The notes beneath the pieces were generated by a model, which did not search any database, had not been told where the DNA came from, and saw only the letters and a list, made by a program, of their open reading frames with translations. Below, in pieces: positions 1-64,000 of a DNA stretch of 64,000 nt. The DNA comes from Candidatus Beckwithbacteria bacterium GW2011_GWC1_49_16 (lineage in GTDB: Bacteria; Patescibacteriota; Microgenomatia; UBA1400; CG1-02-47-37): contig CP011210.1 of assembly GCA_001029675.1 (NCBI GenBank), forward strand, positions 453,663-517,662. The letters run 5' to 3'. The first letter of the stretch is position 1; the number at the start of each line of letters is the position of its first letter. The position numbers and the translations under genes were made by a program.

Positions 1-86
1 GGGCGGTAAAGGAACCGGTTTAGAATAAACAGGAGCACCCCAAAATTAACCAGCTGAAACAGTAGTTGATACCACTTAATCGACAC
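1..86 (-). CDS. atpF: ATP synthase F0 subunit b (AtpF), N-terminal fragment running off the window edge
   Basis: The reverse complement gives AGGAGG, then 8 nt, then GTG and VSIKWYQLLFQLVNFGVLLFILNRFLYRP. This is a hydrophobic b-subunit-like N-terminus directly downstream of atpE in the usual atpB-atpE-atpF order. The gene is partial and is not in the ORF track. Confidence 0.5.
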   Translation of the reverse strand, partial: MSIKWYQLLFQLVNFGVLLFILNRFLYR

Positions 87-109
87 TTTAAATTGCCTCC
101 TTTTGGTTT

Positions 110-346
<237 letters not shown>

Positions 347-355
347 CTAAATAAT

Positions 356-1099
356 TTAATGATGCTCGCTTGAAACGGCGATGTTGATAAAGACTAAGGT
401 GAGCATAGCAAAAACCAGCGCCTGAATGAAGCCGACAAAGATTTCCAAGGCCACAAAAGGCAAGGGGCCGAACAAAGGCAGGAGAAAGGCGATGACGATG
501 AGCAAGACCTCGCCGGCAAAAATGTTGCCAAACAGCCTGAAAGTAAAAGAGATGAGACGGGAGAACTCGGCGATGATTTCTAAAAAGCCGACAAAAAAGT
601 TTATCGGATTGGTCAGGTTAAAAAACTTTTTAAAATAACTGATCCCCTGGTATTTGTAGCCGTAGATTTGTACCGAGGCCATGGCAAAAATGGCTATCGC
701 TAAAGTGGTGTGGACGTCGGCGGTGGCCGCCCGCAAAAGCGGCACAAAACGCTCCTGGCCGTTAACTACTTTGATCAGGCCGATGGTATCCAGGCCCGGG
801 AGTAACTCGGCCCAGCTGCCAAAAATGACAAATAGAAAAATAGTAGTAAACAGGGGGAAAAATTTCCCCGCGTGGTGCGGAGTGACGGATTGGACGAATT
901 CATAGAGGCTCTCGATGACTGTCGCCACAAAGAGAGCGAAATTACTCTTTTTGTTTTGTTTTAAATGCTGGTAAAACCTAATGGCCACTAAGCTTAAGCC
1001 GGCGGATACCAGAAGGCTCACCAACATCGAGTTGGTGAATTCAAAGTGTCCTAAATTAAAAATCGGCTCTGCCGATATCGAGATGTGTAGTTCAGCCAC
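356..1099 (-). CDS. atpB: F0F1 ATP synthase subunit a
   Basis: 247 aa polytopic membrane protein. Its C-terminal region has the conserved Arg/Glu-containing helices typical of subunit a (RLFGNIFAGEVLL...). It lies immediately upstream of atpE. Confidence 0.88.
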   Translation of the reverse strand: MAELHISISAEPIFNLGHFEFTNSMLVSLLVSAGLSLVAIRFYQHLKQNKKSNFALFVATVIESLYEFVQSVTPHHAGKFFPLFTTIFLFVIFGSWAELLPGLDTIGLIKVVNGQERFVPLLRAATADVHTTLAIAIFAMASVQIYGYKYQGISYFKKFFNLTNPINFFVGFLEIIAEFSRLISFTFRLFGNIFAGEVLLIVIAFLLPLFGPLPFVALEIFVGFIQALVFAMLTLVFINIAVSSEHH

Positions 1100-1162
1100 T
1101 TTAAATTTTTTTTGCTTTATTGGCCGTCTTTAGGATAACAACAGGCGGCAAAAGTGTCAAGG

Positions 1163-2011
1163 TTATAACAGTTTATCCAGCGGCAGGCCCAAGAGCGAGT
1201 CAAGTTGGCTTTTTAAGCTGGCGGCGGTTTCCCGGGAGTCGGGCCAAGGGGAAAAGCGGTAGTGGTCGAGGATCGCCAGTAACAGCTTAGCTTGCTCTGG
1301 CGGCAAAGGAAAAGTGTGCTGGTATTGATCTTTCAGGTTTGCCTCTGCCGAAAAGGCTAAGCTACCTTTGCCACCTTTGGCCTCTTGCAACTCCTTGATC
1401 AGTTTTATCTTGGTGGCTTTGTCAAGTTTTTCGTCGCGGAGTCTCATTAGTTCCGAAAGGTGCAAGAAAAGAATCCGGGCAACATGGCGCATGATGACGT
1501 CGTGCACCAGCGGTGAGGGTTCGCCGCGAAAACCTAAGTTGGTGGAGCGGGAAAAAACCATCTTGTCGATGCCGGTCAGTATCAAATCGACCTCGGGGTG
1601 GATGGCGTTACTAAACAGGGTGGAGAGTAACGCGTCGGCAATAGTCATGCGGGTTTTGTAAGACTCGACGTAGTTTTCGTTGATGTGGCTGTCGGTGGCC
1701 CAAAAGACGAGTTTTTTGACCAGGCGGCGGCGTTCGAGCCTTCCCGATTTGGTATCCGGATTGGCTTTTAAGAATTTATCTACTCTGGTTTCCACCGCTT
1801 TTGAGTGGATGACGGTGACGCTCTTTTTTCTTTCCCGGGCGAGTTTGACGCGGAACTTTAAGAATTTTCGGGCGTCGGCCTCGCCGAACAGGCCGGCCAT
1901 AAAGTCAAAGCGGGGATTCCAATCGTCTTTAAAAGCCAGTCTTAGGGCTAGGTCAAATCTTAACCAGGCGTAAACCGCCAGCATCAAAAAATACTTCACT
2001 CCCCTTTTCAT
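1163..2011 (-). CDS. hypothetical protein with an N-terminal hydrophobic segment
   Basis: 282-aa ORF with core-like GC content. It is directly upstream of atpB but is too long and too hydrophilic to be AtpI. No recognisable motif. Confidence 0.45.
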   Translation of the reverse strand: MKRGVKYFLMLAVYAWLRFDLALRLAFKDDWNPRFDFMAGLFGEADARKFLKFRVKLARERKKSVTVIHSKAVETRVDKFLKANPDTKSGRLERRRLVKKLVFWATDSHINENYVESYKTRMTIADALLSTLFSNAIHPEVDLILTGIDKMVFSRSTNLGFRGEPSPLVHDVIMRHVARILFLHLSELMRLRDEKLDKATKIKLIKELQEAKGGKGSLAFSAEANLKDQYQHTFPLPPEQAKLLLAILDHYRFSPWPDSRETAASLKSQLDSLLGLPLDKLL

Positions 2012-2038
2012 CGTTTTAGTTTACCACGAGCGGTTATT

Positions 2039-2311
2039 TTACCGATTCAGATACATAATTTCCTTAAAAACTCTTCTCAGTTGAATTTTCAACTCGGCCC
2101 TACCTTTACCGCCTTTTAAGTAGACCTCTCGTCCTTTTGCGTCAGCTCTGTTTTTGTAGGCTTCGTAGTAAATTAACTCTAACGGTAAACGATGTTTGGT
2201 TGCTTTAACGTAGCCGTTATTGTGTTTTTTAAGCCTCGCCTTTAAGTCGGGAGTATAGCCGGTGTAAAGTTTTCTATCTTTCTTTGAGAATAAAATATAG
2301 ACGTAGTGCAT
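2039..2311 (-). CDS. GIY-YIG nuclease family protein
   Basis: 90 aa. MHYVYILFSKKDRKLYTGYTPDLKARLKKHN matches the GIY-x10-YIG motif and the conserved Arg of the UPF0213-type small GIY-YIG proteins. It is the first AT-rich gene of the island. Confidence 0.8.
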   Translation of the reverse strand: MHYVYILFSKKDRKLYTGYTPDLKARLKKHNNGYVKATKHRLPLELIYYEAYKNRADAKGREVYLKGGKGRAELKIQLRRVFKEIMYLNR

Positions 2312-2340
2312 CGCGGTTTTCGTTAATCTGGCTTCGTTTT

Positions 2341-2395
2341 GATAGAGGTGAGTCCGCTTAGCGGACTATCACCTCGCTGAGCGAGGTGAGCCATA
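2341..2395. repeat. palindromic stem-loop cluster with mutually exclusive pairings
   Basis: GGTGAG-[AGTCCGC TTAG GCGGACT]-ATCACC-[TCGC TGAG GCGA]-GGTGAG. The central TCACC can pair with either flanking GGTGA. It lies in the divergent intergenic region between the GIY-YIG gene and the 2574 gene. Confidence 0.3.
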
Positions 2396-2455
2396 CGGGT
2401 CTGGAACCCTTTAGTCCCATAACCAGTAACTTTCGTAGTGTATCATATCAAGGCT

Positions 2456-2498
2456 AAATGAGACAAATGAGACACTATAAAAAGGGGTGTCTCAAATG
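2456..2498. promoter_or_regulatory. operator-like array: two direct copies and one inverted copy of (A/T)TTGAGACA
   Basis: The sequence reads aaatGAGACAaatGAGACActataaaaaggggTGTCTCaaatg and lies about 75 nt upstream of the 2574 start codon. A TATAAA element sits between the half-sites. Confidence 0.4.
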
Positions 2499-2573
2499 CT
2501 AGTGATGTAGTTTGATATAGACAGCCTTGATATTGGAACTCACATCCTGTAAGTAATATACTTGAACTAATAT

Positions 2574-3218
2574 ATGGCAAAAAAGACAAAACTAGTGAGC
2601 ATGCGAAAACCGATCTATTTAGTGCTATTTATAGTAATTCTCGCTCTCGGTGCTCTAATCTGGTACAAAAACTGGCAAAGCAAGTTTGAGGCTCCGAAAC
2701 AAGGTACTCAATTAATTGGGTTTACGATTAAGAAAGACACTTCCTTAATGGCGGTAGTTGGCGATCTTCACTATTACGGATTTATTAAGGATGAGGATGC
2801 CTTTAAATACGCTTTAGAGCACACAAAGGACAATACTCCAGGCAAGGCGAATGCTCTTACCATTGGTAATAACACTATCGACCGAGAAGCTAGATATAAA
2901 ATCTCTCAGAGTATGACTGCTTGGCAAATAGCAGACGTACTGCTTAACCAAGGTGAACTTAGTACATGCGACCATGGCTGTCCTGATAGTAATTTTGATC
3001 CAGAACTTCTTCCTGGTGGGGATTTAGCTCCTACTCTGAAAGAAAAGTATTCTGGGGTCAAAACTTACGAAGATTGCACTAAGGCAATTGGTCATGACGG
3101 AGGTCAACTCTCTTCAGAGCAATATGCCCAAAGAACAGGAATCAGAAGATGTGTTGCCCCTGATGGTCGAGAATTTACTCAAGGAAAAGAGGGTTGGTCG
3201 GACGTTCCTACTCCTTAG
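2574..3218 (+). CDS. hypothetical membrane-anchored or secreted protein
   Basis: 214 aa with an N-terminal TM/signal anchor (IYLVLFIVILALGALIWY) and a Cys-containing extracytoplasmic domain. No recognisable family. Confidence 0.5.
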   Translation: MAKKTKLVSMRKPIYLVLFIVILALGALIWYKNWQSKFEAPKQGTQLIGFTIKKDTSLMAVVGDLHYYGFIKDEDAFKYALEHTKDNTPGKANALTIGNNTIDREARYKISQSMTAWQIADVLLNQGELSTCDHGCPDSNFDPELLPGGDLAPTLKEKYSGVKTYEDCTKAIGHDGGQLSSEQYAQRTGIRRCVAPDGREFTQGKEGWSDVPTP

Positions 3219-4012
3219 CTAGTTATTTTTTCTTTATTTACCAGCGCCACGCTTTTGTTTAGCTCGTCCTTCAAAACGCTGAGCTCTGTTAACAACCCCT
3301 GTTTTCCAAAATATTTGGCTGCCACCTCCATTATTCTGCGTAACATATCAAATGCTCCAATCAAGTTGTTTTCCTGACCCTTAGTTTGTGGACCAGCAGA
3401 AAAGGTGGTGACATCATCAATTTTTGCAGACACTAATTGATTCAATACAATTGGCTGTGAATGAGCGTGCTGACTGGCTAAATTGTAGAAAACATCGTAC
3501 TCCCAACTACACCCAGTCTTCTTACAGAGTTCCTTAAAACTATAGCCTGACCATTTATACTTATCTGGCCTCTTATACCTCTTGTAAAACTGGATCTTTG
3601 CTTTGAGTCTTGCTTGGTAAATATCCAACGGAAACTCTTTCTTAAGCCTTCTTTTATTTTTTGCGTAGTCGAGCATGAAAAATTGTTGTACTTGGATATG
3701 CTCAATATATCGCCTAGCTCGAGTGTCTCTTTTTGTTTCATTAAGAATGTAGGTTAAATTTACCAAATCCTCAAACATTGAACGGACGATACTGTCCGCC
3801 TCCATACCATATCCAGACTTACACAAAATAACAGTAGCAGAATGACTGCGAATAGCTTTAGCAATTAAAGCTAGAAGAATATCAGTTTTGCGTGTTTTTG
3901 ATGGTGCCGTAAAACTGTTGAAGTGTTTTCCAGCCGCCGTTAATAAACGATCATTAAGTTCAAATAAACTCAATGAATCTTCAATGACACTTTTTGTCTG
4001 GTCTCTATTCAT
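3215..4012 (-). CDS. hypothetical protein, last gene of the LexA-CBASS operon (possibly HEPN-like)
   Basis: 265 aa. Its start overlaps the upstream gene's stop by 4 nt. It contains an R-x4-H (RRYIEH) and HAH residues. A JAMM-like spacing was checked and does not fit. Confidence 0.5.
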   Translation of the reverse strand: MNRDQTKSVIEDSLSLFELNDRLLTAAGKHFNSFTAPSKTRKTDILLALIAKAIRSHSATVILCKSGYGMEADSIVRSMFEDLVNLTYILNETKRDTRARRYIEHIQVQQFFMLDYAKNKRRLKKEFPLDIYQARLKAKIQFYKRYKRPDKYKWSGYSFKELCKKTGCSWEYDVFYNLASQHAHSQPIVLNQLVSAKIDDVTTFSAGPQTKGQENNLIGAFDMLRRIMEVAAKYFGKQGLLTELSVLKDELNKSVALVNKEKITS

Positions 4013-5679
4013 AGGTTAATTTTATTTCCCTTGCTATCGGCAATACTCATCTGTATTTTAGACTTTTGCTTCGGATATTTCTTCAAAAACTCTTGGTTTT
4101 CACTGACTAAAGATACGGTGTAATAAACAGTTCCATCTTTCCTTTTCAAATCTCTGCCGTGGAGTAAGCCCTCTCTCCTAAGTTTTTTAATCGAAGATGG
4201 ATGGACTCCGTGATTAGATGTAATCTGCAATCTTTCAAACCAGTTACTTTTATCGTCATGGCGATGCTTGAGGGGTGGAATAACGCCTTCTTTGATATTG
4301 TTCCAGCAATCTCTGCACCATAAACCGTTTAATGTCCACCAGATATCCTTTCCGTAGTAATACTCTCCACAAATTCCACAAGTATATGGACCTTTACCGT
4401 CGTCAAGGTAGAATCCTTCTGGCTCTTTCTCAAGTCTTCTTTTTCGTGTTGCTTCGATTCCATCAAATTCACCAGACATTCTTGCGAGTTGAACCAGGTT
4501 ATGACTCATATACTTAGCTCGTTTTTCTGAGTCACTGTTTGATTTTGGAGTTTTAACTTCTTTTTTGGCTCCAACCAATTCAAGTAAATCTTCTTCTTGC
4601 TCATATGCTTTCAGAGTGCCAGACAGATATCCAAGGCGATAGCGGATTCCATCACTCATAAGTCTCCAGTTGGTGTCTTCTAAAGTATCTTTCAGGAGTT
4701 TCTTGAGGGTTGCTTCGCTTATATTAGGATTTCTTGTTGAGTTAGCATCTAAAACATTAAAAGGAATCGTAACAAACCTGCCCATATCAGGTTTATCCAG
4801 CGTGAACTTAACGTATTTCTCCTTTTCCAATTTTTCAGTAAGCAATTTCTCGATTTCAAGAACGGTTAATCTTTTTAGATTGACTGCTGTTTGGTAGGCT
4901 TTGTCATCATATTTCTGTTTTTCTTCTTCATACACTTCATGACCTACTTCCATTGCTTCGAGTGTTTCGACGTGTTCTATGCCATCTTTTTCGTTTAAAC
5001 AAAACTCTCCTCGATACTTTTCAAGAAGTTTTTTGCCTTCTTCTTCCTTTTTCTTTTGCTCTTCCTCCCATTTCTTATGCTCCTCATCATGTTTAGCAAG
5101 ATCCTCAATTTCAGTTTTTGTATAACCACAGGCTTTGCATTTATGTTTCCAAGTAATGACTTTGCCTTTTCGAGTAGCTTTTATATCCATTTCTTCTTTG
5201 CACTTTGGGCAAAGGTCAGGCTTTGATAAGCGGATCTCATTATCGTCATATACCCACTGTTGTTTCTCGCATTTACTGCATTTAAAAAGAAACATCATGC
5301 GCATGATCGGGTTATCGTATGAGTAATCAAGGTGTTTTGAAGAATTGAAAGACATTGAACCGCCACAGAGGGGGCAAACAATTCCTTCTGGGATTGGAGT
5401 GTGATCTTGCTTATCCTGTTTTAGTTTGTCTTCTTCCATCCACTTCTGGATAGTTTCTTGTTTCTTTTCATACCTTTTGCCTTTTATAGTAAAAAGGGTA
5501 CGATGAAGCATAAGGTTTGCGTCATGCGATTTGACTTCTTGGGAAATATCCTTAAGCTCTTCGCTAGTAAGACTAGTTTTATAAATATCCTGAAACATTT
5601 TTACCGTATCAAGACACTCTTCAATGGTATGAAGGTCGTAGCGGTCAACATAATTTTGTTCATCATTTAGGTATTGCAT
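4009..5679 (-). CDS. multi-zinc-ribbon protein with a coiled-coil/Lys-Glu-rich linker, function unknown
   Basis: 556 aa with three CxxC...CxxC clusters (CPLCGG...CSKC; CPKC...CKAC; CGICGE...CRDC). The gene is translationally coupled on both sides, overlapping its neighbours by 17 nt and 4 nt. Confidence 0.5.
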   Translation of the reverse strand: MQYLNDEQNYVDRYDLHTIEECLDTVKMFQDIYKTSLTSEELKDISQEVKSHDANLMLHRTLFTIKGKRYEKKQETIQKWMEEDKLKQDKQDHTPIPEGIVCPLCGGSMSFNSSKHLDYSYDNPIMRMMFLFKCSKCEKQQWVYDDNEIRLSKPDLCPKCKEEMDIKATRKGKVITWKHKCKACGYTKTEIEDLAKHDEEHKKWEEEQKKKEEEGKKLLEKYRGEFCLNEKDGIEHVETLEAMEVGHEVYEEEKQKYDDKAYQTAVNLKRLTVLEIEKLLTEKLEKEKYVKFTLDKPDMGRFVTIPFNVLDANSTRNPNISEATLKKLLKDTLEDTNWRLMSDGIRYRLGYLSGTLKAYEQEEDLLELVGAKKEVKTPKSNSDSEKRAKYMSHNLVQLARMSGEFDGIEATRKRRLEKEPEGFYLDDGKGPYTCGICGEYYYGKDIWWTLNGLWCRDCWNNIKEGVIPPLKHRHDDKSNWFERLQITSNHGVHPSSIKKLRREGLLHGRDLKRKDGTVYYTVSLVSENQEFLKKYPKQKSKIQMSIADSKGNKINL

Positions 5680-6496
5680 TCTTTTTGTTTAATCCTTTTA
5701 AACTGAATACTGGCTGTTTAAAATGAGATCCACCGAACATGCTGTTCCATTCATCTTTGTCATTTATGTAGAAACTAGAAATGTCTTTACTGCTAACAGG
5801 TTTTTTATAATGCAACAGGATTATTGCTCGCATATTATTCAGTAGTGAGCAGACAAAGAGACACTTCCCGAAAATTCTGCCAATCTTAAAATTCAACGTA
5901 TGCTGTAAGACTATTGGAACTCCATCTCTGGTTTCCTTAGAAAAATAAGTAATCGTACTATCGGAGTCGTTCAGCTTAAAATGTTGTCCATTCCCAACGG
6001 AGATAGAAAGAGTTGTCTGGCTATGATTGGCTTTAACCCTATAACCATGTTTATAGGCATTGAGCAGATCGTAGTCGCCTAAATAATCCTTAGCGACTTC
6101 CTTAATTAAATTTGTATAAAGATTATATTTCTCATTTGTTCCACTATTATCTTTGAGAACAGAAAAGATTAATTTAAAAAACCAGGATGAAAGTTCCGTC
6201 GTCTTAGCGAAATTCTCACTAATGAAGTTGCGAAGATTAAAAGAATCGATAAATAAGGCTGAAGGGAATCTGTCAACCGTGACCGACAAAGCATGAGAGT
6301 TAATAAATAAAATCTCTGTCGCCTGTAAATAAAGCGTATATAAATCTAAGACAACTCTGTTTTGTTTTTTCTTATCCTTCAATCTTTCAAACTTGTTATA
6401 TAGCTGGATTGTCTTTTTAGTCAAACTATCGAAATCAGCATTTTCGTAGTGTGAAAGTTTAAAATCATCCAATTCTTTTTCTAAATCCGGAGTCAT
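5663..6496 (-). CDS. hypothetical protein co-transcribed with the CBASS effector
   Basis: 277 aa. It overlaps the effector gene by 4 nt (ATGA coupling). The region is AT-rich. No recognised motif. Confidence 0.5.
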   Translation of the reverse strand: MTPDLEKELDDFKLSHYENADFDSLTKKTIQLYNKFERLKDKKKQNRVVLDLYTLYLQATEILFINSHALSVTVDRFPSALFIDSFNLRNFISENFAKTTELSSWFFKLIFSVLKDNSGTNEKYNLYTNLIKEVAKDYLGDYDLLNAYKHGYRVKANHSQTTLSISVGNGQHFKLNDSDSTITYFSKETRDGVPIVLQHTLNFKIGRIFGKCLFVCSLLNNMRAIILLHYKKPVSSKDISSFYINDKDEWNSMFGGSHFKQPVFSLKGLNKKNAIPK

Positions 6497-7119
6497 AGCG
6501 TTTTATATTCCAGTTGTTCAGCATCCTCGAAATTTTCAGCAATCATGCAGGAATACCTGTCCAAGATAACAGTCCCAGCACCTTTTCTATCTGTAAAGTA
6601 ACTACCGAGCAATTTCTTGACTGGATTCCCTACAATATCAAATACGCTTGCTCCATCATGCGGTCTGTTATTATCTCTCTTACCATAAGGTGCTTCACTC
6701 TTATACAGATAAACAAGCTTTTTTCTATCTGGTTCTTCTTCAATCTTGGCGGTGACAGATTTAGAAGCCGACGGTTTCTTAAAGAATGAGCGGACTGATA
6801 CAGAAGTAAAAGTCTGATTAATAGCAACATAAATATCAGTCTCGCCGCTCATACCTTTCTCGTCACTCTCAAATTTTAGTTTTCCTTTCCATGTTCCATA
6901 AAGAATTGGCACTCCTAAAAATTGAGCTAGATATTTAAAGATCCACTTTCTCCAAATCCATTTATCATATGTAGTCCAGATAATAACCACCAAACTAGTT
7001 GCTCCCGACAACCAACGGAACAAGTTATCGTCAATAGACTGTCTCGTTACGAACGATAAAACAAAGATAAGTACTGAATATAAGAGAATGGCAGTTTTGA
7101 TTATTCGTTGCTGATTCAT
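6493..7119 (-). CDS. 2-TM membrane effector, Cap15-like candidate CBASS effector
   Basis: 208 aa. Two N-terminal hydrophobic helices (IIKTAILLYSVLIFVLSFV; SLVVIIWTTY) are followed by a soluble domain of about 130 aa. Its start lies 1 nt after the cyclase stop. Confidence 0.55.
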   Translation of the reverse strand: MNQQRIIKTAILLYSVLIFVLSFVTRQSIDDNLFRWLSGATSLVVIIWTTYDKWIWRKWIFKYLAQFLGVPILYGTWKGKLKFESDEKGMSGETDIYVAINQTFTSVSVRSFFKKPSASKSVTAKIEEEPDRKKLVYLYKSEAPYGKRDNNRPHDGASVFDIVGNPVKKLLGSYFTDRKGAGTVILDRYSCMIAENFEDAEQLEYKTL

Positions 7120-7120
7120 A

Positions 7121-8023
7121 TTATTTATTTAATAAGTTATAGGCACTCTTTATAAATTGTTTAGCATCATCTTTGGTCCAGTTTTGTTGTCCGTGGAATA
7201 AATATTTACATCCATTTACCTCACGCCACCTACAATCTTCAGAAAGAGTGTACTCGTCTTTTAGTAAATATGTCCACACCTCCTCACATCCTCTCAAAAC
7301 AATATCACGCCAAATCTCATTATTTGTGTAAATAGGATTGCTGACGTTATATGCCAAACTTTCAATCATGAATGATGGAAAGGGCGAGGTGTTGTTATTC
7401 TCAGAAAGGTGACCGTTAACATTTTTTAGAATACGTGCCACATTTTTAAATCGCTTCGAGGTCGAAGTATTTTTCTCAATTCCATTTTCAAGATGTTGAT
7501 CAGGGTAATTGAAATGTCTAATGCCATCAGGTCTGTTTAAAATTAACTGTATACCTTGGTTGTAATTTGTAGATCCAGTCGAATAATAATACCGATATGT
7601 GGTACATGGAATTATGTCAGCATCCAGTATCTTATCTGACCCTCTAATTTTGAAAACCTTATTACCTGATGAATCGACCAAGTTCTTCCCGAACTCAGTT
7701 TCTAGTGCTTTCTGTAAGCGAAGTTTAAAATCAATTTCTGAAATGCCTGTATAGCCGAAAAGACCAGTATTTGAAAATCCAACGCCTTCAGCATAGTTCA
7801 GGTTGATCATATCTTGTAGCTCAACAGCAATATCAATGTCTGAGTCATGTCTAACATTAGTATTATTTGGATAGGATCCTTTTGCAAAAACCCTAATACC
7901 CAAGTCACTCAAATGAGTATCAACAGCTGATTTAACAGTATCTTTTGTCTTTTCTGCTCTTTCCTCCTCGTTGTTAAACCAAGGTTTGATCCAGCCAGAT
8001 AGTTGATCATCGCTAATATTCAT
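7121..8023 (-). CDS. cGAS/DncV-like nucleotidyltransferase (CD-NTase, SMODS-type CBASS cyclase)
   Basis: 300 aa. It has the Pol-beta superfamily signature FAKGSYPNNTNVRHDSDIDIAV (GS...DxD) and a downstream third acidic residue (ILDADIIP). Its size and motif spacing are typical of CD-NTases. Confidence 0.7.
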   Translation of the reverse strand: MNISDDQLSGWIKPWFNNEEERAEKTKDTVKSAVDTHLSDLGIRVFAKGSYPNNTNVRHDSDIDIAVELQDMINLNYAEGVGFSNTGLFGYTGISEIDFKLRLQKALETEFGKNLVDSSGNKVFKIRGSDKILDADIIPCTTYRYYYSTGSTNYNQGIQLILNRPDGIRHFNYPDQHLENGIEKNTSTSKRFKNVARILKNVNGHLSENNNTSPFPSFMIESLAYNVSNPIYTNNEIWRDIVLRGCEEVWTYLLKDEYTLSEDCRWREVNGCKYLFHGQQNWTKDDAKQFIKSAYNLLNK

Positions 8024-8043
8024 AGATAGTTATTTTTTATTCA

Positions 8044-8253
8044 TCACTTTGCCTTACTCCTGTTATATGGATGCCTGTTGTGCGGCATAAGTGAAACATT
8101 TAAATCTTGAGCCTTAGCTTGTATCGCCCCAGGAGTTCTACTCATCTTTAATCCAATAACTCTCGTAGGGGTGTTACCTCTCGCGAGTTTTCGTAGTTGG
8201 GATTCCTGAGTCGGAGACCATTGTTTTCCTTGATTTGCTGGTTTCTTTGTCAT
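8044..8253 (-). CDS. small HTH DNA-binding protein resembling the GcrA N-terminal domain
   Basis: 69 aa. WSPTQESQLRKLARGNTPTRVIGLKMSRTPGAIQAKAQDLNVSL follows the W-x3-E...L-x2-L...G...I...L...R...A...AK...L pattern of GcrA-type or phage HTH proteins. Its start is 2 nt from the lexA stop and its stop is 20 nt upstream of the cyclase start. Confidence 0.45.
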   Translation of the reverse strand: MTKKPANQGKQWSPTQESQLRKLARGNTPTRVIGLKMSRTPGAIQAKAQDLNVSLMPHNRHPYNRSKAK

Positions 8254-8255
8254 AA

Positions 8256-8879
8256 TTAATCACCGCCTTTCTTAATAACATCCTCGACAACGCCTTGAAT
8301 AGAGAAGTCTTCAAATAATAATATTGGTTTATTTTTTGGGTTAGTAGATTCTGGTTGAAGACGTACGTAGCCATCTTCAGGAATTATCTTCTTAATTGTT
8401 GCCTCATCACCAATAAGTGCGACTACACGACTACCGGGGTCAGCTGTTTGCTGTTTTTTAATTAGGACAAAATCTCCATCATCAATTGTTTTTCCGGAAA
8501 CTCTGGCGTTATTCATACTGTCGCCTATTGCCCGTAGGAAAAAATAATTGTCCGGAGTTCCACTGATCTTCGAAGCATCAAATTGAATGTAGGCCTCAAC
8601 ATTTTCGGTAGCTAAGAATGGAACTCCACACGCTACATTGCCTACAAGGGGAATTTGTACTTTGTCAGATGAGTCCGGTAAAGCTAATCCTCGAGTATTT
8701 TCCAGATACCCCTTTTCTTTCAGTGCATCAGTGTGTCGCTGAACGGAGCTTATACTAGCTAAACCCAAGGTCACACGAAGTTCTTCAAGTGTGGGAGTTG
8801 TACCATTTTTATTTGCCTGATCCTTAATAGAAGACAGGACTATCTTTTGCTTTGAGGTTAAAGTCTTTCTCATACGCAC
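8256..8879 (-). CDS. lexA: LexA-like S24 autopeptidase repressor
   Basis: 207 aa. The N-terminus is a LexA-type winged helix (TPTLEELRVTLGLASISSVQRHTDALKEKGYLE). It has a VACG cleavage-site-like segment, the Ser nucleophile GDSM and a downstream KK. Confidence 0.85.
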   Translation of the reverse strand: MRMRKTLTSKQKIVLSSIKDQANKNGTTPTLEELRVTLGLASISSVQRHTDALKEKGYLENTRGLALPDSSDKVQIPLVGNVACGVPFLATENVEAYIQFDASKISGTPDNYFFLRAIGDSMNNARVSGKTIDDGDFVLIKKQQTADPGSRVVALIGDEATIKKIIPEDGYVRLQPESTNPKNKPILLFEDFSIQGVVEDVIKKGGD

Positions 8880-9084
8880 TATTCTACTCTAACTAGCGTA
8901 ATTATGCAAGGGGATTAGTTATTATAAAAAGCCTGTCAAGGGGGTAATTTCATCAAACAGTTTATAAATTGCTGTGTTGATTTAGCCCAATATATCGGTC
9001 TATTTATCATGTAACCCAGGGTTTCACCCACCCCTCCGTGTCACCCGGGCTATATCAAAACGGGGTGATATTGTTATCTTAATT
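8880..9084. promoter_or_regulatory. divergent promoter/operator region between the lexA operon and the ParB-MTase/terminase operon
   Basis: Contains ACAG-N11-CTGT (8957-8975) and CTGT-N20-ACAG, neither of which is a canonical SOS box. It also contains two direct TCACCC copies plus an inverted GGGTGA (9024-9068) just upstream of the 9085 start. Confidence 0.4.
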
Positions 9085-10407
9085 ATGAAAAACATACCTA
9101 TCCAAACGATCGAAGTTCCAATAATGGACCTAGTCTCACCAGACTACAATCCTCGTAAGCATGACGATCTGGCAAAGGAACAATTAAAAGAAAGTATCAG
9201 ACGCTTTGGGATCGTTGACCCAATTGTGGCAAACTCTGCACCAACTCGTAAAAATATAATCATCGGTGGAAATTTTAGATGGGAAACCATAAAGGAGTTG
9301 GGATATAAAACTGTTCCAGTCGTTTATGTAGATATTTCAGATCTGGAAAAGGAAAAAGAGTTGAACATTCGTCTCAATAAGAATACAGGTGAATTTGATT
9401 GGGATTTACTTGCTAAGTTTGATGAGTCATTCCTTGCTGATATTGGTTTTTCCAGTGGTGAACTCGATGGTATTTTTGATATTGACGTCCCAGAAGAATT
9501 CGACCTTGAAAAAGAACTTAAAAAGTTAAATATCCAGAAGATCAATGTTCAAAAAGGTGACATCTATTCTCTTGATGACTCAAAACTAATGTGTGGGGAT
9601 TCTACTATTGAAGCTGATATCTTAAAACTCATGGATGGTAAAAAAGCAGATATGTGTCTGACTGATGAACCATATTTGCTCGATTACGTTGGTGCAAAAC
9701 GTCACGGAAAACCAACAACTGGCTTTGGTGCCAAACGTAACAGAAGGTATCTTGAAACCGATGTTTTGCCGCCTAACTTTATATCCCTTTGGATGTCAAA
9801 TATCGCAAAGGTAGCAAAACCAGATTTCAGCATCATCTCGTACGAAAATTGGAAGAACACCCGAGCCATGTGGGACGAGATCGAGAAGTATTGGAAGGTG
9901 CGCAACATGCTGATATGGAGATTACCAAACAGACACCAGGGGTTTTCAGCTAAATATAAATTTTTCTCAAAATACGATATAGCTATGGTTGGAACAAGTG
10001 AGGGAAACCAAATAAATACAGAGGTGGAAGAAGAACTCCTGCAAAACGAATACGAAACCGCCTTGTATGCAACTTCAGGAAAGCCTCATTGGGAAGGCTA
10101 TGAACATGGAAAGAAGAATCAGCCAACCGATTTTATAGAGTTTAATGCTTCGGATGAAAAACACTCTGGTCAGGGAGTTGTGTTTGGCTGTAAGCCTACA
10201 GAGATTCTTATCCCCTATATCAAGATGCTTACAAAACGTGGCGATTTAATTGTCGAGCCATTTGGGGGAAGTGGAAGCACTCTAATTGCGGCCACCAAAA
10301 TGAAACGACGATGTTACATCATGGAAAAGTCTCCTGTATATACAGAGGTAATTATAAAACGCTGGGAAAATTTAACGGGACAAAAAGCCAAAAAAATCTA
10401 TGGATAA
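9085..10407 (+). CDS. ParB-like nuclease domain fused to a DNA methyltransferase (beta-class N6A/N4C)
   Basis: 440 aa. The N-terminus has a ParB/Srx fold (DYNPRKHD...IVDPIVAN...IIGGNFRWE). The C-terminus has a degenerate DPPY-type motif (TDEPYL) followed by an FGGSGST AdoMet-binding motif, in the permuted beta order. Phage and plasmid ParB-MTase fusions have this architecture. Confidence 0.75.
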   Translation: MKNIPIQTIEVPIMDLVSPDYNPRKHDDLAKEQLKESIRRFGIVDPIVANSAPTRKNIIIGGNFRWETIKELGYKTVPVVYVDISDLEKEKELNIRLNKNTGEFDWDLLAKFDESFLADIGFSSGELDGIFDIDVPEEFDLEKELKKLNIQKINVQKGDIYSLDDSKLMCGDSTIEADILKLMDGKKADMCLTDEPYLLDYVGAKRHGKPTTGFGAKRNRRYLETDVLPPNFISLWMSNIAKVAKPDFSIISYENWKNTRAMWDEIEKYWKVRNMLIWRLPNRHQGFSAKYKFFSKYDIAMVGTSEGNQINTEVEEELLQNEYETALYATSGKPHWEGYEHGKKNQPTDFIEFNASDEKHSGQGVVFGCKPTEILIPYIKMLTKRGDLIVEPFGGSGSTLIAATKMKRRCYIMEKSPVYTEVIIKRWENLTGQKAKKIYG

Positions 10408-10819
10408 CACTATCGAAAAAAGGCAATCAAAAAATAAAGAACAGCTGTTAGAGATACTAAAGAAAACTCCAATAGTTCAAATTGCCTGTGAAAAGGCTGG
10501 AGTAAGTCGAGCCACCTATTATCGATGGCGTAAAGATAACTCTGGATTTTCTCAGGCAAGTGATCAGGCATTATTAGATGGAAGCTTGCTGATAAATGAT
10601 ATGGCCGAAAGTCAAATGATAAGCGCTATCAAAGACAAGAATATGACTGCCATAATCTTTTGGCTTAAGACTCATCATGATGCCTATCGCAATAGAGTTG
10701 AAGTAACCACAACCAATGGCAACCAAGAAATTAACCTTACAGATGAACAAAAGGAACTGTTAAATAAAGCAATAGAGATGGCGGCATTAATTCCGCCCAA
10801 AGAAAACAGCAATGAATGA
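10400..10819 (+). CDS. terS: phage terminase small subunit (HTH type)
   Basis: 139 aa. It has an N-terminal HTH (IACEKAGVSRATYYRWRKDN) and directly precedes, and overlaps, the terminase large subunit. Confidence 0.65.
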   Translation: MDNTIEKRQSKNKEQLLEILKKTPIVQIACEKAGVSRATYYRWRKDNSGFSQASDQALLDGSLLINDMAESQMISAIKDKNMTAIIFWLKTHHDAYRNRVEVTTTNGNQEINLTDEQKELLNKAIEMAALIPPKENSNE

Positions 10820-12356
10820 CCAAGAACAAATAATCAAACAAATTCAGGAAAATCCTGACTTTCGGAAAGTATTAACGAAGGAGAATTTCTATTGGTTTTT
10901 TGTTACCTACTTTCCCCATTATATAACTTGCCCAACCGCTGATTTTCAAAAGGAAATCTTCAATCTCATTCAGAATGAGGAATTACAAAAAATCACAATC
11001 ACAGCCTTTCGCGGGTCGGCAAAATCTACTATTGCAACTTTGGCACTACCCATTTGGGCAATGGTCGGTAAACCCACCAAAAAATATACTCTACTAGTGA
11101 GCTTAACTCAGGGGCTTGCCAAGCAAATTCTTACGAACATAAAACAGGAGCTTTCATCAAACGAACTCCTAATGCGGGATTTTGGACCATTTTCAGAAGT
11201 GGCTGAAGAATGGCGATCTAACTCTCTTGTAATACCACGTTACAATTCCAGAATTTCAGCCATATCGCAAAGTGAAAGAATTAGAGGTCTCAGGCATAGG
11301 CAGTACCGACCAGACCTTATCATTATTGATGATGTTGAGGATCTAGAATCGGTTAAGACAAGAGAAAGCAGAGACAATCTTTGGAATTGGTTTTCGGGTG
11401 AAATAAAGCCTATTGGAGATAGTGGTACCAGAATTATTACCGTAGGCAATTTACTACATTTGGACTCGCTAATGATGCGGATTAAGCAAAACGTTCAAGC
11501 AGGCGCAATGGACGGTATTTATAAAGAATTTCCTTTGTTAGATAGTTATGGAAATATTGCCTGGCCTGGAAAATATCCGACTATGGAGGATATTGAAGCC
11601 AAAAGAAAAGATGTTGCCGACGAGGCAGCTTGGTATCGAGAATTTTTACTAAAAATTATTGCGGACGAAGACAGAATTGTTAAAGGAGCTTGGATTAAAT
11701 ACTACGACACCCTACCGGACTTTGATCGCTATCCGGCAAGATTAATTGCCATAGGAGTCGACTTGGCTATTTCTCTTTTGGCGTCAGCAAATTTAACAGC
11801 CTTAGTACCAGCATACATAGTTGGTTACGGAGACAATCTCCAAGTTTATATTTTGCCTTACATTTTAAACAAACGATTGGATTTTCCTCAAACTATTCAG
11901 GCAATTAAAATTCTTACTGAAAAACTAAAAGTCGGTTATAGACCGCACCCTAGGGTATATATAGAAAGCGTGGGGTATCAGAGTGCGGCTGCCCAACAAC
12001 TAATAGTAGAGCATGTTCTGGCCGAGGAAGTTAGAATTCCACAGTTAGACAAAAGATCAAGACTATCGATAATTTCTCCACTTATTGAGCAAGGCAAAGT
12101 ATTTTTTCCCAGATCAGGAGCTGAAGTGTTAATTGATCAATTACTGAACTTTGGAGTGGAAAAATACGATGATCTAGTTGATGCTTTCACCTTACTTATG
12201 TCAAAAATAATTGAAACAGACCACCCAACGAACAGAAGTACTCATTCAGATTTGCCACCAGAACCAGATCCACACCCTGGTTTGACATGGTCACTTGAAC
12301 ATATGAATGACTTAGGATTTGATCTTGAAACCATCAAACTAAATATGGTTTTCTAA
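10812..12356 (+). CDS. terL: phage terminase large subunit
   Basis: 514 aa with a Walker A (FRGSAKST), a Walker B (DLIIIDDVED) and a C-terminal RNaseH-like nuclease region. No portal or capsid genes follow. Confidence 0.85.
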   Translation: MNDQEQIIKQIQENPDFRKVLTKENFYWFFVTYFPHYITCPTADFQKEIFNLIQNEELQKITITAFRGSAKSTIATLALPIWAMVGKPTKKYTLLVSLTQGLAKQILTNIKQELSSNELLMRDFGPFSEVAEEWRSNSLVIPRYNSRISAISQSERIRGLRHRQYRPDLIIIDDVEDLESVKTRESRDNLWNWFSGEIKPIGDSGTRIITVGNLLHLDSLMMRIKQNVQAGAMDGIYKEFPLLDSYGNIAWPGKYPTMEDIEAKRKDVADEAAWYREFLLKIIADEDRIVKGAWIKYYDTLPDFDRYPARLIAIGVDLAISLLASANLTALVPAYIVGYGDNLQVYILPYILNKRLDFPQTIQAIKILTEKLKVGYRPHPRVYIESVGYQSAAAQQLIVEHVLAEEVRIPQLDKRSRLSIISPLIEQGKVFFPRSGAEVLIDQLLNFGVEKYDDLVDAFTLLMSKIIETDHPTNRSTHSDLPPEPDPHPGLTWSLEHMNDLGFDLETIKLNMVF

Positions 12357-12361
12357 CAACC

Positions 12362-12387
12362 ACAGAAAGACCCTTCGATCTTTCTGT
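12362..12387. terminator. bidirectional intrinsic terminator hairpin between convergent genes
   Basis: Perfect 9-bp stem ACAGAAAGA/TCTTTCTGT with an 8-nt loop. On the plus strand it is followed by ATGGTTTATTTTT. Confidence 0.6.
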
Positions 12388-12392
12388 ATGGT

Positions 12393-12911
12393 TTATTTTT
12401 CACCCTTAAGTTCTTTGTAGTAAGAGTCCTTAAGTGGGTACTCCTTATATGGTCCAAAAGCATATCCAACGGTTGCAACCATATGATCAGCTAGAAAAAC
12501 GGTATTCTTTTTTTTCCAGGTCTCTCGCTGTTCAACTGTGTAGTCGTAACTAAGCATTTTGGTATATTCAGCGTCGAGATCAAATGCTTTTTTGTCGTCA
12601 TATAGAGTGACGTTACATTTTTTCTTACAGCTCTTTTGGACTTCCTCTGCTATTCCCTCGGGATTGGTCTCTCCGGGTTTGATTAAAATGCTAATGTTTT
12701 CATCAGCTTTATTTTCGACTCTAGCCAAAATCTCGTATTCAAAGGCTGGTTTGGTAGTAGCTTCAGCAACCAATTCCTGTTTTTCAGGCGGGGTTTGAAT
12801 ACTGGCTTGGTCGGTAGAAGAGTCCTTACCAACGAGTCCCAAGACGATTATTAAGAGAAGTCCTCCTCCGATAATTAATAGTAATTTCTTCATATTCTCA
12901 CCTCCTTTCAA
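12393..12911 (-). CDS. hypothetical secreted or membrane-anchored protein
   Basis: 172 aa with an N-terminal signal anchor (KKLLLIIGGGLLLIIVLGLVG) and no lipobox Cys. Confidence 0.5.
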   Translation of the reverse strand: MKGGENMKKLLLIIGGGLLLIIVLGLVGKDSSTDQASIQTPPEKQELVAEATTKPAFEYEILARVENKADENISILIKPGETNPEGIAEEVQKSCKKKCNVTLYDDKKAFDLDAEYTKMLSYDYTVEQRETWKKKNTVFLADHMVATVGYAFGPYKEYPLKDSYYKELKGEK

Positions 12912-13009
12912 TGATGTTGTAATACTAACTTACATTTAAGCATATTTCAAGGCTAAATGCTCGCTTTAAGCTAGTGGTGCTCTAGCTCATGGCTATCAAT
13001 AATTAGGAC

Positions 13010-13222
13010 ATGGGCAAAATTACTAAGAATCAAGTAAAATTTGGACACAGAATTCAAAAGAGACGTCAGGGGCTTGGTATAACCCAGGAAGAACTCGCAG
13101 ACAGAGTAAGTCTAAGCAGAACACACATGGGACATATCGAACAAGGTAGGAGATCCCCTTCGCTTGAAGTCTTAAACAAGATTGCAAAAGCACTCAAAAC
13201 TTCCCCAAAAGATTTCTTTTAA
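13010..13222 (+). CDS. XRE-family HTH transcriptional regulator
   Basis: 70 aa. LGITQEELADRVSLSRTHMGHIEQGRRSPSLEVLNKIAKAL is a classic Cro/C1-type HTH. Confidence 0.75.
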   Translation: MGKITKNQVKFGHRIQKRRQGLGITQEELADRVSLSRTHMGHIEQGRRSPSLEVLNKIAKALKTSPKDFF

Positions 13223-13336
13223 TCCCGATTCATCTTCACTTTTTCAGGAAAAGCAATAATTATTTGGCGTCTCAAACTATTGAAAAATGGCAAAGATTTT
13301 TGTATGATATTGATATCAATTGGTAGGTAAATCTAT

Positions 13337-13504
13337 ATGGAAGAACTATTAACTCTCAAAGAAGCGGCACAAGTCTTAAAGGTTCATGCGAATACATTGC
13401 GTTTATGGGACAAAAAGGGTGTTCTGAAAGCTATACGTATTGGGGTAAAAAGGGTGAGAAGATATAAAAAGGAAGATATTGAAAAGTTTATACACAAGAA
13501 ATAA
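13337..13504 (+). CDS. small MerR/excisionase-type HTH protein, possible R-M controller
   Basis: 55-aa ORF not in the track because it is under 60 aa: MEELLTLKEAAQVLKVHANTLRLWDKKGVLKAIRIGVKRVRRYKKEDIEKFIHKK. It matches the AlpA/Xis/MerR-N HTH signature and ends 2 nt before the hsdR start. Confidence 0.55.
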   Translation: MEELLTLKEAAQVLKVHANTLRLWDKKGVLKAIRIGVKRVRRYKKEDIEKFIHKK

Positions 13505-13506
13505 TT

Positions 13507-16017
13507 ATGCAAAAAGAAGCAAAAGCACGGATCAAAATTAACAATCTTCTTCAGGAGTCCGGCTGGAGATTTTTTGATGATGAGCATGGAACGGCGAATA
13601 TAGTTCTAGAAAACAATGTCAAATTGACAAAGCAGGTAGTTGACGAATTAGGCAATGATTTTGATAAAACCAAGAACGGTTTCATAGATTTTCTTCTACT
13701 TGATGAAAAGTGTTTCCCTTATGCAGTGCTGGAAGCTAAATCTGAGGACAAAGATCCTCTAGATGGGAAAGAGCAGGCTAGAAGATACGCCCAGTCACAA
13801 AACGTTCGTTTTATTGTTCTTTCCAATGGTAATGTTCATTACTTCTGGGATTTAGAGCGAGGCAATCCATCTTTTATTTCCTCGTTTCCCACACAAGAAT
13901 CTCTCAAACATTTTGTTTCGTACAAGCCAGACTCTAAGAAATTGACAGAAGAAAAAGTTTCAGAAGATTACATAGCTTTAACTCAAAATCCTACATACCA
14001 AAAAGATCCTCGCTGGCAAGATGAGGTACTTAAACACGATCAAATTCAAGAACAGGATTTGAAGTTTCTACGCCCATATCAACTTAGGGCCATAACTGCT
14101 TTGCAAGAATCTGCCCAAAATGGCAATGACCGTTATCTTTTTGAAATGGCAACTGGTACCGGTAAGACTCTAACCTGTGCCGCCGTTATCAAGCTTTTCC
14201 TGAAAACTGGCAATGCCAAACGAATTCTCTTTTTAGTTGACCGTATTGAGTTGGAAGATCAGGCGGCCAAGAATTTCAAAAAATATTTGGCTAAAGATTT
14301 CACCAGCGTTATTTATAAAGAAAATCGTGATGATTGGCGTAAAGCTGAAATTGTGGTTTCGACTGTTCAAAGCCTTTCAACTAATAATAAATATCAGAAG
14401 TTATTTAATCCTACCGATTTTGATTTAATTATCTCTGACGAGGCACACCGTTCAATTGGTGGTAATAGTAGAGCTGTCTTTGAGTATTTCGTGGGTTACA
14501 AGCTAGGACTTACGGCTACGCCTAAAAACTACCTGAAAGGTATTGATCCAAATCAGCTTAATGCTCGTGATCCTCGGGCTTGGGAAAAACGTCAACTTCT
14601 AGATACCTATAAGACTTTTGGTTGTGAAACAGGAGAACCAACCTTCCGCTATAGTCTTCTTGACGGTGTCAAAGAAGGTTTTCTGGTCAACCCAATAGTT
14701 GCTGATGCCAGAACGGAGATTACTACACAACTCCTTTCTGATGAAGGGTATTCTCTTTTAGTTGATACAGAAGAAGGCAAAGAGGAACAAGTTTTTTATC
14801 AATCAGATTTTGAGCGAAAGTTTTTCTCTGACAAAACTAATCTAATTTTTTGTGAGACTTTCTTAAAGAATGCCTTGATGGATCAAATCTCTGGAGAGGT
14901 TGGCAAAAGCATTATTTACTGTGTGAGTCAAAAACATGCCAGTAAAATTACACAGCTTCTAAATCAGCTCGCTGATAGTTACTGGCCAGGAAAATATAAT
15001 TCCGATTTTGCTGTGCAGGTAACTTCTAATATTCCTGATGCTCAGCAATTCACAATAGGCTTTGCTAATAACAACCTTAATGGTCACACGCCTTGGCTGG
15101 AAGGTTATAAGTCCAGCAAAACTAGAGTTTGCGTGACGGTGGGTATGATGACTACTGGCTATGATTGCCAAGATATATTAAATCTTTGTTTAATGCGGCC
15201 AATTTTTTCCCCAACAGATTTCATTCAGATCAAAGGACGTGGTACACGAAAATACGCCTTTACCTTTGAAAATCGTGAGAATGGTGAAATTGAGAAAGTC
15301 AGGGTTGATAAAGAAAAATTCAAATTATTTGATTTCTTTGCTAACTGTGAGTATTTCGAAGAGAAATATAACTATGATGAAATTCTAAAAATTCCTAAGA
15401 CAATTTCGGGCACAGGACCAGGCGGAGAACCTACGGTTAATATTGATGTGACCATTGGTATCCCAGATCCTCTCAAAACATTCCAAGAAAAAGCGATTGG
15501 TTTACAAGGAATGAAAGTAGATCGCAAGATTTTTGAAAAGTTTGAGGAAACGGTTAAGGCAGATTCTTTCATCAAAGAAAAATACGAAGCTGGCGATATG
15601 CAGGCAGTTGAGGATTATGTGAAGACTGAGGTTTTTGATAAACCTGAAGATTATTTCAATTTAGACAAGCTTCGTAAATCAGTCAAGGTTGACCGTCGGC
15701 TTTCCCTGGGAGAAATAATGGATAAGATTTTTGGGCGGTTAGATAAATTTAAAGATAAAGATGAACTTTTAGAGGAAGAGTTTGAAAAGTTTATCTCAAT
15801 TTACAAGCCAGATAGTAAGTACTACTACCCAATAAAGAATTTCCTCAAAGCTTATATTACTGATAACGAGATTAGAGAAATTGTAGAAACAAAGGAATAC
15901 GGTCGGTTTGCAACAAACCCAAAAGTATCACTAGTAGACTTTAAGGCCTTGAACGGGTACCGTGACGTCGTGCCAGAGTATGTAAAGGACTACGTATCAG
16001 TTAATACGTATATGTAA
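13507..16017 (+). CDS. hsdR: type I restriction enzyme R subunit (short form)
   Basis: 836 aa. The N-terminus is an HsdR_N-type PD-(D/E)xK domain (IDFLLLDEKCFPYAVLEAKS). SF2 helicase motifs follow: GTGKT (Walker A), DLIISDEAHRS (DEAH), and TTGYDCQ motif VI. Confidence 0.8.
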   Translation: MQKEAKARIKINNLLQESGWRFFDDEHGTANIVLENNVKLTKQVVDELGNDFDKTKNGFIDFLLLDEKCFPYAVLEAKSEDKDPLDGKEQARRYAQSQNVRFIVLSNGNVHYFWDLERGNPSFISSFPTQESLKHFVSYKPDSKKLTEEKVSEDYIALTQNPTYQKDPRWQDEVLKHDQIQEQDLKFLRPYQLRAITALQESAQNGNDRYLFEMATGTGKTLTCAAVIKLFLKTGNAKRILFLVDRIELEDQAAKNFKKYLAKDFTSVIYKENRDDWRKAEIVVSTVQSLSTNNKYQKLFNPTDFDLIISDEAHRSIGGNSRAVFEYFVGYKLGLTATPKNYLKGIDPNQLNARDPRAWEKRQLLDTYKTFGCETGEPTFRYSLLDGVKEGFLVNPIVADARTEITTQLLSDEGYSLLVDTEEGKEEQVFYQSDFERKFFSDKTNLIFCETFLKNALMDQISGEVGKSIIYCVSQKHASKITQLLNQLADSYWPGKYNSDFAVQVTSNIPDAQQFTIGFANNNLNGHTPWLEGYKSSKTRVCVTVGMMTTGYDCQDILNLCLMRPIFSPTDFIQIKGRGTRKYAFTFENRENGEIEKVRVDKEKFKLFDFFANCEYFEEKYNYDEILKIPKTISGTGPGGEPTVNIDVTIGIPDPLKTFQEKAIGLQGMKVDRKIFEKFEETVKADSFIKEKYEAGDMQAVEDYVKTEVFDKPEDYFNLDKLRKSVKVDRRLSLGEIMDKIFGRLDKFKDKDELLEEEFEKFISIYKPDSKYYYPIKNFLKAYITDNEIREIVETKEYGRFATNPKVSLVDFKALNGYRDVVPEYVKDYVSVNTYM

Positions 16018-16022
16018 ATATT

Positions 16023-19000
16023 ATGTTAACTCAAGAAACAAAACGAAAAATAGATTCAGCCAGAGATATCCTGGTTGGTAAAGTTCCTGATCCTAAAGCT
16101 CAAGTTGAACAAATTACAACAGCCATGATCTATAAATTCATGGATGATATGGATAAAGATGCTGTGGAACTTGGAGGCAAAGCTCGCTTCTTTACTAATG
16201 GATTTGAAAAATATGCTTGGAGCAAACTTTTAGATTCTAGATTGGGTGGACACGAACGATTAGACCTTTACGCTGAAGCCATAGTACAGATGTCCAGTAA
16301 TCCCCATATTCCCCAATTATTTAGGGATATTTTTAAGGACGCATTTCTACCATATCGTAGTCCGGAAACATTGAGCTTATTCCTTAAGGAGATCAACAGT
16401 TTTACATACGATCATAGTGAGGATTTAGGTGATGCTTTTGAGTATCTACTTTCTATCATGGGTTCCCAAGGAGATGCTGGGCAGTTTCGTACTCCACGTC
16501 ACATAATCGATTTTATAGTAGCTGTAGTTGATCCCAAAAAAGACGATTCAATTTTGGACCCTGCTTGTGGAACTGCTGGATTTTTAATCTCTGCATATAA
16601 ACACATTCTCAAACAACACGATGGTAGGGATGATCCGAAACATAAAGAAAAACCGTTAACACCTGACGACAAAAAGCGATTAATGAACAATCTTTTCGGC
16701 TACGATATTAGTCCTGACATGGTTAAGCTCTCCAAAGTAAACATGTACCTGCATGGCTTTGCTGAACCCAAGATTTTTGAATATGACACTCTTTCTAGCG
16801 ATGAAAAATGGGACGAGACATATGACGTAATTATGGCAAACCCACCATTTATGACTCCAAAAGGCGGCATACGCCCACACAAGCGGTTCAGCGTACAAGC
16901 AAATCGTGCCGAAGTGCTGTTTGTGGATTATATTAAAGAACACCTACGGCCGAATGGTCGAGCGGGAATTATTGTACCTGAGGGGATCATTTTTCAGTCA
17001 GGCAATGCATATAAACAACTCCGTAAAATGTTAGTTGAAGATGGTCTGTTTGCGGTAGTTTCATTACCTAATGGAATATTCAATCCTTACTCTGGGGTAA
17101 AGACAAGTATTTTGTTTTTTGATAATGTGTTAGCAAAAAGAACAAATGAAATATTGTTCGTAAAAATTGACAGCGATGGATTTGACCTCGGAGCTCAAAG
17201 AAGGAAAATTGAAAGTAATGACCTCACTGCCGCCCTGATAATTTTGAAGAAATATATAGAGGACCCCAACACTACTCTCCTAATCGAAGTAAAAAACTTA
17301 GCCACCTTGGTTTCAAAAACAAGAATTTCTGAGAAGGGTGATTATAACTTGAGTAGTGATGAATACAAACAAACCGAAGTAATAAGCAACAAGAGATGGC
17401 CAATGAAGGAATTGGGAAGTTTATTCGAAATGATAAACGGGAGAGCATTTAAAAAAGAAGAATGGAAAACCAACGGAACGCCCATTATCCGAATAGCAAA
17501 TCTCAATGACAATAATGCTGAATTCAATTATTTTGAAGGAAATTGTGATGATAAAATTATTGTCAAAAATGGCGACCTACTTTTTTCCTGGTCAGGAACT
17601 CGTGGCACTTCATTCGGCCCACATATATGGAATAGAGGCAAGGGTGTTCTTAATCAACACATATATAAATTTCAACCCTTACAAGGAGATATAGATATTG
17701 CTTTTGCTTATCTTGTTATAAAAATAATTGTTCCCGAGATCGAAGCCCAAGCTCATGGTGCTGGGGGTCTGGTACATATTACGAAAGAAAAACTTAAACA
17801 TTTTAGAATTCCTGTTCCACCACTTCCTGTTCAAAAGCAAATAGTTGAACAAATTGAAGGTTATCAAAAGATCATTGAGGGAGCAAAACAAGTTGTAAAA
17901 AATTGGAAACCAATAACTGATATCAATCCTGATTGGGAAACAGCACTGATCCAGGATCTTTGTACTTTGGTGCGTGGTAGTTCACCTAGGCCTAAAGGAG
18001 ATAAACGGTATTACGATGGAAAAATCCCCAGACTGATGGTCTCAGACGTAACTAGAGATGGCATGTATACAACTCCCCAAACTGATTCGCTTACAGAAGA
18101 AGGATCTAAGCTTAGTCGTCCAATGAAAAAGGGTGAAGTTGTAATGGCTGTAAGCGGTAATCCAGGGTTGCCAACAATTCTTACAGTTGACGCATGTATC
18201 CATGACGGTTTTGTCGGATTTAGAAAGCTGTCCAGTAAAATAATTCCAGAATTTCTATATTTTATACTTTTGCGCCAAAAGGATGAAAATAACTCTCGAT
18301 CAGTTGGTGCAGTATTTAAAAATCTAACTACAGACCAAATAAAGAAGTTTAAGATTCCTGTCCCCCCTATCAATATCCAACTTGAATTAGTTGAACAAAT
18401 AACCCAAGAGCGTCAGGTTGTTGGTGCCAATGAAGAAATCATCAGAGAGTATGAGGCTAAAATTCAGAACGAGATAAAGGATGTTAATGATGGAAAAGCA
18501 CACTCTCCCCTAAGTAAGAATCAAAATGAACTAATTAAACAGCTTAAGGACGACTTTGAGTCAATTGAGTCAGAAGTTATTAGGATGATGGGCAACAAGG
18601 AGATATTCAAAGAGATTATTGAGATCTCTAAAAGAAATAGCCAGATAAATAAGGGTAACTCCCTGTGGGACTTTCTAAAAGAAAGTTATGTTGCACTAAT
18701 GGTGTCTGCGGTTTGTAGGCAAATTGATACAGACGAACGTTCGTCTAGCTTGGTAAATCTTTTAAGAACAATTCTTTTTAACCCGACAGTTATCCAGAGC
18801 TTAAACAAGGACTGGTATAGCGAACAATATCATCGCGATAACGACATCTTTCCAGGTTTCATGGAAGGAATCGGGAAGGGTGATTTTGAGGAACACTTTG
18901 GTTCAAAAGAATATGTAGATCCAGCTATCGTTTACATGGATCTAAAGAAGCTAGAGGAAGATACAAAAGAAATAAAGAAATACCGCAATAAAAGAATTGC

Positions 19001-19184
19001 CCATTTTGATAAAAAGGAATCACTTTTCAAAGCAAATTATGATGATTTGCATAAAGCAGTAGAAACTGTACGATCAATCGCAAGTAAATATTACTTACTG
19101 CTTAAACAGGGTGGCAATGATCTTATTCCGTCTGATCAAACCGATTGGCAGGAGATACTAACAATTCCCTGGATCAAAAAATAA
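16023..19184 (+). CDS. hsdMS: type I R-M HsdM-HsdS fusion with a C-terminal HEPN/Abi-like domain
   Basis: 1053 aa. The N-terminus is an N6-adenine MTase (DPACGTAGFL motif I; MANPPF motif IV). Two HsdS target-recognition domains follow (LGSLFEMINGRAFKKEEW...NQHIYKF; LCTLVRGSSPRP...FILLRQK) around a central conserved helix. The extra C-terminal domain of about 250 aa contains RNKRIAHFD (R-x5-H). Confidence 0.8.
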   Translation: MLTQETKRKIDSARDILVGKVPDPKAQVEQITTAMIYKFMDDMDKDAVELGGKARFFTNGFEKYAWSKLLDSRLGGHERLDLYAEAIVQMSSNPHIPQLFRDIFKDAFLPYRSPETLSLFLKEINSFTYDHSEDLGDAFEYLLSIMGSQGDAGQFRTPRHIIDFIVAVVDPKKDDSILDPACGTAGFLISAYKHILKQHDGRDDPKHKEKPLTPDDKKRLMNNLFGYDISPDMVKLSKVNMYLHGFAEPKIFEYDTLSSDEKWDETYDVIMANPPFMTPKGGIRPHKRFSVQANRAEVLFVDYIKEHLRPNGRAGIIVPEGIIFQSGNAYKQLRKMLVEDGLFAVVSLPNGIFNPYSGVKTSILFFDNVLAKRTNEILFVKIDSDGFDLGAQRRKIESNDLTAALIILKKYIEDPNTTLLIEVKNLATLVSKTRISEKGDYNLSSDEYKQTEVISNKRWPMKELGSLFEMINGRAFKKEEWKTNGTPIIRIANLNDNNAEFNYFEGNCDDKIIVKNGDLLFSWSGTRGTSFGPHIWNRGKGVLNQHIYKFQPLQGDIDIAFAYLVIKIIVPEIEAQAHGAGGLVHITKEKLKHFRIPVPPLPVQKQIVEQIEGYQKIIEGAKQVVKNWKPITDINPDWETALIQDLCTLVRGSSPRPKGDKRYYDGKIPRLMVSDVTRDGMYTTPQTDSLTEEGSKLSRPMKKGEVVMAVSGNPGLPTILTVDACIHDGFVGFRKLSSKIIPEFLYFILLRQKDENNSRSVGAVFKNLTTDQIKKFKIPVPPINIQLELVEQITQERQVVGANEEIIREYEAKIQNEIKDVNDGKAHSPLSKNQNELIKQLKDDFESIESEVIRMMGNKEIFKEIIEISKRNSQINKGNSLWDFLKESYVALMVSAVCRQIDTDERSSSLVNLLRTILFNPTVIQSLNKDWYSEQYHRDNDIFPGFMEGIGKGDFEEHFGSKEYVDPAIVYMDLKKLEEDTKEIKKYRNKRIAHFDKKESLFKANYDDLHKAVETVRSIASKYYLLLKQGGNDLIPSDQTDWQEILTIPWIKK

Positions 19185-19185
19185 T

Positions 19186-19833
19186 ATGTTGGGTCAAGAT
19201 GTGACTAATAATAACCAGATACAAACATTTATAAGTTCAAATCAATTATGGATTGGTATCGTTTTGGGTTGGCTGCTCACAAGAGTCATGGAGATGTTAC
19301 GTAAACCCTCTATAAGTTTTGGACCTGCTAACGATTCTGAATTCGTTAGAGGGAATAAAAAATTTAAGTTTATAAATGTCACAGTTAAAAACGCTAAGCA
19401 AAATTTTCTGAAGAAATTTTTCTTCGGTAATCCAAGCTTAAATAATGCAAGAGTTTGGGTATCTTTTAAAGACTTTACATCTAACATTGAAATATTAAAA
19501 ATAAATGGTAGATGGGCTTCGACTAAGGAACCTGTAGATTACAGCTCAGGACAACCATTAATTGCAGAGATTCTTCTTCCTTCCCGAGATACGATTCCAC
19601 AAGGAGAAGAAGCCAATATATCAATAGCTATAAAGGAGTCTACAGAAGATTCTTTTTTTGCCTTCAACAATGATAGTTACTTGTACAACTGGAAAAATCC
19701 AGATTTTGAGCTTAAAGATAATAAATATTGGTTAGAAATACGTCTTCTGGCTGATGGAAATGAATATATTGGAAAATTTTTGTTTTCCAATCCATCAAAA
19801 AGTCTTAAAAACTTTAAGATTCACGAATCATAA
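19186..19833 (+). CDS. hypothetical protein trailing the R-M operon
   Basis: 215 aa. It starts 2 nt after the hsdMS stop and has one N-terminal hydrophobic helix. The region is AT-rich. Confidence 0.45.
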   Translation: MLGQDVTNNNQIQTFISSNQLWIGIVLGWLLTRVMEMLRKPSISFGPANDSEFVRGNKKFKFINVTVKNAKQNFLKKFFFGNPSLNNARVWVSFKDFTSNIEILKINGRWASTKEPVDYSSGQPLIAEILLPSRDTIPQGEEANISIAIKESTEDSFFAFNNDSYLYNWKNPDFELKDNKYWLEIRLLADGNEYIGKFLFSNPSKSLKNFKIHES

Positions 19834-19924
19834 TAATTACGGCTTATACTCATCAACCACGCCGTAAAGCAATTTGAAGAGTAACCCCTTTTGAGCCTAG
19901 ACTTCCACGACCCTTCCCGGTACC

Positions 19925-21280
19925 TTGTACCCTGAAATGAGTACAACATACAACCAAAATACGACGATAGAGCCACCAAAAATCGAATATTGCCTCTATG
20001 CACGAAAATCTTCGGAATCTGATGAACGTCAGGCAATGTCCATCGATTCTCAAATCGACGAAATGCTGACTCTGGCTAAGAGAGATAATCTCAAAATTAA
20101 GGAGGTTAAGAAAGAAAGTCATTCAGCCAAAATGTCTGGCTCCAGGCCAGTGTTTACTCAACTTCTTCAAGAACTACGCCAAAAGAAATTTAATGGGATT
20201 CTCACTTGGGCTCCTGACAGATTAAGTAGAAATGCTGGCGATTTGGGATCTGTAGTTGATCTTATGGATCAGGGAAAGCTAATAAAAATTCAAACCTACT
20301 CACAGAGCTTCTCGAATAGCCCAAACGAGAAATTCTTACTCATGATTCTCTGCTCTCAAGCAAAGCTTGAAAACGACAACAAAGGTCTAAATGTCCAACG
20401 AGGACTACGAACTAAGTGTGCGATGGGCTGGAGACCCAGCATAGCCCCCGCAGGATACCTTAATCAGGCTGGCGATGGTCATAAGGATGAACTCATCATT
20501 CTCGATCCCGAACGATCATCTTTCATTGCTCAAATGTTCGAAAGAGTTGGGCATCAAGGCCATAGTGGTCGAGCGATTAAGAATTGGCTTGATAGGATAG
20601 GATTCACAACCAGATTAGGAAACAAGATGCCACTAAGCAAAGTCTACTCAACACTTAATAACCCCTTTTACTATGGAGAATTTGAATTCCCAGTCGGCAG
20701 TGGAACTTGGTATCAAGGAAAACATAAACCCTTGGTTACAAAAGAATTATTCGACAAGGTTCAAGAAGTCCTCATGGTTCCACCCAAAAGTTATCACAAC
20801 AAGATATTTCCATTTAAGAGTATCTTTCGGTGTGGGGGTTGCGGAGGTGGAGTAACGGCTGAAGAAAAAATCAGAAAATTAAAACACGGCGGGTATGCCA
20901 AACATACCTATTATCACTGCGGCAGATCTCTCAATTATGAATGTGACGAGCCATATATTACAGAAGATGACTTAGTAAAACAGTTAATTGCTAATATCGA
21001 TAAAATCAAATTTAATCATACGGGGGTAACAAGAAAAATTCAGGAAGATATTGAACGGTACCACAGACTCAAAACTCAAGTACTTCATCAGGAATTTATA
21101 GATGGACACTTAGCTGAATTTAACAGAATTCCCCAGACTTCAGCTGATAAAAATGAAATGACCAAAAACTATCTATTACACATCTTGCAGATCGGAACAG
21201 CTGAGGAGCGACAGGAAGCTCTCTCATTCATTAAAACAAAATTTATTCTGTCAAAAAGAGCAATAACAATACAAAAATAG
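19925..21280 (+). CDS. large serine recombinase (integrase type)
   Basis: 451 aa. It has a resolvase catalytic N-domain (YCLYARKSSESDERQAMSIDSQ), a recombinase domain, and a zinc ribbon (CGGCGG...HCGRS...C). It lies next to the tRNA-Glu 3' end. Confidence 0.85.
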   Translation: MYPEMSTTYNQNTTIEPPKIEYCLYARKSSESDERQAMSIDSQIDEMLTLAKRDNLKIKEVKKESHSAKMSGSRPVFTQLLQELRQKKFNGILTWAPDRLSRNAGDLGSVVDLMDQGKLIKIQTYSQSFSNSPNEKFLLMILCSQAKLENDNKGLNVQRGLRTKCAMGWRPSIAPAGYLNQAGDGHKDELIILDPERSSFIAQMFERVGHQGHSGRAIKNWLDRIGFTTRLGNKMPLSKVYSTLNNPFYYGEFEFPVGSGTWYQGKHKPLVTKELFDKVQEVLMVPPKSYHNKIFPFKSIFRCGGCGGGVTAEEKIRKLKHGGYAKHTYYHCGRSLNYECDEPYITEDDLVKQLIANIDKIKFNHTGVTRKIQEDIERYHRLKTQVLHQEFIDGHLAEFNRIPQTSADKNEMTKNYLLHILQIGTAEERQEALSFIKTKFILSKRAITIQK

Positions 21281-21455
21281 CCTCAACACCAAGACTGGTG
21301 TTCTTCTCGTGGCTTAAATGCAGGGGAAAAATAGAGGGAAATCTGTGTATTACAGGATCTAAAACGACATTTCGAACAATTCGATCAAAGATTAGCAAGC
21401 AACATCGGGCTTTTCAGCGCAGGCCAACGGGTCGCGCTGAACCTTACGATATATG

Positions 21456-21527
21456 TGACCCCACAGGGAATCGAACCCTGGTTTTCAGGATGAAAACCTG
21501 ATGTCCTAACCGCTAGACGATGGGGCC
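21456..21527 (-). tRNA. tRNA-Glu (UUC)
   Basis: Cloverleaf folded by hand from the reverse complement: GGCCCCA/TGGGGTC acceptor, TCAGG-TTTTCAT-CCTGA anticodon arm (anticodon TTC), T-loop TTCGATT. 72 nt with no encoded CCA. Confidence 0.85.
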
Positions 21528-21556
21528 CTTCGGCAAGCTCAGGGCTAAAGCCCTGG

Positions 21557-21628
21557 TGAGCCCGGAAGGGATCGAACCTTCGACGCACAGATTAAAAGTC
21601 TGTCGCTCTACCACTGAGCTACGGGCCC
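21557..21628 (-). tRNA. tRNA-Lys (UUU)
   Basis: The reverse complement GGGCCCGTAGCTCAGTGGTAGAGCGACAGACTTTTAATCTGTGCGTCGAAGGTTCGATCCCTTCCGGGCTCA folds as a tRNA with anticodon loop CTTTTAA. 72 nt. Confidence 0.85.
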
Positions 21629-21736
21629 GCAAACTTCAAGTATTTTATCAAATAATTGATGCTACCAGCAAATGGGAAATTTTACTTTTAAAACCTATCG
21701 GAATTCAAGACGATCGTTGCGGGCTGGGAGAGGTTA

Positions 21737-22000
21737 TTATGGTTTTCTTGGACCAAAAAGAACGAAGCTTGTGCCGTAGTTGGTTTTGTCATCTGGATCG
21801 CGAAGGCTAATCCAGCCGGCTTGGGCTTCCCGCCAAAATTCCGGATAACGCTCAATCCATTCTTGACGATCGAGTAGGGTGATTTTTTCTTCGTCAGGGG
21901 CGGTTAGCTCGGTAACGGTGCTTTTAAGTTGGGCAATGAAGCTTTTGGCAAAAGGAATGGCTAAAACGCCTGCCTCGCCTAACTTCCTTAATTGACCCAA
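21737..22000 (-). CDS. hypothetical small protein (cassette cargo)
   Basis: 87-aa ORF downstream of the ATPase gene inside the repeat-bounded cassette. No motif recognised. Confidence 0.35.
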   Translation of the reverse strand: MGQLRKLGEAGVLAIPFAKSFIAQLKSTVTELTAPDEEKITLLDRQEWIERYPEFWREAQAGWISLRDPDDKTNYGTSFVLFGPRKP

Positions 22001-22078
22001 AGTAAACTTTTTTGGATTGTCGAATATTTAGGTTGAGTCCTCTGGCTGTTTCATCCTTGTATGACAAACTAATTTCTT

Positions 22079-23413
22079 TCAATACACCTTCCATACTCTT
22101 TTAGAGCCCACAGAGATATCGAATTTCCCAACTGCCACTGGCTGGTCGAGCATAACTATATGTCTGACTTCAGGGTTATACCAATAGCTTTTGTTCAGAG
22201 TGCCGCTGTAAACAAAGTAAGCAATACCTAGCTGTTGGAACAGGCTTTCCGTCATGTAGCCCACCATGGCCGGGTTTTCTACCTCGTCAAAGTGAGCATG
22301 GGCGTGAATTAAGAAAGAGTTGTTTTTTTTACTAAAAACTGGAATACCTAATAAACCCTGTTGATAAGCATAGACAAAGTTATCCCCGGCCTTCTCGATG
22401 CCATAATATTCGTTGTCCAGGTAATTAACCCCGGTGCTAATAAAATTGTTTCTATCAGAATGCCAAATACTCACTTTTCTCATTTCCATCTCAAACATCT
22501 TAGACCTGTTTTCTGGAGTGTAGTAGGCGTACGGACCAATTACCCCAAGGACTCGTCTAAAGATGTAATCGGAGATGTTTGGGGCAAAGACGTCGATTTC
22601 TGCTGGTCCATCAGATTGAAGTATCTCGTCATAAATTTTATAACTTTCCGGCGCCACAAATACAGGATCCTCGTGCACTACTCCTTTGTTTTTTAATCGT
22701 TCTTGCTCGAGCACAGCGCCAGAGAGGTAATCGCCAAATTTCTTCCCTCTAATACTGTAAAATACATCCCGAAGTTGTTCGACCTTATCTAAAACATCTT
22801 GAGGAATCAGTTCGTATGACAAATATTTGAAAGGTTTGGTTTCTCTTCCTAGGTTATTTTTTAGGTATCTGCCGGCGATAAAAACAACCATATCTTCGGT
22901 TACCCCTGACCAACTAAGCATTGTGGCCAGGGTGGGAATTCCAAGCGAGTACCGATGGACCGTATCTCGTGATAAAGACGACTCGCCTTCTAGGTATGCC
23001 CTGTCTAAAAATTGGTCCATTTCTGTCTCAGTCATCCCTTTTAAGGTACGATGATGGATTTTAAATTTCTCCTGTCGAGCTAGTTTTTTTAAATTTTTAT
23101 CATAAACAGAGTCGTTTTGAAAACTTAGCGGCCTTCCTGTAAAGATAGCCCTTGTGTGATTTGAAAGTTCTTTAATTGCGTCTTGATTGTAATAGGTTAT
23201 ATCGTCCTCGGAGAAAAAGTAGACCTCAGACTGGTGGGTTATTTGTTGTAAGTGGTTGACTAGAGTAGTTTTGCCAATCCCTCTAAAGCCCTCAATAATC
23301 ACCAGTTGTTTGTTGTCTGTGGGGGAATTTTGGAAAATATCAAGCACGGCTACTGCCAATTCCTTTTGGCTAGTTGTCAGCTCGATCGGTGATTGATGAA
23401 GCAGGTCTTTCAT
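22079..23413 (-). CDS. P-loop ATPase (AAA / Arch-ATPase-like) with an uncharacterised C-terminal domain
   Basis: 444 aa. It has a Walker A (IIEGFRGIGKTTLVNHL) and a Walker-B-like hydrophobic-strand-D segment. Cassette cargo. Confidence 0.6.
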   Translation of the reverse strand: MKDLLHQSPIELTTSQKELAVAVLDIFQNSPTDNKQLVIIEGFRGIGKTTLVNHLQQITHQSEVYFFSEDDITYYNQDAIKELSNHTRAIFTGRPLSFQNDSVYDKNLKKLARQEKFKIHHRTLKGMTETEMDQFLDRAYLEGESSLSRDTVHRYSLGIPTLATMLSWSGVTEDMVVFIAGRYLKNNLGRETKPFKYLSYELIPQDVLDKVEQLRDVFYSIRGKKFGDYLSGAVLEQERLKNKGVVHEDPVFVAPESYKIYDEILQSDGPAEIDVFAPNISDYIFRRVLGVIGPYAYYTPENRSKMFEMEMRKVSIWHSDRNNFISTGVNYLDNEYYGIEKAGDNFVYAYQQGLLGIPVFSKKNNSFLIHAHAHFDEVENPAMVGYMTESLFQQLGIAYFVYSGTLNKSYWYNPEVRHIVMLDQPVAVGKFDISVGSKRVWKVY

Positions 23414-23523
23414 TAGACGTATTATAGGTCATTTAATAGGGAAAGCAATCCTTACAGGGATAAACCTTGAAGGTTATGAAGGTTAAGCAGATGGGAAATT
23501 ATAGTTTTAAAACCTATCAGAAT

Positions 23524-23964
23524 TTAAGACGATCGTTGAGAAACGGGAGAGGTTTTGGCGGCAGTTTTTGGTTTGGCTGCTTTGGGGGTAGCTTTGGCTT
23601 TGGGGGTAGGTTTAACGACGGCTTTGGTTTTAACGCGGGTGGCGTGGCGGCCGATGCGGGAGCGTAAGTAATTCAGCTTGGCGCGCTTGGGGTGGCCTTT
23701 TTTGACTACTTTGATCTTGGTGATGGATGGGGAAGCCAAGGGCCAGATTTTTTCCACACCGACAGCGTCGGCGGCGATTTTGCGGACGGTGAAGGTTTTA
23801 CCCATTCCCCTGCCCTTAATTCCCATGACTATGCCTTCGAAGGCCTGGGACTGGGTTTTGCCTGCCTCGCCTTTGGCCGGGTCGGCTTCGGTGAACTGGT
23901 GGGTGACTTTGATGGTGTCACCGACGCGAAAGCTGGTTTGATTGAATTTGGCGTAGAGTGCCAT
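23524..23964 (-). CDS. rplS: 50S ribosomal protein L19 with a Lys/Ala/Pro-rich C-terminal extension
   Basis: 146 aa. The core (FRVGDTIKVTHQFTEADPAKGEAGKTQSQAFEGIVMGIKGRGMGKTFTVRKIAADAVGVEKIWPLASPSITKIKVVKKGHPKRAKLNYLR) is L19-like. The tail is KPTPKAKATPKAAKPKTAAKTSPVSQRSS. Confidence 0.85.
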   Translation of the reverse strand: MALYAKFNQTSFRVGDTIKVTHQFTEADPAKGEAGKTQSQAFEGIVMGIKGRGMGKTFTVRKIAADAVGVEKIWPLASPSITKIKVVKKGHPKRAKLNYLRSRIGRHATRVKTKAVVKPTPKAKATPKAAKPKTAAKTSPVSQRSS

Positions 23965-23978
23965 ACCGAGGGATTATA

Positions 23979-25697
23979 CTATTTCACTCCCGAGGAGTCC
24001 ATGCGGCTTGCCTCGCCGGCAGGCGGGCCACCTCGGGAGTGGTAGGCAGAGGCGGCTTTCAAGTATTCGATAAAAATCGGGTGGGGAAATAAGGGGCGGG
24101 ACTTGTATTCGGGGTGGCCCTGGGTGCCTAAGAAAAAAGGGTGGACCTTACGGGGCAGTTCGATAATCTCGACCAAATCCTCTTTAAGCGCGCGGGCGGA
24201 AATGACCAGGCCGGCTTTTCTCAACCGATTTAAATAGTCGCGGTTGAATTCATAGCGGTGGCGGTGGCGTTCTTCGGTCAGGCCGCGCCTTTTATTGATA
24301 AAGCCGCGGTGGCGGTTGTAAATCTGCCAGGCTAAAGTTTTAGGACTGACTAGAGCCCGCCAACTGCCCAGCCTCATCGTGCCGCCGTAGGCACGGGCTT
24401 TAAGGTTTCTCAATTGGGCCGGAATGATGTGGATCACCGGGTGGGCCGTTTTTGGTTTGATTTCAGTCGAATGGGCGCCTTTGAGCTGGGCGACGTTTTG
24501 AGCAAACTCGACTACACTAAGCTGCATGCCGAAGCACAGGCCCAAGTAGGGAATTTTTTCTTCCCGGGCGTATCGAATTGCCTGGATCATGCCGGACACA
24601 CCCCTTGGCCCCCAACCGATGGGGACGATGATGCCGTCGACTCCGGCAAGCAACTTTTTGACGTTAAAACGATTTAATTTTTGCGAGTTGATTTCTCTGA
24701 TTTTCAAGTCGACCCGGGAATTGGCGGCGGCGTGCCTTAAGGCTTCGACCAAGGAACGGTAAGAGTCGGTCAGGTGGTAGTCACCGGTGGAAAAATATTT
24801 GCCGACGATGGCGATTTCGGCCGAGTGGATTTTTTTCTGGTTGGTTTTTTTGATAAAGTCGTGCCAATCTTTAAGTTGAGGCTTTTTGGGTTTTAAACCC
24901 AGTTTGGCTCTTAATCTTTGGGTGAGATTTTGAGAGTCGAAAATTAAGGGCAGCTCGTAGATGTTGGCAACATCCGGCGAGGAGATGATGTCTTCGGCTT
25001 CGAGGTTGCAAAACAGGGCAAAACGCTCGCGCCGACGCTTATCAATGATCCGGTCGGCCCGGGCGACAATAAAATCGGGCTGGATGCCCATGGAGTTTAA
25101 CTGCTTGACTGACAGCTGGGTGGGTTTGGTTTTGGGTTCCCCCAGGTGCGGCGGGGTGGGCAGGTATGACACGTGGACGTGGACGACGGTGTCGTGGTGT
25201 TTTAATTTCATTATCCGGGAGGCCTCGTAGTAGAGGATGTTTTGGTACTCACCGGCGGTGCCGCCAAGCTCGACCACCACCACGTCGGCTTGGTCTTTTT
25301 TGCCCACGGCTTTGATTTTTCTGATGATCTCGTCGGTGACGTGGGGAATGGCTTCGACGTCCTCGCCGCCGTAGTCAAAATTCCTTTCCCGGTCGATAAC
25401 GGTTTTGTAGATTTGGCCCAAGGTGATGAAGTTATCGATGGAGAGGTTGGTGTTTAAAAACATCTCGTAGGTGCCGATGTCCATGTCGGTTTCGGCGCCG
25501 TCGGCGCACAAAAACGGGTCGCCGTGCTCGATGGGGTTAATTAAGCCGGCGTCGAAGTTTAAATAGTTTTCGCACTTGACCGGGACAACTTTAAGGCCGG
25601 TGGACTTTAAAAGCAGGGAGATGGCGCCGGTAATCAAGCCTTTACCCAGTCCGGATAAAACTCCACCAGAAACGAAGATGTAGCGCGTTTGCGGCAT
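23979..25697 (-). CDS. pyrG: CTP synthase
   Basis: 572 aa. The N-terminus reads MPQTRYIFVSGGVLSGLGKG, and the C-terminal half is a glutamine amidotransferase domain (GLCFGMQL). Confidence 0.9.
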   Translation of the reverse strand: MPQTRYIFVSGGVLSGLGKGLITGAISLLLKSTGLKVVPVKCENYLNFDAGLINPIEHGDPFLCADGAETDMDIGTYEMFLNTNLSIDNFITLGQIYKTVIDRERNFDYGGEDVEAIPHVTDEIIRKIKAVGKKDQADVVVVELGGTAGEYQNILYYEASRIMKLKHHDTVVHVHVSYLPTPPHLGEPKTKPTQLSVKQLNSMGIQPDFIVARADRIIDKRRRERFALFCNLEAEDIISSPDVANIYELPLIFDSQNLTQRLRAKLGLKPKKPQLKDWHDFIKKTNQKKIHSAEIAIVGKYFSTGDYHLTDSYRSLVEALRHAAANSRVDLKIREINSQKLNRFNVKKLLAGVDGIIVPIGWGPRGVSGMIQAIRYAREEKIPYLGLCFGMQLSVVEFAQNVAQLKGAHSTEIKPKTAHPVIHIIPAQLRNLKARAYGGTMRLGSWRALVSPKTLAWQIYNRHRGFINKRRGLTEERHRHRYEFNRDYLNRLRKAGLVISARALKEDLVEIIELPRKVHPFFLGTQGHPEYKSRPLFPHPIFIEYLKAASAYHSRGGPPAGEASRMDSSGVK

Positions 25698-25714
25698 AAA
25701 GTATTATACCCGAT

Positions 25715-28700
25715 TTAGTCAATCCTGCCTTTGAAGGGTTTGATCAGCTGAATGATTTTCTCTTCGGTTGTAGTAAAGTCGACGCCGTAGGGCAGGCGGA
25801 TTTTTTGGCTGTAGCCGTTTTGGCTCAAATTGATGGAAACGGGTTGATCGCCGGGGTGGGATTCAAGTAAATTTTTTAATTTGACCATGGTATTTTTGGG
25901 AGTGGAAGAATTAAGGTAGATTGTATGGTTTGGGCTCCTGGTGTCAGTGGTTTTTGGAGTTTGGGACTGGGGAGATTTGACGCTGTCAACCAGAATCGCC
26001 AGCTTGTCCTTAAAGTCAACTTTGCCGGTGATCAGTAAAGGCCTGTCGGGAGCTAAAAACTTGGCGGCGGCGGCGTAGACTTTAGGGAAAATGACCAACT
26101 CAATGGTGCCGGTTTCGTCTTCGAGTTCGGCAAAAGCCATCAACTGGTTTGATTTTTTGGTGCGGATGGTTTTTAAGTTTTTCAAAACTCCGCCCAAAAG
26201 TACCTGGCGGTTCAAGTGGACTTGGCGGTCGAGTTCGGAAACTTGGTGGGAGGCTTGTTTCCTGATTTTTTTCAAAGCGTCGGCCATGGGGTGCTCGGTT
26301 AAGTAAAAACCCAAGAGCTGGCGCTCAAAGTTAAGGAGGTCGGTTTTGCCAAGTTCGGCGACTTCAGGGAGGACGTCGGTAAAGTGGCTGCCGGGGTTGT
26401 CGCGGGCTGCGCCAAAGAGCGAAGTTTGGGGACTGGTAAGCTCTTTTTGGTATTGAGCCGCTTTTTGGCGGATGGCTTCCAGCCCGACCAGCATCGCCGA
26501 GCGTTTGCCGAAAGCGTCCAGTGCCCCCACTTGGATGAGGCTTTCGAGCACTTTCTTGTTGACTTTTTGCTGGTCGACGCGGCGGCAAAAGTCAGTCAAA
26601 GATTTAAAGGGGCTTTTATCCCTTTGAGCTAAGATAGCTTTGATGGCGGCGACGCCGACGTTTTTTATGGCAGATAAACCAAAGCGGATGGACTTTTGGT
26701 TTAAAGAATGTTTGTCTTTGATGATGGTGAAACCGACTTTGGACTGGTTAATATCCGGGGGCAAAACGGCAATGCCCATTTGCTTTGATTCTTCGACGGC
26801 GACGGGGATTTTGTCTTTGTTGCCGGACTCGGCGGTGAGCAGTGCGGCCATGAACTCAACCGGGTAGAGGGCTTTCATGTAGGCGGTCTGGTAAGCGATC
26901 ATGGCGTAAGCGGTGGCGTGGGCTTTGTTGAAACCGTAGCCGGCAAATTTGTCGATGTAGCCCCAGACGCGGTCGGCGATTTCCTTGGAATAACCTTTTT
27001 CCCGAGCCTGGCGGATAAATTTTTCTTTCTCTTTGACCATTAAAGCCCGTTTTTTCTTGCCGATGGCCCGGCGCAAAATATCGGCCTCGCCCAGGGAGTA
27101 GCCGGCCATGATGTTGGCAATTTGTAAAGCCTGCTCCTGGTAGACGGCGATGCCGTAGGTTTCTTCCAAAACTTCTTTTAAGTCGGGGTGGGGGTAGCGA
27201 ACGCGGGAGGGATTTAGTTTTCCGGCAATAAAGTCGTCGATTAGCTCCATCGGGCCGGGGCGGTAAAGAGCCACCATGGCGGTGATGTCGGAAAAGCGGG
27301 AAGGTTTTAATTTTCTGGCGACCCGGCGCATGCCGGCCGACTCTAATTGAAAAATGCCGATGGTGTTGCCCGTCGACAAAAGCTTAAACACCGCCGGTTC
27401 GTCTAAGGGGATTTCGGAGATGTCGACCTTATCCCCTGACTGCTCCTCGACAAACTCGATCGCCTTTTGGAGAATGGTCAGGTTTCTCAAGCCCAAAAAG
27501 TCGATTTTTAACAAACCAATGGCGTCGGGCGAGATGTTGCAGTCTAACGAGTACATGTCGTATTGGGTCATCACCCGTTCGTTTTTAGTCTCAAGCTGCA
27601 GCGGGGTGTACTCGGTCAAAGGTTTGTCACCGATGACCACGCCGGCGGCGTGGGTCGAAGCGTGCCTGGCGGTACCCTCGACTTTTTTAGCCAGATTAAG
27701 TAGCTCTTTAAAGTCGTCCTGTTTGTAGTATTCCTGGAGTTCGGTGGAGTTGACCAGTGCCTCTTCTAAAGAAAAGCCAAAGGGAATGAGTTTGGCGATG
27801 CGGTCGGGGTCGGAGTAGGGCATGCCCAAGACCCGGCCGATGTCTCTGATGGCGCCGCGGGCCTCCATGGTGCCGAAGGTAATGATCTGGGCCACCTTGT
27901 CTTTGCCGTACTTGTTGGCGACGTAGTCGATGACTAAGTCCCTGCGGTCGTCGGCAAAGTCAAGGTCGATGTCCGGAGGACTGGGGCGCTCGGGGTTTAA
28001 AAAGCGCTCAAAAGGAATGTTGTGTTCGATCGGGTTGATTGAGGTAATCCGCAAAGCGTAGGCGACCAATGAGCCGGCGACTGAACCCCGCCCGGGGCCG
28101 ACCCGGACGTGGTTTTTCTTGGCCCAGTTGACAAAGTCAGCGACGATCAGAAAGTAAGTGGCAAAGCCTTTGTCGTTGATAACGTCTAACTCGTAGTCGA
28201 GGCGCTTTTGGACGTCTTTTTTGATAGGAGTAAAGCGTTTTTTTAAACCCTCTTGGGCGAGTTTAGTTAAGTACTTTTCCGGTTTTTTGAAGCCTGAAGG
28301 CAAAGGGAAGGCGGGCAGGATCCATTTACCGGTGGGAATCTCCACATTACATTTGTCGGCGATTTTGAGGGTATTTTCCAAAGCATCGGGAGTCTCGGGG
28401 AAAAGATCCGCCATTTCCGAAGCCGATTTTAAATAGTAGTCAGGGGAGCCGATCATGGTCAGGCGGTTTTCATCGGAGAGAACAGTTTTGGTCTGGATGG
28501 CCAGAAGTGCGTCCTGGGCCTTGGCGTCTTCGGCATTGACGTAATGGACGTCGTTGGTGGCCACCACCGGGATGCCAAGCTGGCGCGACAGGTCAAGAAT
28601 TTTTTGGTTTAAACCTTTCAGCTCGGGAATACCCTGGTGGGATTGAAGTTCTAAATAAAAATCTTCGCCAAAGGCTTCGATAAACTTTTTGCACCAGGCT

Positions 28701-29167
28701 TTGGCTTCTTTTTCGTTGCCGTCTCTTAAGCATTTGGGGATAATTCCCTGCATGCAGGAGGAAGTGGCGATCAGTCCTTTAGAGTATTTTTTCAGAGTGT
28801 CCCAGTCAAAGCGGGGGCGGTAATAGTAGCCTTCAAGGTGGGCGATAGTGGTCAGCTGCATTAGGTTTTTATAGCCGGTGATGTCGCGGGCCAGAAGCAG
28901 CTGGTGAAAGGTTTTTTTATTGACTCCGGGGGAGCGGTCGGCCATATCAGCGGTAGTCAGGTAGCCCTCCATGCCGATGATCGGTTTTAGCCCGGCCTTT
29001 TTGGCGGCGTTTTGGAACTTAACCGCGCCGTACATGACGCCGTGGTCGGTCAGGGCCAGGGACTTCATCTTTAGAGCTTGGGCGCGGGCGATGAGTTCGT
29101 CGATGTCGGAGAGTCCGTCTAACAGGGAGTATTCGGAGTGAACGTGAAGATGAACGAAGTCAGCCAT
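25715..29167 (-). CDS. dnaE: DNA polymerase III alpha subunit
   Basis: 1150 aa. The N-terminal PHP domain begins HLHVHSEYSLLDG. The polymerase core and an OB-fold C-terminal region follow. Confidence 0.9.
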   Translation of the reverse strand: MADFVHLHVHSEYSLLDGLSDIDELIARAQALKMKSLALTDHGVMYGAVKFQNAAKKAGLKPIIGMEGYLTTADMADRSPGVNKKTFHQLLLARDITGYKNLMQLTTIAHLEGYYYRPRFDWDTLKKYSKGLIATSSCMQGIIPKCLRDGNEKEAKAWCKKFIEAFGEDFYLELQSHQGIPELKGLNQKILDLSRQLGIPVVATNDVHYVNAEDAKAQDALLAIQTKTVLSDENRLTMIGSPDYYLKSASEMADLFPETPDALENTLKIADKCNVEIPTGKWILPAFPLPSGFKKPEKYLTKLAQEGLKKRFTPIKKDVQKRLDYELDVINDKGFATYFLIVADFVNWAKKNHVRVGPGRGSVAGSLVAYALRITSINPIEHNIPFERFLNPERPSPPDIDLDFADDRRDLVIDYVANKYGKDKVAQIITFGTMEARGAIRDIGRVLGMPYSDPDRIAKLIPFGFSLEEALVNSTELQEYYKQDDFKELLNLAKKVEGTARHASTHAAGVVIGDKPLTEYTPLQLETKNERVMTQYDMYSLDCNISPDAIGLLKIDFLGLRNLTILQKAIEFVEEQSGDKVDISEIPLDEPAVFKLLSTGNTIGIFQLESAGMRRVARKLKPSRFSDITAMVALYRPGPMELIDDFIAGKLNPSRVRYPHPDLKEVLEETYGIAVYQEQALQIANIMAGYSLGEADILRRAIGKKKRALMVKEKEKFIRQAREKGYSKEIADRVWGYIDKFAGYGFNKAHATAYAMIAYQTAYMKALYPVEFMAALLTAESGNKDKIPVAVEESKQMGIAVLPPDINQSKVGFTIIKDKHSLNQKSIRFGLSAIKNVGVAAIKAILAQRDKSPFKSLTDFCRRVDQQKVNKKVLESLIQVGALDAFGKRSAMLVGLEAIRQKAAQYQKELTSPQTSLFGAARDNPGSHFTDVLPEVAELGKTDLLNFERQLLGFYLTEHPMADALKKIRKQASHQVSELDRQVHLNRQVLLGGVLKNLKTIRTKKSNQLMAFAELEDETGTIELVIFPKVYAAAAKFLAPDRPLLITGKVDFKDKLAILVDSVKSPQSQTPKTTDTRSPNHTIYLNSSTPKNTMVKLKNLLESHPGDQPVSINLSQNGYSQKIRLPYGVDFTTTEEKIIQLIKPFKGRID

Positions 29168-29208
29168 TTGAATTATCTTACCACACCTTCAGGATCTGAT
29201 CCCGTAGG

Positions 29209-30495
29209 CTAGACTTGAAGGCGTTTGAGCAGGAGTTTGCGGGCGGCAACGGCATCGGCTTGGCCGCGGGTGAGTCTCATTACCTGGCCGACTAAAAAGG
29301 CAACGGCCGAACTTTTACCGGCTTTGATTTTGGCGACGACGTCGGGGTTGTCTTTAATTACCTGGTCGATTATACCTAAGTCGACGGTTTGCTTTTGAGT
29401 GAGAGTCTTCAGCTGTTCGGCTGCCGGTTTATCCAATGAGATTTTGTGGTTGATGATTAAATTGGCCAGCTTTTCTGGCGATACTTTAAGGGTCTGGGCG
29501 GTTTTGACCGAGTTTTTAAAGTAAGTTAGCCTTGAAGCTTTGGCGACCAAAAGTGAAGCAAGTTTAGGCGGGAGATTAAAGCGGTCGACCAAATCTTTGG
29601 CCTTGGCTTCCGGCAGCCGGGGCAGTTTGGCGCGGATGGCAGCGATGTCTTTATCGGAAAAGACCATTGGTGGAATGTCCGGCTCGGGAAAGTAACGGTA
29701 GTCCTCGGCGGTTTCTTTGTAGCGCTGGACAAAAGTGGAGCGGGTTTTGGGGTCGTAGCCGCGGGTTTCCTGCCTGGGGGTTTTACCGGCCTTTAAGAGT
29801 TTTTCCTGGCGGGATAATTCATAGTCGATGGCTTGTTCGACAAATCTAAACGAGTTTAGGTTTTTGACCTCGACCTTGTAGGCGAGTGACTCCCCCATCG
29901 AGACGTTGGCTTCGAGTCTCATTGAGCCTTTTTCCATGTCGCAGTCGGAGACTTTAAGGGTGCGCAGAATAGCGGTTAGTTTCTTCAAAAACTCTTTGGC
30001 CTCGGCGCCCGAGGCAATGTCCGGCTCGGTGACGATCTCGACCAAGGGCACGCCCGAGCGGTTAAAGTCGACCAAAGATACGCGCTTGCCGCCGACGGTT
30101 TGGTGGATGAGTTTGCCGGTATCTTCTTCCAGATGCACCCGGGTGAGGTTAATGATTTTACCCGAGTCCAAAGCCAGCTGGCCGCCGCGGCACAAAGGCT
30201 CGTCGTACTGGGAGATCTGGAAGCCTTTGGGCAGGTCGGGGTAAAAGTAGTGCTTGCGGTCAAACTTGGAAGTTTTATTGACGGTTGAGCCAAGCGCCAG
30301 GCCGATCATCATCGTCCAGTCGACGGCCTTTTTGTTGGGTACCGGCAAAGCCCCGGGCAACCCTAAACAAACCGGGCAGGTGTGAGTGTTGGGTTTGACA
30401 GCAAAGTGCTCAGCCGGGCAGCCGCAAAACATTTTCGAGGCGGTAGCCAGCTCGACGTGGACTTCCATGCCGATGGTGGGAGTGAGTTTAAGCAT
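29209..30495 (-). CDS. gatB: Asp-tRNA(Asn)/Glu-tRNA(Gln) amidotransferase subunit B
   Basis: 428 aa. TIGMEVHVELATASKMFCGCPAEHF...THTCPVCLGLPGALPV is a GatB signature. It overlaps gatA by 8 nt. Confidence 0.85.
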   Translation of the reverse strand: MLKLTPTIGMEVHVELATASKMFCGCPAEHFAVKPNTHTCPVCLGLPGALPVPNKKAVDWTMMIGLALGSTVNKTSKFDRKHYFYPDLPKGFQISQYDEPLCRGGQLALDSGKIINLTRVHLEEDTGKLIHQTVGGKRVSLVDFNRSGVPLVEIVTEPDIASGAEAKEFLKKLTAILRTLKVSDCDMEKGSMRLEANVSMGESLAYKVEVKNLNSFRFVEQAIDYELSRQEKLLKAGKTPRQETRGYDPKTRSTFVQRYKETAEDYRYFPEPDIPPMVFSDKDIAAIRAKLPRLPEAKAKDLVDRFNLPPKLASLLVAKASRLTYFKNSVKTAQTLKVSPEKLANLIINHKISLDKPAAEQLKTLTQKQTVDLGIIDQVIKDNPDVVAKIKAGKSSAVAFLVGQVMRLTRGQADAVAARKLLLKRLQV

Positions 30496-31918
30496 AGTCG
30501 GTTACCGGTTTTTTTAAGTGCCAGTCGGTGGCGGCCTGGTAAGCGGCGCTTACCGCCAGCACCAATCCCTCGGCAAACTGGGGGCCGGTGATCTGCAGGC
30601 CGACGGGCAGGCCAGTGACAAAGCCGCAAGGGACGCTGGTGCCGGTGAGGCCGGCGACACTTGAGGGTTCCATGAGCATGTCGACGATCTCGCCAAACAT
30701 GGGGCTGTCTTTGCTGGCGCCGACTTTAAGGGCCGGGCCGGGGGTGACCGGACCGATAACCAGGTCGTACTTTCGAAAAGTTTTTTTAAACTCTTCGATA
30801 ATTAAGGTTCTGACTTTTTGGGCCTTGTTGTAATACTGGTCGTAGTAGCCGGCTGACAGGGCAAAAGAACCGAGCATGACGCGGTTTTTGGCTTCGTGGC
30901 CAAAATGACTTCTGTCGTTGCCGTAGCGGACGCCGTCGTAGCGGGCCAGGTTTGACGAGACTTCGGAGCGCTGGACCAGGGTATAAACGCCGATTGAATA
31001 GTGCGGGTCGATGAGTGAAATTTGGTCAATTTTGGCACCCAAGCCTTCTAGTTTTTTTAAAGCGTTTTCGATTAGTTTGGCCGTAGCCTTATCCATCTCC
31101 TTGACCAGATACTCCTTGGGAACAGCCAGACGCCTGCCCTTCAAGGATAAACCTTGAAGGTGGCCAAGGTTTAAGTTTACCGGTCGACCCGAGGTGGTAG
31201 CATCAAAGGGGTCGGGGCCAGCGATGACTTGATACACTCTGGCAGCGTCGGCGACGGTTTTGGTTAAAGGGCCTGGAGAATCGGTTGATGAAGCCATGGC
31301 GATGACGCCGTAGCGGGACACGCGGCCGTAGGTGGGTTTTAAACCGGTGATGCCGCACCAGCAAGCCGGGCCTCTGACCGAGCCGGCGGTTTCGGAACCG
31401 ATGGCAAAAATGCACATGTCGGCGGCCACAGCTGCGGCCGAGCCTCCTGAAGACCCGCCGGGAGTATGATTCAGGTTCCAGGGGTTTCTGGTGGTGCCGT
31501 AGTCTGAAGTTTCGGTGGACGAGCCGTGGGCCCAGGCGTCCATGTTGGTTTTACCCAAAAGGACGGTGCCGGCAGTCTTCAAGCGGGCATAAACCGTGGC
31601 GTCGTATTGAGGAATGTAGTCGTCTAAAACTTTAGAGGAAGCAGTGGTTTTCAACCCGGCAGTCAAAAAGTTGTCTTTTAAAGCGTAAGGGATGCCCAAA
31701 AGCGGTTGGGTTTTAAAGGCGTTGCCATCGGAGCGGATTTTTAAGTCTGCAGCCTTGGCGGCTTTCAAGGCGTCGGGGTTCAGGGTCAAAAAAGCGTTTA
31801 GCTTGGGGTTTAAGCGCTTGATTTCGTCAAGGCAAGCCAGGGTCAGCTCGACCGAAGAAAATTTCTTGACCTTCAAGCCTTCGAGGGCTTCGGTGAGAGT
31901 CAACTGATTAAGTTTCAT
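30488..31918 (-). CDS. gatA: Glu-tRNA(Gln) amidotransferase subunit A (amidase signature family)
   Basis: Amidase signature GGSSGGSAAAVAA. The track ORF extends to 31966. The internal Met (MKLNQLTLTEALEGL) at 31918 gives the usual 11-nt overlap with gatC, so either start is possible. Confidence 0.85.
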   Translation of the reverse strand: MKLNQLTLTEALEGLKVKKFSSVELTLACLDEIKRLNPKLNAFLTLNPDALKAAKAADLKIRSDGNAFKTQPLLGIPYALKDNFLTAGLKTTASSKVLDDYIPQYDATVYARLKTAGTVLLGKTNMDAWAHGSSTETSDYGTTRNPWNLNHTPGGSSGGSAAAVAADMCIFAIGSETAGSVRGPACWCGITGLKPTYGRVSRYGVIAMASSTDSPGPLTKTVADAARVYQVIAGPDPFDATTSGRPVNLNLGHLQGLSLKGRRLAVPKEYLVKEMDKATAKLIENALKKLEGLGAKIDQISLIDPHYSIGVYTLVQRSEVSSNLARYDGVRYGNDRSHFGHEAKNRVMLGSFALSAGYYDQYYNKAQKVRTLIIEEFKKTFRKYDLVIGPVTPGPALKVGASKDSPMFGEIVDMLMEPSSVAGLTGTSVPCGFVTGLPVGLQITGPQFAEGLVLAVSAAYQAATDWHLKKPVTDYA

Positions 31919-32234
31919 CAAAGATGGCCGGGACAACAAAGTATCCCTTATGAGAATTTTTGGCATTGACTAGAGCTTTTTGTTGCGATAGCACCCGTGA
32001 TTTATCGACCTTATCGGGCCGATAGACGTTTTTCAGGCCGGTGACCTGGAAGGTGGAGCCAACTTTTTTGGTGTTAAGTTGTTCTAGCTTGTCAACTGTC
32101 TTAAGCGTCGCCTCAAAACCGGTTTTAAAGCCGGCAGCCTCATTAGGGCTGACCGTCATCTTAGAAAGCTCGGCCAAGTGGGAGACGTTGATTTTGGATT
32201 TGGTTTTGTCCATAAAAAAAACTAGCGCCTTCAA
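31908..32234 (-). CDS. gatC: Glu-tRNA(Gln) amidotransferase subunit C
   Basis: About 100 aa. INVSHLAELSKMTVSPNE is a GatC N-terminal motif. The gatC-gatA-gatB gene order fits. Confidence 0.75.
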   Translation of the reverse strand: MKALVFFMDKTKSKINVSHLAELSKMTVSPNEAAGFKTGFEATLKTVDKLEQLNTKKVGSTFQVTGLKNVYRPDKVDKSRVLSQQKALVNAKNSHKGYFVVPAIFDET

Positions 32235-32337
32235 GAGCTAGTTTAGCAAAGTTTGGCTCAACCAACCAGCTCTCCTAGGTTTAGGAGTTTTGTTGCTGAT
32301 TGAGTTGAGAAAGATACATTGGGGGTAAGTTATCAAT

Positions 32338-34920
32338 TTAAGCCTTCAAAGTCAAGGCGCCTTTGGCGGCGTCGATGGTAACGGTAGTTCCCTCTTTGAC
32401 TTTATTTTCGATGATCATCAGTGACAGGGGGTCGAGGATCTCGTTTTGGATGACTCTTTTTAAGGGCCGGGCGCCAAAAGCGTCGTCAAAGCCTTTTTGG
32501 CTTAAGTACTTCTCGGCCGCCGGGGTGACTTTGAGGGTGATTTTTTTGTCGGCTAGACGCCGGTTGACCCGGTCAAGCTGGAGCTTGACGATTGAGTTAA
32601 GCATTTCCGGGGTGAGTTGGTCGAAGATGATGATCTGGTCCAGACGGTTGATAAACTCGGGGCGGAAAGACTGGTTAACTAGCTCCCAGATTTTCTGTTT
32701 CATTTCTTCCTGTTTGTCTTTTTTGCCGGCGTAATCCTGAATAATGTTGCCGCCAAGGTTACTGGTCATAATCACAACGGTGTTTTTAAAGCTGATGGTT
32801 CTGCCCTTGCCGTCGGTCAGTCTGCCCTCGTCAAGGATCTGAAGGAATGCGTTAAAAATCTGCGGGTGGGCTTTTTCGATCTCGTCAAAGAGGATGACCG
32901 AGTAGGGTTTTCTCCTGACCGCCTCGGTCAGCTGGCCGCCCTCTTCAAAGCCGACGTAGCCGGGCGGGGCGCCGATTAAGCGCGCCAGGGAGTGGCTTTC
33001 CGAGTACTCGCTCATGTCGGTTCTTACTAGCGCCTTTTCGTCGCCGAACAAAACCTCGGCTAAGGCTTTGGCCAGTTCGGTTTTGCCCACACCCGTCGGG
33101 CCCATGAAGATAAACGAGCCGATGGGGCGGGGTTCTTCGCTAATCCCCGCCCGGGACCGCCTGATGGCGCCGGCGACTTCGCGGACGGCCTCGTCTTGGT
33201 TGACGACGCGCTGGTGGAGTTCGTCTTCAAGGTGGGCCAGTTTTTCGGCCTCGGTAGAGAGGAGTTTGGCCACCGGCACGCCGCTCCAGCGGGAGACGAC
33301 CTGGGCGATGTCTTCCTCGGTGACTGACAGCTTTAAAATTTTATCTTCGTCGGGGATTTTCTCCCAAGTTTCTTGGAGCTTGGTCAACTCCTTTTCAATT
33401 TGGGGTAAATCGCCGTATTTGATTTTGGCGGCTTCTTCGAGTTTGACCTCGCGCTCGAGCGTTTCCAGCCTGGTTTTTAGCTCGTCAGCCTGGCCTTGGA
33501 GTTTTTGGATTTTGGTCAGTAATTCTTTTTGACTCGCCCACCTTAATTTCAACTTGGTTTCTTTTTCTTTGAGGGGAGCTAAGTTTTTCTTGATTTCGGC
33601 TAGTCTGGCCTGGGCGGTTTTTGATTTCTCCTTTTTGAGGGCGGCCTGTTCGATTTCTAGTTGGGTAATTTGGCGTTTTAATTGGTCAAGTTCCTCCGGT
33701 TGCGATTCGGACTCGATTTTTAGGCCCGAAGTGGCTTCGTCAACCAAGTCGATGGCTTTGTCGGGCAAAAAGCGGTCGGCAATGTAGCGGTCGGAGAGCT
33801 TGGCGGCGGCAACGACGGCGTCGTCAGTGATCTTGATGCCGTGGTGGACTTCGTACTTTTCTTTAAGGCCGCGGAGGATGGAGACGGTGTCGGCTACGCT
33901 CGGCGGGTTGATCAGCACCGGCTGGAAGCGGCGCTCGAGCGCCGCGTCTTTTTCGATGTGCTGGCGGTATTCGCTGACAGTCGTGGCGCCGATGGCGTGG
34001 AGTTCGCCGCGGGCTAAGGCCGGCTTTAAGATGTTGGCCGCGTCGATGGCCCCTTCGGCCGCCCCGGCCCCGACCAGGGTGTGGAGTTCGTCGATAAACA
34101 GAAGGTAGCGGCCGGCGCCTTTTTGGATTTGTTTTAAGACGGCTTTTAGCCGGTCTTCAAACTCGCCCCTGAACTTGGAGCCGGCCAAGATCGAAGCCAG
34201 GTCCAAAACCAGCACTTCTTTGTCTTTTAAAGTTTCGGGGACGTCGCCGGAAGCGACGCGCTGGGCCAAGCCTTCGGCGATGGCGGTCTTACCCACGCCG
34301 GGATCGCCGATTAGTACGGGATTGTTTTTGGTGCGCCGGGAAAGTACCTGCATCAGCCGTCTTATCTCTTCGTTCCGGCCGATGACCGGGTCGAGCTTGC
34401 CGGCGCGGGCCAACTCTGTCAGGTTGGTGGTAAATTTTTCCAAGGCTTGGTATTTGCCTTCGGGATTTTGGTCGGTCACTTTTTCGCCTCCTCTGACGTC
34501 TTTTAAGACCGCGTTGATTTTATCGGCGGTGACGTTTGCTTGTTTGAGGATAGCACTAGCTTGGCAGTCTGTCAATGAGAGTGCTAAGAGCAGATGTTCG
34601 CGGGAAACATAGTCGTCGCCCAAACTTTTAGCTTGCTTCTCGGCTTGATTTAAGACTTCTGCCAGTTCCCGGGCGACTCGCGGTTGGCTGCCGCCTTCTA
34701 CTTTCGGTTCTGCTTCCAGTTTTTCCTGGGCTGCCTGGCTGATTTCTGCCGGCGAGGCCTCAAGCTGCTTTAAGATCTCTACCACCACCGAGTCAAAGTC
34801 TGTCAGTAAGGCTAAAAGCAGATGAAGCGAGTTGACTTCCGCGTTTTTGGCGTCAGTTGCCAGCTTAACGGCAGCGGCCAGGGCTTGTTGTGATTGGTGG
34901 GTTAACTTTTCCGGATCCAT
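32338..34920 (-). CDS. clpB: ATP-dependent chaperone ClpB
   Basis: 860 aa with two AAA+ modules ([18 protein letters not shown]; [16 protein letters not shown]), a long coiled-coil middle domain and a Clp N-domain. Confidence 0.9.
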
Positions 34921-34943
34921 GGGCAGTAAACCTATTTTACCCT

Positions 34944-35846
34944 TTAGGCCATCTGGCGCAAGGCGCGGATGCGTTCGGATACGGGCGGGTGGGTGTTGAA
35001 AAGGCCGGCAAACCAGCCGATTGAGTCATGGCGGTTTTTTAAGGGGTTGGCGATATACAAATGAGCGGTGGCTTTGTTGGCCGCTTCTAAAGGTTCGCGG
35101 TCATGGGAGATTTTTTCCAAAGCCCGGGCCAGGCCTTGGGGAAAGCGGGTGATCTTGACTGCCGAGGCGTCGGCCAATAACTCGCGCCGGCGGGAGACGG
35201 CCAGTTTGATCAGGTTGGCAATCAAAGGCGAAAGCAGGGCTAAAACGACACCGACGACAAAAATGACCACCTTGACTTGATTTCTGTCGTTGTCCCGACC
35301 CCGGCCCCAGTAGGTAGCCCGCAAAAACCAGTCGGCGAGCAAAGTGACCAAGCCGACCAGAACGGTGACTAAAGACATCACCCTGATGTCGTAGTTTTTT
35401 ATATGGGAGAGTTCGTGGGCGATCACCCCCTCAAGCTCGGTGCGATCAAGTTTGTCGATTAGCCCGGTAGTGGCGCAAACGACGGCATGGCCTGGGTCGC
35501 GGCCGGTGGCAAAGGCGTTGGGAGCAGAGTCGTCGATAACATAGAGTTTGGGCAGGGGCAGTCGGGTGGCCAGACACAAGTTTTCGGTGACGGTGTAAAA
35601 CTTAAAGTCTTTTTTTCTTGAAGCGGGCCTGGCTTTGGAAATGGCCAGGATGATTTTGTCCGAGTTGTAGTAGGAAAAAAAGCTCACCAGGCCGGAAAAG
35701 ATTAAAGCCAGGCCGACCCAGGACAGGCCGTAACCGGAAGCCTCACCCAAAACCCAGGCAACTAGGGCGATAAAGGCGACAAAGAAAGCGATGATCAGGG
35801 CGCTTTTTCTTTTGTTTCGATCTACCTGTTCGTAGACGTTGAGCAT
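34944..35846 (-). CDS. htpX: M48 zinc metalloprotease HtpX
   Basis: 300 aa with TM helices and an HELSHI (HExxH) motif. Confidence 0.85.
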   Translation of the reverse strand: MLNVYEQVDRNKRKSALIIAFFVAFIALVAWVLGEASGYGLSWVGLALIFSGLVSFFSYYNSDKIILAISKARPASRKKDFKFYTVTENLCLATRLPLPKLYVIDDSAPNAFATGRDPGHAVVCATTGLIDKLDRTELEGVIAHELSHIKNYDIRVMSLVTVLVGLVTLLADWFLRATYWGRGRDNDRNQVKVVIFVVGVVLALLSPLIANLIKLAVSRRRELLADASAVKITRFPQGLARALEKISHDREPLEAANKATAHLYIANPLKNRHDSIGWFAGLFNTHPPVSERIRALRQMA

Positions 35847-36433
35847 TAAAGATCGACTTTGGGAGTTTTGGTGTCTGCGGCTTTAACTTCCAGGTGTTCA
35901 CCGGTTTCTGGGGTTTTGAGGCCCTCTTTTGGCTTAAAACCAAAAAGGCCGGCCAACAGGCTTGAGGGTAGGGTGACCACCATCACATTGTAGTCGGCGG
36001 TTAAATCAATCAGGGTGCGGCGCGAGTACATCACTTTGTCGGCGGTGTCGCGCAATTCGTCCATGAGGCTTTGAGTCGGCCCGGCGGCCTTGAGTTCGGG
36101 GGTGTCTTCAAAGACGGCCCTGATGCCGGGAAGGGCCCCTTGGAGTTGTGAGGCGGCGGCGACCAGGTTTTGGACTTGGCCTGATTTGACGGCCGTCAGG
36201 ATTGATTTTCTGGCGTCAGTCAAGGCTTTGATCGCTGCCGACTCGTGCTTCATATAGCCCTTGACCGAACTGACCAGGTTGGGGATCAAATCCGCTTGGC
36301 GTTTCAGCTGGTTGCCGATTTCCTGGATCGAAGCTTTGAGCCTGGTTTCGATGGTCTTAAATTTGTTGTAAACGGAGAAGATATAGAAGGCGATGAGAAG
36401 CGCCAAGATGATGAGGATAGTGCTCAAGCTCAT
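35846..36433 (-). CDS. lemA: LemA family protein
   Basis: 195 aa with an N-terminal TM helix and the LemA-like sequence YNKFKTIETRLKASIQEIGNQLKRQADLIPNLV. Confidence 0.8.
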   Translation of the reverse strand: MSLSTILIILALLIAFYIFSVYNKFKTIETRLKASIQEIGNQLKRQADLIPNLVSSVKGYMKHESAAIKALTDARKSILTAVKSGQVQNLVAAASQLQGALPGIRAVFEDTPELKAAGPTQSLMDELRDTADKVMYSRRTLIDLTADYNVMVVTLPSSLLAGLFGFKPKEGLKTPETGEHLEVKAADTKTPKVDL

Positions 36434-38190
36434 AAGTTAAGTATAGCGGCAAGTTTGGCGTATGGCAAGGTGTTAATCACGTCGCGGGCTTCGGCCCAGC
36501 CGCGGCGGGCGACAGCAACGCCGGAGGCGATACCGCCTAACTGGTCTGCTGCGTGGGCATCGGTGTTGACAGCCAGCTTGACACCCAGGTCAACGGCTCG
36601 TTTGACCAGGCTGTCGGGCAGGTCGAGCCTTTCGGGCGAGCTGTTTATTTCCAAAACTTTGTGGTTTTTGAGGCAAAAAGCAAAAATTTTGTCCCAGTCG
36701 AGGTTGACCGGTGGGCGGCGGTTGAGCATCCGGGCCGTGGGGTGGGCCAGTATTTTGGCCTTGGGGTGGCTCAAACCAGTGAGTAAGCGCTGGGTAGCCG
36801 TCTTTAAGGGCTGGCGGAAGCTTGAGTGAATCGAGACCAGGGCAAAATCGAGCAGGTCAAGACCCTGTTCAGGTACTGCCAGGCTGCCGTCAGGCTTGAT
36901 GTCAACTTCGAGTAAATTTAGTACCTTTATTTTCATTTTATTTTCATGCGAGGTGTTAAACTTATCTATCTTATCCTTTCGGGCTTTTATAATAGCTATT
37001 ATTTGTTTAGAGGTGTGGTTGGTGGTGGCCGGGTTATGGTCGGCAACACCTAAGTATTGGTAGCCCAGCGACCTGGCTTTGAGTACCAAATTCTTGAGGG
37101 AATCGGCACCTAAGTCGTGGCTGGTTTGAATGTCTATATCAGAGTGGACGTGGAGGTCGCCTTTAATGTCGTCTAGTTCCACCAGCTTAGGCAACACTTT
37201 CGTAGTAATCTCTCCCCTGTCCTCGCGCAGTTCGGGGGGAATGTATTTTAAACCCAGGGCGGCGTAAAATTTCTCTTCAGAAGCGAATTTTTTCAAGGAT
37301 TTCCCCTTTTTGATGCCATATTCTGACAGGCTAAGGCCTTTTTTAAGAGCCAGCTCGCGCAATTTGACGTTATGGCTTTTAGAGCCGGTAAAGTGCTGCA
37401 CGAGCGAGCCGTACTCGTCAGGCGGGTGAAAGCGTACGTCCACCTGGCGGCCGTTCTTGAGTAACACCGAGACCTTTTTTTCGCCTTGGTCGGTGATTTT
37501 TTTGATCTCGGGGAATTTCAAGAAGTAGGCGGCGGCCCCTTGAGGGTTTTTGGTGGCCACGGCGATGTCGATGTCGCCGACGGTGTCTTTTTGGCGCCTT
37601 AAACTACCCAAATGCTCGGCCTTGATTACCAGGGGCGACTTCTGGAGGTGGTCAAGGATTTTTCGGGCCAGATGCGAGGCCGCGCTCAAAAGCATTCGAT
37701 CTTCTTTCTGGTGAAACTCGCTAATACCCTGAATAATATCTTTTTCAGATTGCTCGCCAAAACCTTCAACGCGCCGCAGCTTGCCCTCCTGGGCCAGCCT
37801 TTTTAACCTGGGAACGGCGGTTGAGGCTTGGTTTAACTTCAGTTTAGTCGCCAACTTGTAGGCAGTCTTGGGGCCGATTCCGGGCACTTCCATCAGTTTA
37901 AACATGGCTTCAGGTAAGCCTCTAAAGATTTGGTCAAAATGTTTCACCCTGCCGGTTTGGAAAAGCTCGTCCAAGTGGGCGGCGATGTTTTTGCCGATGC
38001 CGGGTACTTGGTCGAGTTTTCCCTCACGCCATAAATCTTTTAACTCCTGCGGAGACTTTTCGATCGAGGCGGCGACGTTTTGGTAGGCGATAATCCGGAA
38101 ACGGTTCTTTTTCTTGATTTCAAGGGCCGAGGCCAAGGCCCGAAACAGACCGGCCAGTTCCCGGTTGTCCATGTGGCGGTGGGTTTTCAT
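36430..38190 (-). CDS. polX: DNA polymerase X family protein with a C-terminal PHP domain
   Basis: 586 aa. It has helix-hairpin-helix motifs (GIGKNIAAHLDEL; VPGIGPKTAYKL), a Pol-beta-like palm, and a PHP domain (LHVHSDIDIQTSHD). Confidence 0.8.
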   Translation of the reverse strand: MKTHRHMDNRELAGLFRALASALEIKKKNRFRIIAYQNVAASIEKSPQELKDLWREGKLDQVPGIGKNIAAHLDELFQTGRVKHFDQIFRGLPEAMFKLMEVPGIGPKTAYKLATKLKLNQASTAVPRLKRLAQEGKLRRVEGFGEQSEKDIIQGISEFHQKEDRMLLSAASHLARKILDHLQKSPLVIKAEHLGSLRRQKDTVGDIDIAVATKNPQGAAAYFLKFPEIKKITDQGEKKVSVLLKNGRQVDVRFHPPDEYGSLVQHFTGSKSHNVKLRELALKKGLSLSEYGIKKGKSLKKFASEEKFYAALGLKYIPPELREDRGEITTKVLPKLVELDDIKGDLHVHSDIDIQTSHDLGADSLKNLVLKARSLGYQYLGVADHNPATTNHTSKQIIAIIKARKDKIDKFNTSHENKMKIKVLNLLEVDIKPDGSLAVPEQGLDLLDFALVSIHSSFRQPLKTATQRLLTGLSHPKAKILAHPTARMLNRRPPVNLDWDKIFAFCLKNHKVLEINSSPERLDLPDSLVKRAVDLGVKLAVNTDAHAADQLGGIASGVAVARRGWAEARDVINTLPYAKLAAILNL

Positions 38191-38260
38191 CGCTTAATCA
38201 TATCATGATTTTAAGATTGACTCGGGTAAATCTTATCTGATAATATAGGCTTGTTAGTTA

Positions 38261-38335
38261 GGACCCGTAGTGTAGTCGGTTTAACACGCATCCCTGTCAA
38301 GGATGAGATCGCCGGTTCGAATCCGGTCGGGTCCG
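38261..38335 (+). tRNA. tRNA-Asp (GUC)
   Basis: GGACCCG/CGGGTCC acceptor, anticodon arm CATCC-CTGTCAA-GGATG, T-loop TTCGAAT. A CCA is encoded after the discriminator G (to 38338). Confidence 0.85.
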
Positions 38336-38372
38336 CCACTGCCCATAATTTCTGTCCAGAAAGGAGGAGACT

Positions 38373-38957
38373 ATGGAAACATACGAACAAGATTCAAGGC
38401 TTAAAACTTTTCTTAAAACTTTACGCTTGAAAGAATCGACCATCAGCATGGTATTGGGTGCCTTGGTAGTGGTAGTGGTTGGAGTTTTAATTTACAACTA
38501 TTTTGCCAACATCAACCGCCCCGAACAACCGATAGTCGAAGAAGGGGTGAAGCTGGTTGAGGAAGAGGGTGAACTTGTGCCAGAAGCCTTACCTACCAGT
38601 CACACGGTTGCTGCCGGTGAGGATTTGTGGAAAATTGCCCAAACCTACTACGAATCCGGCTATAACTGGGTGGATATTGCCAAGGAAAACAAGCTAGTAA
38701 ACGCCAACCTGATCGAGGTGGGCCAAGAACTGACTATTCCCAGAACTCCGGTAATCAAGGTGGAGGTCGCCTCTGAGCCCGAGCTCTCTATTTTGGAAAC
38801 AGAGTACGTTGTGGTTAAAGGCGATTTTCTCTGGGAGATTGCGGTCCGCGCCTACGGCGACGGTTACCGCTGGCCGGAGATTTACGAAGCCAACGCTGAT
38901 CAAATCGCCGATCCCAACGTTATCGAAGTCGGGCAGGTGCTCACCTTACCCAGATAA
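38373..38957 (+). CDS. LysM peptidoglycan-binding domain protein (two LysM repeats)
   Basis: 194 aa with an N-terminal TM helix and two LysM motifs (HTVAAGEDLWKIAQTYY...; YVVVKGDFLWEIAVRAYGDG...). Confidence 0.8.
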   Translation: METYEQDSRLKTFLKTLRLKESTISMVLGALVVVVVGVLIYNYFANINRPEQPIVEEGVKLVEEEGELVPEALPTSHTVAAGEDLWKIAQTYYESGYNWVDIAKENKLVNANLIEVGQELTIPRTPVIKVEVASEPELSILETEYVVVKGDFLWEIAVRAYGDGYRWPEIYEANADQIADPNVIEVGQVLTLPR

Positions 38958-39072
38958 CCCCCACTTCGTCAAGGCTACGTGGGCTCTCCGATTTACAATT
39001 CCCCTGCCGGGGGATAAAATTTGATGTGCTAAAAGCAAAAAGCGGGCTTGCCTCGCCGGAGCTTTAGCGTAG

Positions 39073-39145
39073 GCGGGAATAGCTCAGTTGGTAGAGCGTC
39101 TGCTTCCCAAGCAGAAGGTCGCGAGTTCGAGACTCGTTTCCCGCT
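39073..39145 (+). tRNA. tRNA-Gly (CCC)
   Basis: GCGGGAATAGCTCAGTTGGTAGAGCGTCTGCTTCCCAAGCAGAAGGTCGCGAGTTCGAGACTCGTTTCCCGCT folds with a GCGGGAA/TTCCCGC acceptor and anticodon loop TTCCCAA. Confidence 0.85.
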
Positions 39146-39264
39146 CAATTTAATTTGCCGCTTTTAACGTCTCATTGGTGGCGGATATTTTTGGCAGTCG
39201 GGGTGGGTTTGTCCAGGCCTTCATTCTTGTCTTCGGACATGGTTTAATTATAATATAATAAGAC

Positions 39265-39522
39265 ATGACTGAAAACTTAAACGAAGTTTACAACTCATGC
39301 CACGATCCCAACATAAAGAAAGTTGCCGGGGCTAAGACGCCAAAGGGGAAATTAAACAGAGTTCTTAGCGTCGGTGAGGGTCCTTACAATGCAGGAGATT
39401 ATGCCGAGAAGCTCGCAGCCGACTTGGTTGATCCAGTTAGAGCGAATCAAAGAAGACAAAGAAAGACTCGGTTGTCGGATAATCAAAAAAAGGCCATTCT
39501 CGAACGCAATGGCATAGTTTAA
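39265..39522 (+). CDS. hypothetical small basic protein
   Basis: 85-aa ORF downstream of tRNA-Gly. Assigned by coding potential only. Confidence 0.35.
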   Translation: MTENLNEVYNSCHDPNIKKVAGAKTPKGKLNRVLSVGEGPYNAGDYAEKLAADLVDPVRANQRRQRKTRLSDNQKKAILERNGIV

Positions 39523-39532
39523 AATTATCGTT

Positions 39533-39736
39533 ATGACTGAATCGCCTTCCACTTTACACTCGAGGCTAGGTCAGATAGATAAGATCGTGGCCGACAAGGA
39601 AGGGTTAGAATCGCCTGGCGACATTCGCCAGGCTTTAATTAGGCAGACTCAACTAACTGATAAGGAAGCCGCAGTCGAAGCAGAACAACCCACGGCAGCT
39701 AAGAAAAACTTGCCTCCAAAAGTTTTAAGTCGTTAA
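39533..39736 (+). CDS. hypothetical small protein
   Basis: 67-aa ORF 10 nt after the previous ORF. No motif. Confidence 0.3.
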   Translation: MTESPSTLHSRLGQIDKIVADKEGLESPGDIRQALIRQTQLTDKEAAVEAEQPTAAKKNLPPKVLSR

Positions 39737-39836
39737 TGAGCTTGCTGAAGCCAAGCAAATGCTAGAAGATTTGATTTTAGGAAAATAAGTCCCAGAACTG
39801 CTTTGACAAGAAGTTTGGCGGTGGGTAGAATGATTT

Positions 39837-41654
39837 ATGCTCGAGAAATTGGCAAAACTGGTAAGATACTGGGTGGTGCGGTCGACGACCAAGGCAGGTT
39901 CGGGCCACCCGACGACGGCGCTGTCGGCCACCGATTTGCTGGTGGCGCTTTTTTTTAACCATTTAAACTACGACCTTGACCGGCCCGGCCACCCCAACAA
40001 CGACCGGGTGATATTTTCCAAAGGCCACGGAGCGCCTTTGCTTTACGCTTTGTACGCGGCGGCGGGGGCGATTAAGCCGGAAGAATTGGATAATTTGCGC
40101 CAGTTTGACAGCGAGCTTGAGGGCCACCCGGTGCCAAGATTCAAGTACGCCGAGGTAGCCACCGGTTCTTTGGGCCAGGGCTTGTCGGTGGGCTTGGGGA
40201 TGGCTTTAAACGGAAAGTATTTGGATAAACTGCCGTACAAAACTTATGTGCTCTTGGGCGACTCGGAGATGGCCGAAGGCAGTGTTTGGGAAGCGGTGGA
40301 ACTAGCCGCCCATTATCAGACCGACAACCTGGTGGCGATTATCGACGTCAACCGCTGGGGCCAGGCAAACCAAACCATGTACGGCCACGATACCGCGGCT
40401 TACGCCAAACGTCTGGAGGCTTTTGGCTGGCAGGTGATGATAATCGACGGGCACAACCTGACGGAGATCGAGACTGCTTTTGCCTGGGCCAAAAAGGCCG
40501 AAGGCGCGCCCAAGGCGATCGTGGCCAAAACCATCAAAGGCCGCGGGGTCAAGTTCCTGGAAGATAAACCCGGCCACCACGGGGTGCCTTTGAGTGAGGC
40601 GGAGTTGGCGCGAGCAACTAAAGCCTGGGGTAAGATTGATTTTGAAGTTCGGGGTAAGATAGCCAAACCCGAAGATAAAAAGCCGGCCAAGGCAAGGGCC
40701 GGAGGCAAGATAGAGCTGGACTATCCGGACGACTGGCCGACGAGAAAAGCCTACGGGCTAGGACTGGCTTTAGCGGGCAGCAAAAATGCGGCAGTAGTGG
40801 CTTTGGACGCGGAGGTAAAAAACTCGACTTATGCCCAAACCTTTGGCGACAAGTTCCCGGAGAGGTTTTTTGAGATGTACATTGCCGAGCAAAACATGGT
40901 GGGCGTGGCCTTGGGGCTTAGTAAGTGCAGCAAGGTGCCGTTTGCCTCGACGTTTGCGGCTTTTTTGACCCGGGCCTTTGACCAGTTGAGGATGGCGGCT
41001 TACTCAAAACCCAACTTAAAGATCGTCGGCAGCCACGCCGGGGTGTCGATCGGCCAGGACGGGCCGAGTCAAATGGGGCTGGAAGATATGGCCATGATGC
41101 GGAGTTTGCCGGGGTCGGTGGTGTTTTACCCGGCAGACGCGGCGGCGACGGTGAAATTGGTAGCAGTGATGACGGAGACAGACGGGTTGATGTATTTAAG
41201 GACCACCAGGCCGGCGACTAATAAAATCTATGCTGAAAACGAGGCATTTAAGGTTGGAGGCAGTAAAACTTTGGTTTCAGGCAAAGACGACCAAGTGACT
41301 ATCGTGGCCGCGGGCATTACTGTCTACGAGGCGTTGACTGCCGCCCACGAGTTAAAAGGCGAAGGGATTAAGGTGAGGGTGATCGACGCTTACTCAATAA
41401 AACCGGTTGACAAACAGGGCTTGCTTGCGGCGGCCAAGGAGGCGGGCGGGAAAATAATCACCGTGGAAGACCACCGGCCCGAAGGGGGCTTAGGAGAAGC
41501 GGTGATGGAGGCGGTGGCGGCAGAGTCAGTCAAGGTTTACCAACTGGCGGTTGGCAAAATCCCCCGCTCGGGGACGAAGGACGAGCTTTTGGCTTTTGAA
41601 GAAATCGACGCCGCTGCCATTGTCAAAAAAGTCAAAGAAATTTTGGTAAAATAG
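39837..41654 (+). CDS. tkt: transketolase (single-chain, short form)
   Basis: 605 aa. It has an N-terminal TPP-binding domain (GSGHPTTALSATDLL...GHGAPLLYALY), a pyrimidine-binding domain and a C-terminal domain. Confidence 0.9.
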   Translation: MLEKLAKLVRYWVVRSTTKAGSGHPTTALSATDLLVALFFNHLNYDLDRPGHPNNDRVIFSKGHGAPLLYALYAAAGAIKPEELDNLRQFDSELEGHPVPRFKYAEVATGSLGQGLSVGLGMALNGKYLDKLPYKTYVLLGDSEMAEGSVWEAVELAAHYQTDNLVAIIDVNRWGQANQTMYGHDTAAYAKRLEAFGWQVMIIDGHNLTEIETAFAWAKKAEGAPKAIVAKTIKGRGVKFLEDKPGHHGVPLSEAELARATKAWGKIDFEVRGKIAKPEDKKPAKARAGGKIELDYPDDWPTRKAYGLGLALAGSKNAAVVALDAEVKNSTYAQTFGDKFPERFFEMYIAEQNMVGVALGLSKCSKVPFASTFAAFLTRAFDQLRMAAYSKPNLKIVGSHAGVSIGQDGPSQMGLEDMAMMRSLPGSVVFYPADAAATVKLVAVMTETDGLMYLRTTRPATNKIYAENEAFKVGGSKTLVSGKDDQVTIVAAGITVYEALTAAHELKGEGIKVRVIDAYSIKPVDKQGLLAAAKEAGGKIITVEDHRPEGGLGEAVMEAVAAESVKVYQLAVGKIPRSGTKDELLAFEEIDAAAIVKKVKEILVK

Positions 41655-41661
41655 GAGTCAA

Positions 41662-41734
41662 GCCTGCGTAGCTCAACCGGTAGAGCAACGGTATCGTAAA
41701 CCGTAGGTAGTCGGTTCGAGTCCGACCGCAGGCT
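41662..41734 (+). tRNA. tRNA-Thr (CGU)
   Basis: GCCTGCG/CGCAGGC acceptor, anticodon arm ACGGT-ATCGTAA-ACCGT, T-arm GTCGG-TTCGAGT-CCGAC. 73 nt. Confidence 0.85.
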
Positions 41735-41736
41735 CT

Positions 41737-41815
41737 GGGCGGTATCGCCCGCCTGCAACGCTTTGCGTAGCAATGCGGGCAGGGAAACTGCAAGTCGCGA
41801 GTTCGAATTTCACTC
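41737..41815 (+). other. degenerate tRNA-like or structured element immediately after tRNA-Thr
   Basis: It contains the hairpin GGGCG-GTAT-CGCCC and the pairing CCCGC...GCGGG. Its 3' part (GCAAGTCGCGAGTTCGAATTTCACTCCTGGCTCT) resembles the T-arm plus acceptor of tRNA-Thr (GGTAGTCGGTTCGAGTCCGACCGCAGGCTCT) and ends in the same GGCTCT. It cannot be folded into a complete cloverleaf. Confidence 0.25.
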
Positions 41816-41821
41816 CTGGCT

Positions 41822-43054
41822 CTAGTTAGGGATAAAATCAAAAACTTCTAATATCGAGGTTGGTTCTAAGCGGTAAGGAGTTTGTTTCCCCTCATAAAAT
41901 CCGTATCTTTGAATCATATCCGGAAGTAAACAGGAACATTTCAAGGAAACACCTGTGTCTAAATTAGTGATGGTCATGTCTGACGCTGTTCCGGTTTCGT
42001 CCTCAAAAGGAGAAAATTGCATTCCTCTGAAAGTGTCCATTTCAACTCTAAATTTCCTCCCGCCTAAACTAAACTGGGTGCCAAATCCTTTAAAATAGTG
42101 TTCTCTAGCGTAAAAAAGAGGAGCAGCCAAATCCTGGTGGGTTAATTTTTGCGATAATACAAAGTCGTTGTCCGACGCCATTATATACAACAGTGATTCA
42201 TTCTCCCCAAGGAAGCCAGCCATAGAATCTCGCATTGGGCGCATTCTAGATTCAAGCTTTTCAACTGGCTGCCCGTTAATTTCCGTAAGCTCCTTTATTA
42301 GTTCCGTCTCATTCCTTCCACCTATCTTGAACCCGCTCTGTTCAGCAACAATTTCTAATGGTCGTATGTCAAGCTCTTCGGGCTCAACGTTGCGCAAAAG
42401 TTTTTGACTGCCCTCGACCAAACTGCCACCATATATGAGATTAATTTTAAACTCCATGGTGCTGTTTCTGACGGTTAGAACTGTGCTTGCTCCACCCCAT
42501 TCGTAAGGTTCTTCTGTGCAATCAATTATTTGAGTTTTATCATCGAGCATTGCCTGTAGAGCGGGTCTTATCGGCTTGGTCATTCTTTCTACTTTCCCAC
42601 CTGATGTCCAGGCAATTACTTCTCCGCTTTCACCTTCATATTGAAGTTGGTATCTAAAAATATTGGGTTCAATGAGGTCAGATTCAAAACCTGTCTCTAA
42701 AAGTTGTTGTTCAATTGTCTTATCTTGAAACTTGGTAAAGTCAGGTTTTCTTTCTCCGCTGAAACCACCACCGCTGCCGTTAAGCGTTCTTTCCATTACA
42801 GTCAAGTCAGATGTAATTGTTATTAGGGAAAAACCTTCCTTAAAATATCCCTCGCCGACTTGTAACGCTAAAATTCTTTTCCAGTCTGTGTGAGAGTCAT
42901 AATCAACCATCAACGTCAATGTGCCATTGTCTTTAATGTCGACCACAGCTCCGCCATTTTCAAATATACTGGATTTCCCAAGGCGGTTAAAACCAACTTG
43001 ATTTAGTTCTTTCATCCTATCCGTTTGGGCCCGAGAAAGTTCTTGTTGATCCAT
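41822..43054 (-). CDS. hypothetical protein (AT-rich ORF next to the tRNA-like element)
   Basis: 410 aa with Gly-rich segments and no recognisable motif. It is visibly AT-richer than the flanking tkt and downstream genes. Confidence 0.5.
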   Translation of the reverse strand: MDQQELSRAQTDRMKELNQVGFNRLGKSSIFENGGAVVDIKDNGTLTLMVDYDSHTDWKRILALQVGEGYFKEGFSLITITSDLTVMERTLNGSGGGFSGERKPDFTKFQDKTIEQQLLETGFESDLIEPNIFRYQLQYEGESGEVIAWTSGGKVERMTKPIRPALQAMLDDKTQIIDCTEEPYEWGGASTVLTVRNSTMEFKINLIYGGSLVEGSQKLLRNVEPEELDIRPLEIVAEQSGFKIGGRNETELIKELTEINGQPVEKLESRMRPMRDSMAGFLGENESLLYIMASDNDFVLSQKLTHQDLAAPLFYAREHYFKGFGTQFSLGGRKFRVEMDTFRGMQFSPFEDETGTASDMTITNLDTGVSLKCSCLLPDMIQRYGFYEGKQTPYRLEPTSILEVFDFIPN

Positions 43055-43163
43055 AATCTGTATAGTGTACCTCTAATTTTTTAATTGTCAATAACTATAG
43101 GTTAATTAAATACTGGACTAGACTTGTTCTTAGGCTGTAGAATCTTCTTGTAAGAGATTAATT

Positions 43164-43880
43164 ATGGCAGTAAAAAAAACCAGATTAGAACGAAAAAAGG
43201 AAAAAGAGAGCTTGAAGCAGGCTTGGGGCTACCTGGTGCTCATCTTGGCGCTTTTGTGGTTGATCGTCAAACTGGGCTTGCCGGCTTTGGTGAAAATGTC
43301 CACCTTTATCGGTAATTTGCGCCAGCCCGAGCCGATCGAGCAAACCGCTGCCACTCCGGTCTTGCCGCCGAGGCTCGAGGCTTTGCCGGCAGACACAAAT
43401 AAAGCCCAACTTAACGTGGCCGGTTATTCTCAAGAGGGAACGACGGTTAAACTTTACCTGCGGGGCTTGAGCGTGACCGAGACAATCGCCGACAAGGAAG
43501 GCAGGTTTGTGTTCAGCGACGTCAATTTGCGCGTGGGGGAAAATGAAATTTACACCGTGGCCGGCGATGACAAAGGCAACACCAGCGACAGGTCAAACGT
43601 GTTTGTGGTTAGTTTTGACCAATCAGCGCCGCAGTTGACGGTGGAAACTCCCAGCGAGTCTGACAGATTTTTTGATAACGACAACCCGATCACCGTAGCC
43701 GGCCAGGCGGAAGCGGAAGTAACGGTTAAAATCAACGGCCGGATAGTGAAAGCTGGCGACGACGGCAGTTTTACCACCCAACTAACCCTTGAAGAGGGCG
43801 ACAATCAAATCGAGGTGTTGGCGGTAGACCGGGCGGAGAACGAGACTGTCAAGCTGGTCACGGTCAACTATACGCCTTAG
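43164..43880 (+). CDS. membrane-anchored surface protein with Ig-like/BIG-type beta repeats
   Basis: 238 aa. An N-terminal TM helix (LVLILALLWLIVKLGLPAL) is followed by a Pro-rich linker and repeated beta-rich segments (TVKLYLRGLSV...; EVTVKINGRIV...). Confidence 0.5.
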   Translation: MAVKKTRLERKKEKESLKQAWGYLVLILALLWLIVKLGLPALVKMSTFIGNLRQPEPIEQTAATPVLPPRLEALPADTNKAQLNVAGYSQEGTTVKLYLRGLSVTETIADKEGRFVFSDVNLRVGENEIYTVAGDDKGNTSDRSNVFVVSFDQSAPQLTVETPSESDRFFDNDNPITVAGQAEAEVTVKINGRIVKAGDDGSFTTQLTLEEGDNQIEVLAVDRAENETVKLVTVNYTP

Positions 43881-43891
43881 GCTTGAGGGTT

Positions 43892-44716
43892 TTAAGTTTC
43901 GGTTAAACCTCGATACATAATTCCAGAGTTTTTTCTTAGGGTTGCGATTCTTTGCAGGTATCGTTTCGGGTCTTCTTTAATGAAACCCTGATTGACCAAC
44001 CAATTTACTTTTTCAAGAGATGGTAACTCTTTTGGTTTAAACCACTCCTTTAGGTCTTCGATGACTGCAGTTTGTAGACTGGGGTTTTGGGTTAGAATTA
44101 AGTCTTTCCTAACCGATAACGGATCGAAATGTTTTTTCTTAAAGTCGTGCATTGTTGATTTCGTTTTACTAAAAGACTCTCGGAAATTGTCAGCTAATTG
44201 AAATAAAAAGGCGTTGGCGTTTTTCGGACTTTCAAATATACCTGGCGGAGTATTTTTAACGACGCTTTCTGAAGCCTCTGGGTCTATCGTTGTTTGGCCG
44301 TTTTCTAGGGCCTGAACCGTTAAGGATTTTAATCCGGACTCTGTCAATTGTTCTGTCTGACTAAGAATATTTAATACATAGGGAAAAACGTAGGGAACAA
44401 AAAGATGTGATGCAGAAATTAACTCCAGTTCAGGTCTTAAATAGGACAATTTTTGTGTTTCAGCTATTTGCCCAAAAACGCTGTTAATCAATATTGAAGG
44501 CGAGGTTGTTTTTGGGACCTGAATCGACTCGACCCTAAATGCTTGCCTAGTGTCGGGACTTGATATCCCCAAGGCTAAGGAGTACAAAATAAGTTTCCCC
44601 AAGACTTGGTCGCTGGCTTGTTTTTTCTTTTCCCAGTCACTCAAGTCGCCAAGGTCAAAGCGAAATTCTTCTAGATACTTTATGGCGTTGTCTATCTGGA
44701 GAAATTCTTTTGTCAT
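43892..44716 (-). CDS. hypothetical protein
   Basis: 274-aa ORF with no motif. It may head or join the downstream envelope cluster. Confidence 0.4.
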   Translation of the reverse strand: MTKEFLQIDNAIKYLEEFRFDLGDLSDWEKKKQASDQVLGKLILYSLALGISSPDTRQAFRVESIQVPKTTSPSILINSVFGQIAETQKLSYLRPELELISASHLFVPYVFPYVLNILSQTEQLTESGLKSLTVQALENGQTTIDPEASESVVKNTPPGIFESPKNANAFLFQLADNFRESFSKTKSTMHDFKKKHFDPLSVRKDLILTQNPSLQTAVIEDLKEWFKPKELPSLEKVNWLVNQGFIKEDPKRYLQRIATLRKNSGIMYRGLTET

Positions 44717-44722
44717 AAAGTA

Positions 44723-45874
44723 TTATAGATTATTGTGAAGGGGGTTTTTAAAAGTGAAAAGGCAAAAAAGCCAAATCATCACCCAGGGATAAAAGAGCGA
44801 ATTGGTGAACAGGCTGTGGGTAAGGGCGGCCGCAAGCGACACTTGGGCCAGGGGGGAAAGGCTGCAGGCTTTAACCAGCAAGTTGAGGTAGGCGGCTAAG
44901 CCGATCAAGCCGGTGGTGGCTAAGACAAAAATAAGACTGGCGTCGTAACCTGCGGCAGCGTGGCTTAAGTCTTTCCCTGGATCGGTGACGGCAGCCGGCT
45001 GGTAGCGGACCAGGTTGAAGCCGGCGCCCAAGACAGGGTGTTGGCGCCACAAGGTTAAACCTTGACGGTAGTTGGTCAGCCTTTGCCCAATAGAAAAGGT
45101 GCGCAGTAAATTGACGCCTTCGCCACCAGGGCGGGGCAATAAGAGAAAAGCCAGCAGCACGCAGGAAGCAGCTACTAGAAAGACCCGAGATTTTCTTTTG
45201 ATGATTGAATAGACGGCTGCGGCGGCGAGAAGGGCCAGATAGGAGCTTCTCGAATAAGTCAAAAGCAGGCCGATAAGAACGGCGGCAGTGGCCGAGGAGT
45301 AGACCAGGGGCTGGAGTTTTTTTTGGTGGAAAAACAAGAGGATTAAGCTAAACAGGTAAATAAGACCGGTAAAGTTGGGGTCAAAAAGGGACGAGATTAC
45401 CCGGTAGAAGTGGTCGTCCCAGCCGGAAGCGGCCAAAAACCTGACGTCGGGGAAAAAGAGATACTGAAACAAACCCAAACCGACGAGGCTTAAACCGAAG
45501 ACGAGCAGGAGATTGGCTGGTTTGAGCCTGAGGTTTTTGACCAGGGCGGGGTCGGAAAAGACAAAGTAAAGGCAGGAGTAGAAAACGAAGCGCACCAGGT
45601 AGAGGCTGCCGACCAAGATTTGGTTTGGCGGGTGGCGGAAGAGGGCGGGCAGAAGCGAGGCCAAAGCGGCGGCGGTAAACCAAAGCAGCGGCCGGGCAAG
45701 CGGAGGCGGTTTCAGTTTTTTGAGTCCGGTTATTGACCAGAGGCAAACGATGGCGGCAATGACCAAATCGTGGAGATAAAGGTTGACGCCGGGGTAGGGC
45801 TGGGGTAAACGTTCCAGTTGGCCGAAAGGCAAAACCAGGAAAAGAGCGTAAATAAGCAGGGTTAAAACTTTCAT
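44723..45874 (-). CDS. O-antigen ligase/polymerase-like polytopic membrane protein
   Basis: 383 aa with about 10 TM helices and a large periplasmic loop, in the Wzy/WaaL style. It sits in a glycosylation gene context. Confidence 0.5.
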   Translation of the reverse strand: MKVLTLLIYALFLVLPFGQLERLPQPYPGVNLYLHDLVIAAIVCLWSITGLKKLKPPPLARPLLWFTAAALASLLPALFRHPPNQILVGSLYLVRFVFYSCLYFVFSDPALVKNLRLKPANLLLVFGLSLVGLGLFQYLFFPDVRFLAASGWDDHFYRVISSLFDPNFTGLIYLFSLILLFFHQKKLQPLVYSSATAAVLIGLLLTYSRSSYLALLAAAAVYSIIKRKSRVFLVAASCVLLAFLLLPRPGGEGVNLLRTFSIGQRLTNYRQGLTLWRQHPVLGAGFNLVRYQPAAVTDPGKDLSHAAAGYDASLIFVLATTGLIGLAAYLNLLVKACSLSPLAQVSLAAALTHSLFTNSLFYPWVMIWLFCLFTFKNPLHNNL

Positions 45875-47172
45875 AAGAGCTTAAATAGTTTAACCCGGGT
45901 GAGGTGGTTTTGGTAAATCAACTCGGCCGGTTTTAACTTTTCCGACAGGGTGTTGCCACTGCCCACCAAGACGTGAGTGTAGTTTTCCCGGGGGCCGGCC
46001 CAAGACTGATGGTCAAAGGGGAAATCCACATAGTAAAGGTTATGAATGTCATAGACCAAAACCTTACCACTCTCCCCCACCAGGTTCTTTATTTCTGCGT
46101 CGGCATCGTAAAAGTCGCCGAAGTCAAAGTTTAGATGCTCAAGCAGAAATTCCTGCCGGGACTCTTGCCCCAAAAGCACCGGTAAGTATTTGGCGTTGGC
46201 ATAAGCTCTAGCGCCGATGCCGACGACGGCCTGGGTGACAATCAAGACCAACGCCAGTTTTCTACCTACGGGATCAGATCCTGAAGTTAGACGGGCGGCG
46301 AAAACGGCCAAAAGTGCCAAAAGCGGTAGGGCGAAACGGCCAAAACCGGTTCCGGGCATCAACCACCAGATAATAAACAGCCAGAAAGTGATTGATTTAA
46401 GAATCTTTTTAAGCGGTGGTTTTAGTTTAAAGACGAGGATGGCGACCAGGGTGGCGACTGCCGGGCCGACGCGGAAAGCCGGGTCGAAAAAGAGCCTTGC
46501 CGGCCGGGTCAGCCAGTAGCCAAAGCCGTTAAAAAACCAATCGCCGGAGAGGTTGAAGCCTTCACCGAAAGGGTAAAAAAGGTTGCCGGTGGAGAAAAAA
46601 TTAACCAGCCAAAAAGGCAGAGCGCCCAAAGCGGCCCAAGGGACAGGGGTAAGGACCAGTCCAAAAGCCACAGCTTGGAGCTTGACGGCGCCGGAGAGAA
46701 CTAAAAATAGAGGCCGCCGCCAATCGGTAAAATAAACCGCGGCCAGAAACAGGGCGGTGAAACTAAGATCGACATAGGCGGTGGTGGCGAGCCAGCCGAC
46801 GAGCAGGGTCGAGTAGAAAAGCAGACCGGCAGCCAAGGCGGCGGTTTGAGGCAGTTTTTTTCTGGCGATTTTGAAGACAAAAAATGCGGCAATCATCCCG
46901 GAAAGCCAGTGGATCAGTTTAGGAGCTTGAACCGACAAAGGTAAAACCAAGGCGTAAACCGCTTCGCTCAAGCGGGGCAGGCCGGACCAGTAGAGCAGGC
47001 TTCCGGGGATCGGGGCCAGGGAGCGGTCGGCCAAAAACAGTCGTGCCTCAGGCAGATGATACCAGAGGGCGTCAAAGCCAAGTTCGGGGCCCAAGGCGCC
47101 GACCAGATTGATCAGAGCCTGAACGGCTAGAAGCAGCCACAAAAGCTTATCGATTGGCAAAAGTTTTTTCAT
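45871..47172 (-). CDS. polytopic membrane protein, possibly a GT-C-type glycosyltransferase
   Basis: 433 aa with many TM helices and an Arg/Asp-containing first loop (YHLPEARLFLADRS). Confidence 0.45.
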   Translation of the reverse strand: MKKLLPIDKLLWLLLAVQALINLVGALGPELGFDALWYHLPEARLFLADRSLAPIPGSLLYWSGLPRLSEAVYALVLPLSVQAPKLIHWLSGMIAAFFVFKIARKKLPQTAALAAGLLFYSTLLVGWLATTAYVDLSFTALFLAAVYFTDWRRPLFLVLSGAVKLQAVAFGLVLTPVPWAALGALPFWLVNFFSTGNLFYPFGEGFNLSGDWFFNGFGYWLTRPARLFFDPAFRVGPAVATLVAILVFKLKPPLKKILKSITFWLFIIWWLMPGTGFGRFALPLLALLAVFAARLTSGSDPVGRKLALVLIVTQAVVGIGARAYANAKYLPVLLGQESRQEFLLEHLNFDFGDFYDADAEIKNLVGESGKVLVYDIHNLYYVDFPFDHQSWAGPRENYTHVLVGSGNTLSEKLKPAELIYQNHLTRVKLFKLL

Positions 47173-47764
47173 AGACTTTGACCCTGACGGCCAAGGAGTG
47201 GAGCGACATGGCCAGGGCCAAAGCCAGACCGGGTAATCGATCCAAAAAGCCCAAGCGGAAAAAGTAATTGAGAATAAACTTGGCCGGCGGGTAGACGATC
47301 AACTGCCAGAGTTTGAATGCCGCATTTTGTCCGACCAGTTCCCGGGCGCGCAGCTCAGAGTAAAAGTTTAAGCGGTCAAGAAACAGGCTAAAGCTTAAGT
47401 TCCTTTGGTGAAGCAAAGGGGCGGATAAGGTTTTGAGCGGTAACCGGGAAACGAAGATTTCGTGGACCCGGCCGGTAAAGCGGCCTGTTCCTGGTTGGAC
47501 CAAGCGGGTGAACTTAACGGCAGCCGTTTCGCCAAACTTGAGATGCTTGCCCAAAAACCAGTCCTGACGGCGAAAGTTATAGTTAAACCGCCGGTCGGTG
47601 ACGGCCCGGTTGATTTGGCTTTTGAGCTCGGAGGTCAATTTTTCATCGCTGTCTAAAAACAACACCCAGGGAGTTTGGGCCTGCTTTAGGAGCCGGTTCC
47701 TTTCCCGGGAAAAATCGGCGATGCCGGGGCGGTTGAGGGTCATAACGGTTAAAGCCTTATTCAT
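47147..47764 (-). CDS. family 2 glycosyltransferase-like protein (short)
   Basis: 205 aa. TVMTLNRPG...PWVLFLDSDEKL has a GT2-type DxD region. Confidence 0.5.
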   Translation of the reverse strand: MNKALTVMTLNRPGIADFSRERNRLLKQAQTPWVLFLDSDEKLTSELKSQINRAVTDRRFNYNFRRQDWFLGKHLKFGETAAVKFTRLVQPGTGRFTGRVHEIFVSRLPLKTLSAPLLHQRNLSFSLFLDRLNFYSELRARELVGQNAAFKLWQLIVYPPAKFILNYFFRLGFLDRLPGLALALAMSLHSLAVRVKVYEKTFANR

Positions 47765-49958
47765 ACTTTAAAACCTGGATGTTTTCAAAATGGAATACGG
47801 TCGCACCCCGGGCGGGGGAAAAAGTTTCGGCCGGGGCTTCGTCGATCTGGTAGGTGAGATCGGCTGCCGGATCCTCGGGTGAGCCGAGCCACCAGAGAAG
47901 ATAACGGTAGTTGTCCAGGTAAGAAGCAAAGCCGATGTAGCTCGGGTTTTTCAGCTTGAAACTTTGGCCAGGGGCGTTGAGAGCGATGAACTTGGTCACT
48001 TCAATCCGCTGGCTTAGGGTCGGCCCCCGGGGGATGAAGCGGCGGCTGGCTAAATACCAGCTGTTGTAAAACGCCAAAGCCAGCAGTAAAGAGTAAACCA
48101 GCGCTTTGGGCTTGATTTTATCGGTCAGCCAAGCTAGTGCCAGCGCCCAAGCGGGAAACAGCACCGGAAAATAGGCTTCGGAGGGAGCGCCGTGAAAGTA
48201 AAAAGCGACCAGGTTTACCAGGATAAAGGCGAGTAAAAGCTTTAATTTAAGAGAAAGCGGTTTAAGCCTGAATCTTTTTGCCAGAACCAGGACGAGAATC
48301 AGAACCAGGGCCAAAGCCAGGCCTGGGCTGTCCCACAGGATAAATTTTTGCCAGTAGTTAAAGATGGTCAGGGTCACTTGCCTCAAGCTAGCCGGCGACA
48401 CGGTGTGGCGCTGGGAGTAGCCGAAGAAGCTCAAAAAACGGTAGCCAAGCCAGGCGGCAAAACCAAGGGTTTGGCTAAATTGGTGGGAAAAATCGTAGAT
48501 GATTTTGGGCAGCCAGGGAAGCAAGAAGGCGGCAGCGGCAAGCAGCAGCTGGCGTTTTTCGGGCAGCCGGCGTTTAAGGTAGGCGCCAAGAACCAGGACT
48601 AAGATTAAAGGGGCGGTGGTGAGCTCAAACTGAACCAGGGCGGCCCACAACAACACCGGCCAGAAAAGCGGCAGCTTATTTTTGACCCAAAAGTAAAGGC
48701 TAAAGATGAAAAGCAGGCTGATAAGCGGAATCGGGCTGGTGTGGTAGGGCATGCGGCTGTGAATGACCGACAAGGGAGAAGTGGCCAAAACCAGGCTGGC
48801 GGCCAGGGCGGCCGAGGCTTTGAACCAATAGCGGGCCAAGCGGTAGGTCAAATAAACGGTTAAGACGCCCAAAGTGGCGGTAACGATTGCCGGGGCGACG
48901 GGGTTAAAGTTAGTTAGTTTTAATGCCAGGGCAGTAAGCCAGATGAAAAACGGGCCTTGTTTGAGCCAAGGGACGCTGGAGTCGATGCCGACCAAGGGGA
49001 TGCTTCCGGTCAAAACCATATCGCGGGCGGCCAGGTAGTCGCGGCCCTGGTCGCCGATAAACATCATCAATTCGGGCAAATGAAAAAACCTTAACCAAGC
49101 GGCCAGGGCCAGGATAAAAAATAAGCCCAGGTTGGCCGGGGTCAAGCCGGTGGCCAGCTCGACCAACCACATGGAGAAGATGCCGAAGTGCTTGTTAAAA
49201 TAGTAGCGGCGGCTGGCGGCAAAAATGGCCCGGGTTGGGGCAGTCTGGGGGGTACTCCCCTGCCAATAGTGGACTAGTTTGGCTTGGGGGAGAATGAAAA
49301 GGCGGTAGCCTTTGGCCTTGAGCCGCTGGCCTAAGTCTGATTCTTCAAAGTACAAAAAGAAATTTTCGTCAAAACCCTTGAGCTGCTTAAAAACGCTGGT
49401 TTTGATTAAAAAGGCCGAACCGGGGACGACCTCGACTTGGCGCGGGGCCGGGTCTGTTTCGGCCGGCCAATTTTCCCAGTACTGTTGGGCTACGGGGTTT
49501 TTGGGCCAAAGGCGGTTTAACAGGGTTAAGGAAAAGATAGCCTTCAGGGGAGTCAGTTGGCTGGTACCCTGGAGCGGGTAGGGTTTAAGTTTGGCGTCGA
49601 CCAGCAAAGGGGCGGCGGCAGCAGCTTTGGGTTTAGACCGCAAAAACCTGACTAAAGCCTCCAGCGTGCCGGGAAGAAGCCTGGTGTCGGGGTTTAAAAT
49701 AAACAGGTATTTGCCCCGGGCGAGTTTGGCGCCCAAGTTGTTGCCGGCGGCGTAGCCGACGTTGCCGGGGCTTTTGACGTATTTGACCCGGGGGAATTTT
49801 CGTTTCAGGGCCTTTTCTATGGTCGGCGTTTCATCGTTGTCGACGACGATGGTTTCGAAAGCTGGTTGGGGGCGGGCTTGTTTGAGGCTGTCTAAACAGC
49901 GATAAAGCAGGCGGCGGTTTTGGTAGTGGACAATGACGATGGAAACTTGAGGTTTCAT
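47757..49958 (-). CDS. GT2 glycosyltransferase fused to a large polytopic membrane (GT-C-like) domain
   Basis: 733 aa. The N-terminus reads VSIVIVHYQNRRLLYRCLDSL...VVDNDETP...NVGYAAGNN and is GT2. The C-terminal 450 aa is a multi-TM domain. Confidence 0.7.
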   Translation of the reverse strand: MKPQVSIVIVHYQNRRLLYRCLDSLKQARPQPAFETIVVDNDETPTIEKALKRKFPRVKYVKSPGNVGYAAGNNLGAKLARGKYLFILNPDTRLLPGTLEALVRFLRSKPKAAAAAPLLVDAKLKPYPLQGTSQLTPLKAIFSLTLLNRLWPKNPVAQQYWENWPAETDPAPRQVEVVPGSAFLIKTSVFKQLKGFDENFFLYFEESDLGQRLKAKGYRLFILPQAKLVHYWQGSTPQTAPTRAIFAASRRYYFNKHFGIFSMWLVELATGLTPANLGLFFILALAAWLRFFHLPELMMFIGDQGRDYLAARDMVLTGSIPLVGIDSSVPWLKQGPFFIWLTALALKLTNFNPVAPAIVTATLGVLTVYLTYRLARYWFKASAALAASLVLATSPLSVIHSRMPYHTSPIPLISLLFIFSLYFWVKNKLPLFWPVLLWAALVQFELTTAPLILVLVLGAYLKRRLPEKRQLLLAAAAFLLPWLPKIIYDFSHQFSQTLGFAAWLGYRFLSFFGYSQRHTVSPASLRQVTLTIFNYWQKFILWDSPGLALALVLILVLVLAKRFRLKPLSLKLKLLLAFILVNLVAFYFHGAPSEAYFPVLFPAWALALAWLTDKIKPKALVYSLLLALAFYNSWYLASRRFIPRGPTLSQRIEVTKFIALNAPGQSFKLKNPSYIGFASYLDNYRYLLWWLGSPEDPAADLTYQIDEAPAETFSPARGATVFHFENIQVLKYE

Positions 49959-50977
49959 TTTCGGGCCAGTTTAAGTAAACTTTGCTCCAGTATAGCCAGG
50001 TGGTTGTCCCAGGTAAAATTGTTTTCAACGCGGCGGCGGCCGGCACTCCCCAGGGCTTGTGCCCGACGCGGGTTTTTGATCAAGTAAATAATTTTTTCAG
50101 CCAAAGCTTGAGGCGAGTTTTTGACCAAGAAACCGGTTTTTTGGTCGACGACGGTTTCCCGGTAGCCGCCTTGGTCGATGGCAATGACCGGAGTTTGGCA
50201 GGCCATGGACTCGATCGCGGTTAAGCCGAACGGCTCGTTGGCGCTTAAACACAGGCTGGCCAAACTTTGACTGTAGGCCCGGGCTAACCCCCTATCGGTC
50301 AAAGAGAACTTATCAACCACTTTAAGCTCGGGCCGAATCTTTTTTTCGATTAGGGCCAAGGCCTGTTTGGCTAAATCAAAGCCGGTGATTTTGGCTTTGG
50401 CGGCGACGAAAACAAGTTGATTTTTCTTGGGGACCGAACCGGCCCTGAAGACATCCCCGTCAACGCCGGGATAGCAAACTGTCGATGAGCGCTGGTAAGC
50501 TTTTTTAACATTTTTTTGGGTTGCTTTTGAGTTAACCAGAATCAGCTTGGCCGCCCGGGCGTTGGCTTTATCGATTGTCTTTCTTAACTTCCTGGTAACA
50601 GCCTCGTAGGCTTTGTTGGCCAAAGGCAGGTGGCTGGGAGCGGCCAATTCCGGTTCATACGCCAGGCGTAAAAGCTCGTGACAATAGTAAACCGAAGGGA
50701 TAGTCAGGTAAGGCAACAAAAAAGGCGCTTGGGTGAGTTGGTCGGGGTGAAGCAGGCAAACGTCGAAGCCTCCCCGGTTGATGGCGGCGGCGATTTTTTG
50801 ATGGGACCGATTAAGGCTGACAAAATTGGCGTAGTCCCTGGCCAGGCGGCTGCCTGAAAGAACCGGGCGGAGACGAAAAAGTTTAAGCCGATACTTTTGG
50901 CCTAAAAGTTTAAGCTGGTGGTCGACTACCCGCCTGGCGCCTCCCCGGGGCAGGTTATGAAAGACGGCAATGTTCAT
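49955..50977 (-). CDS. family 4 glycosyltransferase (GT-B)
   Basis: 340 aa with the EPFGLTAIESMACQTPVIA motif. Confidence 0.75.
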   Translation of the reverse strand: MNIAVFHNLPRGGARRVVDHQLKLLGQKYRLKLFRLRPVLSGSRLARDYANFVSLNRSHQKIAAAINRGGFDVCLLHPDQLTQAPFLLPYLTIPSVYYCHELLRLAYEPELAAPSHLPLANKAYEAVTRKLRKTIDKANARAAKLILVNSKATQKNVKKAYQRSSTVCYPGVDGDVFRAGSVPKKNQLVFVAAKAKITGFDLAKQALALIEKKIRPELKVVDKFSLTDRGLARAYSQSLASLCLSANEPFGLTAIESMACQTPVIAIDQGGYRETVVDQKTGFLVKNSPQALAEKIIYLIKNPRRAQALGSAGRRRVENNFTWDNHLAILEQSLLKLARK

Positions 50978-51947
50978 CGATGAGCTTGATAGATTGTAAA
51001 AAGTTGATTTTAAGTTTTTTGACGAGACTAGCTTGTTGGTTTTTGATTTGGGGGGCGTTTTTCCGAGCCGTGGCGATTTTTTTGGCCACCGAAGCCAAAG
51101 ATTCGTCGAGGGAAACGATCAGCGGCCGGTAGTTTTTGAGAGTCATTTTGACCGGCTGGGCCACTTTTTCGTTCAAAGGGATCGCCAGCGACGGAGTACC
51201 GACGGCCAAAGAAAATATCTGGCTGTGGCCCCTCATCCCCAAAACCAAGCGGCAACAGCGGTAGACGGAAAAGACTTTTTGCGGGCGGGAGGAATAGAAA
51301 ACTCGAGTTTGGGGAAAGATTTTTTGAAAAAGCCGTTTTTCTTTTTTGGCGTGGCAAATGACGATTTTTTCACCGCCGAGTTTTTTGACTACCCGGTCAA
51401 CCAGCCTTAATGTTTGACCTGATTTTTGCAGGTAAAACCGGGCATGGCTTGTGGCCAGGTTAATGCCTAAATCATAGGTTTTTTTAGATTGGAGATTTAC
51501 TCGATCGGGAAGAAAAAGGGACGGGCAACCGGTGATCTTGGTCTGAAGGCCGAGCCACTTTAAATAATTAAAGCTCCATTGGTCCCGGACGGTGTTTAAA
51601 AATGAAACTTCAACTAACCGTTTTAGCCTGCGGTTGTCTTGGGCGTTGAACTTTTGACGGCCGTCGAGGTTTAATCCGACGCCGACAATGGCCAAAGGGG
51701 TCGGGGAGGAAAAAAGGTTGGTGTTTTTTTCTAAAGACTTTAAGTGGTCCGGATGGTAGAGGCCGCCGCCGCCGAGAACAACCAGGTCGTAGGGCCTAAG
51801 GTCGACTCTTGAACGGTTAAAAAAAGCGGTGACCCAGCGGTCTTTTTTTTGCTTGAGGTATTTTTTCAAAGCCAAGGCGGCAAAAGCATCGCCGATGTTT
51901 TGTTCAAAACCGGTTTTAGAATAAGCCAGCAGATTGATGATTTTCAT
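50955..51947 (-). CDS. polysaccharide pyruvyl transferase family protein
   Basis: 330 aa. NIGDAFAALALKKYL...DLVVLGGGGL follows the CsaB/WcaK-like pattern. Confidence 0.55.
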   Translation of the reverse strand: MKIINLLAYSKTGFEQNIGDAFAALALKKYLKQKKDRWVTAFFNRSRVDLRPYDLVVLGGGGLYHPDHLKSLEKNTNLFSSPTPLAIVGVGLNLDGRQKFNAQDNRRLKRLVEVSFLNTVRDQWSFNYLKWLGLQTKITGCPSLFLPDRVNLQSKKTYDLGINLATSHARFYLQKSGQTLRLVDRVVKKLGGEKIVICHAKKEKRLFQKIFPQTRVFYSSRPQKVFSVYRCCRLVLGMRGHSQIFSLAVGTPSLAIPLNEKVAQPVKMTLKNYRPLIVSLDESLASVAKKIATARKNAPQIKNQQASLVKKLKINFLQSIKLIDEHCRLS

Positions 51948-53173
51948 TTGGGGTTATGGGTTAAAACCCTAAAGACAAAAAAGAAAACTACCGGAAAGGC
52001 TACCAGGGAAGAAAGCAGCGAAGCCTGGGCCGCGCCGACTATGCCTTGTTTTAAAGTCAAGGGGATAATAAAAAGCGCCAGGGCGGTTAAGCGGACGAAA
52101 GTAGTCACGGTAACGATTTTTTGTTTCTTTAGAGACAAAAACAAGGCCGAGCCGGAACCGGATATGGCCCGAACCACCCCATAGAGAGCTAAAACTTTAA
52201 GGGCCGGCGCGGCAGGCAGCCAGTTTGAGCCAAAAGCGATGGTGATTATCTCACCGGGATAGCTAAAGAGGATGAAACCCAAAGGCACGGTCAGCAGGAT
52301 GACGCTGGCCAGGGTTTTGAGATAGGCTTTTTTAAGCCTGTGTCTGTCGCCGGCGATCTTGACGTAAACCGGAAAGGTGACGTTGCCGACAACATCGCCT
52401 ATCTCTGTCACCGGTAAAGTGGCCAGTTTGAAGGCCATTTGGTAAAAACCCAAAGAAGTGGTGTTTAAGAGTTTGGCGACGACAGCGTCGTCTCCCTGGC
52501 TGGCTAAATAGTTAAAAACACCGGCCAAAGTCAACCACTTGCCCTGGCTGACGATGGCTTTAAACTGGGGCAGCCTGAATTTCAGCCTGGGCCAGGGTTT
52601 AATAAAGGCGAAAGAAAAAACCACCTCTAAAACGGCGCTGACTATCAGGGCGACAACCAGGGCGACGGCCGATTTGGTGATTAGCGCCAGGACGACGGCG
52701 GTGACAGTCTCTGCCAGAAAAATCGAAGACCGGAACCAAAAATCTTTGTTAAACTCCAGCTGTTTTTGAAACTTAACCCGGGCCGGGTTGATAAAACCCC
52801 TAATCAGGGCGACTAAACCGATCAGGTATAAAAGCGGCCCGCTGGCGGGACTGTTGAAAAAGTTAACAATTAAAGGCGTGGTCAAAACTATCAACAAGGC
52901 AATCAGCCCGCCCCTAAAGACGGAGACGATCCAAGCGGTGTTGAGGTGTTCTTTGACGTCCTGGTCTTCTTGAACCAAGAAAACGTTGACCCCGGTTTCG
53001 GTAATGATTTCCAAAAATGCCAGGGATAAAACGGCAATGCCGTAGACGCCAAACTGATCCGGCAGTAAAATTCTGGCTAAAATGGCGGTTCTTAAGAAAG
53101 TCAGGGAGCGGGCAAAGCCCCTAAAACCAGCCAGCCAGGAAAAACCCTTAACTGTGTCTTTGGTCAATGACAT
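51944..53173 (-). CDS. oligosaccharide/polysaccharide flippase (Wzx/MOP-like)
   Basis: 409 aa with about 12 TM helices. The N-terminus reads FSWLAGFRGFARSLTFLRTAILARILLPDQFGVYGIA. Confidence 0.7.
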   Translation of the reverse strand: MSLTKDTVKGFSWLAGFRGFARSLTFLRTAILARILLPDQFGVYGIAVLSLAFLEIITETGVNVFLVQEDQDVKEHLNTAWIVSVFRGGLIALLIVLTTPLIVNFFNSPASGPLLYLIGLVALIRGFINPARVKFQKQLEFNKDFWFRSSIFLAETVTAVVLALITKSAVALVVALIVSAVLEVVFSFAFIKPWPRLKFRLPQFKAIVSQGKWLTLAGVFNYLASQGDDAVVAKLLNTTSLGFYQMAFKLATLPVTEIGDVVGNVTFPVYVKIAGDRHRLKKAYLKTLASVILLTVPLGFILFSYPGEIITIAFGSNWLPAAPALKVLALYGVVRAISGSGSALFLSLKKQKIVTVTTFVRLTALALFIIPLTLKQGIVGAAQASLLSSLVAFPVVFFFVFRVLTHNPK

Positions 53174-53176
53174 AGC

Positions 53177-54064
53177 TTAGCTGTATTTTACCAGCAAACC
53201 CTTAAGCAGCCCGACCAAAACGGCCATGTCGGCGGTGACCTGTAAAAGCGGCAGGTAGATTAAAGCCAATGGGTGTTTGACTTTGAAGATGAATTTTTTG
53301 ATGGGCCAGAGAAGGTAGACAGGAAAAAGCAGGGGCACGGCGGTAAAAACAAGATAGCGCAAAGGCACGGTGAGGTTTTTTTTGAGGTGCGGGGCAAACC
53401 AGGCTTCGACGCTGCCTGAGGTATAGTTGACGTTCTGGCCGAAAAAACCAAAAAAGTTTTTAGCCTGGCGCCAGTGGACCAGAGCCTTTTTCTCGGTGAC
53501 CATATAGGTATGTTGGCGCAGGCGCTGGGCAAAAACCAGATCTTCGGCAAACTTCAACTTTTCCGGGTAGCCGCCGACTTTGGCCCAGGCGGATTTTTTG
53601 AAAGCGATTGAGCGCGACGAGGGTAAAAAGGTTTTGGGGTCGACTTTTTTTGAGGGTACGACCAAAAAACAGGCGCTAGTCAGCTGAAAGACGTTTTCCA
53701 CTTCGGGCAGATAAAAGCCGGCCACGGCGTCGACGGCTTTTTTCATCAAGGGGGCGGTGATGAGTTTAAGCCAGTCGGGTTTCAATCTGCAGCCGGCGTC
53801 GGAAACGGCGATGAGGTCATTGGTGGCGGTTTTGACGGCCAGATTCCTGCCGACTGAACGGTTGGCGCCGGGTTTGACCAGCAGTTTGATTTTTCCCTGG
53901 CGATAGAGGAGGTGGCTTTTGATTTTTTCGACAGTGCCGTCTTTGGAGCCGGCGTCGACGATGACGATTTCGTCCGGGGGTTTGGTCTGGTCGTCGAGGG
54001 AATCAAGCAGGTCATCGATGACTGGAGCTTCGTTAAAGACCGTGGCGATAAAACTGACTTTCAT
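53177..54064 (-). CDS. family 2 glycosyltransferase
   Basis: 295 aa. VSFIATVFNEAPVIDDLLDSLDDQT...IVIVDAGSKDGT. Confidence 0.8.
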   Translation of the reverse strand: MKVSFIATVFNEAPVIDDLLDSLDDQTKPPDEIVIVDAGSKDGTVEKIKSHLLYRQGKIKLLVKPGANRSVGRNLAVKTATNDLIAVSDAGCRLKPDWLKLITAPLMKKAVDAVAGFYLPEVENVFQLTSACFLVVPSKKVDPKTFLPSSRSIAFKKSAWAKVGGYPEKLKFAEDLVFAQRLRQHTYMVTEKKALVHWRQAKNFFGFFGQNVNYTSGSVEAWFAPHLKKNLTVPLRYLVFTAVPLLFPVYLLWPIKKFIFKVKHPLALIYLPLLQVTADMAVLVGLLKGLLVKYS

Positions 54065-54727
54065 CTAATATGGCTCTGCTTTGGCCGTCGGTTTGGCCTG
54101 GTTAACTTTATACGTCTCTTTGACAAAAAAGTCCACCCCGTCGCATTGAATCCTGGCGTAGGCGCCGTTGTCAACGGCGTAGGCCGGCAGCTGGTCGTAG
54201 CCGGCAAAGCCCAAACGGATGAGAAGCACCCGCAAAACGCCGCCATGGGTGACCAGCAAGACGTTTTTGCCCTGGTAGGCGACGGCGGTTTGGCGCAAAA
54301 ACCTGATAACCCGGTCCATCAGTTCCTGGTCGCTTTCGACTTCGGGGTTAGTTCTGAAAGTAAATCTGTCTTCGTCAGACATTTTTTGGTATTTTTTGAT
54401 CAGACGGGCAAATTTCTTTTGATAATCCTCGTAAACTTGGCCTTCATAGCGGCCAAAGGTTCTCTCCCTTAGAGCCTCGGTGGTCTCTACCGCCAGCTTT
54501 TTCTCGGCGGCTATAATCTCGGCGGTGCGCCGGGCCCGCAACAAGTCGGAGGAGAAAACGGCGGCAAAGTTGATGTCTTTGAGTTTTTTGGCGGTGTCTT
54601 TGGCCTGGTTGATGCCGGTCTGGGTCAAGGGAGAATCAGTGTGGCCCATGATGGTGTGGGTAATGTTCCACTCGGTCTCGCCGTGGCGAACCAGATACAG
54701 GGTGCAGAAGTTTTTGCCTGAAACCAT
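54065..54727 (-). CDS. histidine phosphatase (phosphoglycerate mutase) family protein
   Basis: 220 aa with the LYLVRHGETEWN (RHGE) catalytic motif. Confidence 0.75.
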   Translation of the reverse strand: MVSGKNFCTLYLVRHGETEWNITHTIMGHTDSPLTQTGINQAKDTAKKLKDINFAAVFSSDLLRARRTAEIIAAEKKLAVETTEALRERTFGRYEGQVYEDYQKKFARLIKKYQKMSDEDRFTFRTNPEVESDQELMDRVIRFLRQTAVAYQGKNVLLVTHGGVLRVLLIRLGFAGYDQLPAYAVDNGAYARIQCDGVDFFVKETYKVNQAKPTAKAEPY

Positions 54728-54733
54728 TAAAGT

Positions 54734-55606
54734 TTATGGTAGCACAAAGTGGCAAAGTAAATCTTCTTTTCTAACCCAAACGGTTTTAGGCTGATAGCCT
54801 TTCAAATGAAGGTTTTTTACTATCGAAGCCGTGTTAGTATTAAAGTGATTGAGATAGTCAGGTGAATGTATCTCGACAAAAATGTGGTCTGGCCTAATAC
54901 TGCCTAATCCGTCAATCACTTTTTCTTCGGCTCCTTCAACGTCGATTTTTATAATATTTGGCGCAGGCCAGCCATCGGCAACGAGACTATCTATTCTTCT
55001 GGTGGTAACTTTTTGAGTACCTTTAAATCTATGAACGTCTTCTAGGCTAGGACACTGACCAGAGGAATTGTCGACATGTAATATTTCCTCGCCGTCATGA
55101 TCGCTGATGGCTATCTGTAAACAATCTATTTGAGAAGAGACTTTATTGCTTATGACGTTGTCAGTTAGTTTTTGGAAAGTAGGAAGATTGGGCTCAAAAG
55201 CAACGATCTTACTCGTAGGTTCTTTTTTAGCAGAGACAATGGAGTAGCTGCCAATATAAGCTCCTATGTCCCACAATGCAGAACCCGGTTGTACCGCTTC
55301 AAGAAGCCTGGCCATGTATTTTTCCTCGTGGCCGGAGCCTTTTCTAATTAAAAACTCCTGAATCGAGGAAGCTACTGAATTAACCAGGGATTTTTCTCCA
55401 TTTCTCCCTAGATAGACCAGTGGAAAAATTCCATATCTTAGCTGAAAAAGTCGTTTTCTTAATGTAAAAGGAAGAAATTGACGATAAACTCTTCTTAAAA
55501 GCTGATCAGACTGGATTTCTTGATCTGGAATGTCAAGTACTAATATTTGAGGAACTGTTTCTAAATCAAGAATAGGCCCGATGGATATAAATTTGCTTCT
55601 TTCCAT
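54734..55606 (-). CDS. FkbM-family methyltransferase
   Basis: 290 aa with the WDIGAYIGSYSIV SAM-binding motif. The gene is AT-rich. Confidence 0.6.
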   Translation of the reverse strand: MERSKFISIGPILDLETVPQILVLDIPDQEIQSDQLLRRVYRQFLPFTLRKRLFQLRYGIFPLVYLGRNGEKSLVNSVASSIQEFLIRKGSGHEEKYMARLLEAVQPGSALWDIGAYIGSYSIVSAKKEPTSKIVAFEPNLPTFQKLTDNVISNKVSSQIDCLQIAISDHDGEEILHVDNSSGQCPSLEDVHRFKGTQKVTTRRIDSLVADGWPAPNIIKIDVEGAEEKVIDGLGSIRPDHIFVEIHSPDYLNHFNTNTASIVKNLHLKGYQPKTVWVRKEDLLCHFVLP

Positions 55607-55652
55607 GCGGGTATTATAGCAAATCTAGTCTTATAGTGTTATTTCTAGAGAC

Positions 55653-56660
55653 TTAAGATTTCCAAAGCCTAAGGTAATCATCAACCACTTTGTCCCAAGT
55701 TTGCCCTTGGGCAAAACGATAAGCAGCCTCGATCATTTTGTCGATTTTTCTGGGTTTATTCCTGGCGCTTTCAAACTGGCTCACCAGCTGGCTGGCCGAG
55801 CCGGCAATAAAGATGAATTTAGCTCCGGGGAAAAGAGTCAGGTAGTCTTTTTTCAAGGGATTTTGGTAGAGGGCGAAAACCGGGCGGCGGCGGGCCATGG
55901 CCTCAAGGATGGTCAGATAAGACGAGGCAAAGATATAAGCGGGCCGGTTTAAAAACTTACCAATATCTTTGACCAGGCCGGTAACCTGGCCTAATTTCTC
56001 GGCCTGACCGCGAAGGCTGCCGTCGCCGACAAAAGTGATTTTTAAATTGTACCGGGCTTTGATTTGTTTTAAAGCCTTCAAATATTCACTTACTGCCAAG
56101 TCGGGTTCAAGCCTGCCGATAAAAATAACCTCCCTTAAGCCCCTTCCCCCAATAAAGTTCTGATGTATCGATACATCGATACCGCCGTAGGTGACCGCGC
56201 CAGCTTTGGTGCCATAGTGATTGATAAGATAATCGCCGACGCAGATGTTGCCGGAAGATAAACTCTCCCAGATTTTTCTGGCCAGTTTGTTTTTGGCCGG
56301 CACCGGAAACTTACCCTCCCAACCGTGGAAGGTGGTAAAGACCGGTTTTTTGGGATACAGAAAACTAAAGGGCAAGTACCAAAAGAAAACGTCGTGGCAG
56401 TGGACCAAGTCGGCTTTTTGGATTAGACTCCGCCGGCGCCAAAGATTTAACCATATCCCCCATTTTGAGTTTGAATAGGGGAGTCTGACGATTTTTATGC
56501 CCCGGTGGCTGGCAATTTCGGCCAGTCCCCTTTTATGTTTCAAGGTGACTACGGTTATTTGGTGGCCTTTTTCCGCCAACCTGGCGCTCACCTCCTCTAC
56601 GTGCTTCTCCACCCCGCCGATGTGGGGGTAGAAAAGCCTGGTGAGCATGAGTATGGTCAT
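55653..56660 (-). CDS. family 4 (GT-B) glycosyltransferase
   Basis: 335 aa. The N-terminus reads MLTRLFYPHIGGVEKHVEEVSARLAEKGHQITVVT. Confidence 0.7.
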   Translation of the reverse strand: MTILMLTRLFYPHIGGVEKHVEEVSARLAEKGHQITVVTLKHKRGLAEIASHRGIKIVRLPYSNSKWGIWLNLWRRRSLIQKADLVHCHDVFFWYLPFSFLYPKKPVFTTFHGWEGKFPVPAKNKLARKIWESLSSGNICVGDYLINHYGTKAGAVTYGGIDVSIHQNFIGGRGLREVIFIGRLEPDLAVSEYLKALKQIKARYNLKITFVGDGSLRGQAEKLGQVTGLVKDIGKFLNRPAYIFASSYLTILEAMARRRPVFALYQNPLKKDYLTLFPGAKFIFIAGSASQLVSQFESARNKPRKIDKMIEAAYRFAQGQTWDKVVDDYLRLWKS

Positions 56661-57427
56661 TTATCCGGTTTTACCCCAACTAAAATTATCTGGGATTCCC
56701 CAAAGATCTTTAGAGTTATCCAATCCAGAAAGCTTACCAAATAAGTAAGTGGGCCTCTAATAAATTTGATAAAAAATCCAAGCCTTTGAGAGAGAAATAA
56801 CAAATTTCTCAAAATTCCTTCTGTTTTCTTTATCTCTTTGGTTTTAAACCCGCATCTAGTCGTCAGTTCCTTTAAAGACCTCTCTGTATATCTTCTTAAA
56901 TGTCCAACTCGTCTATCAAAGTCTTTAGCATATCCTATTCGATAAAGAGGCGCATTGTATGAGGGGACTGTTATAATAATCTTTCCTCCTTTTTTAATTA
57001 ACTTATGTATTTTAAAAAGGATTACTTCTTCGTTTTTCAAGTGCTCGAGTATTTCAGAGCAAATTACTAAATCGAATTTCTTATTTACCTTTAAACCTCT
57101 ATTAAAGTCCCCCCTGATAAATCTAGTCTTATTTCTTAAATTAAATGACCTTGCAGACTTCTCGGAAATATCTACTGCCTTTTTCGAAATTTCTATTCCG
57201 ACGACGTTAAACCCTTTCTTTGCTAGGTAAAGAGAAATAGCGCCCGTCCCACTGCCTATGTCTAAGACTGTTCTTCCTTTAATTTTTTTAAAGCCTTCTT
57301 TAAACAGTTCGTTATCAAATGTTCTTAAGAGATTAAGGTAAGTAAAGTTGTTCCTGCCAATAATTCTTCTTGGTATTGTAGAATTTTTATGAAATTTGTC
57401 ATATAAACTAACGTTGTCTCTTCTCAT
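56657..57427 (-). CDS. class I SAM-dependent methyltransferase
   Basis: 256 aa with motif I VLDIGSGTGAISLYLAKKG. The gene is AT-rich. Confidence 0.75.
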   Translation of the reverse strand: MRRDNVSLYDKFHKNSTIPRRIIGRNNFTYLNLLRTFDNELFKEGFKKIKGRTVLDIGSGTGAISLYLAKKGFNVVGIEISKKAVDISEKSARSFNLRNKTRFIRGDFNRGLKVNKKFDLVICSEILEHLKNEEVILFKIHKLIKKGGKIIITVPSYNAPLYRIGYAKDFDRRVGHLRRYTERSLKELTTRCGFKTKEIKKTEGILRNLLFLSQRLGFFIKFIRGPLTYLVSFLDWITLKIFGESQIILVGVKPDK

Positions 57428-57477
57428 AGTTTAGTTTATCACGACATAGTAGGTCCTTGACAAATAATTCTTTTTAG

Positions 57478-60081
57478 GTGTACCTTCAAGGAGCAATGTT
57501 TCTTCGTCTGCCCAGGGTATTGGTGTTTTTCTTAGGTTTTCTTTTTGTCCTCTTAATATTTCCAAATAAAAGCAGCGCTGCAGTTTTATTTCAGGATAAT
57601 TTTGATGACGGAAATGCCAATGGGTGGATAGTTGCAAGAAACATGCAATGGGGAAATAACTTATTGCCATGCTATAAAGAAGGTCAACCGACAGACTGGG
57701 CTGTTCAGGACGGAAAATATGGGATTTATATAGTCGGACAGAGTTGTGTTACTGAAACAATGCCAGCAAGCTGGGATAATTCGTGGAACAACTACATTTT
57801 TGAAGCTGACGTTATTTTCGTCAGAGGAACTGATGGGAATATCGCTTTCAGATATTCGGGAAGTCCTAATTTCGATTGGTATGGCTACCATTTTCAAATC
57901 GACTCAAATCCAAGCTTTTCAAAAGTTACTCTTCAAAGAGTCTTAAACACAAGCATTTATTCAGATAACTCAGTTTTCTATCTGGAACGCAACACCCCTT
58001 ATCACCTAAAAATTATTGTTAACAATGAAGAGATAAAACTATTTATAAATGATAATTTGGCTCTAGATTACCCAGATGCTGGAGGCAGATTCACCACAGG
58101 CAGAATCGCATTACAAGCCAGCGTTGGAGGTGATCCAGAATCACAAGTCTGGTTTGACAATGTTGTGGTCAGCTCAATCGGTGACGAGCCAGAGGAAAAA
58201 GATCCGGTTGTGTTGCTGCCAGGGTTTGGAGCAAGCTGGGACAAGACGGCCCTGGTGATAGGAGGTCCTGGCGATGACTGGACTAAAACTCCGTTCGTCA
58301 ACGTCTACGACAACTTGAGAAATACTTTTATCGACAACGCCGGCTATACCGAAGGCGATGATTACTTTGAGTTTTACTACGACTGGCGCAAGCCGTTGAC
58401 CGATTTAGCCGATGACTTTGATGACTTTCTTCAAACAACGGTGCTCACGGATAAGCCGGAAGACACTAAAGTCGACCTAGTCGGTCACAGCCTTGGAGGA
58501 ATGGTGGCCAGAGTCTTTGCCCAAGAACATGGCATAGATAAACTAGACGAGATCGTCACCACTGGTTCACCCCATGAGGGAGCCATTCCAGCCTGGCTGG
58601 CTTGGTCGGGAGCGGAGGTGGGCGAACGCTGGTCGTGGCAGTGGTTAGCGCTGCAGCTTTATCTTCAAATCCACAACTTGGGTTACGCCTCACCAGTGAC
58701 TGCGGTGCGGGGTTTGACTCCGGGGCTTAAAGATTTGCTGCCTATTTTTGACTTTGCCAAAGACGAGGGCGACTCGGTAATTCCTTATACCAGTTTGACC
58801 GGCATCAATGACTATTTGGACAGCCTTGAATCAAGCCTATCCACAGAAGTTAAAGGTGTCTTAAACACCATTGCCGGCCGTGAAGACGACCCTGATCGGA
58901 ATACGGTTGAATGGTTGACTCTGGGAGAGAGAAGCTGGATCGACCAACTTTTGGGTAGGTGGCCTGACGGCAAACCGGTGGCCAAAGAAACCACAGACGC
59001 TGGTGACTTAACTGTGTTGCAAAAAAGCGCCACAGTCAGCGGCGTTGCCTCGACGGCCGTGGTCAATACCACTCACGTTAGTTTGCCGCAAACAAAGGAA
59101 GGCATCCAAGCAATTCTTGATGCTTTAGACTTATCGGGGGTAGCTCCGGCAACTGGCGTCGATCCTCTGCCGCGAAACCCATCCTTGGTTTTCTTTCTCC
59201 ACTCGCCAGCCGAATTGACCGTAACTGCGCCCGACGAATCTCAAGCTGGCTTCGGCGTCGCCTCGCCGATGGCCAACTCCCTTTACAGCCCGGAAGACAA
59301 ACTTTTGGTTATTTACAACGCCTTGGCCGGAATTTATGGAGTGGAAATTTTGGGAACCGGCACCGGTCCATACCACTTGGAAGTCGGCCAGTTGACCGAA
59401 GCGGGTGAATTTTTCAACACCTTAAGCGAAACTACTTCTGCCGGAGAAACCGACACTTTTCAACTTGACTTTAACCCCGAAGACCCTTTGGCTCAACCGG
59501 TCGTCGATGAAACCGGAAAAACCCAACTACTCTTGGCCAAAGCCAGGCTGGAAGAACTCAAAGACGCCGTTAACCGGCGCTGGTTTAAAAACTTTATCGA
59601 CCAAATGATTCGCTTAATTGACCGGGCCGTGGAGAAAATCGATCAGGGCAGATTCCTCTGGGCCCAAGTCTATGTGCAGAGAACCTTGCTGACCGACTAC
59701 TATCTGCGCTTGTTTTCAGACAGACACTGGAGTTTTTGGGGGCTTACTTCCCAAGAGCAAATCTTGGCTCATAATTTGGCCGCAGAGGCGGGTCAATACT
59801 TGGAAGAGGCTTTTGTGATTACTTTTGACTTAAGCGGTCGCAGGTTAACTTCCCGGCAAGTGCAAAGTTATATCAGAGAGACGGAGAGGTTAAAGGCCCG
59901 GGTCGACCGCCGACTGGAAAGCTACGGTCAAGAGAATCAACTTTTGGGTGAAACCTACGAGCTGGCAGAGGCCAGTCTTGCCGGAGCCAAGGCTGATTTT
60001 GACTCGGGGAACTTAAGTAGCGCTTACGCCCAGCTTTTGGCCGCCAAAATTCTCTATCAGGAAGCCTTAGGCCTGCTGTAG
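57478..60081 (+). CDS. secreted protein with an N-terminal concanavalin/LamG-like lectin domain and an alpha/beta-hydrolase (lipase/PGAP1-like) domain
   Basis: 867 aa. It has a signal peptide and a jelly-roll-like domain (FQDNFDDGNANGWIV...RIALQASVGGDPESQVWFDNVVVS). A nucleophile elbow, GHSLGGMVAR, follows. Confidence 0.6.
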   Translation: MYLQGAMFLRLPRVLVFFLGFLFVLLIFPNKSSAAVLFQDNFDDGNANGWIVARNMQWGNNLLPCYKEGQPTDWAVQDGKYGIYIVGQSCVTETMPASWDNSWNNYIFEADVIFVRGTDGNIAFRYSGSPNFDWYGYHFQIDSNPSFSKVTLQRVLNTSIYSDNSVFYLERNTPYHLKIIVNNEEIKLFINDNLALDYPDAGGRFTTGRIALQASVGGDPESQVWFDNVVVSSIGDEPEEKDPVVLLPGFGASWDKTALVIGGPGDDWTKTPFVNVYDNLRNTFIDNAGYTEGDDYFEFYYDWRKPLTDLADDFDDFLQTTVLTDKPEDTKVDLVGHSLGGMVARVFAQEHGIDKLDEIVTTGSPHEGAIPAWLAWSGAEVGERWSWQWLALQLYLQIHNLGYASPVTAVRGLTPGLKDLLPIFDFAKDEGDSVIPYTSLTGINDYLDSLESSLSTEVKGVLNTIAGREDDPDRNTVEWLTLGERSWIDQLLGRWPDGKPVAKETTDAGDLTVLQKSATVSGVASTAVVNTTHVSLPQTKEGIQAILDALDLSGVAPATGVDPLPRNPSLVFFLHSPAELTVTAPDESQAGFGVASPMANSLYSPEDKLLVIYNALAGIYGVEILGTGTGPYHLEVGQLTEAGEFFNTLSETTSAGETDTFQLDFNPEDPLAQPVVDETGKTQLLLAKARLEELKDAVNRRWFKNFIDQMIRLIDRAVEKIDQGRFLWAQVYVQRTLLTDYYLRLFSDRHWSFWGLTSQEQILAHNLAAEAGQYLEEAFVITFDLSGRRLTSRQVQSYIRETERLKARVDRRLESYGQENQLLGETYELAEASLAGAKADFDSGNLSSAYAQLLAAKILYQEALGLL

Positions 60082-60629
60082 TTGGCACCAGGAAAGGTGC
60101 CGGCAAATCTACTTATCTCTATGCCTGTATCGTCGAAAACATCGACCATGTATCTTTTATTGCCCAGCTCAACCGTAGAAATTAATTCCTTAGGTGCCAA
60201 AGGTTGAAGCCCAAACTTTTCAATGATCTCCTCTAAGGTTCTGATTTCAGTTGAGGGTAATTGAGAAAACTCTAACGTATATGAAGGCTCTCCCCTTTCA
60301 AACACCAAAACTCCTTTATGTAAGGTTATGGGCGCCAGCACGGGAATTGATAAATTAGTTAATTGACTTAAAGCCATTAAAGTTTCGTAGGCTCTCTCGG
60401 CGTAACCTCGAGAGTTTTCGTTTTCCGCAGGGTAAAGTTTCATAAATAGTCCAACTGAATCACTTGATGCCGACAACCTCAAAGTGAACTCATAGAGTCG
60501 GCTCTCCAGCTCCCAATCCCCTTTGGGAGAAAAGTCTATCGGAAACCCTTCGCCGTTAAACTCAAGCATTCCTAGGAAATTTTCCGCCTGGATGGTTGCG
60601 TATTCAACAGAAACTTTTTCTCTGTCCAT
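60057..60629 (-). CDS. hypothetical protein
   Basis: 190-aa ORF convergent with the lipase gene. No motif. Confidence 0.4.
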   Translation of the reverse strand: MDREKVSVEYATIQAENFLGMLEFNGEGFPIDFSPKGDWELESRLYEFTLRLSASSDSVGLFMKLYPAENENSRGYAERAYETLMALSQLTNLSIPVLAPITLHKGVLVFERGEPSYTLEFSQLPSTEIRTLEEIIEKFGLQPLAPKELISTVELGNKRYMVDVFDDTGIEISRFAGTFPGANYSRPKAS

Positions 60630-60651
60630 GTTCGGTATTATATCAGGTCAG

Positions 60652-62725
60652 TTTAAATTAGCCTCTTAATCGCTTCTAGGTAAACGTGTTTGTTTTTGCG
60701 GGCGGGGAAGTCCTGGGAGATTTGATTGCGTAGAGAAGTTTTTAGTCACTTTCTTAACTTTTCAAGGAGATCTCTTAAATAAACTTCTAGTAAAAATTCT
60801 GACTCTGGTATATATTTTTGCTCATACTCTTGAAAAACTCCGTAACTTTCAAGTAAATATAAATTTTCAATCGTTAATTGTATTTGTTTTATTAATTGGA
60901 TTCGTTGGTCCAATAAAATATCCTCTATTTGACGAAAGGGATTAAAGCCCAATGTTGGCTGGTCGCAAATTTTAAGAAGGAACTCAGAAACTTTTTGAAA
61001 ACTTTTTCCTACTTCTTCAAAGTCTGGAGTAGTGGTCAGCTCTTTACCCAAGGAGTCTAATTCTGAAAACCATCTAATTAAGTTGCTATTATCATAGGGT
61101 GGTGGTTTTTGGTTAATTTCTCTCAGAATTTCTACCCTACCTCTATTTTTCGTGTTAGTTATCTTAAATTCTTGATCCCAAATAGCAATATAGGTGCCTT
61201 TTTTTGCTGATATGGTCCCCAGAATATCTTGTGGGTTACCGTCGTATTCTTTAACAACCACACCCAGAAATAAAATGTCATTTCTTGACGTTAATGTGGT
61301 GAAATGGTCTCCTCCTCTGCCGCCGGTATGGTCAACTCTAGGCGCGAGAATCATTCCAGGTATTCGTTCGTCTCTGACATACTGCAACTCGACAATCGCA
61401 GCTGCATTACTAAAATGACCAATGCTAACTTTTCTTAGACCAAAAAACCCACTAAAAACCGTGTCTGGAAGGATCAAGAGATAATTTGAGTGTTGCTGAT
61501 TGAATTTGAGTAATATGTCCATATCGTCTAGGCTAAATCCGCCTGCACCTACTTGAATTATCCCCCGTCCTTTCCGCGAATCAATGTTAACAACATCTGT
61601 TCCTTCGAAAAGAACGGTTCCTTCTTGGGGTTCGAGTTCTAAATCTTTTACGGGGGTTCTATTTTCAGGCGAATGCTGAACAACGATGCCTGGACTTTCT
61701 GATTGATCAATAGCAAACTCCCAGTAAGATGAGGTTTTGTCTGTTAATGTTTTTTGCCAGGCCCTGATAAGCTCTACTAGTTTAGGAACTTGAGGGTATA
61801 TTGATTTTTCAATTTCGAAACTTCGTCTAATAGTAATAGTTTCTAATTGGGTCGTATTTAGATTAACCACGTCAACTTTTGTTATCGACTGAAGAGCTTT
61901 AAAGATTGTTTTTATATCAGAAATTTTTTCTTTTTTTAAAACAATTGCCTCGCTTGTCTCTACTGCTTTAGTTCCAAGACCTATTACTAGACGTAGGATG
62001 GGCTCGTCATTAACTAAAGTTAGGACTCCAGATAAAGACGGCATAAAGTAATCCCCAAACCTATCCCCGACTACCGGATGAATTAGCATTCCCATTCCGG
62101 AATTTGTCCGCTCTAAATTAACAACTTTATCAGATGAAAAAAAGCTAGCAAAAATGCTTTTCTGATTCTCCTCCAGAACAGCTAAATCTTCCTGAGTGTC
62201 TCCTGTCTTGATATAAAACGTAGTGTAATATATTCCCGTTCCACCTCTTTCGTCTGTGGCGGAAGACCTTATAGCTATAGGAATTCCTTTGGGTATAAAA
62301 GACAAAATTTCTTGGTTTATTTCTGATAAATGTGGAGGAATTTCCCCTTGTTCAATTTCAAAATCTTGAGTTGAATTACGAAAATCGTTATACTGAATGA
62401 ACTCGTGAAAAAGTGACGACCCGATGCTAATCCCAGGTAGAACAGAAATCCCACTTAGATTTTGTTCATCCAAATTAATTAAATCTCTGGTTTTCAGGCC
62501 TGGATTGGAACCATAGCTAATCCACTCCTTACCGAATTGAGATTCAGTTGGCTTTTGGTTTTCTGACATACGGTCTTATAACTATTAATATAAGACCGTA
62601 TTTTATCATACGGGTGCTGAGCCTACTGGTTTAAGCACTAAGATGAGAACAAGCCTGACTTAAACTAACTTCTTAATCGCTTCCAAGTAAACGTGTTTGT
62701 TTTTGCGGGCGGGGAAGTCCTGGGG
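60652..62725. mobile_element. cargo cassette inserted at the 3' end of the uridine-kinase-like gene, bounded by ~65-bp imperfect direct repeats (60652-60717 and 62659-62725)
   Basis: The repeat is tt[a/c]aa[t/c]ta[g/a]c[c/t]TCTTAATCGCTTC[T/C]A[G/A]GTAAACGTGTTTGTTTTTGCGGGCGGGGAAGTCCTGGG. The relic copy still encodes ...ARKNKHVYLEAIKRLI-stop, against ...ARKNKHVYLEAIKKLV-stop in the live gene. The cargo is a single 607-aa gene and there is no recombinase. Confidence 0.55.
60746..62569 (-). CDS. hypothetical protein with a PPDK_N/PEP-synthase-like nucleotide-binding motif (cassette cargo)
   Basis: 607 aa. IPIAIRSSATDERGGTGIYYTTFYI resembles the V(A/R)VRSSATAED motif of PEP synthase and pyruvate phosphate dikinase ATP-grasp N-domains. 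The C-terminal 350 aa is unrecognised and the gene is AT-rich. Confidence 0.45.
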   Translation of the reverse strand: MSENQKPTESQFGKEWISYGSNPGLKTRDLINLDEQNLSGISVLPGISIGSSLFHEFIQYNDFRNSTQDFEIEQGEIPPHLSEINQEILSFIPKGIPIAIRSSATDERGGTGIYYTTFYIKTGDTQEDLAVLEENQKSIFASFFSSDKVVNLERTNSGMGMLIHPVVGDRFGDYFMPSLSGVLTLVNDEPILRLVIGLGTKAVETSEAIVLKKEKISDIKTIFKALQSITKVDVVNLNTTQLETITIRRSFEIEKSIYPQVPKLVELIRAWQKTLTDKTSSYWEFAIDQSESPGIVVQHSPENRTPVKDLELEPQEGTVLFEGTDVVNIDSRKGRGIIQVGAGGFSLDDMDILLKFNQQHSNYLLILPDTVFSGFFGLRKVSIGHFSNAAAIVELQYVRDERIPGMILAPRVDHTGGRGGDHFTTLTSRNDILFLGVVVKEYDGNPQDILGTISAKKGTYIAIWDQEFKITNTKNRGRVEILREINQKPPPYDNSNLIRWFSELDSLGKELTTTPDFEEVGKSFQKVSEFLLKICDQPTLGFNPFRQIEDILLDQRIQLIKQIQLTIENLYLLESYGVFQEYEQKYIPESEFLLEVYLRDLLEKLRK

Positions 62726-63511
62726 GGCTTCGACCTGGAGGGAGTTGTCAAAAAGTATGGCTTTATCGGCCAGAGTCCCCTGGCGCAAAGCGTCAAGATA
62801 GGGTTTGACGAACTGGAGATAACCGGGTTTGGTGGTGGAGGCGATTTGGTCTTGAGAGTCTTTTTTAGTGCGGCCGCGTTCTTGGACGTCGCGGTTGATG
62901 CGGCGAGCCACACAGATTTCCCAGGGAGCATCGACGCCGATAAGCAAGTCTGCCTCGTCTTTTAAAGCGTGGGCGGCCATGATGCCGGAAACGACGATAA
63001 TCGATTTGGGTGCGAGCTCGGGGCGACCCCGATCGACCCGGCTATGAATGGAAAAGTCGTACTCGGGCAGGGTAACGGTATGACCCTGGCGGAGGAGCGA
63101 CAGGTGAAGCCTTTGCAAGTCCCAGTCGACTGAGTTGGGGTGGTCGTAGTTGTTGGAATATATCCCTGGTTGGCTGTCGCCGAACAGCTTGCCGGTAGGG
63201 CCGTAGTAAAGGTCGGAAGGCAGGTGGACGACGGACTCTGCCAGCTCTTGCTGGATGACTTCGATGACCGTGTCTTTTCCCGAGCCGCTGGGGCCGAAGA
63301 TGACCACGGTTTTAGGCGTTTGGGCTAGCGAGCTTTTGGGACCAGATTGCCTAAGATAACCCCAGCGGGGGTCGTTCCTGGCGGCGGTTAAAAATTCCAG
63401 CGCTTGCTGGCTTTCGACTTTGATAATCAGGCCTTCGGGGTCGCCGATGGCCATCCAGGGCATGATCTTTGCCTTAGGGACTTTTTGGAGCAGGGCTTTT
63501 AAGTCGGGCAT
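62660..63511 (-). CDS. udk: uridine kinase / phosphoribulokinase-family P-loop kinase with an N-terminal extension
   Basis: 283 aa. P-loop VVIFGPSGSGKDTVIEV, then IGVDAPWEICVARRINRDVQERGRT (an Udk-like R..RD..ERGR motif). Confidence 0.65.
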   Translation of the reverse strand: MPDLKALLQKVPKAKIMPWMAIGDPEGLIIKVESQQALEFLTAARNDPRWGYLRQSGPKSSLAQTPKTVVIFGPSGSGKDTVIEVIQQELAESVVHLPSDLYYGPTGKLFGDSQPGIYSNNYDHPNSVDWDLQRLHLSLLRQGHTVTLPEYDFSIHSRVDRGRPELAPKSIIVVSGIMAAHALKDEADLLIGVDAPWEICVARRINRDVQERGRTKKDSQDQIASTTKPGYLQFVKPYLDALRQGTLADKAILFDNSLQVEAPQDFPARKNKHVYLEAIKKLV

Positions 63512-63569
63512 TGTCTAGAACAATATAGCATATCTAGTGGTCAATTTGACTATAGGGTATAATTCACAC

Positions 63570-64000
63570 ATGGAGCCGAAACCGCTTCCCGATAGCCAAA
63601 GTCTAAATCTGCCATACAGCCAAGAGATCGAAACGGCTGGCATCAAGATTGCCTCGATTGTTCAATCTTACCGAAAAGGTCAGATAGAAACCAAAGAAGC
63701 CAGATCACAACTATCAAGCTGGCTGATGAAAAAATTTACCTATGAAGAATTTCGTGAAGCTGTAAAGGCAGCCTTTGGCAGAAACATAACAGACCCAGAC
63801 ATTTTACCGGTTAACCAATCGCGGAACTGGTCAGCTAAGGAGTTAGCTTCTTCGCTCAGGCGGCCAGTAGTTTTTGGCGGTACCGGTCTAGCGGTTGTGT
63901 TCGTAGACATGTTTGATTCTGGCATATCAGCGGCACATAAATATCCGATGAATTATGACTTGTTGGTAAGTTACTTTAAAAGACATCCCGATAAACTATT
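63570..64000 (+). CDS. hypothetical protein, 5' partial ORF running off the window end
   Basis: ATG at 63570 with an open frame to the window end (MEPKPLPDSQSLNLPYSQEIE...). It is not in the track because no stop lies within the window. Confidence 0.35.
   Translation, partial: MEPKPLPDSQSLNLPYSQEIETAGIKIASIVQSYRKGQIETKEARSQLSSWLMKKFTYEEFREAVKAAFGRNITDPDILPVNQSRNWSAKELASSLRRPVVFGGTGLAVVFVDMFDSGISAAHKYPMNYDLLVSYFKRHPDKL

Follow-up and report, generated by a model that had tools for sequence, protein, structure and literature searches.

Do two neighbouring genes in the genome of Candidatus Beckwithbacteria bacterium GW2011_GWC1_49_16 (Patescibacteria, CPR) encode a working CBASS, and if so, which nucleotide would it use as its signal and what would control its expression? 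The genes lie in a stretch of 64,000 nucleotides (contig CP011210.1, positions 453,663 to 517,662), referred to here as the window and numbered from its first letter. A preliminary description, made from the letters alone, had placed two open reading frames at 6493-8023 and read them as a cyclase and a membrane effector; both exist at exactly these coordinates. Both are encoded on the minus strand, within a longer chain of co-directional genes. The locus very probably encodes a working type I CBASS (2TM-effector, ‘type I-B’) that acts by abortive infection.

The cyclase

7121–8023, minus strand: cyclase gene, clade-E CD-NTase (CdnE), 300 aa

The 300-aa protein is a clade-E CD-NTase, for which synthesis of a cyclic oligonucleotide is predicted from its sequence. 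It matches the PADLOC Cyclase model PDLC00794 over its full length (residues 4-299, 3.3e-100), and a precomputed annotation assigns its C-terminal domain to Pfam PF26305 (CD_NTase_C). The top PDB matches (phmmer) are EfCdnE of Enterococcus faecalis (7x4c, 2.2e-42), LpCdnE/CdnE02 of Legionella pneumophila (7x4f, 3.1e-42) and ClCdnE of Cecembia lonarensis (7x4a, 4.8e-37), together with the earlier clade-E structures 6e0m and 6e0k. Matches to solved CdnE structures range from 2e-42 to 3e-26 and span residues 1-299; identity to EfCdnE is approximately 37%. The subfamily is widespread: species-representative genomes contain 238 relatives.

The catalytic residues are G49-S50, D62-x-D64 and D136. In the alignment to the solved structure they are in register with S53, D65/D67 and D139 of LpCdnE, and G49, S50, D62, D64 and D136 are invariant among 19 homologues with identities down to 32%, which bears out the GS...DxD...D triad at CD-NTase spacing noted earlier. 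The ‘DSDIDI’ motif, previously given as the active site, holds in part: its second and third Asp are the catalytic pair D62/D64, whereas the first, D60, is variable (N, D or E among the homologues).

The protein scores below the equivalog cut-offs of the NCBIfam models CBASS_cyclase_a and CBASS_cyclase_b (39.2 and 21.2 bits, respectively, vs 200). As these models align to just residues 104-235 and 161-224, respectively, and evidently stand for other clades, the low scores have no bearing on CD-NTase membership. The best NCBIfam match is the DS2_2_antiphage nucleotidyltransferase, which aligns over the full length with 136.6 bits (cut-off 350).

The effector

6493–7119, minus strand: effector gene, Cap15, 208 aa

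The second protein had been proposed to be of the Cap15 type, and this assignment is confirmed by matches to Pfam Cap15_CD_rec (PF18153; 7.5e-15, 55.8 bits, gathering cut-off 31.2) and to the PADLOC 2TM effector (6.6e-38). An AlphaFold (AF2) model (pLDDT 80.9, pTM 0.72) gave as its top three Foldseek matches the receptor domain of Yersinia aleksiciae Cap15 (YaCap15; 7N34/7N35), onto which it superposes with a TM score of 0.84-0.85 and an rmsd of 2.1 Å. The cyclic-nucleotide-binding fold expected of such an effector is thus predicted by both the Pfam match above threshold and the structural comparison. At the sequence level the similarity to the solved YaCap15 chain is weak (phmmer, E=0.0016), with a barrel identity of just 24%.

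The transmembrane helices were assigned from hydropathy and the AF2 model, in which the N-terminal helices comprise residues 3-25 and 29-53. Helix 1 is strongly hydrophobic (Kyte-Doolittle peak 2.41, residues 6-24), and helix 2, with a hydrophobic core at W36-Y51, is less so. Residues of the broad hydrophobic/small/hydroxyl class (AILMFVWGCSTY) make up 19 of the 23 positions of helix 1 and 19/25 of helix 2. The resulting layout is TM helix 1 at approximately 7-25, TM helix 2 at approximately 36-51, a linker helix at 59-67 and an eight-stranded beta-barrel at 75-190, the predicted cyclic-dinucleotide receptor. The soluble domain of approximately 135 aa agrees with the two helices and 130 aa or so reported in the preliminary description. 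[quoted passage not shown] In the published account (Duncan-Lowey et al. 2021, summarised in PMC10419184), YaCap15 is the receptor of cyclic dinucleotides that contain uracil, and it oligomerises and disrupts the inner membrane. By homology to YaCap15 and to Ssc-Cap15 of Staphylococcus schleiferi, oligomerisation and membrane disruption would be expected of the window Cap15 also.

Pairing and CBASS type

The two genes are co-directional and 1 nt apart. Cap15 neighbours the cyclase in all 80 genome loci (directly downstream in 78), in all four viral contigs and in every metagenomic relative examined, and in the metagenomic loci L006 and L007 the pair stands alone amid unrelated genes. Searches of the neighbours at 1163-8879 with Pfam, PADLOC and NCBIfam models found no Cap2 E1/E2, Cap3 JAB, HORMA, TRIP13 or type IV nucleotide-modifying genes. 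As no neighbour matches a known CBASS ancillary protein, the locus is assigned to type I, the architecture originally proposed.

Three genes follow the effector:

5663–6496, minus strand: 277-aa protein gene, downstream of Cap15 and overlapping its end
4009–5679, minus strand: 556-aa Zn-ribbon protein gene, co-directional, overlapping
3215–4012, minus strand: DUF5677 protein gene, co-directional, overlapping

These genes are probably co-transcribed with the pair. The 277-aa and DUF5677 proteins show no homology to each other (hhalign probability 0.3%).

Other identities for the locus were weighed against the two-gene CBASS. The Pol-beta GS...DxD motif is common to signalling cyclases and MNT/MntA-type antitoxins, and the 300-aa protein matches MntA (E=0.042) and Pfam NTP_transf_2 (17.8 bits, gathering cut-off 21) weakly. 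The MntA match, however, scores 13.7 bits where 60 are required and is confined to residues 49-72, the CD-NTase and CdnE matches extend over the full length and are better by 40-100 orders of magnitude, and the partner is Cap15, not a HEPN toxin; an MNT toxin-antitoxin pair, the explanation that the preliminary description had singled out for checking, was rejected as having a negligible probability. It is also highly improbable that the pair has lost its function and is decaying as a passive passenger of the mobile island described below. Degradation is suggested by the phage genes of the island, among which the packaging genes TerS/TerL are present and other structural genes are missing, but neither reading frame is truncated and every catalytic and ligand-lid residue is in place. 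A protein identical to the 300-aa one occurs in 129 blocks of the sequence collection, and orthologues at 48-97% identity keep the same lengths.

A third possibility, that the downstream genes and/or a 69-aa gene upstream of the cyclase are new ancillary parts of an extended CBASS type, is very unlikely. From Cap15 through the DUF5677 gene the gene ends overlap by 4, 17 and 4 bp, the 277-aa gene lies behind Cap15 with the same 4-bp overlap in the window, L004 and L092 (63-83% identity), and the 556-aa gene is also found in L004. None of these proteins, however, occurs in any of the 80 other CdnE-Cap15 genome loci or in the metagenomic loci L006-L009 and L093. Members of the 277-aa family occur in the absence of CBASS, on their own in L103, next to an SDH protease in L099 and within a type I R-M operon in L101; where the window has the 69-aa ORF, L092 and L012 have unrelated ORFs. 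A novel type that includes the 277-aa, 556-aa and DUF5677 genes was rejected because they are absent elsewhere and the 277-aa family exists without CBASS; the three genes are not CBASS components.

The predicted signal

The residues of CdnE that would determine base specificity are N172 (lid 1), H177 (lid 2) and Q280-N-W282 (lid 3). They align with N173, N178 and Q274-x-W276 of LpCdnE, and lid 3 aligns with R279-x-W281 of EfCdnE. The catalytic triad and the lid 1 Asn are the same as in the Legionella, Enterococcus and Cecembia enzymes; the His of lid 2 is as in EfCdnE and ClCdnE, and the Gln form of lid 3 as in LpCdnE. Both features of a di-pyrimidine CdnE are present: the lid 1 Asn that lies over the acceptor site, and the (R/Q)xW of lid 3, which belongs to the C-terminal loop. 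N172, Q280 and W282 are invariant in the alignment of 19 homologues, and among the CdnE-Cap15 genome loci QxW is kept in 79/80 and N[YFW]P in 78/80. The (R/Q)xW motif has been shown by experiment to confine the donor pocket to pyrimidines (PMC10442399), and the Cap15 barrel has been described as sensing cyclic dinucleotides that contain uracil (PMC10419184). The di-pyrimidine-type lids point to cyclic di-UMP as the signal, and the most likely product, judged from sequence, is 3'3'-cyclic di-UMP.

One residue differs from the characterised enzymes. Gln51 of ClCdnE, before the GS motif, hydrogen-bonds uracil in the acceptor pocket (PMC10442399); it is absent from the window CdnE, which has Lys48 at this position, as do at least 90% of the aligned subfamily. 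The base specificity could therefore differ from that of the characterised enzymes. A type I CBASS with a purine-containing signal, for instance the cUMP-AMP of RmCdnE or the cGAMP made by Ssc-CdnE03 of S. schleiferi, would accommodate this substitution and is in keeping with the variety of clade-E products. Since Ssc-CdnE03, which also works with Cap15, makes 3'2'-cGAMP, the Cap15 partner alone does not settle the ligand. We nevertheless regard a purine-containing signal as rather unlikely: the enzyme has both the Asn of lid 1 and the QxW of lid 3, which are invariant, the three di-pyrimidine synthases are the closest solved relatives, and EfCdnE switches to purines when either residue of (R/Q)xW is mutated (PMC10442399), a motif that is intact in the window CdnE.

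If cyclic di-UMP is the signal, phage infection would lead CdnE to cyclise two NTPs, most likely two UTP, at a two-metal site formed by D62, D64 and D136. The 3'3'-cyclic di-UMP would be bound by the cytosolic beta-barrel of the inner-membrane protein Cap15, which would then form higher-order oligomers through its two TM helices and breach the membrane, so that the cell would die before phage progeny are released.

The mobile island and the LexA-type repressor

The pair lies within a low-GC island of approximately 21 kb. GC content per gene is 0.32-0.43 across 2039 to 23413 and 0.47-0.57 in the flanks. The island’s serine recombinase adjoins tRNA-Glu/Lys, and its only phage genes are TerS/TerL; no convincing direct repeats that could serve as attachment sites were found flanking 2-23 kb. 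Upstream of the cyclase, on the same strand, are the following features:

8044–8253, minus strand: 69-aa basic ORF, 2 nt past the lexA stop and 20 nt ahead of the CdnE start
8256–8873, minus strand: lexA-type gene, S24 repressor, 205 aa from the ATG at 8873
8881–8909, minus strand: predicted lexA promoter, -35 TTGCAT (8909-8904), 17-nt spacer, -10 TAGAAT (8886-8881)

The lexA-type gene has an island-like GC content (0.40) and an alternative start, GTG, at 8879. Its product exceeds the cut-off of NCBIfam TIGR00498 lexA (134.8 bits vs 110.95) and contains the Pfam domains Peptidase_S24 and LexA_DNA_bind, with a predicted self-cleavage site at C82-G83 (motif V80-A-C82-G83) and predicted catalytic residues Ser119 (GDSM) and Lys161 (IKK). 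The ATG is 7 nt past the -10 element, which would give a near-leaderless mRNA.

An operator-like palindrome, TACGCTAGTTAGAGTA, at 8900-8885 overlaps the -10 element. At one mismatch the lexA promoter holds its sole match in the window, and no further lexA operators, as would be expected of an SOS regulon, were found in the window besides this site. The palindrome count in the window is not significant on its own (31/100 shuffles give at least two hits at two mismatches). Six independent loci share the promoter and the palindrome, whose consensus is TACGC-TAGTAA-GCGTA and which is perfect in L004 and L146. A metagenome scan with the promoter/operator motif gave four real lexA promoters and 76 chance matches among the 80 loci listed.

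No terminator-like sites were found between lexA and Cap15, and a sigma-70 consensus scan found no promoter-like site before cdnE in the LexA-linked loci; stand-alone CdnE-Cap15 loci have extended -10 elements ahead of cdnE. Across 2000-9200 the sigma-70 and terminator scans returned no more sites than in shuffled sequence, and count as weak support. The lexA-cdnE order recurs with different flanks in L004, L092 and L146. From the spacing, this simple promoter scan and the comparative conservation, the autoregulated promoter of the island lexA most probably drives transcription of the CBASS pair, and we infer that the LexA-type repressor regulates the operon that holds the CBASS genes. The position of the pair directly behind lexA, under an operator-bearing promoter and with none of its own, suggests that CBASS expression is coupled to DNA damage: upon DNA damage or accumulation of ssDNA the repressor would cleave itself and the CBASS level would rise.

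The adjacency to lexA may instead lack regulatory meaning, a constitutive promoter inside the 69-aa ORF or lexA driving the CBASS genes; to this we give somewhat less than an even chance. Promoters of CPR bacteria are poorly known and were sought here by sigma-70 consensus, the S. schleiferi CBASS shows no transcriptional response to infection (PMC10686824), and the closely related pairs in L006 and L093 do without lexA, which makes the link lineage-specific. What speaks for regulation is that gaps of only 2 and 20 nt separate lexA, the 69-aa ORF and cdnE without a terminator, that the arrangement occurs in four independent contexts, and that the extended -10 of stand-alone relatives is missing in the LexA-linked loci. 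In addition, a sibling genome (L137) has an 87%-identical lexA that gaplessly precedes a different defence cassette, TIR/PDC-M50.

The place behind lexA is thus occupied by CdnE-Cap15 in the window, L004, L092 and L146 and by TIR/PDC-M50 in L137. A broader proposal is that the island LexA of this CPR lineage, with its operator TACGC-N6-GCGTA on the -10 element, heads an operon for interchangeable abortive-infection cassettes whose expression would be set by RecA-dependent self-cleavage. We put it forward tentatively, as possible but with the balance against it. It would add to CapW, CapH/CapP and CapK/CapS a fourth, mechanistically different class of CBASS regulator coupled to DNA damage, and the regulator gene would define a defence hotspot. 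Among the papers found on CBASS and LexA, none describes a CBASS behind a same-strand LexA gene.

The 69-aa ORF is probably co-transcribed. It has an 83%-identical orthologue at the same position in L004 and a weak PHROG match to ‘transcriptional regulator, D5-like’ (2.1e-07); L092 has an unrelated 48-aa basic ORF in its place.

Comparison with known systems

The locus appears to be an ordinary two-gene CBASS, unusual only in its setting in a CPR mobile island and in its apparent co-transcription with a LexA-type repressor gene. The pair brings no new mechanism, as type I CBASS of this kind have been characterised structurally and genetically. Its interest lies in the occurrence of an intact CBASS, with cyclic di-UMP as the predicted signal, in Patescibacteria, which are ultrasmall and for the most part uncultivated and whose immunity has received little study. 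Searching the literature for CBASS in Patescibacteria/CPR gave general defensome surveys and no specific description. The published (R/Q)xW rule makes the product prediction testable, including the natural Gln-to-Lys change in the acceptor pocket. The same-strand island lexA and the differing defence cargo of the sibling genome suggest an SOS-type control of the level of abortive-infection systems.

In the LpCdnE, EfCdnE and ClCdnE operons the cyclase is followed by Cap15, as in the window (PMC10442399). The window differs from them in the Lys48 that replaces ClCdnE Q51, in its CPR host and in its position behind a lexA-type gene, where those operons stand alone. The S. schleiferi type I-B CBASS (Ssc-CdnE03 with Cap15), for which abortive-infection defence of staphylococci has been demonstrated experimentally, likewise consists of a clade-E cyclase gene and a Cap15 gene beside a type I R-M system (PMC10686824). 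[quoted passage not shown]

CapW, CapH/CapP and CapK/CapS resemble this proposal in that a CBASS-adjacent repressor would be inactivated by a DNA-damage signal, so that the immune operon is expressed more strongly. They are WYL, HTH+metallopeptidase or kinase+repressor modules and usually divergent (PMC9122588, bioRxiv 10.1101/2022.04.27.489752, PMC13373217). The window regulator, unlike these, is of the self-cleaving LexA/S24 type; its gene precedes the CBASS genes on their own strand and belongs to the predicted transcript that contains them. The arrangement can also be likened to cI-rexA-rexB of phage lambda, where an S24-family repressor gene is co-transcribed with abortive-infection genes on a mobile element. 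RexAB is unrelated to CBASS and, unlike lambda, the window element is a serine-recombinase island in which TerS/TerL are the sole phage genes.

A canonical CdnE-Cap15 operon

The locus is a canonical type I CdnE-Cap15 CBASS, a kind that is already well known; what the preliminary description had found is real and was correctly interpreted. The two open reading frames were recovered exactly where it had placed them, separated by 1 nt:

7121-8023, minus strand, cdnE, the cyclase (CD-NTase, 300 aa)
6493-7119, minus strand, cap15, the effector (208 aa)

The cyclase carries the nucleotidyltransferase motif that had been read from its sequence (G49-S50, D62-x-D64 and D136), which in HMMER alignments with solved clade-E CD-NTases is the counterpart of S53, D65/D67 and D139 of LpCdnE, residues described as metal-binding (PMC10442399). 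The string DSDIDI, which had been taken as the active site, does contain the catalytic pair D62/D64, but its D60 is variable. The nearest solved structure is EfCdnE (2.2e-42, ~37% identity), and LpCdnE (3.1e-42), ClCdnE (4.8e-37) and two earlier clade-E CdnE structures (6e0m and 6e0k) are also among the best solved relatives. An identity as a minimal nucleotidyltransferase (MNT) was rejected, as the MntA model gave 13.7 bits against a cut-off of 60 and covered only 24 residues, compared with 3.3e-100 over the whole length for the PADLOC oligonucleotide-cyclase model.

In the effector, the two proposed N-terminal hydrophobic segments are present (residues 6-24, strong, and W36-Y51, weaker) and are followed by ~135 soluble residues. 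The protein passed both the Pfam Cap15_CD_rec model (55.8 bits, cut-off 31.2) and the PADLOC 2TM-effector models (6.6e-38). An AlphaFold model made with 21 homologues as input (pLDDT 80.9, pTM 0.72) starts with two helices (3-25 and 29-53), from which a short linker helix leads to eight beta-strands (75-190). Both ways in which the preliminary description could have failed, a cyclase matching only MNT models and an effector lacking a predicted cyclic-nucleotide-binding fold, were thus checked, and neither applies.

A Cap15 gene lies directly 3' of cyclase homologues at 82, 73, 71, 63, 53 and 48% identity. Among 80 loci from species-representative genomes (238 relatives were found in total), which span Patescibacteria, Actinomycetota, Gammaproteobacteria, Cyanobacteria, Bacteroidota and others, a Cap15-like ORF adjoins the cyclase in every case and is directly downstream in 78. 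The gene after the pair is convergent in the loci L006/L007 and L093, so the pair stands alone there. Searches of Pfam, PADLOC and NCBIfam gave no match to Cap2, Cap3, HORMA, TRIP13 or other CBASS ancillary families among the neighbouring proteins in the window, in keeping with the type I assignment of a cyclase with a 2TM effector. The same architecture is found in the experimentally validated Staphylococcus schleiferi CdnE03-Cap15 operon, for which the name 'type I-B' is used (PMC10686824). Beyond the known kind, what is worth keeping is a testable cyclic di-UMP prediction, the setting of a CdnE-Cap15 CBASS in a CPR mobile island and the plausible but unproven LexA-coupled expression of the pair.

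The pairing also occurs on four viral contigs. The IMG/VR viral contig L096 bears two convergent pairs at 351-5553:

351-1226, plus strand, cyclase
1994-2632, plus strand, Cap15-like ORF
3935-4591, minus strand, Cap15-like ORF
4567-5553, minus strand, cyclase

Predicted signal

In CdnE enzymes encoded beside Cap15, the lid 1 Asn reads the acceptor uracil and lid 3, a C-terminal (R/Q)xW, narrows the donor pocket to pyrimidines; EfCdnE with the Arg or Trp of this motif mutated makes cUA/cUG (PMC10442399). The corresponding residues of the window cyclase are N172 (lid 1), H177 (lid 2, also His in ClCdnE and EfCdnE) and Q280-N-W282 (lid 3, in the Q form seen in LpCdnE). N172, Q280 and W282 are invariant among 19 homologues, and QxW is kept in 79 of the 80 genome loci. 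The Cap15 barrel reportedly acts as a sensor of cyclic dinucleotides that contain uracil (PMC10419184). Based on the lid residues, their conservation and this reported sensing, the main signal is predicted, with somewhat better than even confidence, to be 3'3'-cyclic di-UMP. Two observations temper the prediction: Lys48 in this subfamily occupies the position of ClCdnE Q51, which hydrogen-bonds to the acceptor uracil (PMC10442399), and another CdnE-Cap15 system, that of Ssc-CdnE03, uses 3'2'-cGAMP (PMC10686824). As to a possible infection trigger, Ssc-CdnE03 senses a phage RNA (PMC10686824), whereas the di-pyrimidine CdnEs were active in vitro without a ligand (PMC10442399).

Association with lexA

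On the minus strand the gene order is lexA, a 69-aa ORF, cdnE, cap15, a 277-aa gene, a 556-aa gene and a DUF5677 gene. The gaps from lexA to cap15 are 2, 20 and 1 nt, the later genes overlap by 4, 17 and 4 bp, and a sequence scan found no terminator-like site between lexA and cap15.

8256-8873, minus strand, LexA-family repressor gene (lexA equivalog 134.8, cut-off 110.95)
within 8871-8909, minus strand, predicted lexA promoter (TTGCAT, 17 nt, TAGAAT; -10 at 8886-8881)

The LexA protein has retained both the Ser119/Lys161 dyad and a Cys-Gly cleavage site like that of UmuD (C82-G83). A palindrome, TACGCTAGTTAGAGTA (8900-8885), lies within the spacer and -10 of the predicted promoter; promoter and palindrome are kept in six independent loci, with the consensus TACGC-TAGTAA-GCGTA, which is perfect in L004 and L146. 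The lexA ATG (8873-8871) is 7 nt past the predicted -10, so the mRNA would be leaderless or near-leaderless. cdnE and cap15, too, lack a visible Shine-Dalgarno-like sequence in front of them.

The order lexA-small ORF-cdnE-cap15 recurs in L004/L005, L091/L092 and L146 with differing flanking genes, and in L012 the pair comes after a distant S24 repressor. Where lexA is present, just 9-23 nt separate cdnE from the gene before it and contain no promoter-like site; in stand-alone relatives, cdnE is preceded by non-coding DNA that carries extended -10 elements, for example TGGTATAAT. In L137 a lexA with 87% identity and the same promoter/operator leads into another set of defence genes, which suggests that alternative cassettes occupy the position behind this lexA:

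42-1776, minus strand, L137 cassette in place of CBASS: DUF2188/PDC-S16 (79 aa), PDC-M50A (133-aa membrane protein) and PDC-M50B/ThsB-like TIR (148 aa)

This comparative and positional evidence gives about an even chance that cdnE and cap15 are co-transcribed under LexA control. Taken together, the chain spacing, conserved promoter, recurring order and L137 cassette suggest, more tentatively and with the balance somewhat against it, a regulated hotspot in which the slot behind the island lexA would take alternative abortive-infection cargo, expressed from the autoregulated lexA promoter. CBASS regulators responsive to DNA damage are already known, namely CapW, CapH/CapP and CapK/CapS (PMC9122588, bioRxiv 10.1101/2022.04.27.489752, PMC13373217); a literature search brought up no account of a CBASS fused to LexA.

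Downstream genes

5663-6496, minus strand, 277-aa gene, 4-bp overlap with the cap15 stop codon
4009-5679, minus strand, 556-aa gene, with several CxxC motifs of the zinc-ribbon type and, at the C-terminus, a segment weakly similar to excisionases
3215-4012, minus strand, DUF5677 gene (Pfam 8.8e-30), last of the co-directional chain

These are neighbouring island genes outside the CBASS: they occur in none of the 80 other CdnE-Cap15 loci, and members of the 277-aa family also exist without CBASS. In L101 one lies between hsdM and hsdS of a type I R-M operon, in L099 one has an SDH protease as its neighbour, and in L103 one stands alone. In three lineages (63-83% identity) the 277-aa gene, a candidate defence-island gene, overlaps the stop codon of cap15. 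Only 86 representatives of this rare family were counted in 1.84 billion proteins, and a motif at residues 145-153, L-N-A-Y-K-H-G-x-R, is invariant in it. Searches of Pfam, PADLOC and NCBIfam placed the protein in no family, and PHROG gave no more than a marginal match (E=0.0086). Its AlphaFold model, which is very confident (pLDDT 89.5, pTM 0.87), shows a beta-sheet after a helical bundle; neither the PDB nor the viral models of BFVD gave a significant structural match to it. A relationship to the DUF5677 protein was rejected (hhalign probability 0.3%). The 556-aa gene, where present, always comes after the 277-aa gene, and its L004 orthologue (42% identity) has an extra C-terminal AAA_18/AAA_33 kinase-like domain. 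The DUF5677 gene has no conserved counterpart in L004 or L092.

A mobile island, probably of Patescibacteria

From a GIY-YIG gene (2039) to an AAA gene ending at 23413 (~21 kb), per-gene GC is 0.32-0.43, compared with 0.47-0.57 in the flanks, which hold ATP synthase genes on one side and pyrG, dnaE, gatB, gatA and clpB on the other.

9085-12356, plus strand, ParB-N/N6-N4 DNA methyltransferase, TerS and TerL, divergent from lexA
13507-19184, plus strand, type I R-M system, methylase-specificity protein fused to a HEPN AbiU2 domain
19925-21280, plus strand, large serine recombinase, beside the two tRNA genes
21455-21527, minus strand, tRNA-Glu
21554-21628, minus strand, tRNA-Lys

As this low-GC segment holds the recombinase beside tRNAs, the R-M system, the ParB-methyltransferase/TerS/TerL trio and lexA, the CBASS pair is cargo of a mobile, phage-related defence island, around which no convincing direct repeats were found. 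The trio, which also adjoins lexA in L004 and L146 and has no genes for portal, capsid or tail proteins after it, may represent a phage module that is either satellite-like or degraded. The R-M system unites R-M and Abi modules in one polypeptide.

The assembly GCA_003534915.1 and many metagenomes carry an identical locus, and its closest named relatives are Patescibacteria/CPR, from which the host is assigned as a probable member of that group. In L011, binned as 'uncultured Pseudomonadales', the 260 nt upstream of cdnE are identical to those of the CPR-like contig L093, and a 3-kb contig labelled 'Clostridia bacterium' bears the CdnE/Cap15/277-aa triplet; both are probably mis-binned fragments of Patescibacteria.

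Follow-up and report, generated by a model that had tools for sequence, protein, structure and literature searches.

An HsdM-HsdS fusion protein with a C-terminal AbiU2-family HEPN domain in a type I restriction-modification system of Candidatus Beckwithbacteria

The window analyzed here, 64,000 nucleotides of contig CP011210.1 from Candidatus Beckwithbacteria bacterium GW2011_GWC1_49_16, contains a restriction-modification (R-M) system located on a mobile island of this genome that is integrative and bears a terminase (Table 1). Two genes for small HTH proteins precede hsdR, which is followed after 5 nt by a single gene covering modification and specificity, hsdMS-HEPN, and after a further 1 nt by orf215. 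The XRE/Cro-type gene is found at the equivalent position in the related contigs L003 and L004, the MerR/HTH_17 gene lies directly upstream of hsdR in L003, L004 and L005 or of hsdM in L001, and the large serine recombinase is 96-98% identical in L003 and L007.

Table 1. Features of the R-M locus and its surroundings, with positions counted from the first nucleotide of the window.
Feature	Position	Strand	Basis or remark
70-aa XRE/Cro-type HTH protein, possibly controller or element regulator	13010..13222	+	Pfam HTH_3, E 3e-15
55-aa MerR/HTH_17 protein	13337..13504	+	Pfam HTH_17, E 2e-11; ends 2 nt before hsdR
hsdR, 836 aa, EcoAI-like (type IB-like) restriction/translocase subunit	13507..16017	+	Pfam ResIII, HSDR_N, HSDR_N_2, Helicase_C
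hsdMS-HEPN fusion gene	16023..19184	+	1053 codons, open throughout; AKM79275.1, 'N-6 DNA methylase'
HsdM part, gamma-class N6-adenine methyltransferase	16023..17387	+	Pfam N6_Mtase, aa 133-455, E 1e-56
TRD1 (target-recognition domain 1)	17391..17822	+	Pfam Methylase_S, aa 457-623
S part, central conserved helix	17811..17906	+	PVPP...QKIIEGAKQVV segment, conserved in alignment
TRD2 (target-recognition domain 2)	17922..18377	+	PADLOC Specificity_I, ~aa 634-794
S part, C-terminal conserved helix	18357..18485	+	End of homology to ~800-860-aa homologues (78% query coverage); alignment
Variable linker (DVNDGKAHSPLSKNQ...), S helix to first HEPN helix	18480..18539	+	Protein and DNA alignments
AbiU2-family HEPN domain, aa 840-1053	18540..19181	+	PF18734, 46-52 bits (cut-off 26.8); AF2 model
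RNKRIAH motif, R988-x5-H994, predicted active site	18984..19004	+	aa 988-994
orf215, AKM79276.1, hypothetical, 215 aa	19186..19833	+	Starts 1 nt past the hsdMS-HEPN stop
Large serine recombinase, right end of mobile island	19925..21280	+	Pfam Resolvase, Recombinase, Zn_ribbon_recom
tRNA-Glu and tRNA-Lys	21455-21628		

HsdR matched the NCBIfam model restrict_EcoAI (E 2e-69) of the EcoAI/FtnUII type I R family, carries the motifs IDFLLLD...LEAKS (PD-(D/E)xK-like), GTGKT and DEAH, and is 82-98% identical across contigs L003-L006. Its length had been considered unusually short, a view that is not upheld, since the corresponding profiles are alike in size (768 positions in the NCBIfam EcoAI/FtnUII model and 807 in PADLOC REase_I). 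The HsdM part of the fusion protein matched PADLOC MTase_I over aa 1-455 (E 1e-97) and holds motif I, DPACGTAGFL (aa 179-188, nt 16557-16586), and motif IV, NPPF (aa 273-276, nt 16839-16850). Two Pfam Methylase_S stretches follow from aa 457 onward, PADLOC Specificity_I matches cover both S halves, and the conserved PVPP-helix segments lie at aa 597-628 and aa 779-821. The M and S motifs and HsdR are thus all intact, and a nuclease with an SF2 motor, a gamma N6-adenine methyltransferase and a two-TRD specificity component are all present. The M and S functions are not divided between classical separate subunits and share a single reading frame, which makes this the 'Type IMS' variant (Roberts et al., 2012; PMC3510504). 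Judged by gene content, all parts of a type I R-M system of predicted activity are in place, with an EcoAI-like HsdR next to one HsdM-HsdS polypeptide. As in the Type IMS systems described, methylase and two TRDs form one polypeptide, HsdR is separate and the operon has no separate hsdM; none was found in the ~20-kb island either, where the sole other methylase is a ParB-N6_N4_Mtase protein. The M-S fusion in itself is not unusual, as M-S fusions of ~830 aa are very common; the natural versions of ~800-860 aa are abundant and terminate just past the C-terminal S helix. AKM79275.1 differs from them in having ~225 additional residues, the AbiU2 HEPN domain, after that last helix.

The earlier note had described the protein as an HsdM-HsdS fusion with two TRDs and an extra C-terminal HEPN/Abi-type domain of ~250 residues. 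The Pfam matches bear out this architecture and identify the domain as AbiU2, whereas its size is rather ~215-225 aa. When the C-terminal region was compared with HEPN/Abi profiles, as the note had proposed, HEPN_AbiU2 (PF18734) matched aa 840-1042 over profile positions 3-190 of 193. The complete protein gave an E-value of 4e-12 and 46.4 bits, the domain on its own 6e-14 and 52.3 bits. With a gathering cut-off of 26.8 bits, this match is far above chance, and 106 of the 111 relatives of the domain matched PF18734 as well. The predicted Rx4-6H motif in RNKRIAHFD is likewise present as Rx5H: RNKRIAH reads R-N-x4-H, in which the Arg is followed by a polar residue as in HEPN proteins. The C-terminus is not an HsdS coiled-coil or HsdM-interaction region lacking such a motif, the outcome that the note had named as speaking against its reading.

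All 30 close homologues share the local RN-x4-H motif unchanged, and among 151 representatives of the wider family H994 is found in all, A993 in 97% and R988 in only 35 (23%). Although overall identity in this family is just 25-40%, conservation reaches 94-100% at His994, Ala993, Arg899 and Ser909, which look like an active or ligand-binding site. The AF2 model of the domain is all-alpha and confident (pLDDT 94.4), and places the motif at a helix end and loop start ahead of a long helix; helices 2 and 3 are separated by a helical insert. This placement agrees with the description of HEPN active sites (PMC3710099). Structure prediction had also been suggested earlier; a Foldseek search of the model against PDB and BFVD returned no significant HEPN match, solved HEPN structures included. 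Sequence profiles built from 30 and 111 sequences of the domain gave no meaningful match in PDB either. A weak Las1 match (E 0.037) covers aa 151-228 of the chain, a region that presumably lies outside the Las1 HEPN domain. DUF5677, encoded at 3215-4012 of the window, was rejected as a relative of the AbiU2 domain on an hhalign probability of 0.3%. Clustered at 50% identity, the AbiU2 family still comprises more than 2000 groups of sequences, and our literature search found neither RNase activity nor other biochemistry for any of its members.

The N-6 DNA methylase-AbiU2 fusion is genuine, rare and maintained by selection. In the related contig L017 the gene is split into two ORFs and in L002 the copy is 5'-truncated, which might suggest that a frameshift or a missed stop, arising in assembly or sequencing, merely seems to join two genes. 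However, the exact 1053-aa protein is recorded in GenBank from Candidatus Beckwithbacteria from several sources, on 58 contigs of which the longest is ~1.05 Mb, and independent assemblies contain uninterrupted fusions of 1041-1088 aa, so that an artefact is effectively refuted. An AbiU2 tail on M-S proteins is common to just ~6-8 protein clusters, and the fusion has been kept in at least six diverged clusters of relatives (62-98% identity) in Beckwithbacteria and Roizmanbacteria. The dN/dS of the fused domain, 0.027-0.054, equals that of the methylase domain, and by this measure the fused domain is shown to be under strong purifying selection. TRD1 is only 14-26% identical to that of the other fused proteins, indicating TRD swapping, and TRD2 has been swapped in L005 (33% identity). 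Homologues were not found in phage and plasmid collections or in IMG/VR.

The typical AbiU2-family member is a free-standing protein of ~210-235 aa, and such genes are frequent on mobile islands of the present type. Free-standing genes align to the fusion protein from ~aa 831, and the C-terminal S helix and linker region is 37-85% identical among the fused proteins. In the tree, the fused domains form one clade among free-standing homologues of ~225 aa, which suggests one capture; an M-S protein thus likely acquired a free-standing AbiU2-family HEPN gene a single time. Such a capture may have been passive: a cassette led by AbiU2 and completed by variable downstream genes could have landed behind hsdMS and lost its own start along with the upstream stop, leaving a HEPN domain that acts as a free-standing protein would, with its own trigger and independently of the R-M complex. 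In line with this, free-standing proteins are the rule (~31 close clusters, and nearly all of the best 150 of 2209 representatives). Free-standing and fused versions alike are trailed by variable genes at 1-7 nt or overlapping, namely orf215, a 275-aa ORF, a DUF4160 protein, a helicase, PDC-S06 or an AriA-like protein. Moreover, in L001 a close free-standing AbiU2 homologue, paired with an orf215 homologue, adjoins a canonical, unfused type I system. Yet no reversion has occurred in at least six lineages despite near-saturated synonymous divergence and several TRD exchanges, the domain is selected as strongly as the methylase, and in two relatives, P0041 and P0042, this junction holds another tail. 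We therefore regard a passive fusion as rather doubtful.

The tail of P0041 and P0042 is unrelated to AbiU2, ~300 aa long, and carries a zinc-ribbon and a D...EVK motif; that of P0042 gave no Pfam, PADLOC or PDB match. Its position at the same M-S junction suggests an effector slot. Tentatively, the HsdMS C-terminus in mobile elements of CPR bacteria may thus be a modular dock for swappable effectors (AbiU2 in one case and the P0041/P0042 tail in the other), with an M-S core that would sense anti-restriction mimics, collision of the complex or DNA lacking modification, and would itself gate a toxic nuclease. Such a protein would combine restriction and abortive infection in one chain, as a 'guard' placed on the modification subunit.

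Alternatively, the domain might work without cutting RNA, as a regulatory or assembly module that dimerises two M-S polypeptides and so supplies the second methylase missing from a two-TRD M-S fusion, or that tunes restriction as AbiUii dampens AbiUi. HEPN domains generally dimerise, no separate hsdM was found in the island, and the wider family retains the motif Arg poorly. When HsdM and HsdS of EcoKI were fused by engineering, the product required extra HsdM in vitro, and the authors thought an (MS)2 assembly possible, if less likely (PMC3510504). In addition, lactococcal AbiU2 is reported to be non-toxic in E. coli and not sufficient for defence, and AbiUii to reduce the resistance conferred by AbiUi. 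On the other hand, thousands of natural M-S fusions of ~830 aa manage without such a domain, and the near-invariance of His994, Ala993, Arg899 and Ser909 in so divergent a family, together with the strict RN-x4-H of the close homologues, argues against a module devoid of catalysis, which we consider unlikely.

The reading we prefer, with a probability of roughly 0.5, is that AKM79275.1 is a Type IMS protein whose captured AbiU2 domain provides a latent RNase as a second line of defence; a coupling of restriction to an RNase suicide response is accordingly a plausible property of the system. The domain, a putative metal-independent RNase, is tethered by the short variable linker to the last helix of the specificity part and would be silent in the resting R-M complex, because HEPN nucleases generally act as dimers. 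It might be activated when the state of the complex changes, for instance on the meeting of two M-S protomers, or else on binding of unmodified DNA or an anti-restriction DNA mimic in the M-S core. The logic would be that of PrrC-EcoprrI and Ronin, except that sensor and effector are here linked covalently. The PF18734 match, the invariant His994 and the placement of the motif in the AF2 model all favor this back-up role, as do retention of the fusion through TRD1 and TRD2 exchange, a dN/dS like that of the methylase, the intact R-M parts and the alternative tail in P0041 and P0042. Free-standing homologues also lie beside R-M genes, not only in L001 but also in L016, where a distant one adjoins a type III Res-like gene, and EcoKI HsdS is reported to tolerate a C-terminal GFP fusion. 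Against the back-up role stand the motif Arg in just 35 of 151 representatives, the missing structural match to HEPN proteins, the reports of non-toxic AbiU2 and of AbiUii lowering AbiUi resistance, the free-standing majority of homologues, which work without an R-M fusion, and the thousands of M-S fusions lacking the domain. The variability of the linker implies that any coupling may be loose.

Pairing of a HEPN-type nuclease with type I R-M, as a presumed second line of defence, is known from PrrC-EcoprrI and RloC. These proteins have an N-terminal ABC-ATPase and bind the R-M complex non-covalently, whereas AKM79275.1 has a covalent link and a domain of another HEPN family, and no AAA_13-like ATPase domain was detected by Pfam or PADLOC in the 1053-aa protein or orf215. 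An AAA_13 ABC-ATPase gene is found downstream in the relatives L004, L007 and L002, immediately so in the first two. The 754-aa ORFs that follow in L016 and L004 were considered as one gene and rejected, being a type III Res-like helicase and an AAA_13/PDC-S06 ATPase, respectively. For Ronin, the proposal is that a toxic effector is held by an HsdM/HsdS core until anti-restriction proteins bind and set it free (bioRxiv 10.1101/2023.04.06.535777). Most E. coli Ronin genomes are without hsdR and the effector RonA is a separate membrane peptide of 61 aa, whereas here hsdR is intact and the putative effector is the fused HEPN domain; no ronA-like small gene was recognised at the locus, where the downstream gene encodes 215 aa without a family match. 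With the L. lactis AbiUii family, AKM79275.1 shares the full-length profile match, the invariant His, the Rx5H motif and the all-alpha fold, and the family has been listed as occurring in R-M operons (Anantharaman et al., 2013). Its members are, however, normally free-standing and not covalently joined to a methylase/specificity protein.

HEPN domains built into R-M-like components, and read as back-up suicide effectors, have been described in helicases, nucleases and ATPases (e.g., HEPN-DUF499 of Hma/BREX-related systems). Those fusions involve restriction, helicase or ATPase subunits, while HEPN-methylase fusions were reported as not observed (Anantharaman et al., 2013). What is new here is thus HEPN on a modification subunit; M-S fusions, the AbiU2 family and the theme of an R-M-guarded nuclease were already known. 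If the domain is gated by the M-S core, layered immunity would take its simplest physical form in this protein, with restriction and abortive infection, sensor and effector, joined in one chain. It would also make the long-standing PrrC-type 'guarded nuclease' idea readily dissectible by point mutants, offer a first way into the function of the AbiU2 family, and correct the published observation that within R-M systems HEPN is joined solely to restriction, helicase or ATPase components. Should the fusion prove passive, what remains is a minor correction of the annotation from 'N-6 DNA methylase' to 'HsdMS-AbiU2 fusion'. In either case, CPR bacteria with their tiny genomes carry mobile islands dense in defence genes.

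The gene behind the fusion, orf215, gave no Pfam, PADLOC or PHROG match and has a moderately hydrophobic N-terminal segment, and no terminator was found between it and hsdMS-HEPN. Its homologues (70-87% identity) come after the free-standing AbiU2-like gene in L001 and after a differently tailed HsdMS in L006. Since the family also occurs without any AbiU2 gene, we rejected the idea that the HEPN domain obligatorily pairs with orf215, which is probably co-transcribed cargo.

The open reading frame at 16023..19184 (+) runs through 1053 uninterrupted codons, and the Pfam and PADLOC matches and motifs of its product (see table) bear out the proposal of the earlier note that it is an HsdM-HsdS fusion with a C-terminal HEPN/Abi-like domain. 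The tail comprises approximately 215-225 aa rather than the 250 aa claimed, and its HEPN_AbiU2 match spans profile positions 3-190 of 193, against a PF18734 gathering cut-off of 26.8 bits; scanned by itself, the domain scored 52.3 bits against this profile (Pfam). An AlphaFold2 model of the domain (111-sequence alignment; pLDDT 94.4, pTM 0.91) is all-alpha, with a long helix 3-42, a helix 51-71 and a helical insert 81-130 (domain numbering). A kinked helix 138-164 terminates with the motif, H165 being the first residue of a loop 165-176, which is followed by helix 177-199 and a short C-terminal helix.

The remainder of the system is ordinary. The 836-aa HsdR (13507..16017), previously considered unusually short, has a normal length for the EcoAI/FtnUII type I R family, whose NCBIfam profile of 768 positions it matches (E 2e-69), and the PADLOC REase_I model that it matches is 807 positions long. 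It also matches HSDR_N, ResIII and Helicase_C of Pfam and carries the motifs LEAKS, GTGKT and DEAH. M-S fusion is common as well: the whole 1053-aa protein as query gave at least 8000 matches with E <= 1e-50, and the best 120 of these, from bacteria and archaea, were mostly 794-873 aa long with approximately 78% query coverage, consisting of the methylase and two TRDs without the tail. An engineered M-S fusion of EcoKI, named 'Type IMS', performs restriction and modification in vivo (PMC3510504). Our analysis shows the Type IMS R-M system at this locus to be intact and its M-S chain to bear a selected AbiU2-family domain; the locus is a member of both Type IMS and the AbiU2 family. With its other closest known counterparts, PrrC-EcoprrI, RloC, Ronin and the R-M helicases and ATPases fused to HEPN domains, it shares the logic only, since the ABC ATPase of the first two and the ronA/no-hsdR layout of Ronin are absent. 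The sequence had already been deposited, with precomputed Pfam domains. No account of a HEPN domain fused to HsdS or HsdM turned up in literature searches, and the protein is a counter-example to the survey of Anantharaman et al. (2013; PMC3710099), which did not observe HEPN-methylase fusions.

The fusion is genuine, rare and maintained by selection. GenBank AKM79275.1 ('N-6 DNA methylase') has the identical 1053-aa sequence from Candidatus Beckwithbacteria bacterium GW2011_GWB1_47_15 and GWC1_49_16, and the exact sequence occurs on 58 contigs, the longest of approximately 1.05 Mb. Full-length triple fusions were also found in the homologs P0036 (98% identical), P0037 (79%), P0038 (72%), P0039 (69%) and P0040 (62%), and in Candidatus Roizmanbacteria (KKP68451.1, 1067 aa); that the fusion is an artefact is extremely improbable. 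Among the fused proteins, identity falls to 14-26% in TRD1, and contig L005 has an exchanged TRD2, while the HEPN domain is 79-93% identical with a dN/dS of 0.027-0.054 at dS 0.7-1.7 (Nei-Gojobori), the same as in the methylase domain (0.03-0.04). In a neighbor-joining tree the fused HEPN domains form one clade beside free-standing homologs, which fits a single capture event. Similarity at the DNA level to the free-standing genes starts approximately five codons inside those genes; the region before their start, which carries a terminator-like hairpin in contigs L001 and L009, is replaced by a coding linker in the fusions, and the C-helix and linker region vary among the fused proteins (37-85% identity). 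In one metagenomic relative (contig L017, 4542-7231), the gene is divided between two ORFs that overlap (4542-5462 and 5459 onward), perhaps owing to a sequencing error, a frameshift or phase variation.

With few exceptions, the nearest relatives of the tail, at 61-73% identity, stand alone as proteins of 224-234 aa. When 1.84 billion representatives were searched with a profile, 2209 proteins were recovered at E <= 1e-3, 1101 of them at E <= 1e-10, and the best 150 of the 2209 were nearly all 210-240 aa, the few longer members among these having unrecognised N-terminal regions and no R-M domains. PF18734 was matched by 106 of 111 representatives. Across 151 representatives His994 is invariant and Ala993 (97%), Arg899 (94%) and Ser909 (96%) are highly conserved; position 989 is Asp or Asn, 990 is Lys/Arg in 87% and Arg991 occurs in 59%. 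However, just 35 of them retain R988, which supplies the Arg of Rx5H; the position is otherwise mostly Ala or Val. In 30 close homologs YRNKR[IV]AH is invariant. The active site of the AbiU2 family may differ from the canonical Rx4-6H. In contig L016 (340-3268), the gene for a type III Res-like helicase (PADLOC REase_III, E 7e-92) begins 4 nt past a free-standing AbiU2-like gene that is only distantly related (42% identical), a further R-M association of the family.

We propose that the fused domain may be a latent RNase that responds to the state of the R-M complex, and give such a back-up role a probability of approximately 0.5. HEPN nucleases are generally active as dimers. Two M-S chains are for this reason relevant to the RNase model: a two-TRD M-S fusion without a separate hsdM may assemble as such (PMC3510504), which would juxtapose two HEPN domains. 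Besides this possible assembly, the proposal draws on the frequent association of HEPN genes with R-M systems, read as PrrC-like back-ups (PMC3710099; PMC12839542), on Ronin, where HsdMS is proposed to hold a toxin that anti-restriction proteins release, and on the tolerance of the HsdS C-terminus for a GFP fusion. On the other hand, lactococcal AbiU2 is described in PMC3985639 as non-toxic in E. coli, and PMC13064643 states that AbiUii lowers the resistance given by AbiUi and treats AbiU as a one-gene system. The poor conservation of the motif Arg across the family also counts against an RNase, and a non-catalytic assembly or regulatory role of the domain is rather improbable but would accommodate it. 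Likewise, most members of the family act unfused, as could be expected if independent modules had been fused passively, an explanation that we regard as credible but unlikely.

The genes are closely packed, with 5 nt between hsdR and the fused gene and 1 nt between the latter and orf215, a 215-aa hypothetical, and no terminator-like site was found between the three. The gene 3' of the fusion differs among relatives, being a 1140-aa ORF in L003 and an AAA_13/PDC-S06 ATPase with DUF4365 and a Cas4-like nuclease in L002, L004 and L007, and an AriA-like ATPase with a Cas4-like fragment in L005; in relatives, the slot before the recombinase holds other defence candidates. An AAA_13 ATPase adjoining an R-M-tethered HEPN domain recalls a split PrrC/RloC. 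Free-standing AbiU2-like genes are followed by varied genes, 1-4 nt away or overlapping, including orf215 homologs in L001 and L015. The orf215 family (approximately 32 clusters, 200-230 aa) has a moderately hydrophobic N-terminal segment and matched no known domain; its source-named members are from CPR bacteria, one being labelled Pseudomonadales. Since homologs follow AbiU2-like genes or HsdMS but also occur without an AbiU2 gene nearby, orf215 is probably no fixed component but either cargo or an optional partner. Conserved ORFs of approximately 248 and 296 aa follow it in L018 and L019. In P0041 and P0042, the HsdMS backbone carries at an identical junction an unrelated tail of approximately 300 aa without Pfam, PADLOC or PDB match, containing Cys-rich CxxC zinc-ribbon-like segments and a YDFSF...AEVKS motif that is reminiscent of PD-(D/E)xK nucleases; an orf215 homolog (87% identical) comes next in L006.

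Coordinates of features (window positions unless a protein or contig is named)
Feature	Location	Strand	Match or remark
N6_Mtase	aa 133-455 of 1053-aa protein		Pfam E 1e-56
Two Methylase_S stretches	from aa 457		Pfam
Second Methylase_S stretch	~aa 634-794		PADLOC specificity-subunit models
HEPN_AbiU2 (PF18734)	aa 840-1042		Pfam E 4e-12, 46.4 bits
Motif I DPACGTAGFL	aa 179-188
NPPF	aa 273-276
RNKRIAH	aa 988-994
orf215 family	window 19186-19833; L001 8686-9312; L018, L019, L021, L022
AAA_13 ABC ATPase, DUF4365, Cas4-like PD-(D/E)xK protein	L004 10223-14044; L007 3823-7645		PADLOC PDC-S06 (ATPase)
AriA/PtuA-like ATPase, Cas4-like fragment	L005 10270-12152
Alternative ~300-aa tail	L006 9491-10414		P0042 and P0041
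Serine recombinase	19925..21280		island end, adjoins tRNA-Glu and tRNA-Lys (21455-21628)
Small and large terminase subunits	10400-12356		phrog_38 E 2.5e-76
CBASS oligonucleotide cyclase	7121-8023	-	PADLOC Cyclase E 5e-100
2TM/Cap15-type CBASS effector	6493-7119	-	E 2e-37
DUF5677 protein	3215-4012	-

The R-M system lies inside an island of approximately 19 kb (2000-21450) with a G+C content of 36-43% versus approximately 50-55%, which also encodes a CBASS cyclase and 2TM/Cap15 effector, a DUF5677 protein, a LexA-like repressor and a ParB-methylase; besides terminase, no phage structural (virion) genes were recognised in it. The metagenomic contigs L003, L004, L007 and L011 share its backbone, in the order ParB-methylase, TerS, TerL, two HTH genes, HsdR (82-98% identical), HsdMS with tail, cargo and recombinase. 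The island looks like a satellite-like or degraded-prophage element, rich in defence genes, of Microgenomates-group CPR bacteria. The R-M system shares a CPR-bacterium island with a two-gene CBASS (6493-8023, -). In these elements, DUF5677 proteins are repeatedly encoded close to recombinases and orf215-family genes (L018 6783-7000, L022 6792-7601), and hhalign found no relation to the AbiU2 domain. The ParB-methylase (9085-10407), which joins a ParB_N domain to an N6/N4 DNA methylase, immediately precedes the terminase genes, is conserved in L003 and L004 and may be an orphan methylase guarding the element's own DNA. Just past the tRNA genes, in a second patch of lower G+C (39-44%), a 444-aa P-loop ATPase (22079-23413, -) with weak AAA_14, AAA_16 and nSTAND3 matches lies beyond the island and may be a further gene of foreign origin or with a role in defence.

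Follow-up and report, generated by a model that had tools for sequence, protein, structure and literature searches.

The 3' end of rplS, the gene for ribosomal protein L19, carries a foreign insertion in the genome analysed here, and the end of the gene is duplicated on the far side of the insert. This islet contains no recombinase, is fixed in all the assemblies compared and is separate from a neighboring island that bears a large serine recombinase. The reading that we prefer, at about even chances, is that of a decayed, non-autonomous integrative islet (similar to the elements known as CIMEs), now fixed, whose ATPase cargo probably serves in phage defence.

The genome belongs to the Beckwithbacteria (CPR), and the islet sits between the L19 gene and two tRNA genes. 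Within the window, i.e., the whole 64-kb stretch of DNA that was analysed, the relevant features are:

19925-21280, plus strand: large serine recombinase, outside the islet, the end gene of a separate island
21455-21527, minus strand: tRNA-Glu(UUC), ancestral, parting the islet from the serine-recombinase island
21554-21628, minus strand: tRNA-Lys(UUU), the ancestral downstream neighbor of rplS, marking the chromosomal side of the insertion
21667-21735, no strand assigned: distal repeat copy, a pseudo-3' end of rplS reading TSPSPQRSS-stop (stop at 21705-21707)
21737-22000, minus strand: 87-aa ORF, putatively coding, with a TTG start and ending 1 nt short of the distal repeat
22079-23413, minus strand: 444-aa cargo protein with P-loop matches only, STAND/AAA+-like NTPase in its N-terminal half (about residues 1-245)
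23486-23554, no strand assigned: proximal repeat copy, holding the last 9 codons of rplS (TSPVSQRSS) with the stop (23524-23554), plus 38 nt downstream
23524-23964, minus strand: rplS (ribosomal protein L19, 146 aa), the target gene, live copy

A sequence-only reading of this DNA had described imperfect direct repeats of about 65 bp around an AT-rich insert of about 1.8 kb with an ATPase and an 87-aa ORF, and this description holds. The direct repeat measures 69 nt, 59 of which are identical, with a start-to-start spacing of 1819, and the two ORFs (444 and 87 aa) both lie between its copies. The insert, whose unique part covers 21736-23485 (1750 bp), has a GC content of 41.5%, versus 52-55% in the flanking core genes. 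Read in the frame of L19, the proximal copy ends in ...KTSPVSQRSS-stop and the distal one in ...TSPSPQRSS-stop, as had been noticed. A generic repeat family, the circumstance that would have told against that reading, did not emerge within the window: a 34-nt degenerate core of the repeat matched only the two copies in the 64 kb (0 expected, from 100 shuffles), and low-stringency blastn found no third copy there. The core had no match in viral contigs either. Metagenome contigs gave no match to it or to an empty-site pattern (tRNA-Lys end, 95-125 nt, rplS tail), a zero that is uninformative since the filled site is also missing from them. A search of genome contigs for L19 yielded 60 loci, without the source genome and from distant taxa only, such as Thermotogota and Bacilli. 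By eye, the repeat contains only short AT-rich palindromes (ACGATCGT and TTTTAAAA) and no 11-6-11 dif-like site of the kind that flanks IMEXs, which exploit XerCD, was seen; the cumulative GC skew climbs without a switch over this part of the window, where a terminus is not evident.

That the segment between the repeats is an insertion follows from the gene order of the relatives. In other Beckwithbacteria the order is pyrG-rplS-(53-65 nt)-tRNA-Lys-tRNA-Glu-285aa-atpB, and the synteny from rplS to atpB was found in four other lineages of the group, two of them with the empty spacer of 53-65 nt. Given this order, the 1.75 kb between the repeats must be a true insertion, and the distal copy occupies the place expected for the original end of rplS; its stop is located 76 nt upstream of tRNA-Lys, approximately where the genuine rplS stop lies in relatives. 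The duplication of the gene end leaves the C-terminus of L19 complete and preserves the spacer upstream of tRNA-Lys and tRNA-Glu. These two tRNAs were the only Rfam matches. As a cause of the duplication, a promoter within the repeat was rejected, the conserved TAAAAT -10 of relatives being part of the unique spacer beside tRNA-Lys. The codon composition also sets the islet apart, with a GC3 of 0.43-0.44, compared with 0.61-0.68 in the core genes and 0.27-0.36 in the serine-recombinase island. The part of the sequence-only reading that called the site an integration scar is therefore borne out, by synteny and GC3, as far as a foreign insertion with a duplicated gene end is concerned; the status of the repeats as att sites is not, no empty site, circle, integrase or related element having been found.

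The absence of a recombinase from the insert, already noted from the sequence, was upheld by searches of Pfam, PHROGs, NCBIfam and PADLOC, in which neither islet ORF matched a recombinase, relaxase or transposase, and no part of the islet looks like what is left of an integrase, relaxase or replication gene. Tyrosine recombinases were also absent from all the ORFs scanned (those of the island and the islet, and 25 other large ORFs of the window). The same structure recurs at about 100% identity in independent NCBI, ENA and JGI assemblies, which rules out an assembly artefact. The filled site is invariant: 23 contigs with identical L19 were read, and the repeat was checked at 15 loci. Neither set revealed an empty site or a circle, and no polymorphism appeared among the 23 contigs or the 13 loci that span both copies. 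Searches for a cognate integrase, or for another element bearing the repeat sequence, found none. Nothing points to present movement of the islet.

The cargo is a member of a rare family (172 clusters among 1.84 billion representatives), in which the three members with a named organism all come from the CPR. The N-terminal half has a Walker A motif (GIGKT, residues 45-49 of the window protein; G-x-G-K-S/T in the family consensus) together with the family motifs LxGMxxxE and YSLGIPLLA. A structure model built on 82 sequences, which replaced a 3-sequence model of pLDDT 59, showed an AAA+-type core fold with a helical lid, the best fold matches being NB-ARC, Cdc6/ORC and archaeal Walker ATPases. 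The protein falls below the curated threshold of any named Pfam family (AAA_16, 24.5 bits against a cut-off of 32.6; AAA_14, 24.7 against 27). AAA_16 was matched at E <=0.01 by 55 of the 82 family members (best E 7.6e-07). The C-terminal alpha/beta domain (about 190 aa) conserves ESPxFVAPES, RK, HxH[DE]H and ESLLQQxGIPY but matched no family or fold; Pfam gave nothing significant on C-terminal halves, with DUF6196 at E = 0.016 and 0.2 in two members. No informative fusions were present in the longer members of the family.

These features bring the protein close to the STAND NTPases (NB-ARC, AAA_16 and archaeal ATPase_2, including the antiviral Avs), with which it shares the Walker A motif, the AAA+-like core with its lid, the LxGMxxxE motif and a GLPL-like motif. 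It differs from them in having only 444 aa, without the N-terminal effector or the TPR/WD/LRR sensor repeats of an Avs or PADLOC defence architecture, in ending instead in the compact domain that matches no fold, and in its sub-threshold Pfam scores. PADLOC matches were limited to the P-loop region (residues 6-119, E 2e-4 or weaker) and none covered the full length. The sequence-only reading had seen here a common antiphage architecture; its Walker A and unmatched C-terminal domain are indeed present, PADLOC offers nothing beyond the P-loop, and the case is circumstantial. A role in defence is plausible from the neighborhood and the type of domain. In any event, functional study of this rare, confidently folded and unannotated NTPase family, whose C-terminal domain is unmatched, would be reasonable.

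The 87-aa ORF is an orphan found in this strain only. The sequence-only reading had asked whether it accompanies the ATPase elsewhere, and it does not behave as a conserved partner: it is missing beside all five homologues with readable neighboring DNA, and it shows no similarity to their downstream neighbors, which are also dissimilar to each other (the neighbors of the homologues are, in general, mutually unrelated). It had no Pfam match even at E up to 10. Its best PDB sequence matches were 'addiction module antidote' proteins over residues 3-41 (LRKxG...IP), at a non-significant E of 0.83, so the resemblance to AbrB/MazE-type proteins is a weak one.

That the mechanism was site-specific, that the element decayed and what the ATPase does are inferred from the features above. 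A small foreign islet entered the 3' end of rplS and the spacer downstream in an ancestor of the strain, and the stretch of 69 bp across the gene end was doubled. Most likely, a circular element with an attachment site mimicking the end of rplS integrated site-specifically. Afterwards, the recombination module may have been lost, or the piece may have been moved by an integrase supplied in trans, and what remains would be a non-autonomous, CIME-like remnant fixed in the population. Its cargo is a single-gene STAND/AAA+-like NTPase, co-oriented with rplS and adjoining a defence island, which would act as an NTP-switched sensor or effector, probably against phages. Speaking against a site-specific origin, a long perfect core is missing from the repeat (the longest blocks of identity measure 14 and 13 nt), and neither an empty site nor a circle, an integrase or a sister element was found.

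Another way to obtain this locus, which we regard as a serious though clearly less likely possibility, is gain by homology with a sloppy junction and no site-specific recombinase. A donor cassette would have been located in the rplS/tRNA-Lys spacer, 38 nt past the stop, and would have been acquired through pyrG/rplS homology on one side and an illegitimate join immediately upstream of the final 31 nt of the recipient rplS on the other, which would have stranded the native gene end as the distal copy. Such a combination of one-sided homologous and illegitimate recombination would leave an identical scar, and the lack of a recombinase and of an att-like perfect core agrees with it. The spacer is also a recurrent insertion spot: three loci of other Beckwithbacteria (L069-L071) have a different gene in it without flanking repeats, so another route of entry for genes exists there. 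The L19 tail is informative as well. It consists of 35 aa rich in K, A and P that the nearest relatives do not have, and its unusual ...QRSS ending is encoded by both repeat copies and by no other sampled Beckwithbacteria L19, so that the donor would have to be a very close relative, with ample flanking homology. Besides, on its outer side, towards the tRNAs, the repeat is similar to a relative's native spacer (AATTT(A)CCCATTT in L072). On the other hand, no donor-type genome is known (the closest L19 outside the source clone has <=68% identity, all the close sequences at hand being the same clone), and microhomology at the inner junction of the distal copy is not evident beyond the repeat itself. 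This route needs two events, homologous and illegitimate, where a single site-specific event accounts for both repeat boundaries. The composition of rplS and pyrG is that of ordinary core genes, in which a close donor would go unnoticed.

A bolder version of site-specific entry, which we find improbable, would make the islet a minimal defence cassette mobilised in trans, with the 69-bp mimic as a working att site for an integrase encoded elsewhere (in the genome, a phage or an ICE); the cargo would found a new family of single-gene STAND-type immune proteins, its His/Glu/Tyr-rich C-terminal domain being a new effector or sensor fold.

Also improbable is an origin in place, by tandem duplication of the rplS end and spacer (slippage or unequal crossing-over), with the foreign genes arriving between the copies later or simultaneously and the non-coding copy drifting. 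The copies are direct, are the sole two in the window and both have the lineage-specific QRSS ending, as this scenario would have it. Yet their divergence of 14.5% is odd beside an identity of about 100% across all the assemblies compared. Half of the differences, five changes, fall within one cluster of 6 nt in the formerly coding part (GAGAAAC versus GCGGGCT, plus strand) and five others are scattered, which is unlike gradual drift; this pattern fits two diverged gene-end alleles (an attP-type mimic and attB) better than a recent duplication in place. Two independent events at exactly one place would also be required.

The serine recombinase is, as the sequence-only reading had it, the nearest recombinase (387 bp from the distal repeat, beyond tRNA-Lys and tRNA-Glu), but it belongs to a different insertion. 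Its island of about 19 kb (about 2012-21440) is a decayed prophage whose defence genes include CBASS and a type I R-M/AbiU2 fusion, inserted between tRNA-Glu and the 282-aa and atpB genes, and comparison of its two ends gave only chance matches of 7-9 nt. With the islet and this prophage remnant side by side, the rplS/tRNA-Lys/tRNA-Glu/atp interval is a hotspot of gene gain in Beckwithbacteria. The top NCBIfam match of the recombinase is CcrB (102 bits, far below the cut-off), and SCC arrays contain comparable recombinase-less units between direct repeats that restore a gene end, so this enzyme might be imagined to mobilise the cassette, or to have inserted it once, as Ccr does with pseudo-SCC units at the rlmH 3' end. 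We consider this very unlikely. Two ancestral tRNA genes intervene, the island is not bounded by the repeat (of which the window holds no third copy), and the GC3 of the cassette is unlike that of the island. A strain variant (L089) carries a second allele of the recombinase gene with an identical cassette. Moreover, serine-recombinase sites usually share a few bases, far less than 69 bp.

The idea that the 444-aa protein is itself a mobility function (a TnsC/IstB-type transposition ATPase, or Rep-like), and the cassette a minimal autonomous element, draws on the conserved His-x-His-x-His and Tyr of its unmatched C-terminal domain but hardly seems credible, since its matches are generic to P-loops and rank no higher than those to Vps4, DnaA or NLR. 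The family is also rare, occurs once per contig at the loci seen and had no match in phage, plasmid or viral collections, no flanking repeats were found at the homologues of L079, L007 and L078 (at L006 there is only a 34-nt repeat, bracketing a neighboring GIY-YIG gene), and the element is fixed and invariant here.

Several known classes can be set aside on what lies between and around the repeats. The islet is not an autonomous IME, ICE or prophage, having no tyrosine, serine or DDE recombinase of its own; nor is it part of an SCC-like composite island, with no third repeat copy and with tRNA-Lys and tRNA-Glu between the units. It is not an integron gene cassette either, given the absence of a tyrosine recombinase from the scanned ORFs and a repeat that is a gene end and not an imperfect inverted repeat. 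With the pseudo-SCC units of SCCmec it shares a recombinase-less, repeat-bounded cargo at the end of a translation-related gene and the proximity of a Ccr-like serine recombinase, but the recombinase island is not bounded by the islet's repeats, ancestral tRNA genes intervene, and the repeat is of 69 bp at 86% identity instead of a short integration-site sequence. Tyrosine-integrase elements target the 3' ends of rplL, rpmE, rpmG and rpsI, with one flanking repeat holding the gene end (PMC5704250). IME_rplL, IME_rpmE, IME_rpmG and IMESag-rpsI thus resemble the islet in targeting the 3' end of a ribosomal-protein gene and in having a direct repeat that re-encodes it, but they measure 6-17 kb and carry an integrase and usually a relaxase, neither of which the islet encodes.

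The closest likeness is to the CIMEs, decayed elements that keep attL and attR but have lost their integration and transfer genes (PMC5704250). The islet differs from them in its much smaller size (1.75 kb and 1-2 genes), in its CPR host and in its target, rplS not being among those named in the passages of PMC5704250 consulted. No functional parent with the same att site is known and no integrase of matching specificity was identified, and the neighboring element does not share the att site in tandem, lying instead behind two tRNA genes. The scar itself is of a well-known type, in a group, the CPR or Patescibacteria, whose mobile elements and defence systems are poorly charted. As in the CIMEs, we find a short recombinase-less segment next to another integrated element, with no integration, excision or transfer genes in its two ORFs, flanked by imperfect direct repeats of which the proximal one, by carrying the 3' end of a housekeeping gene (the stop and last 9 codons of rplS), keeps that gene intact.

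The 3' end of rplS is found twice in the window. Repeat search identified one 69-nt direct repeat (21667-21735 and 23486-23554), with the copies 59/69 identical and 1819 nt apart. No third copy appeared in a seed-11 repeat search of the first 30 kb or in a word-7 blastn of the whole window. The 34-nt degenerate core has two sites in the window, both in the repeat copies (0 expected from shuffles), and gave no match in viral contigs. The genes at this locus and at the other end of the interval are:

23524-23964, minus strand, rplS (Pfam Ribosomal_L19, 3e-28)
22079-23413, minus strand (rplS orientation), 444-aa ORF (ATPase), between the repeat copies
21737-22000, minus strand (rplS orientation), 87-aa ORF, between the repeat copies
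1163-2011, 282-aa gene
356-1099, atpB gene

Given the position of rplS, its last nine codons (TSPVSQRSS) and the stop fall within the proximal copy, which extends 38 nt further. The distal copy reads TSPSPQRSS-stop in the rplS register. The copies differ at ten positions, with five changes packed in 6 nt of the formerly coding part, and both encode the lineage-specific QRSS ending. The sequence-only reading had described two imperfect direct repeats re-encoding the L19 C-terminus, which is borne out with a length of 69 nt, not ~65. As for the tail itself (23527-23625), it is a 35-aa Lys/Ala/Pro-rich C-terminus of a 146-aa L19. The closest Beckwithbacteria L19 proteins (105-109 aa) are without it, and other basic tails are present in some more distant CPR L19 proteins.

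Since the nearest L19 relatives in 5.8 billion clusters are at most 68% identical, we compared gene order and not a DNA-level empty site. Four other Beckwithbacteria lineages have gatB-dnaE-pyrG-rplS followed by tRNA-Lys(UUU), tRNA-Glu(UUC), a ~285-aa protein and atpB-atpE-atpF and so on, and in two of the four the rplS stop is 53 and 65 nt from tRNA-Lys. The window has 76 nt between tRNA-Lys (21554-21628) and the distal-copy stop (21705-21707). The distal copy thus marks the old rplS end, and the islet is a real insertion. Set against the order in relatives, the ancestral interval is broken by two separate insertions: rplS and tRNA-Lys are parted by the 1.75-kb islet, and tRNA-Glu is parted from the 282-aa gene by ~19 kb of DNA. 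The GC3 values fall into three populations, 0.61-0.68 in the core, 0.43-0.44 in the islet and 0.27-0.36 in the large island. Neither islet ORF matched a recombinase, transposase, relaxase or replication protein. Synteny, GC3 and the ORF searches taken together support what had been proposed, a foreign cassette with a duplicated gene end and no recombinase inside.

The spacer between rplS and tRNA-Lys is a recurrent insertion point. In another lineage (L069-L071) it holds a 596-aa gene (6366-8156) with a weak PPDK_N match and no flanking repeat, so the spacer takes up genes by more than one route. A PPDK_N-like 607-aa gene is also found elsewhere in the window (60746-62569).

The islet is apparently fixed. 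Candidatus Beckwithbacteria bacterium GW2011_GWB1_47_15 (CPR/Microgenomates) has proteins identical to its 444-aa protein and to the L19, and the same locus recurs in numerous assemblies made independently (NCBI, ENA, JGI and Logan). These match the window at 100% identity over 6.5 kb around the islet with two exceptions, one contig with two single-base differences and another with a cluster inside the recombinase gene. The site is filled in 23/23 of the longest contigs with identical L19, and the repeat copies are 1819 nt apart in every fetched locus spanning both positions. Neither an empty site nor alternative cargo was seen among the contigs and loci examined with identical L19. Scans of a metagenome collection also gave zero hits, but they carry no weight, as even the filled site is missing from that collection.

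The large island (2012-21440, low GC, ~19 kb), with tRNA-Glu on one side and the 282-aa and atpB genes on the other, is a decayed serine-recombinase prophage with defence systems. Its features are:

2039-2311, minus strand, GIY-YIG-like ORF (by eye)
3215-4012, DUF5677
6493-7119 and 7121-8023, Cap15-like receptor and CD-NTase (CBASS; CD-NTase by PADLOC cyclase, 3e-100)
8256-8879, LexA/CI-like repressor
9085-10407, ParB-DNA methylase
10812-12356, terminase large subunit (phrog_38, 2.5e-76)
13507-16017, hsdR (type I R-M)
16023-19184, HsdM-HsdS-AbiU2(HEPN) fusion, 1053 aa (type I R-M)
19925-21280, large serine recombinase (Resolvase, Recombinase and Zn_ribbon_recom domains)

The phage remnants are the large terminase, the ParB-methylase, the LexA/CI-like repressor and, in addition, a small-terminase-like HTH protein; the CD-NTase with its Cap15-like receptor, the type I R-M and DUF5677 make up the defence genes. 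The best NCBIfam match of the recombinase is CcrB-like, far under the cut-off. The 69-nt repeat does not bound the island. A short contig, L089 (JGI 3300024999), matches the window exactly over the cassette, distal repeat and tRNAs; its final 90 bp (matching window 20956-21043) fall within the recombinase gene and carry 12 substitutions, all synonymous. This points to another recombinase allele, or a variant of the island, within the population; alternatively the contig end may be chimeric. With the recombinase differing and the cassette the same, the island would vary between strains independently of the islet, which, together with the lack of a bounding repeat, argues against the serine recombinase as the islet's recombinase. 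Along these lines, synteny, GC3 and L089 agree with the earlier placement of this gene apart from the insert, across the tRNAs. Another low-GC stretch (0.42) holds a 410-aa ORF (41822-43054, minus strand) without a match in Pfam, PHROGs or NCBIfam. It adjoins tRNA-Thr (41662-41735); a position directly beside a tRNA gene is classic for an integrase.

The cargo belongs to an uncharacterised NTPase family, which is the most useful by-product of the analysis. Word-indexed search gave two relatives only; an exhaustive profile search gave 172 cluster representatives, 86 at E < 1e-30 and nearly all of 400-450 aa. Three have an organism name (two Beckwithbacteria and one Roizmanbacteria). The AlphaFold model, from an 82-sequence alignment, has pLDDT 90 and pTM 0.89. 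The N-terminal half (approximately residues 1-245) is an AAA+/STAND-type NTPase with a nearly invariant Walker A, LxGMxxxE and YSLGIPLLA, the last resembling, by reading, the NB-ARC GLPL motif. Pfam matches are weak (AAA_16 in 55/82 members; nSTAND, NB-ARC and NACHT in a few), and for the window protein all are under the gathering threshold. Residue 99, after strand 3, is Gln here vs Glu/Asp in 65/82 members; the acid may be that of Walker B, an assignment made uncertain by an adjacent alignment indel, and Q99, at the same indel, may weaken hydrolysis. The C-terminal half (~190 residues) is an alpha/beta domain with nearly invariant P250, F252, S257, Y261, R303, K313, H374 (within HxH[DE]H), E389, Q393, Y399 and Y410, and had no Pfam, PDB-sequence or fold match, in keeping with the unknown C-terminal domain reported before. 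The neighbours of homologues are unrelated (GIY-YIG, PD-(D/E)XK nuclease, zinc-ribbon protein and unknowns), and in one genome a homologue and its downstream gene are in a lower-GC stretch between core genes. Domain type and neighbourhood tentatively suggest an NTP-switched sensor or effector in defence, a role to which we give somewhat less than even odds. Of the common antiphage architecture claimed from the sequence, the Walker-A ATPase with an unmatched C-terminal domain stands; the antiphage role is conjectural, PADLOC models matching the P-loop and nothing else.

Repeats were also seen beside ATPase homologues in other genomes. In Beckwithbacteria bacterium COT75 (L081, 5401-9269, and L082) an intergenic repeat of 56-90 nt (core GGTTGCRGAATAAGTYCTTTRGGGGGAGC; copies at 6800, 8511 and 9239, a weaker one at 5401) lies on both sides of successive single genes, among them homologue P0071 (7001-8281). 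Its copies read as related peptide fragments on the opposite strand (LPLKDLFRNxKhxF...), and its sequence is unrelated to the 69-nt repeat. In locus L006, a small GIY-YIG gene immediately upstream of homologue P0002 lies between the two copies of a 34-nt direct repeat (1486-1519 and 1838-1871, 91% identical).

The 87-aa ORF, which ends 1 nt from the distal repeat, was seen in the source strain only; a '99%' match is the same sequence with L for M at the TTG start. It had no Pfam match at E up to 10. Its best PDB sequence matches are AbrB/MazE-like 'addiction module antidote' proteins (LRKxG...IP motif, E = 0.83). The ORF could encode a small regulator, be an antitoxin-like remnant, or be no gene at all. 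As to whether it accompanies the ATPase elsewhere, a check that had been proposed, the ORF was absent at 5/5 homologues with readable neighbouring DNA.

How the islet arose is best explained, at about even confidence, by a history of site-specific integration. The islet would be the remnant of an element integrated at the rplS 3' end, its integration genes absent. We prefer this because one event explains both repeat boundaries and because the clustered differences resemble two diverged gene-end alleles and not drift. The main rival, to which we give a little over half that confidence, has as donor a very close relative already carrying the cassette in the spacer. Its DNA would have entered by homologous recombination at the rplS side and been joined illegitimately at the other, which left the recipient's gene end stranded. 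Under either model, the lineage-specific QRSS in both copies requires a closely related donor. We rate three further origins as less likely: an in-place duplication, action of the serine recombinase on the islet, and the ATPase mobilising the islet itself. Of the site-specific integration scar proposed earlier, the duplicated gene end and foreign insert are upheld by synteny and GC3, and the site-specific mechanism is the part we infer. Among the integrative elements (IMEs) treated in one review, those with tyrosine integrases target rplL, rpmE, rpmG and rpsI, and one flanking repeat contains the gene end; cis-mobilizable elements (CIMEs) are described there as decayed elements that keep attL and attR and have lost integration and transfer genes (PMC5704250). 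The scar is like that of elements targeting the 3' ends of housekeeping genes, a direct repeat with one copy completing a ribosomal-protein gene. The islet is CIME-like and so of a known kind, located in this case behind a ribosomal-protein gene of a CPR bacterium.
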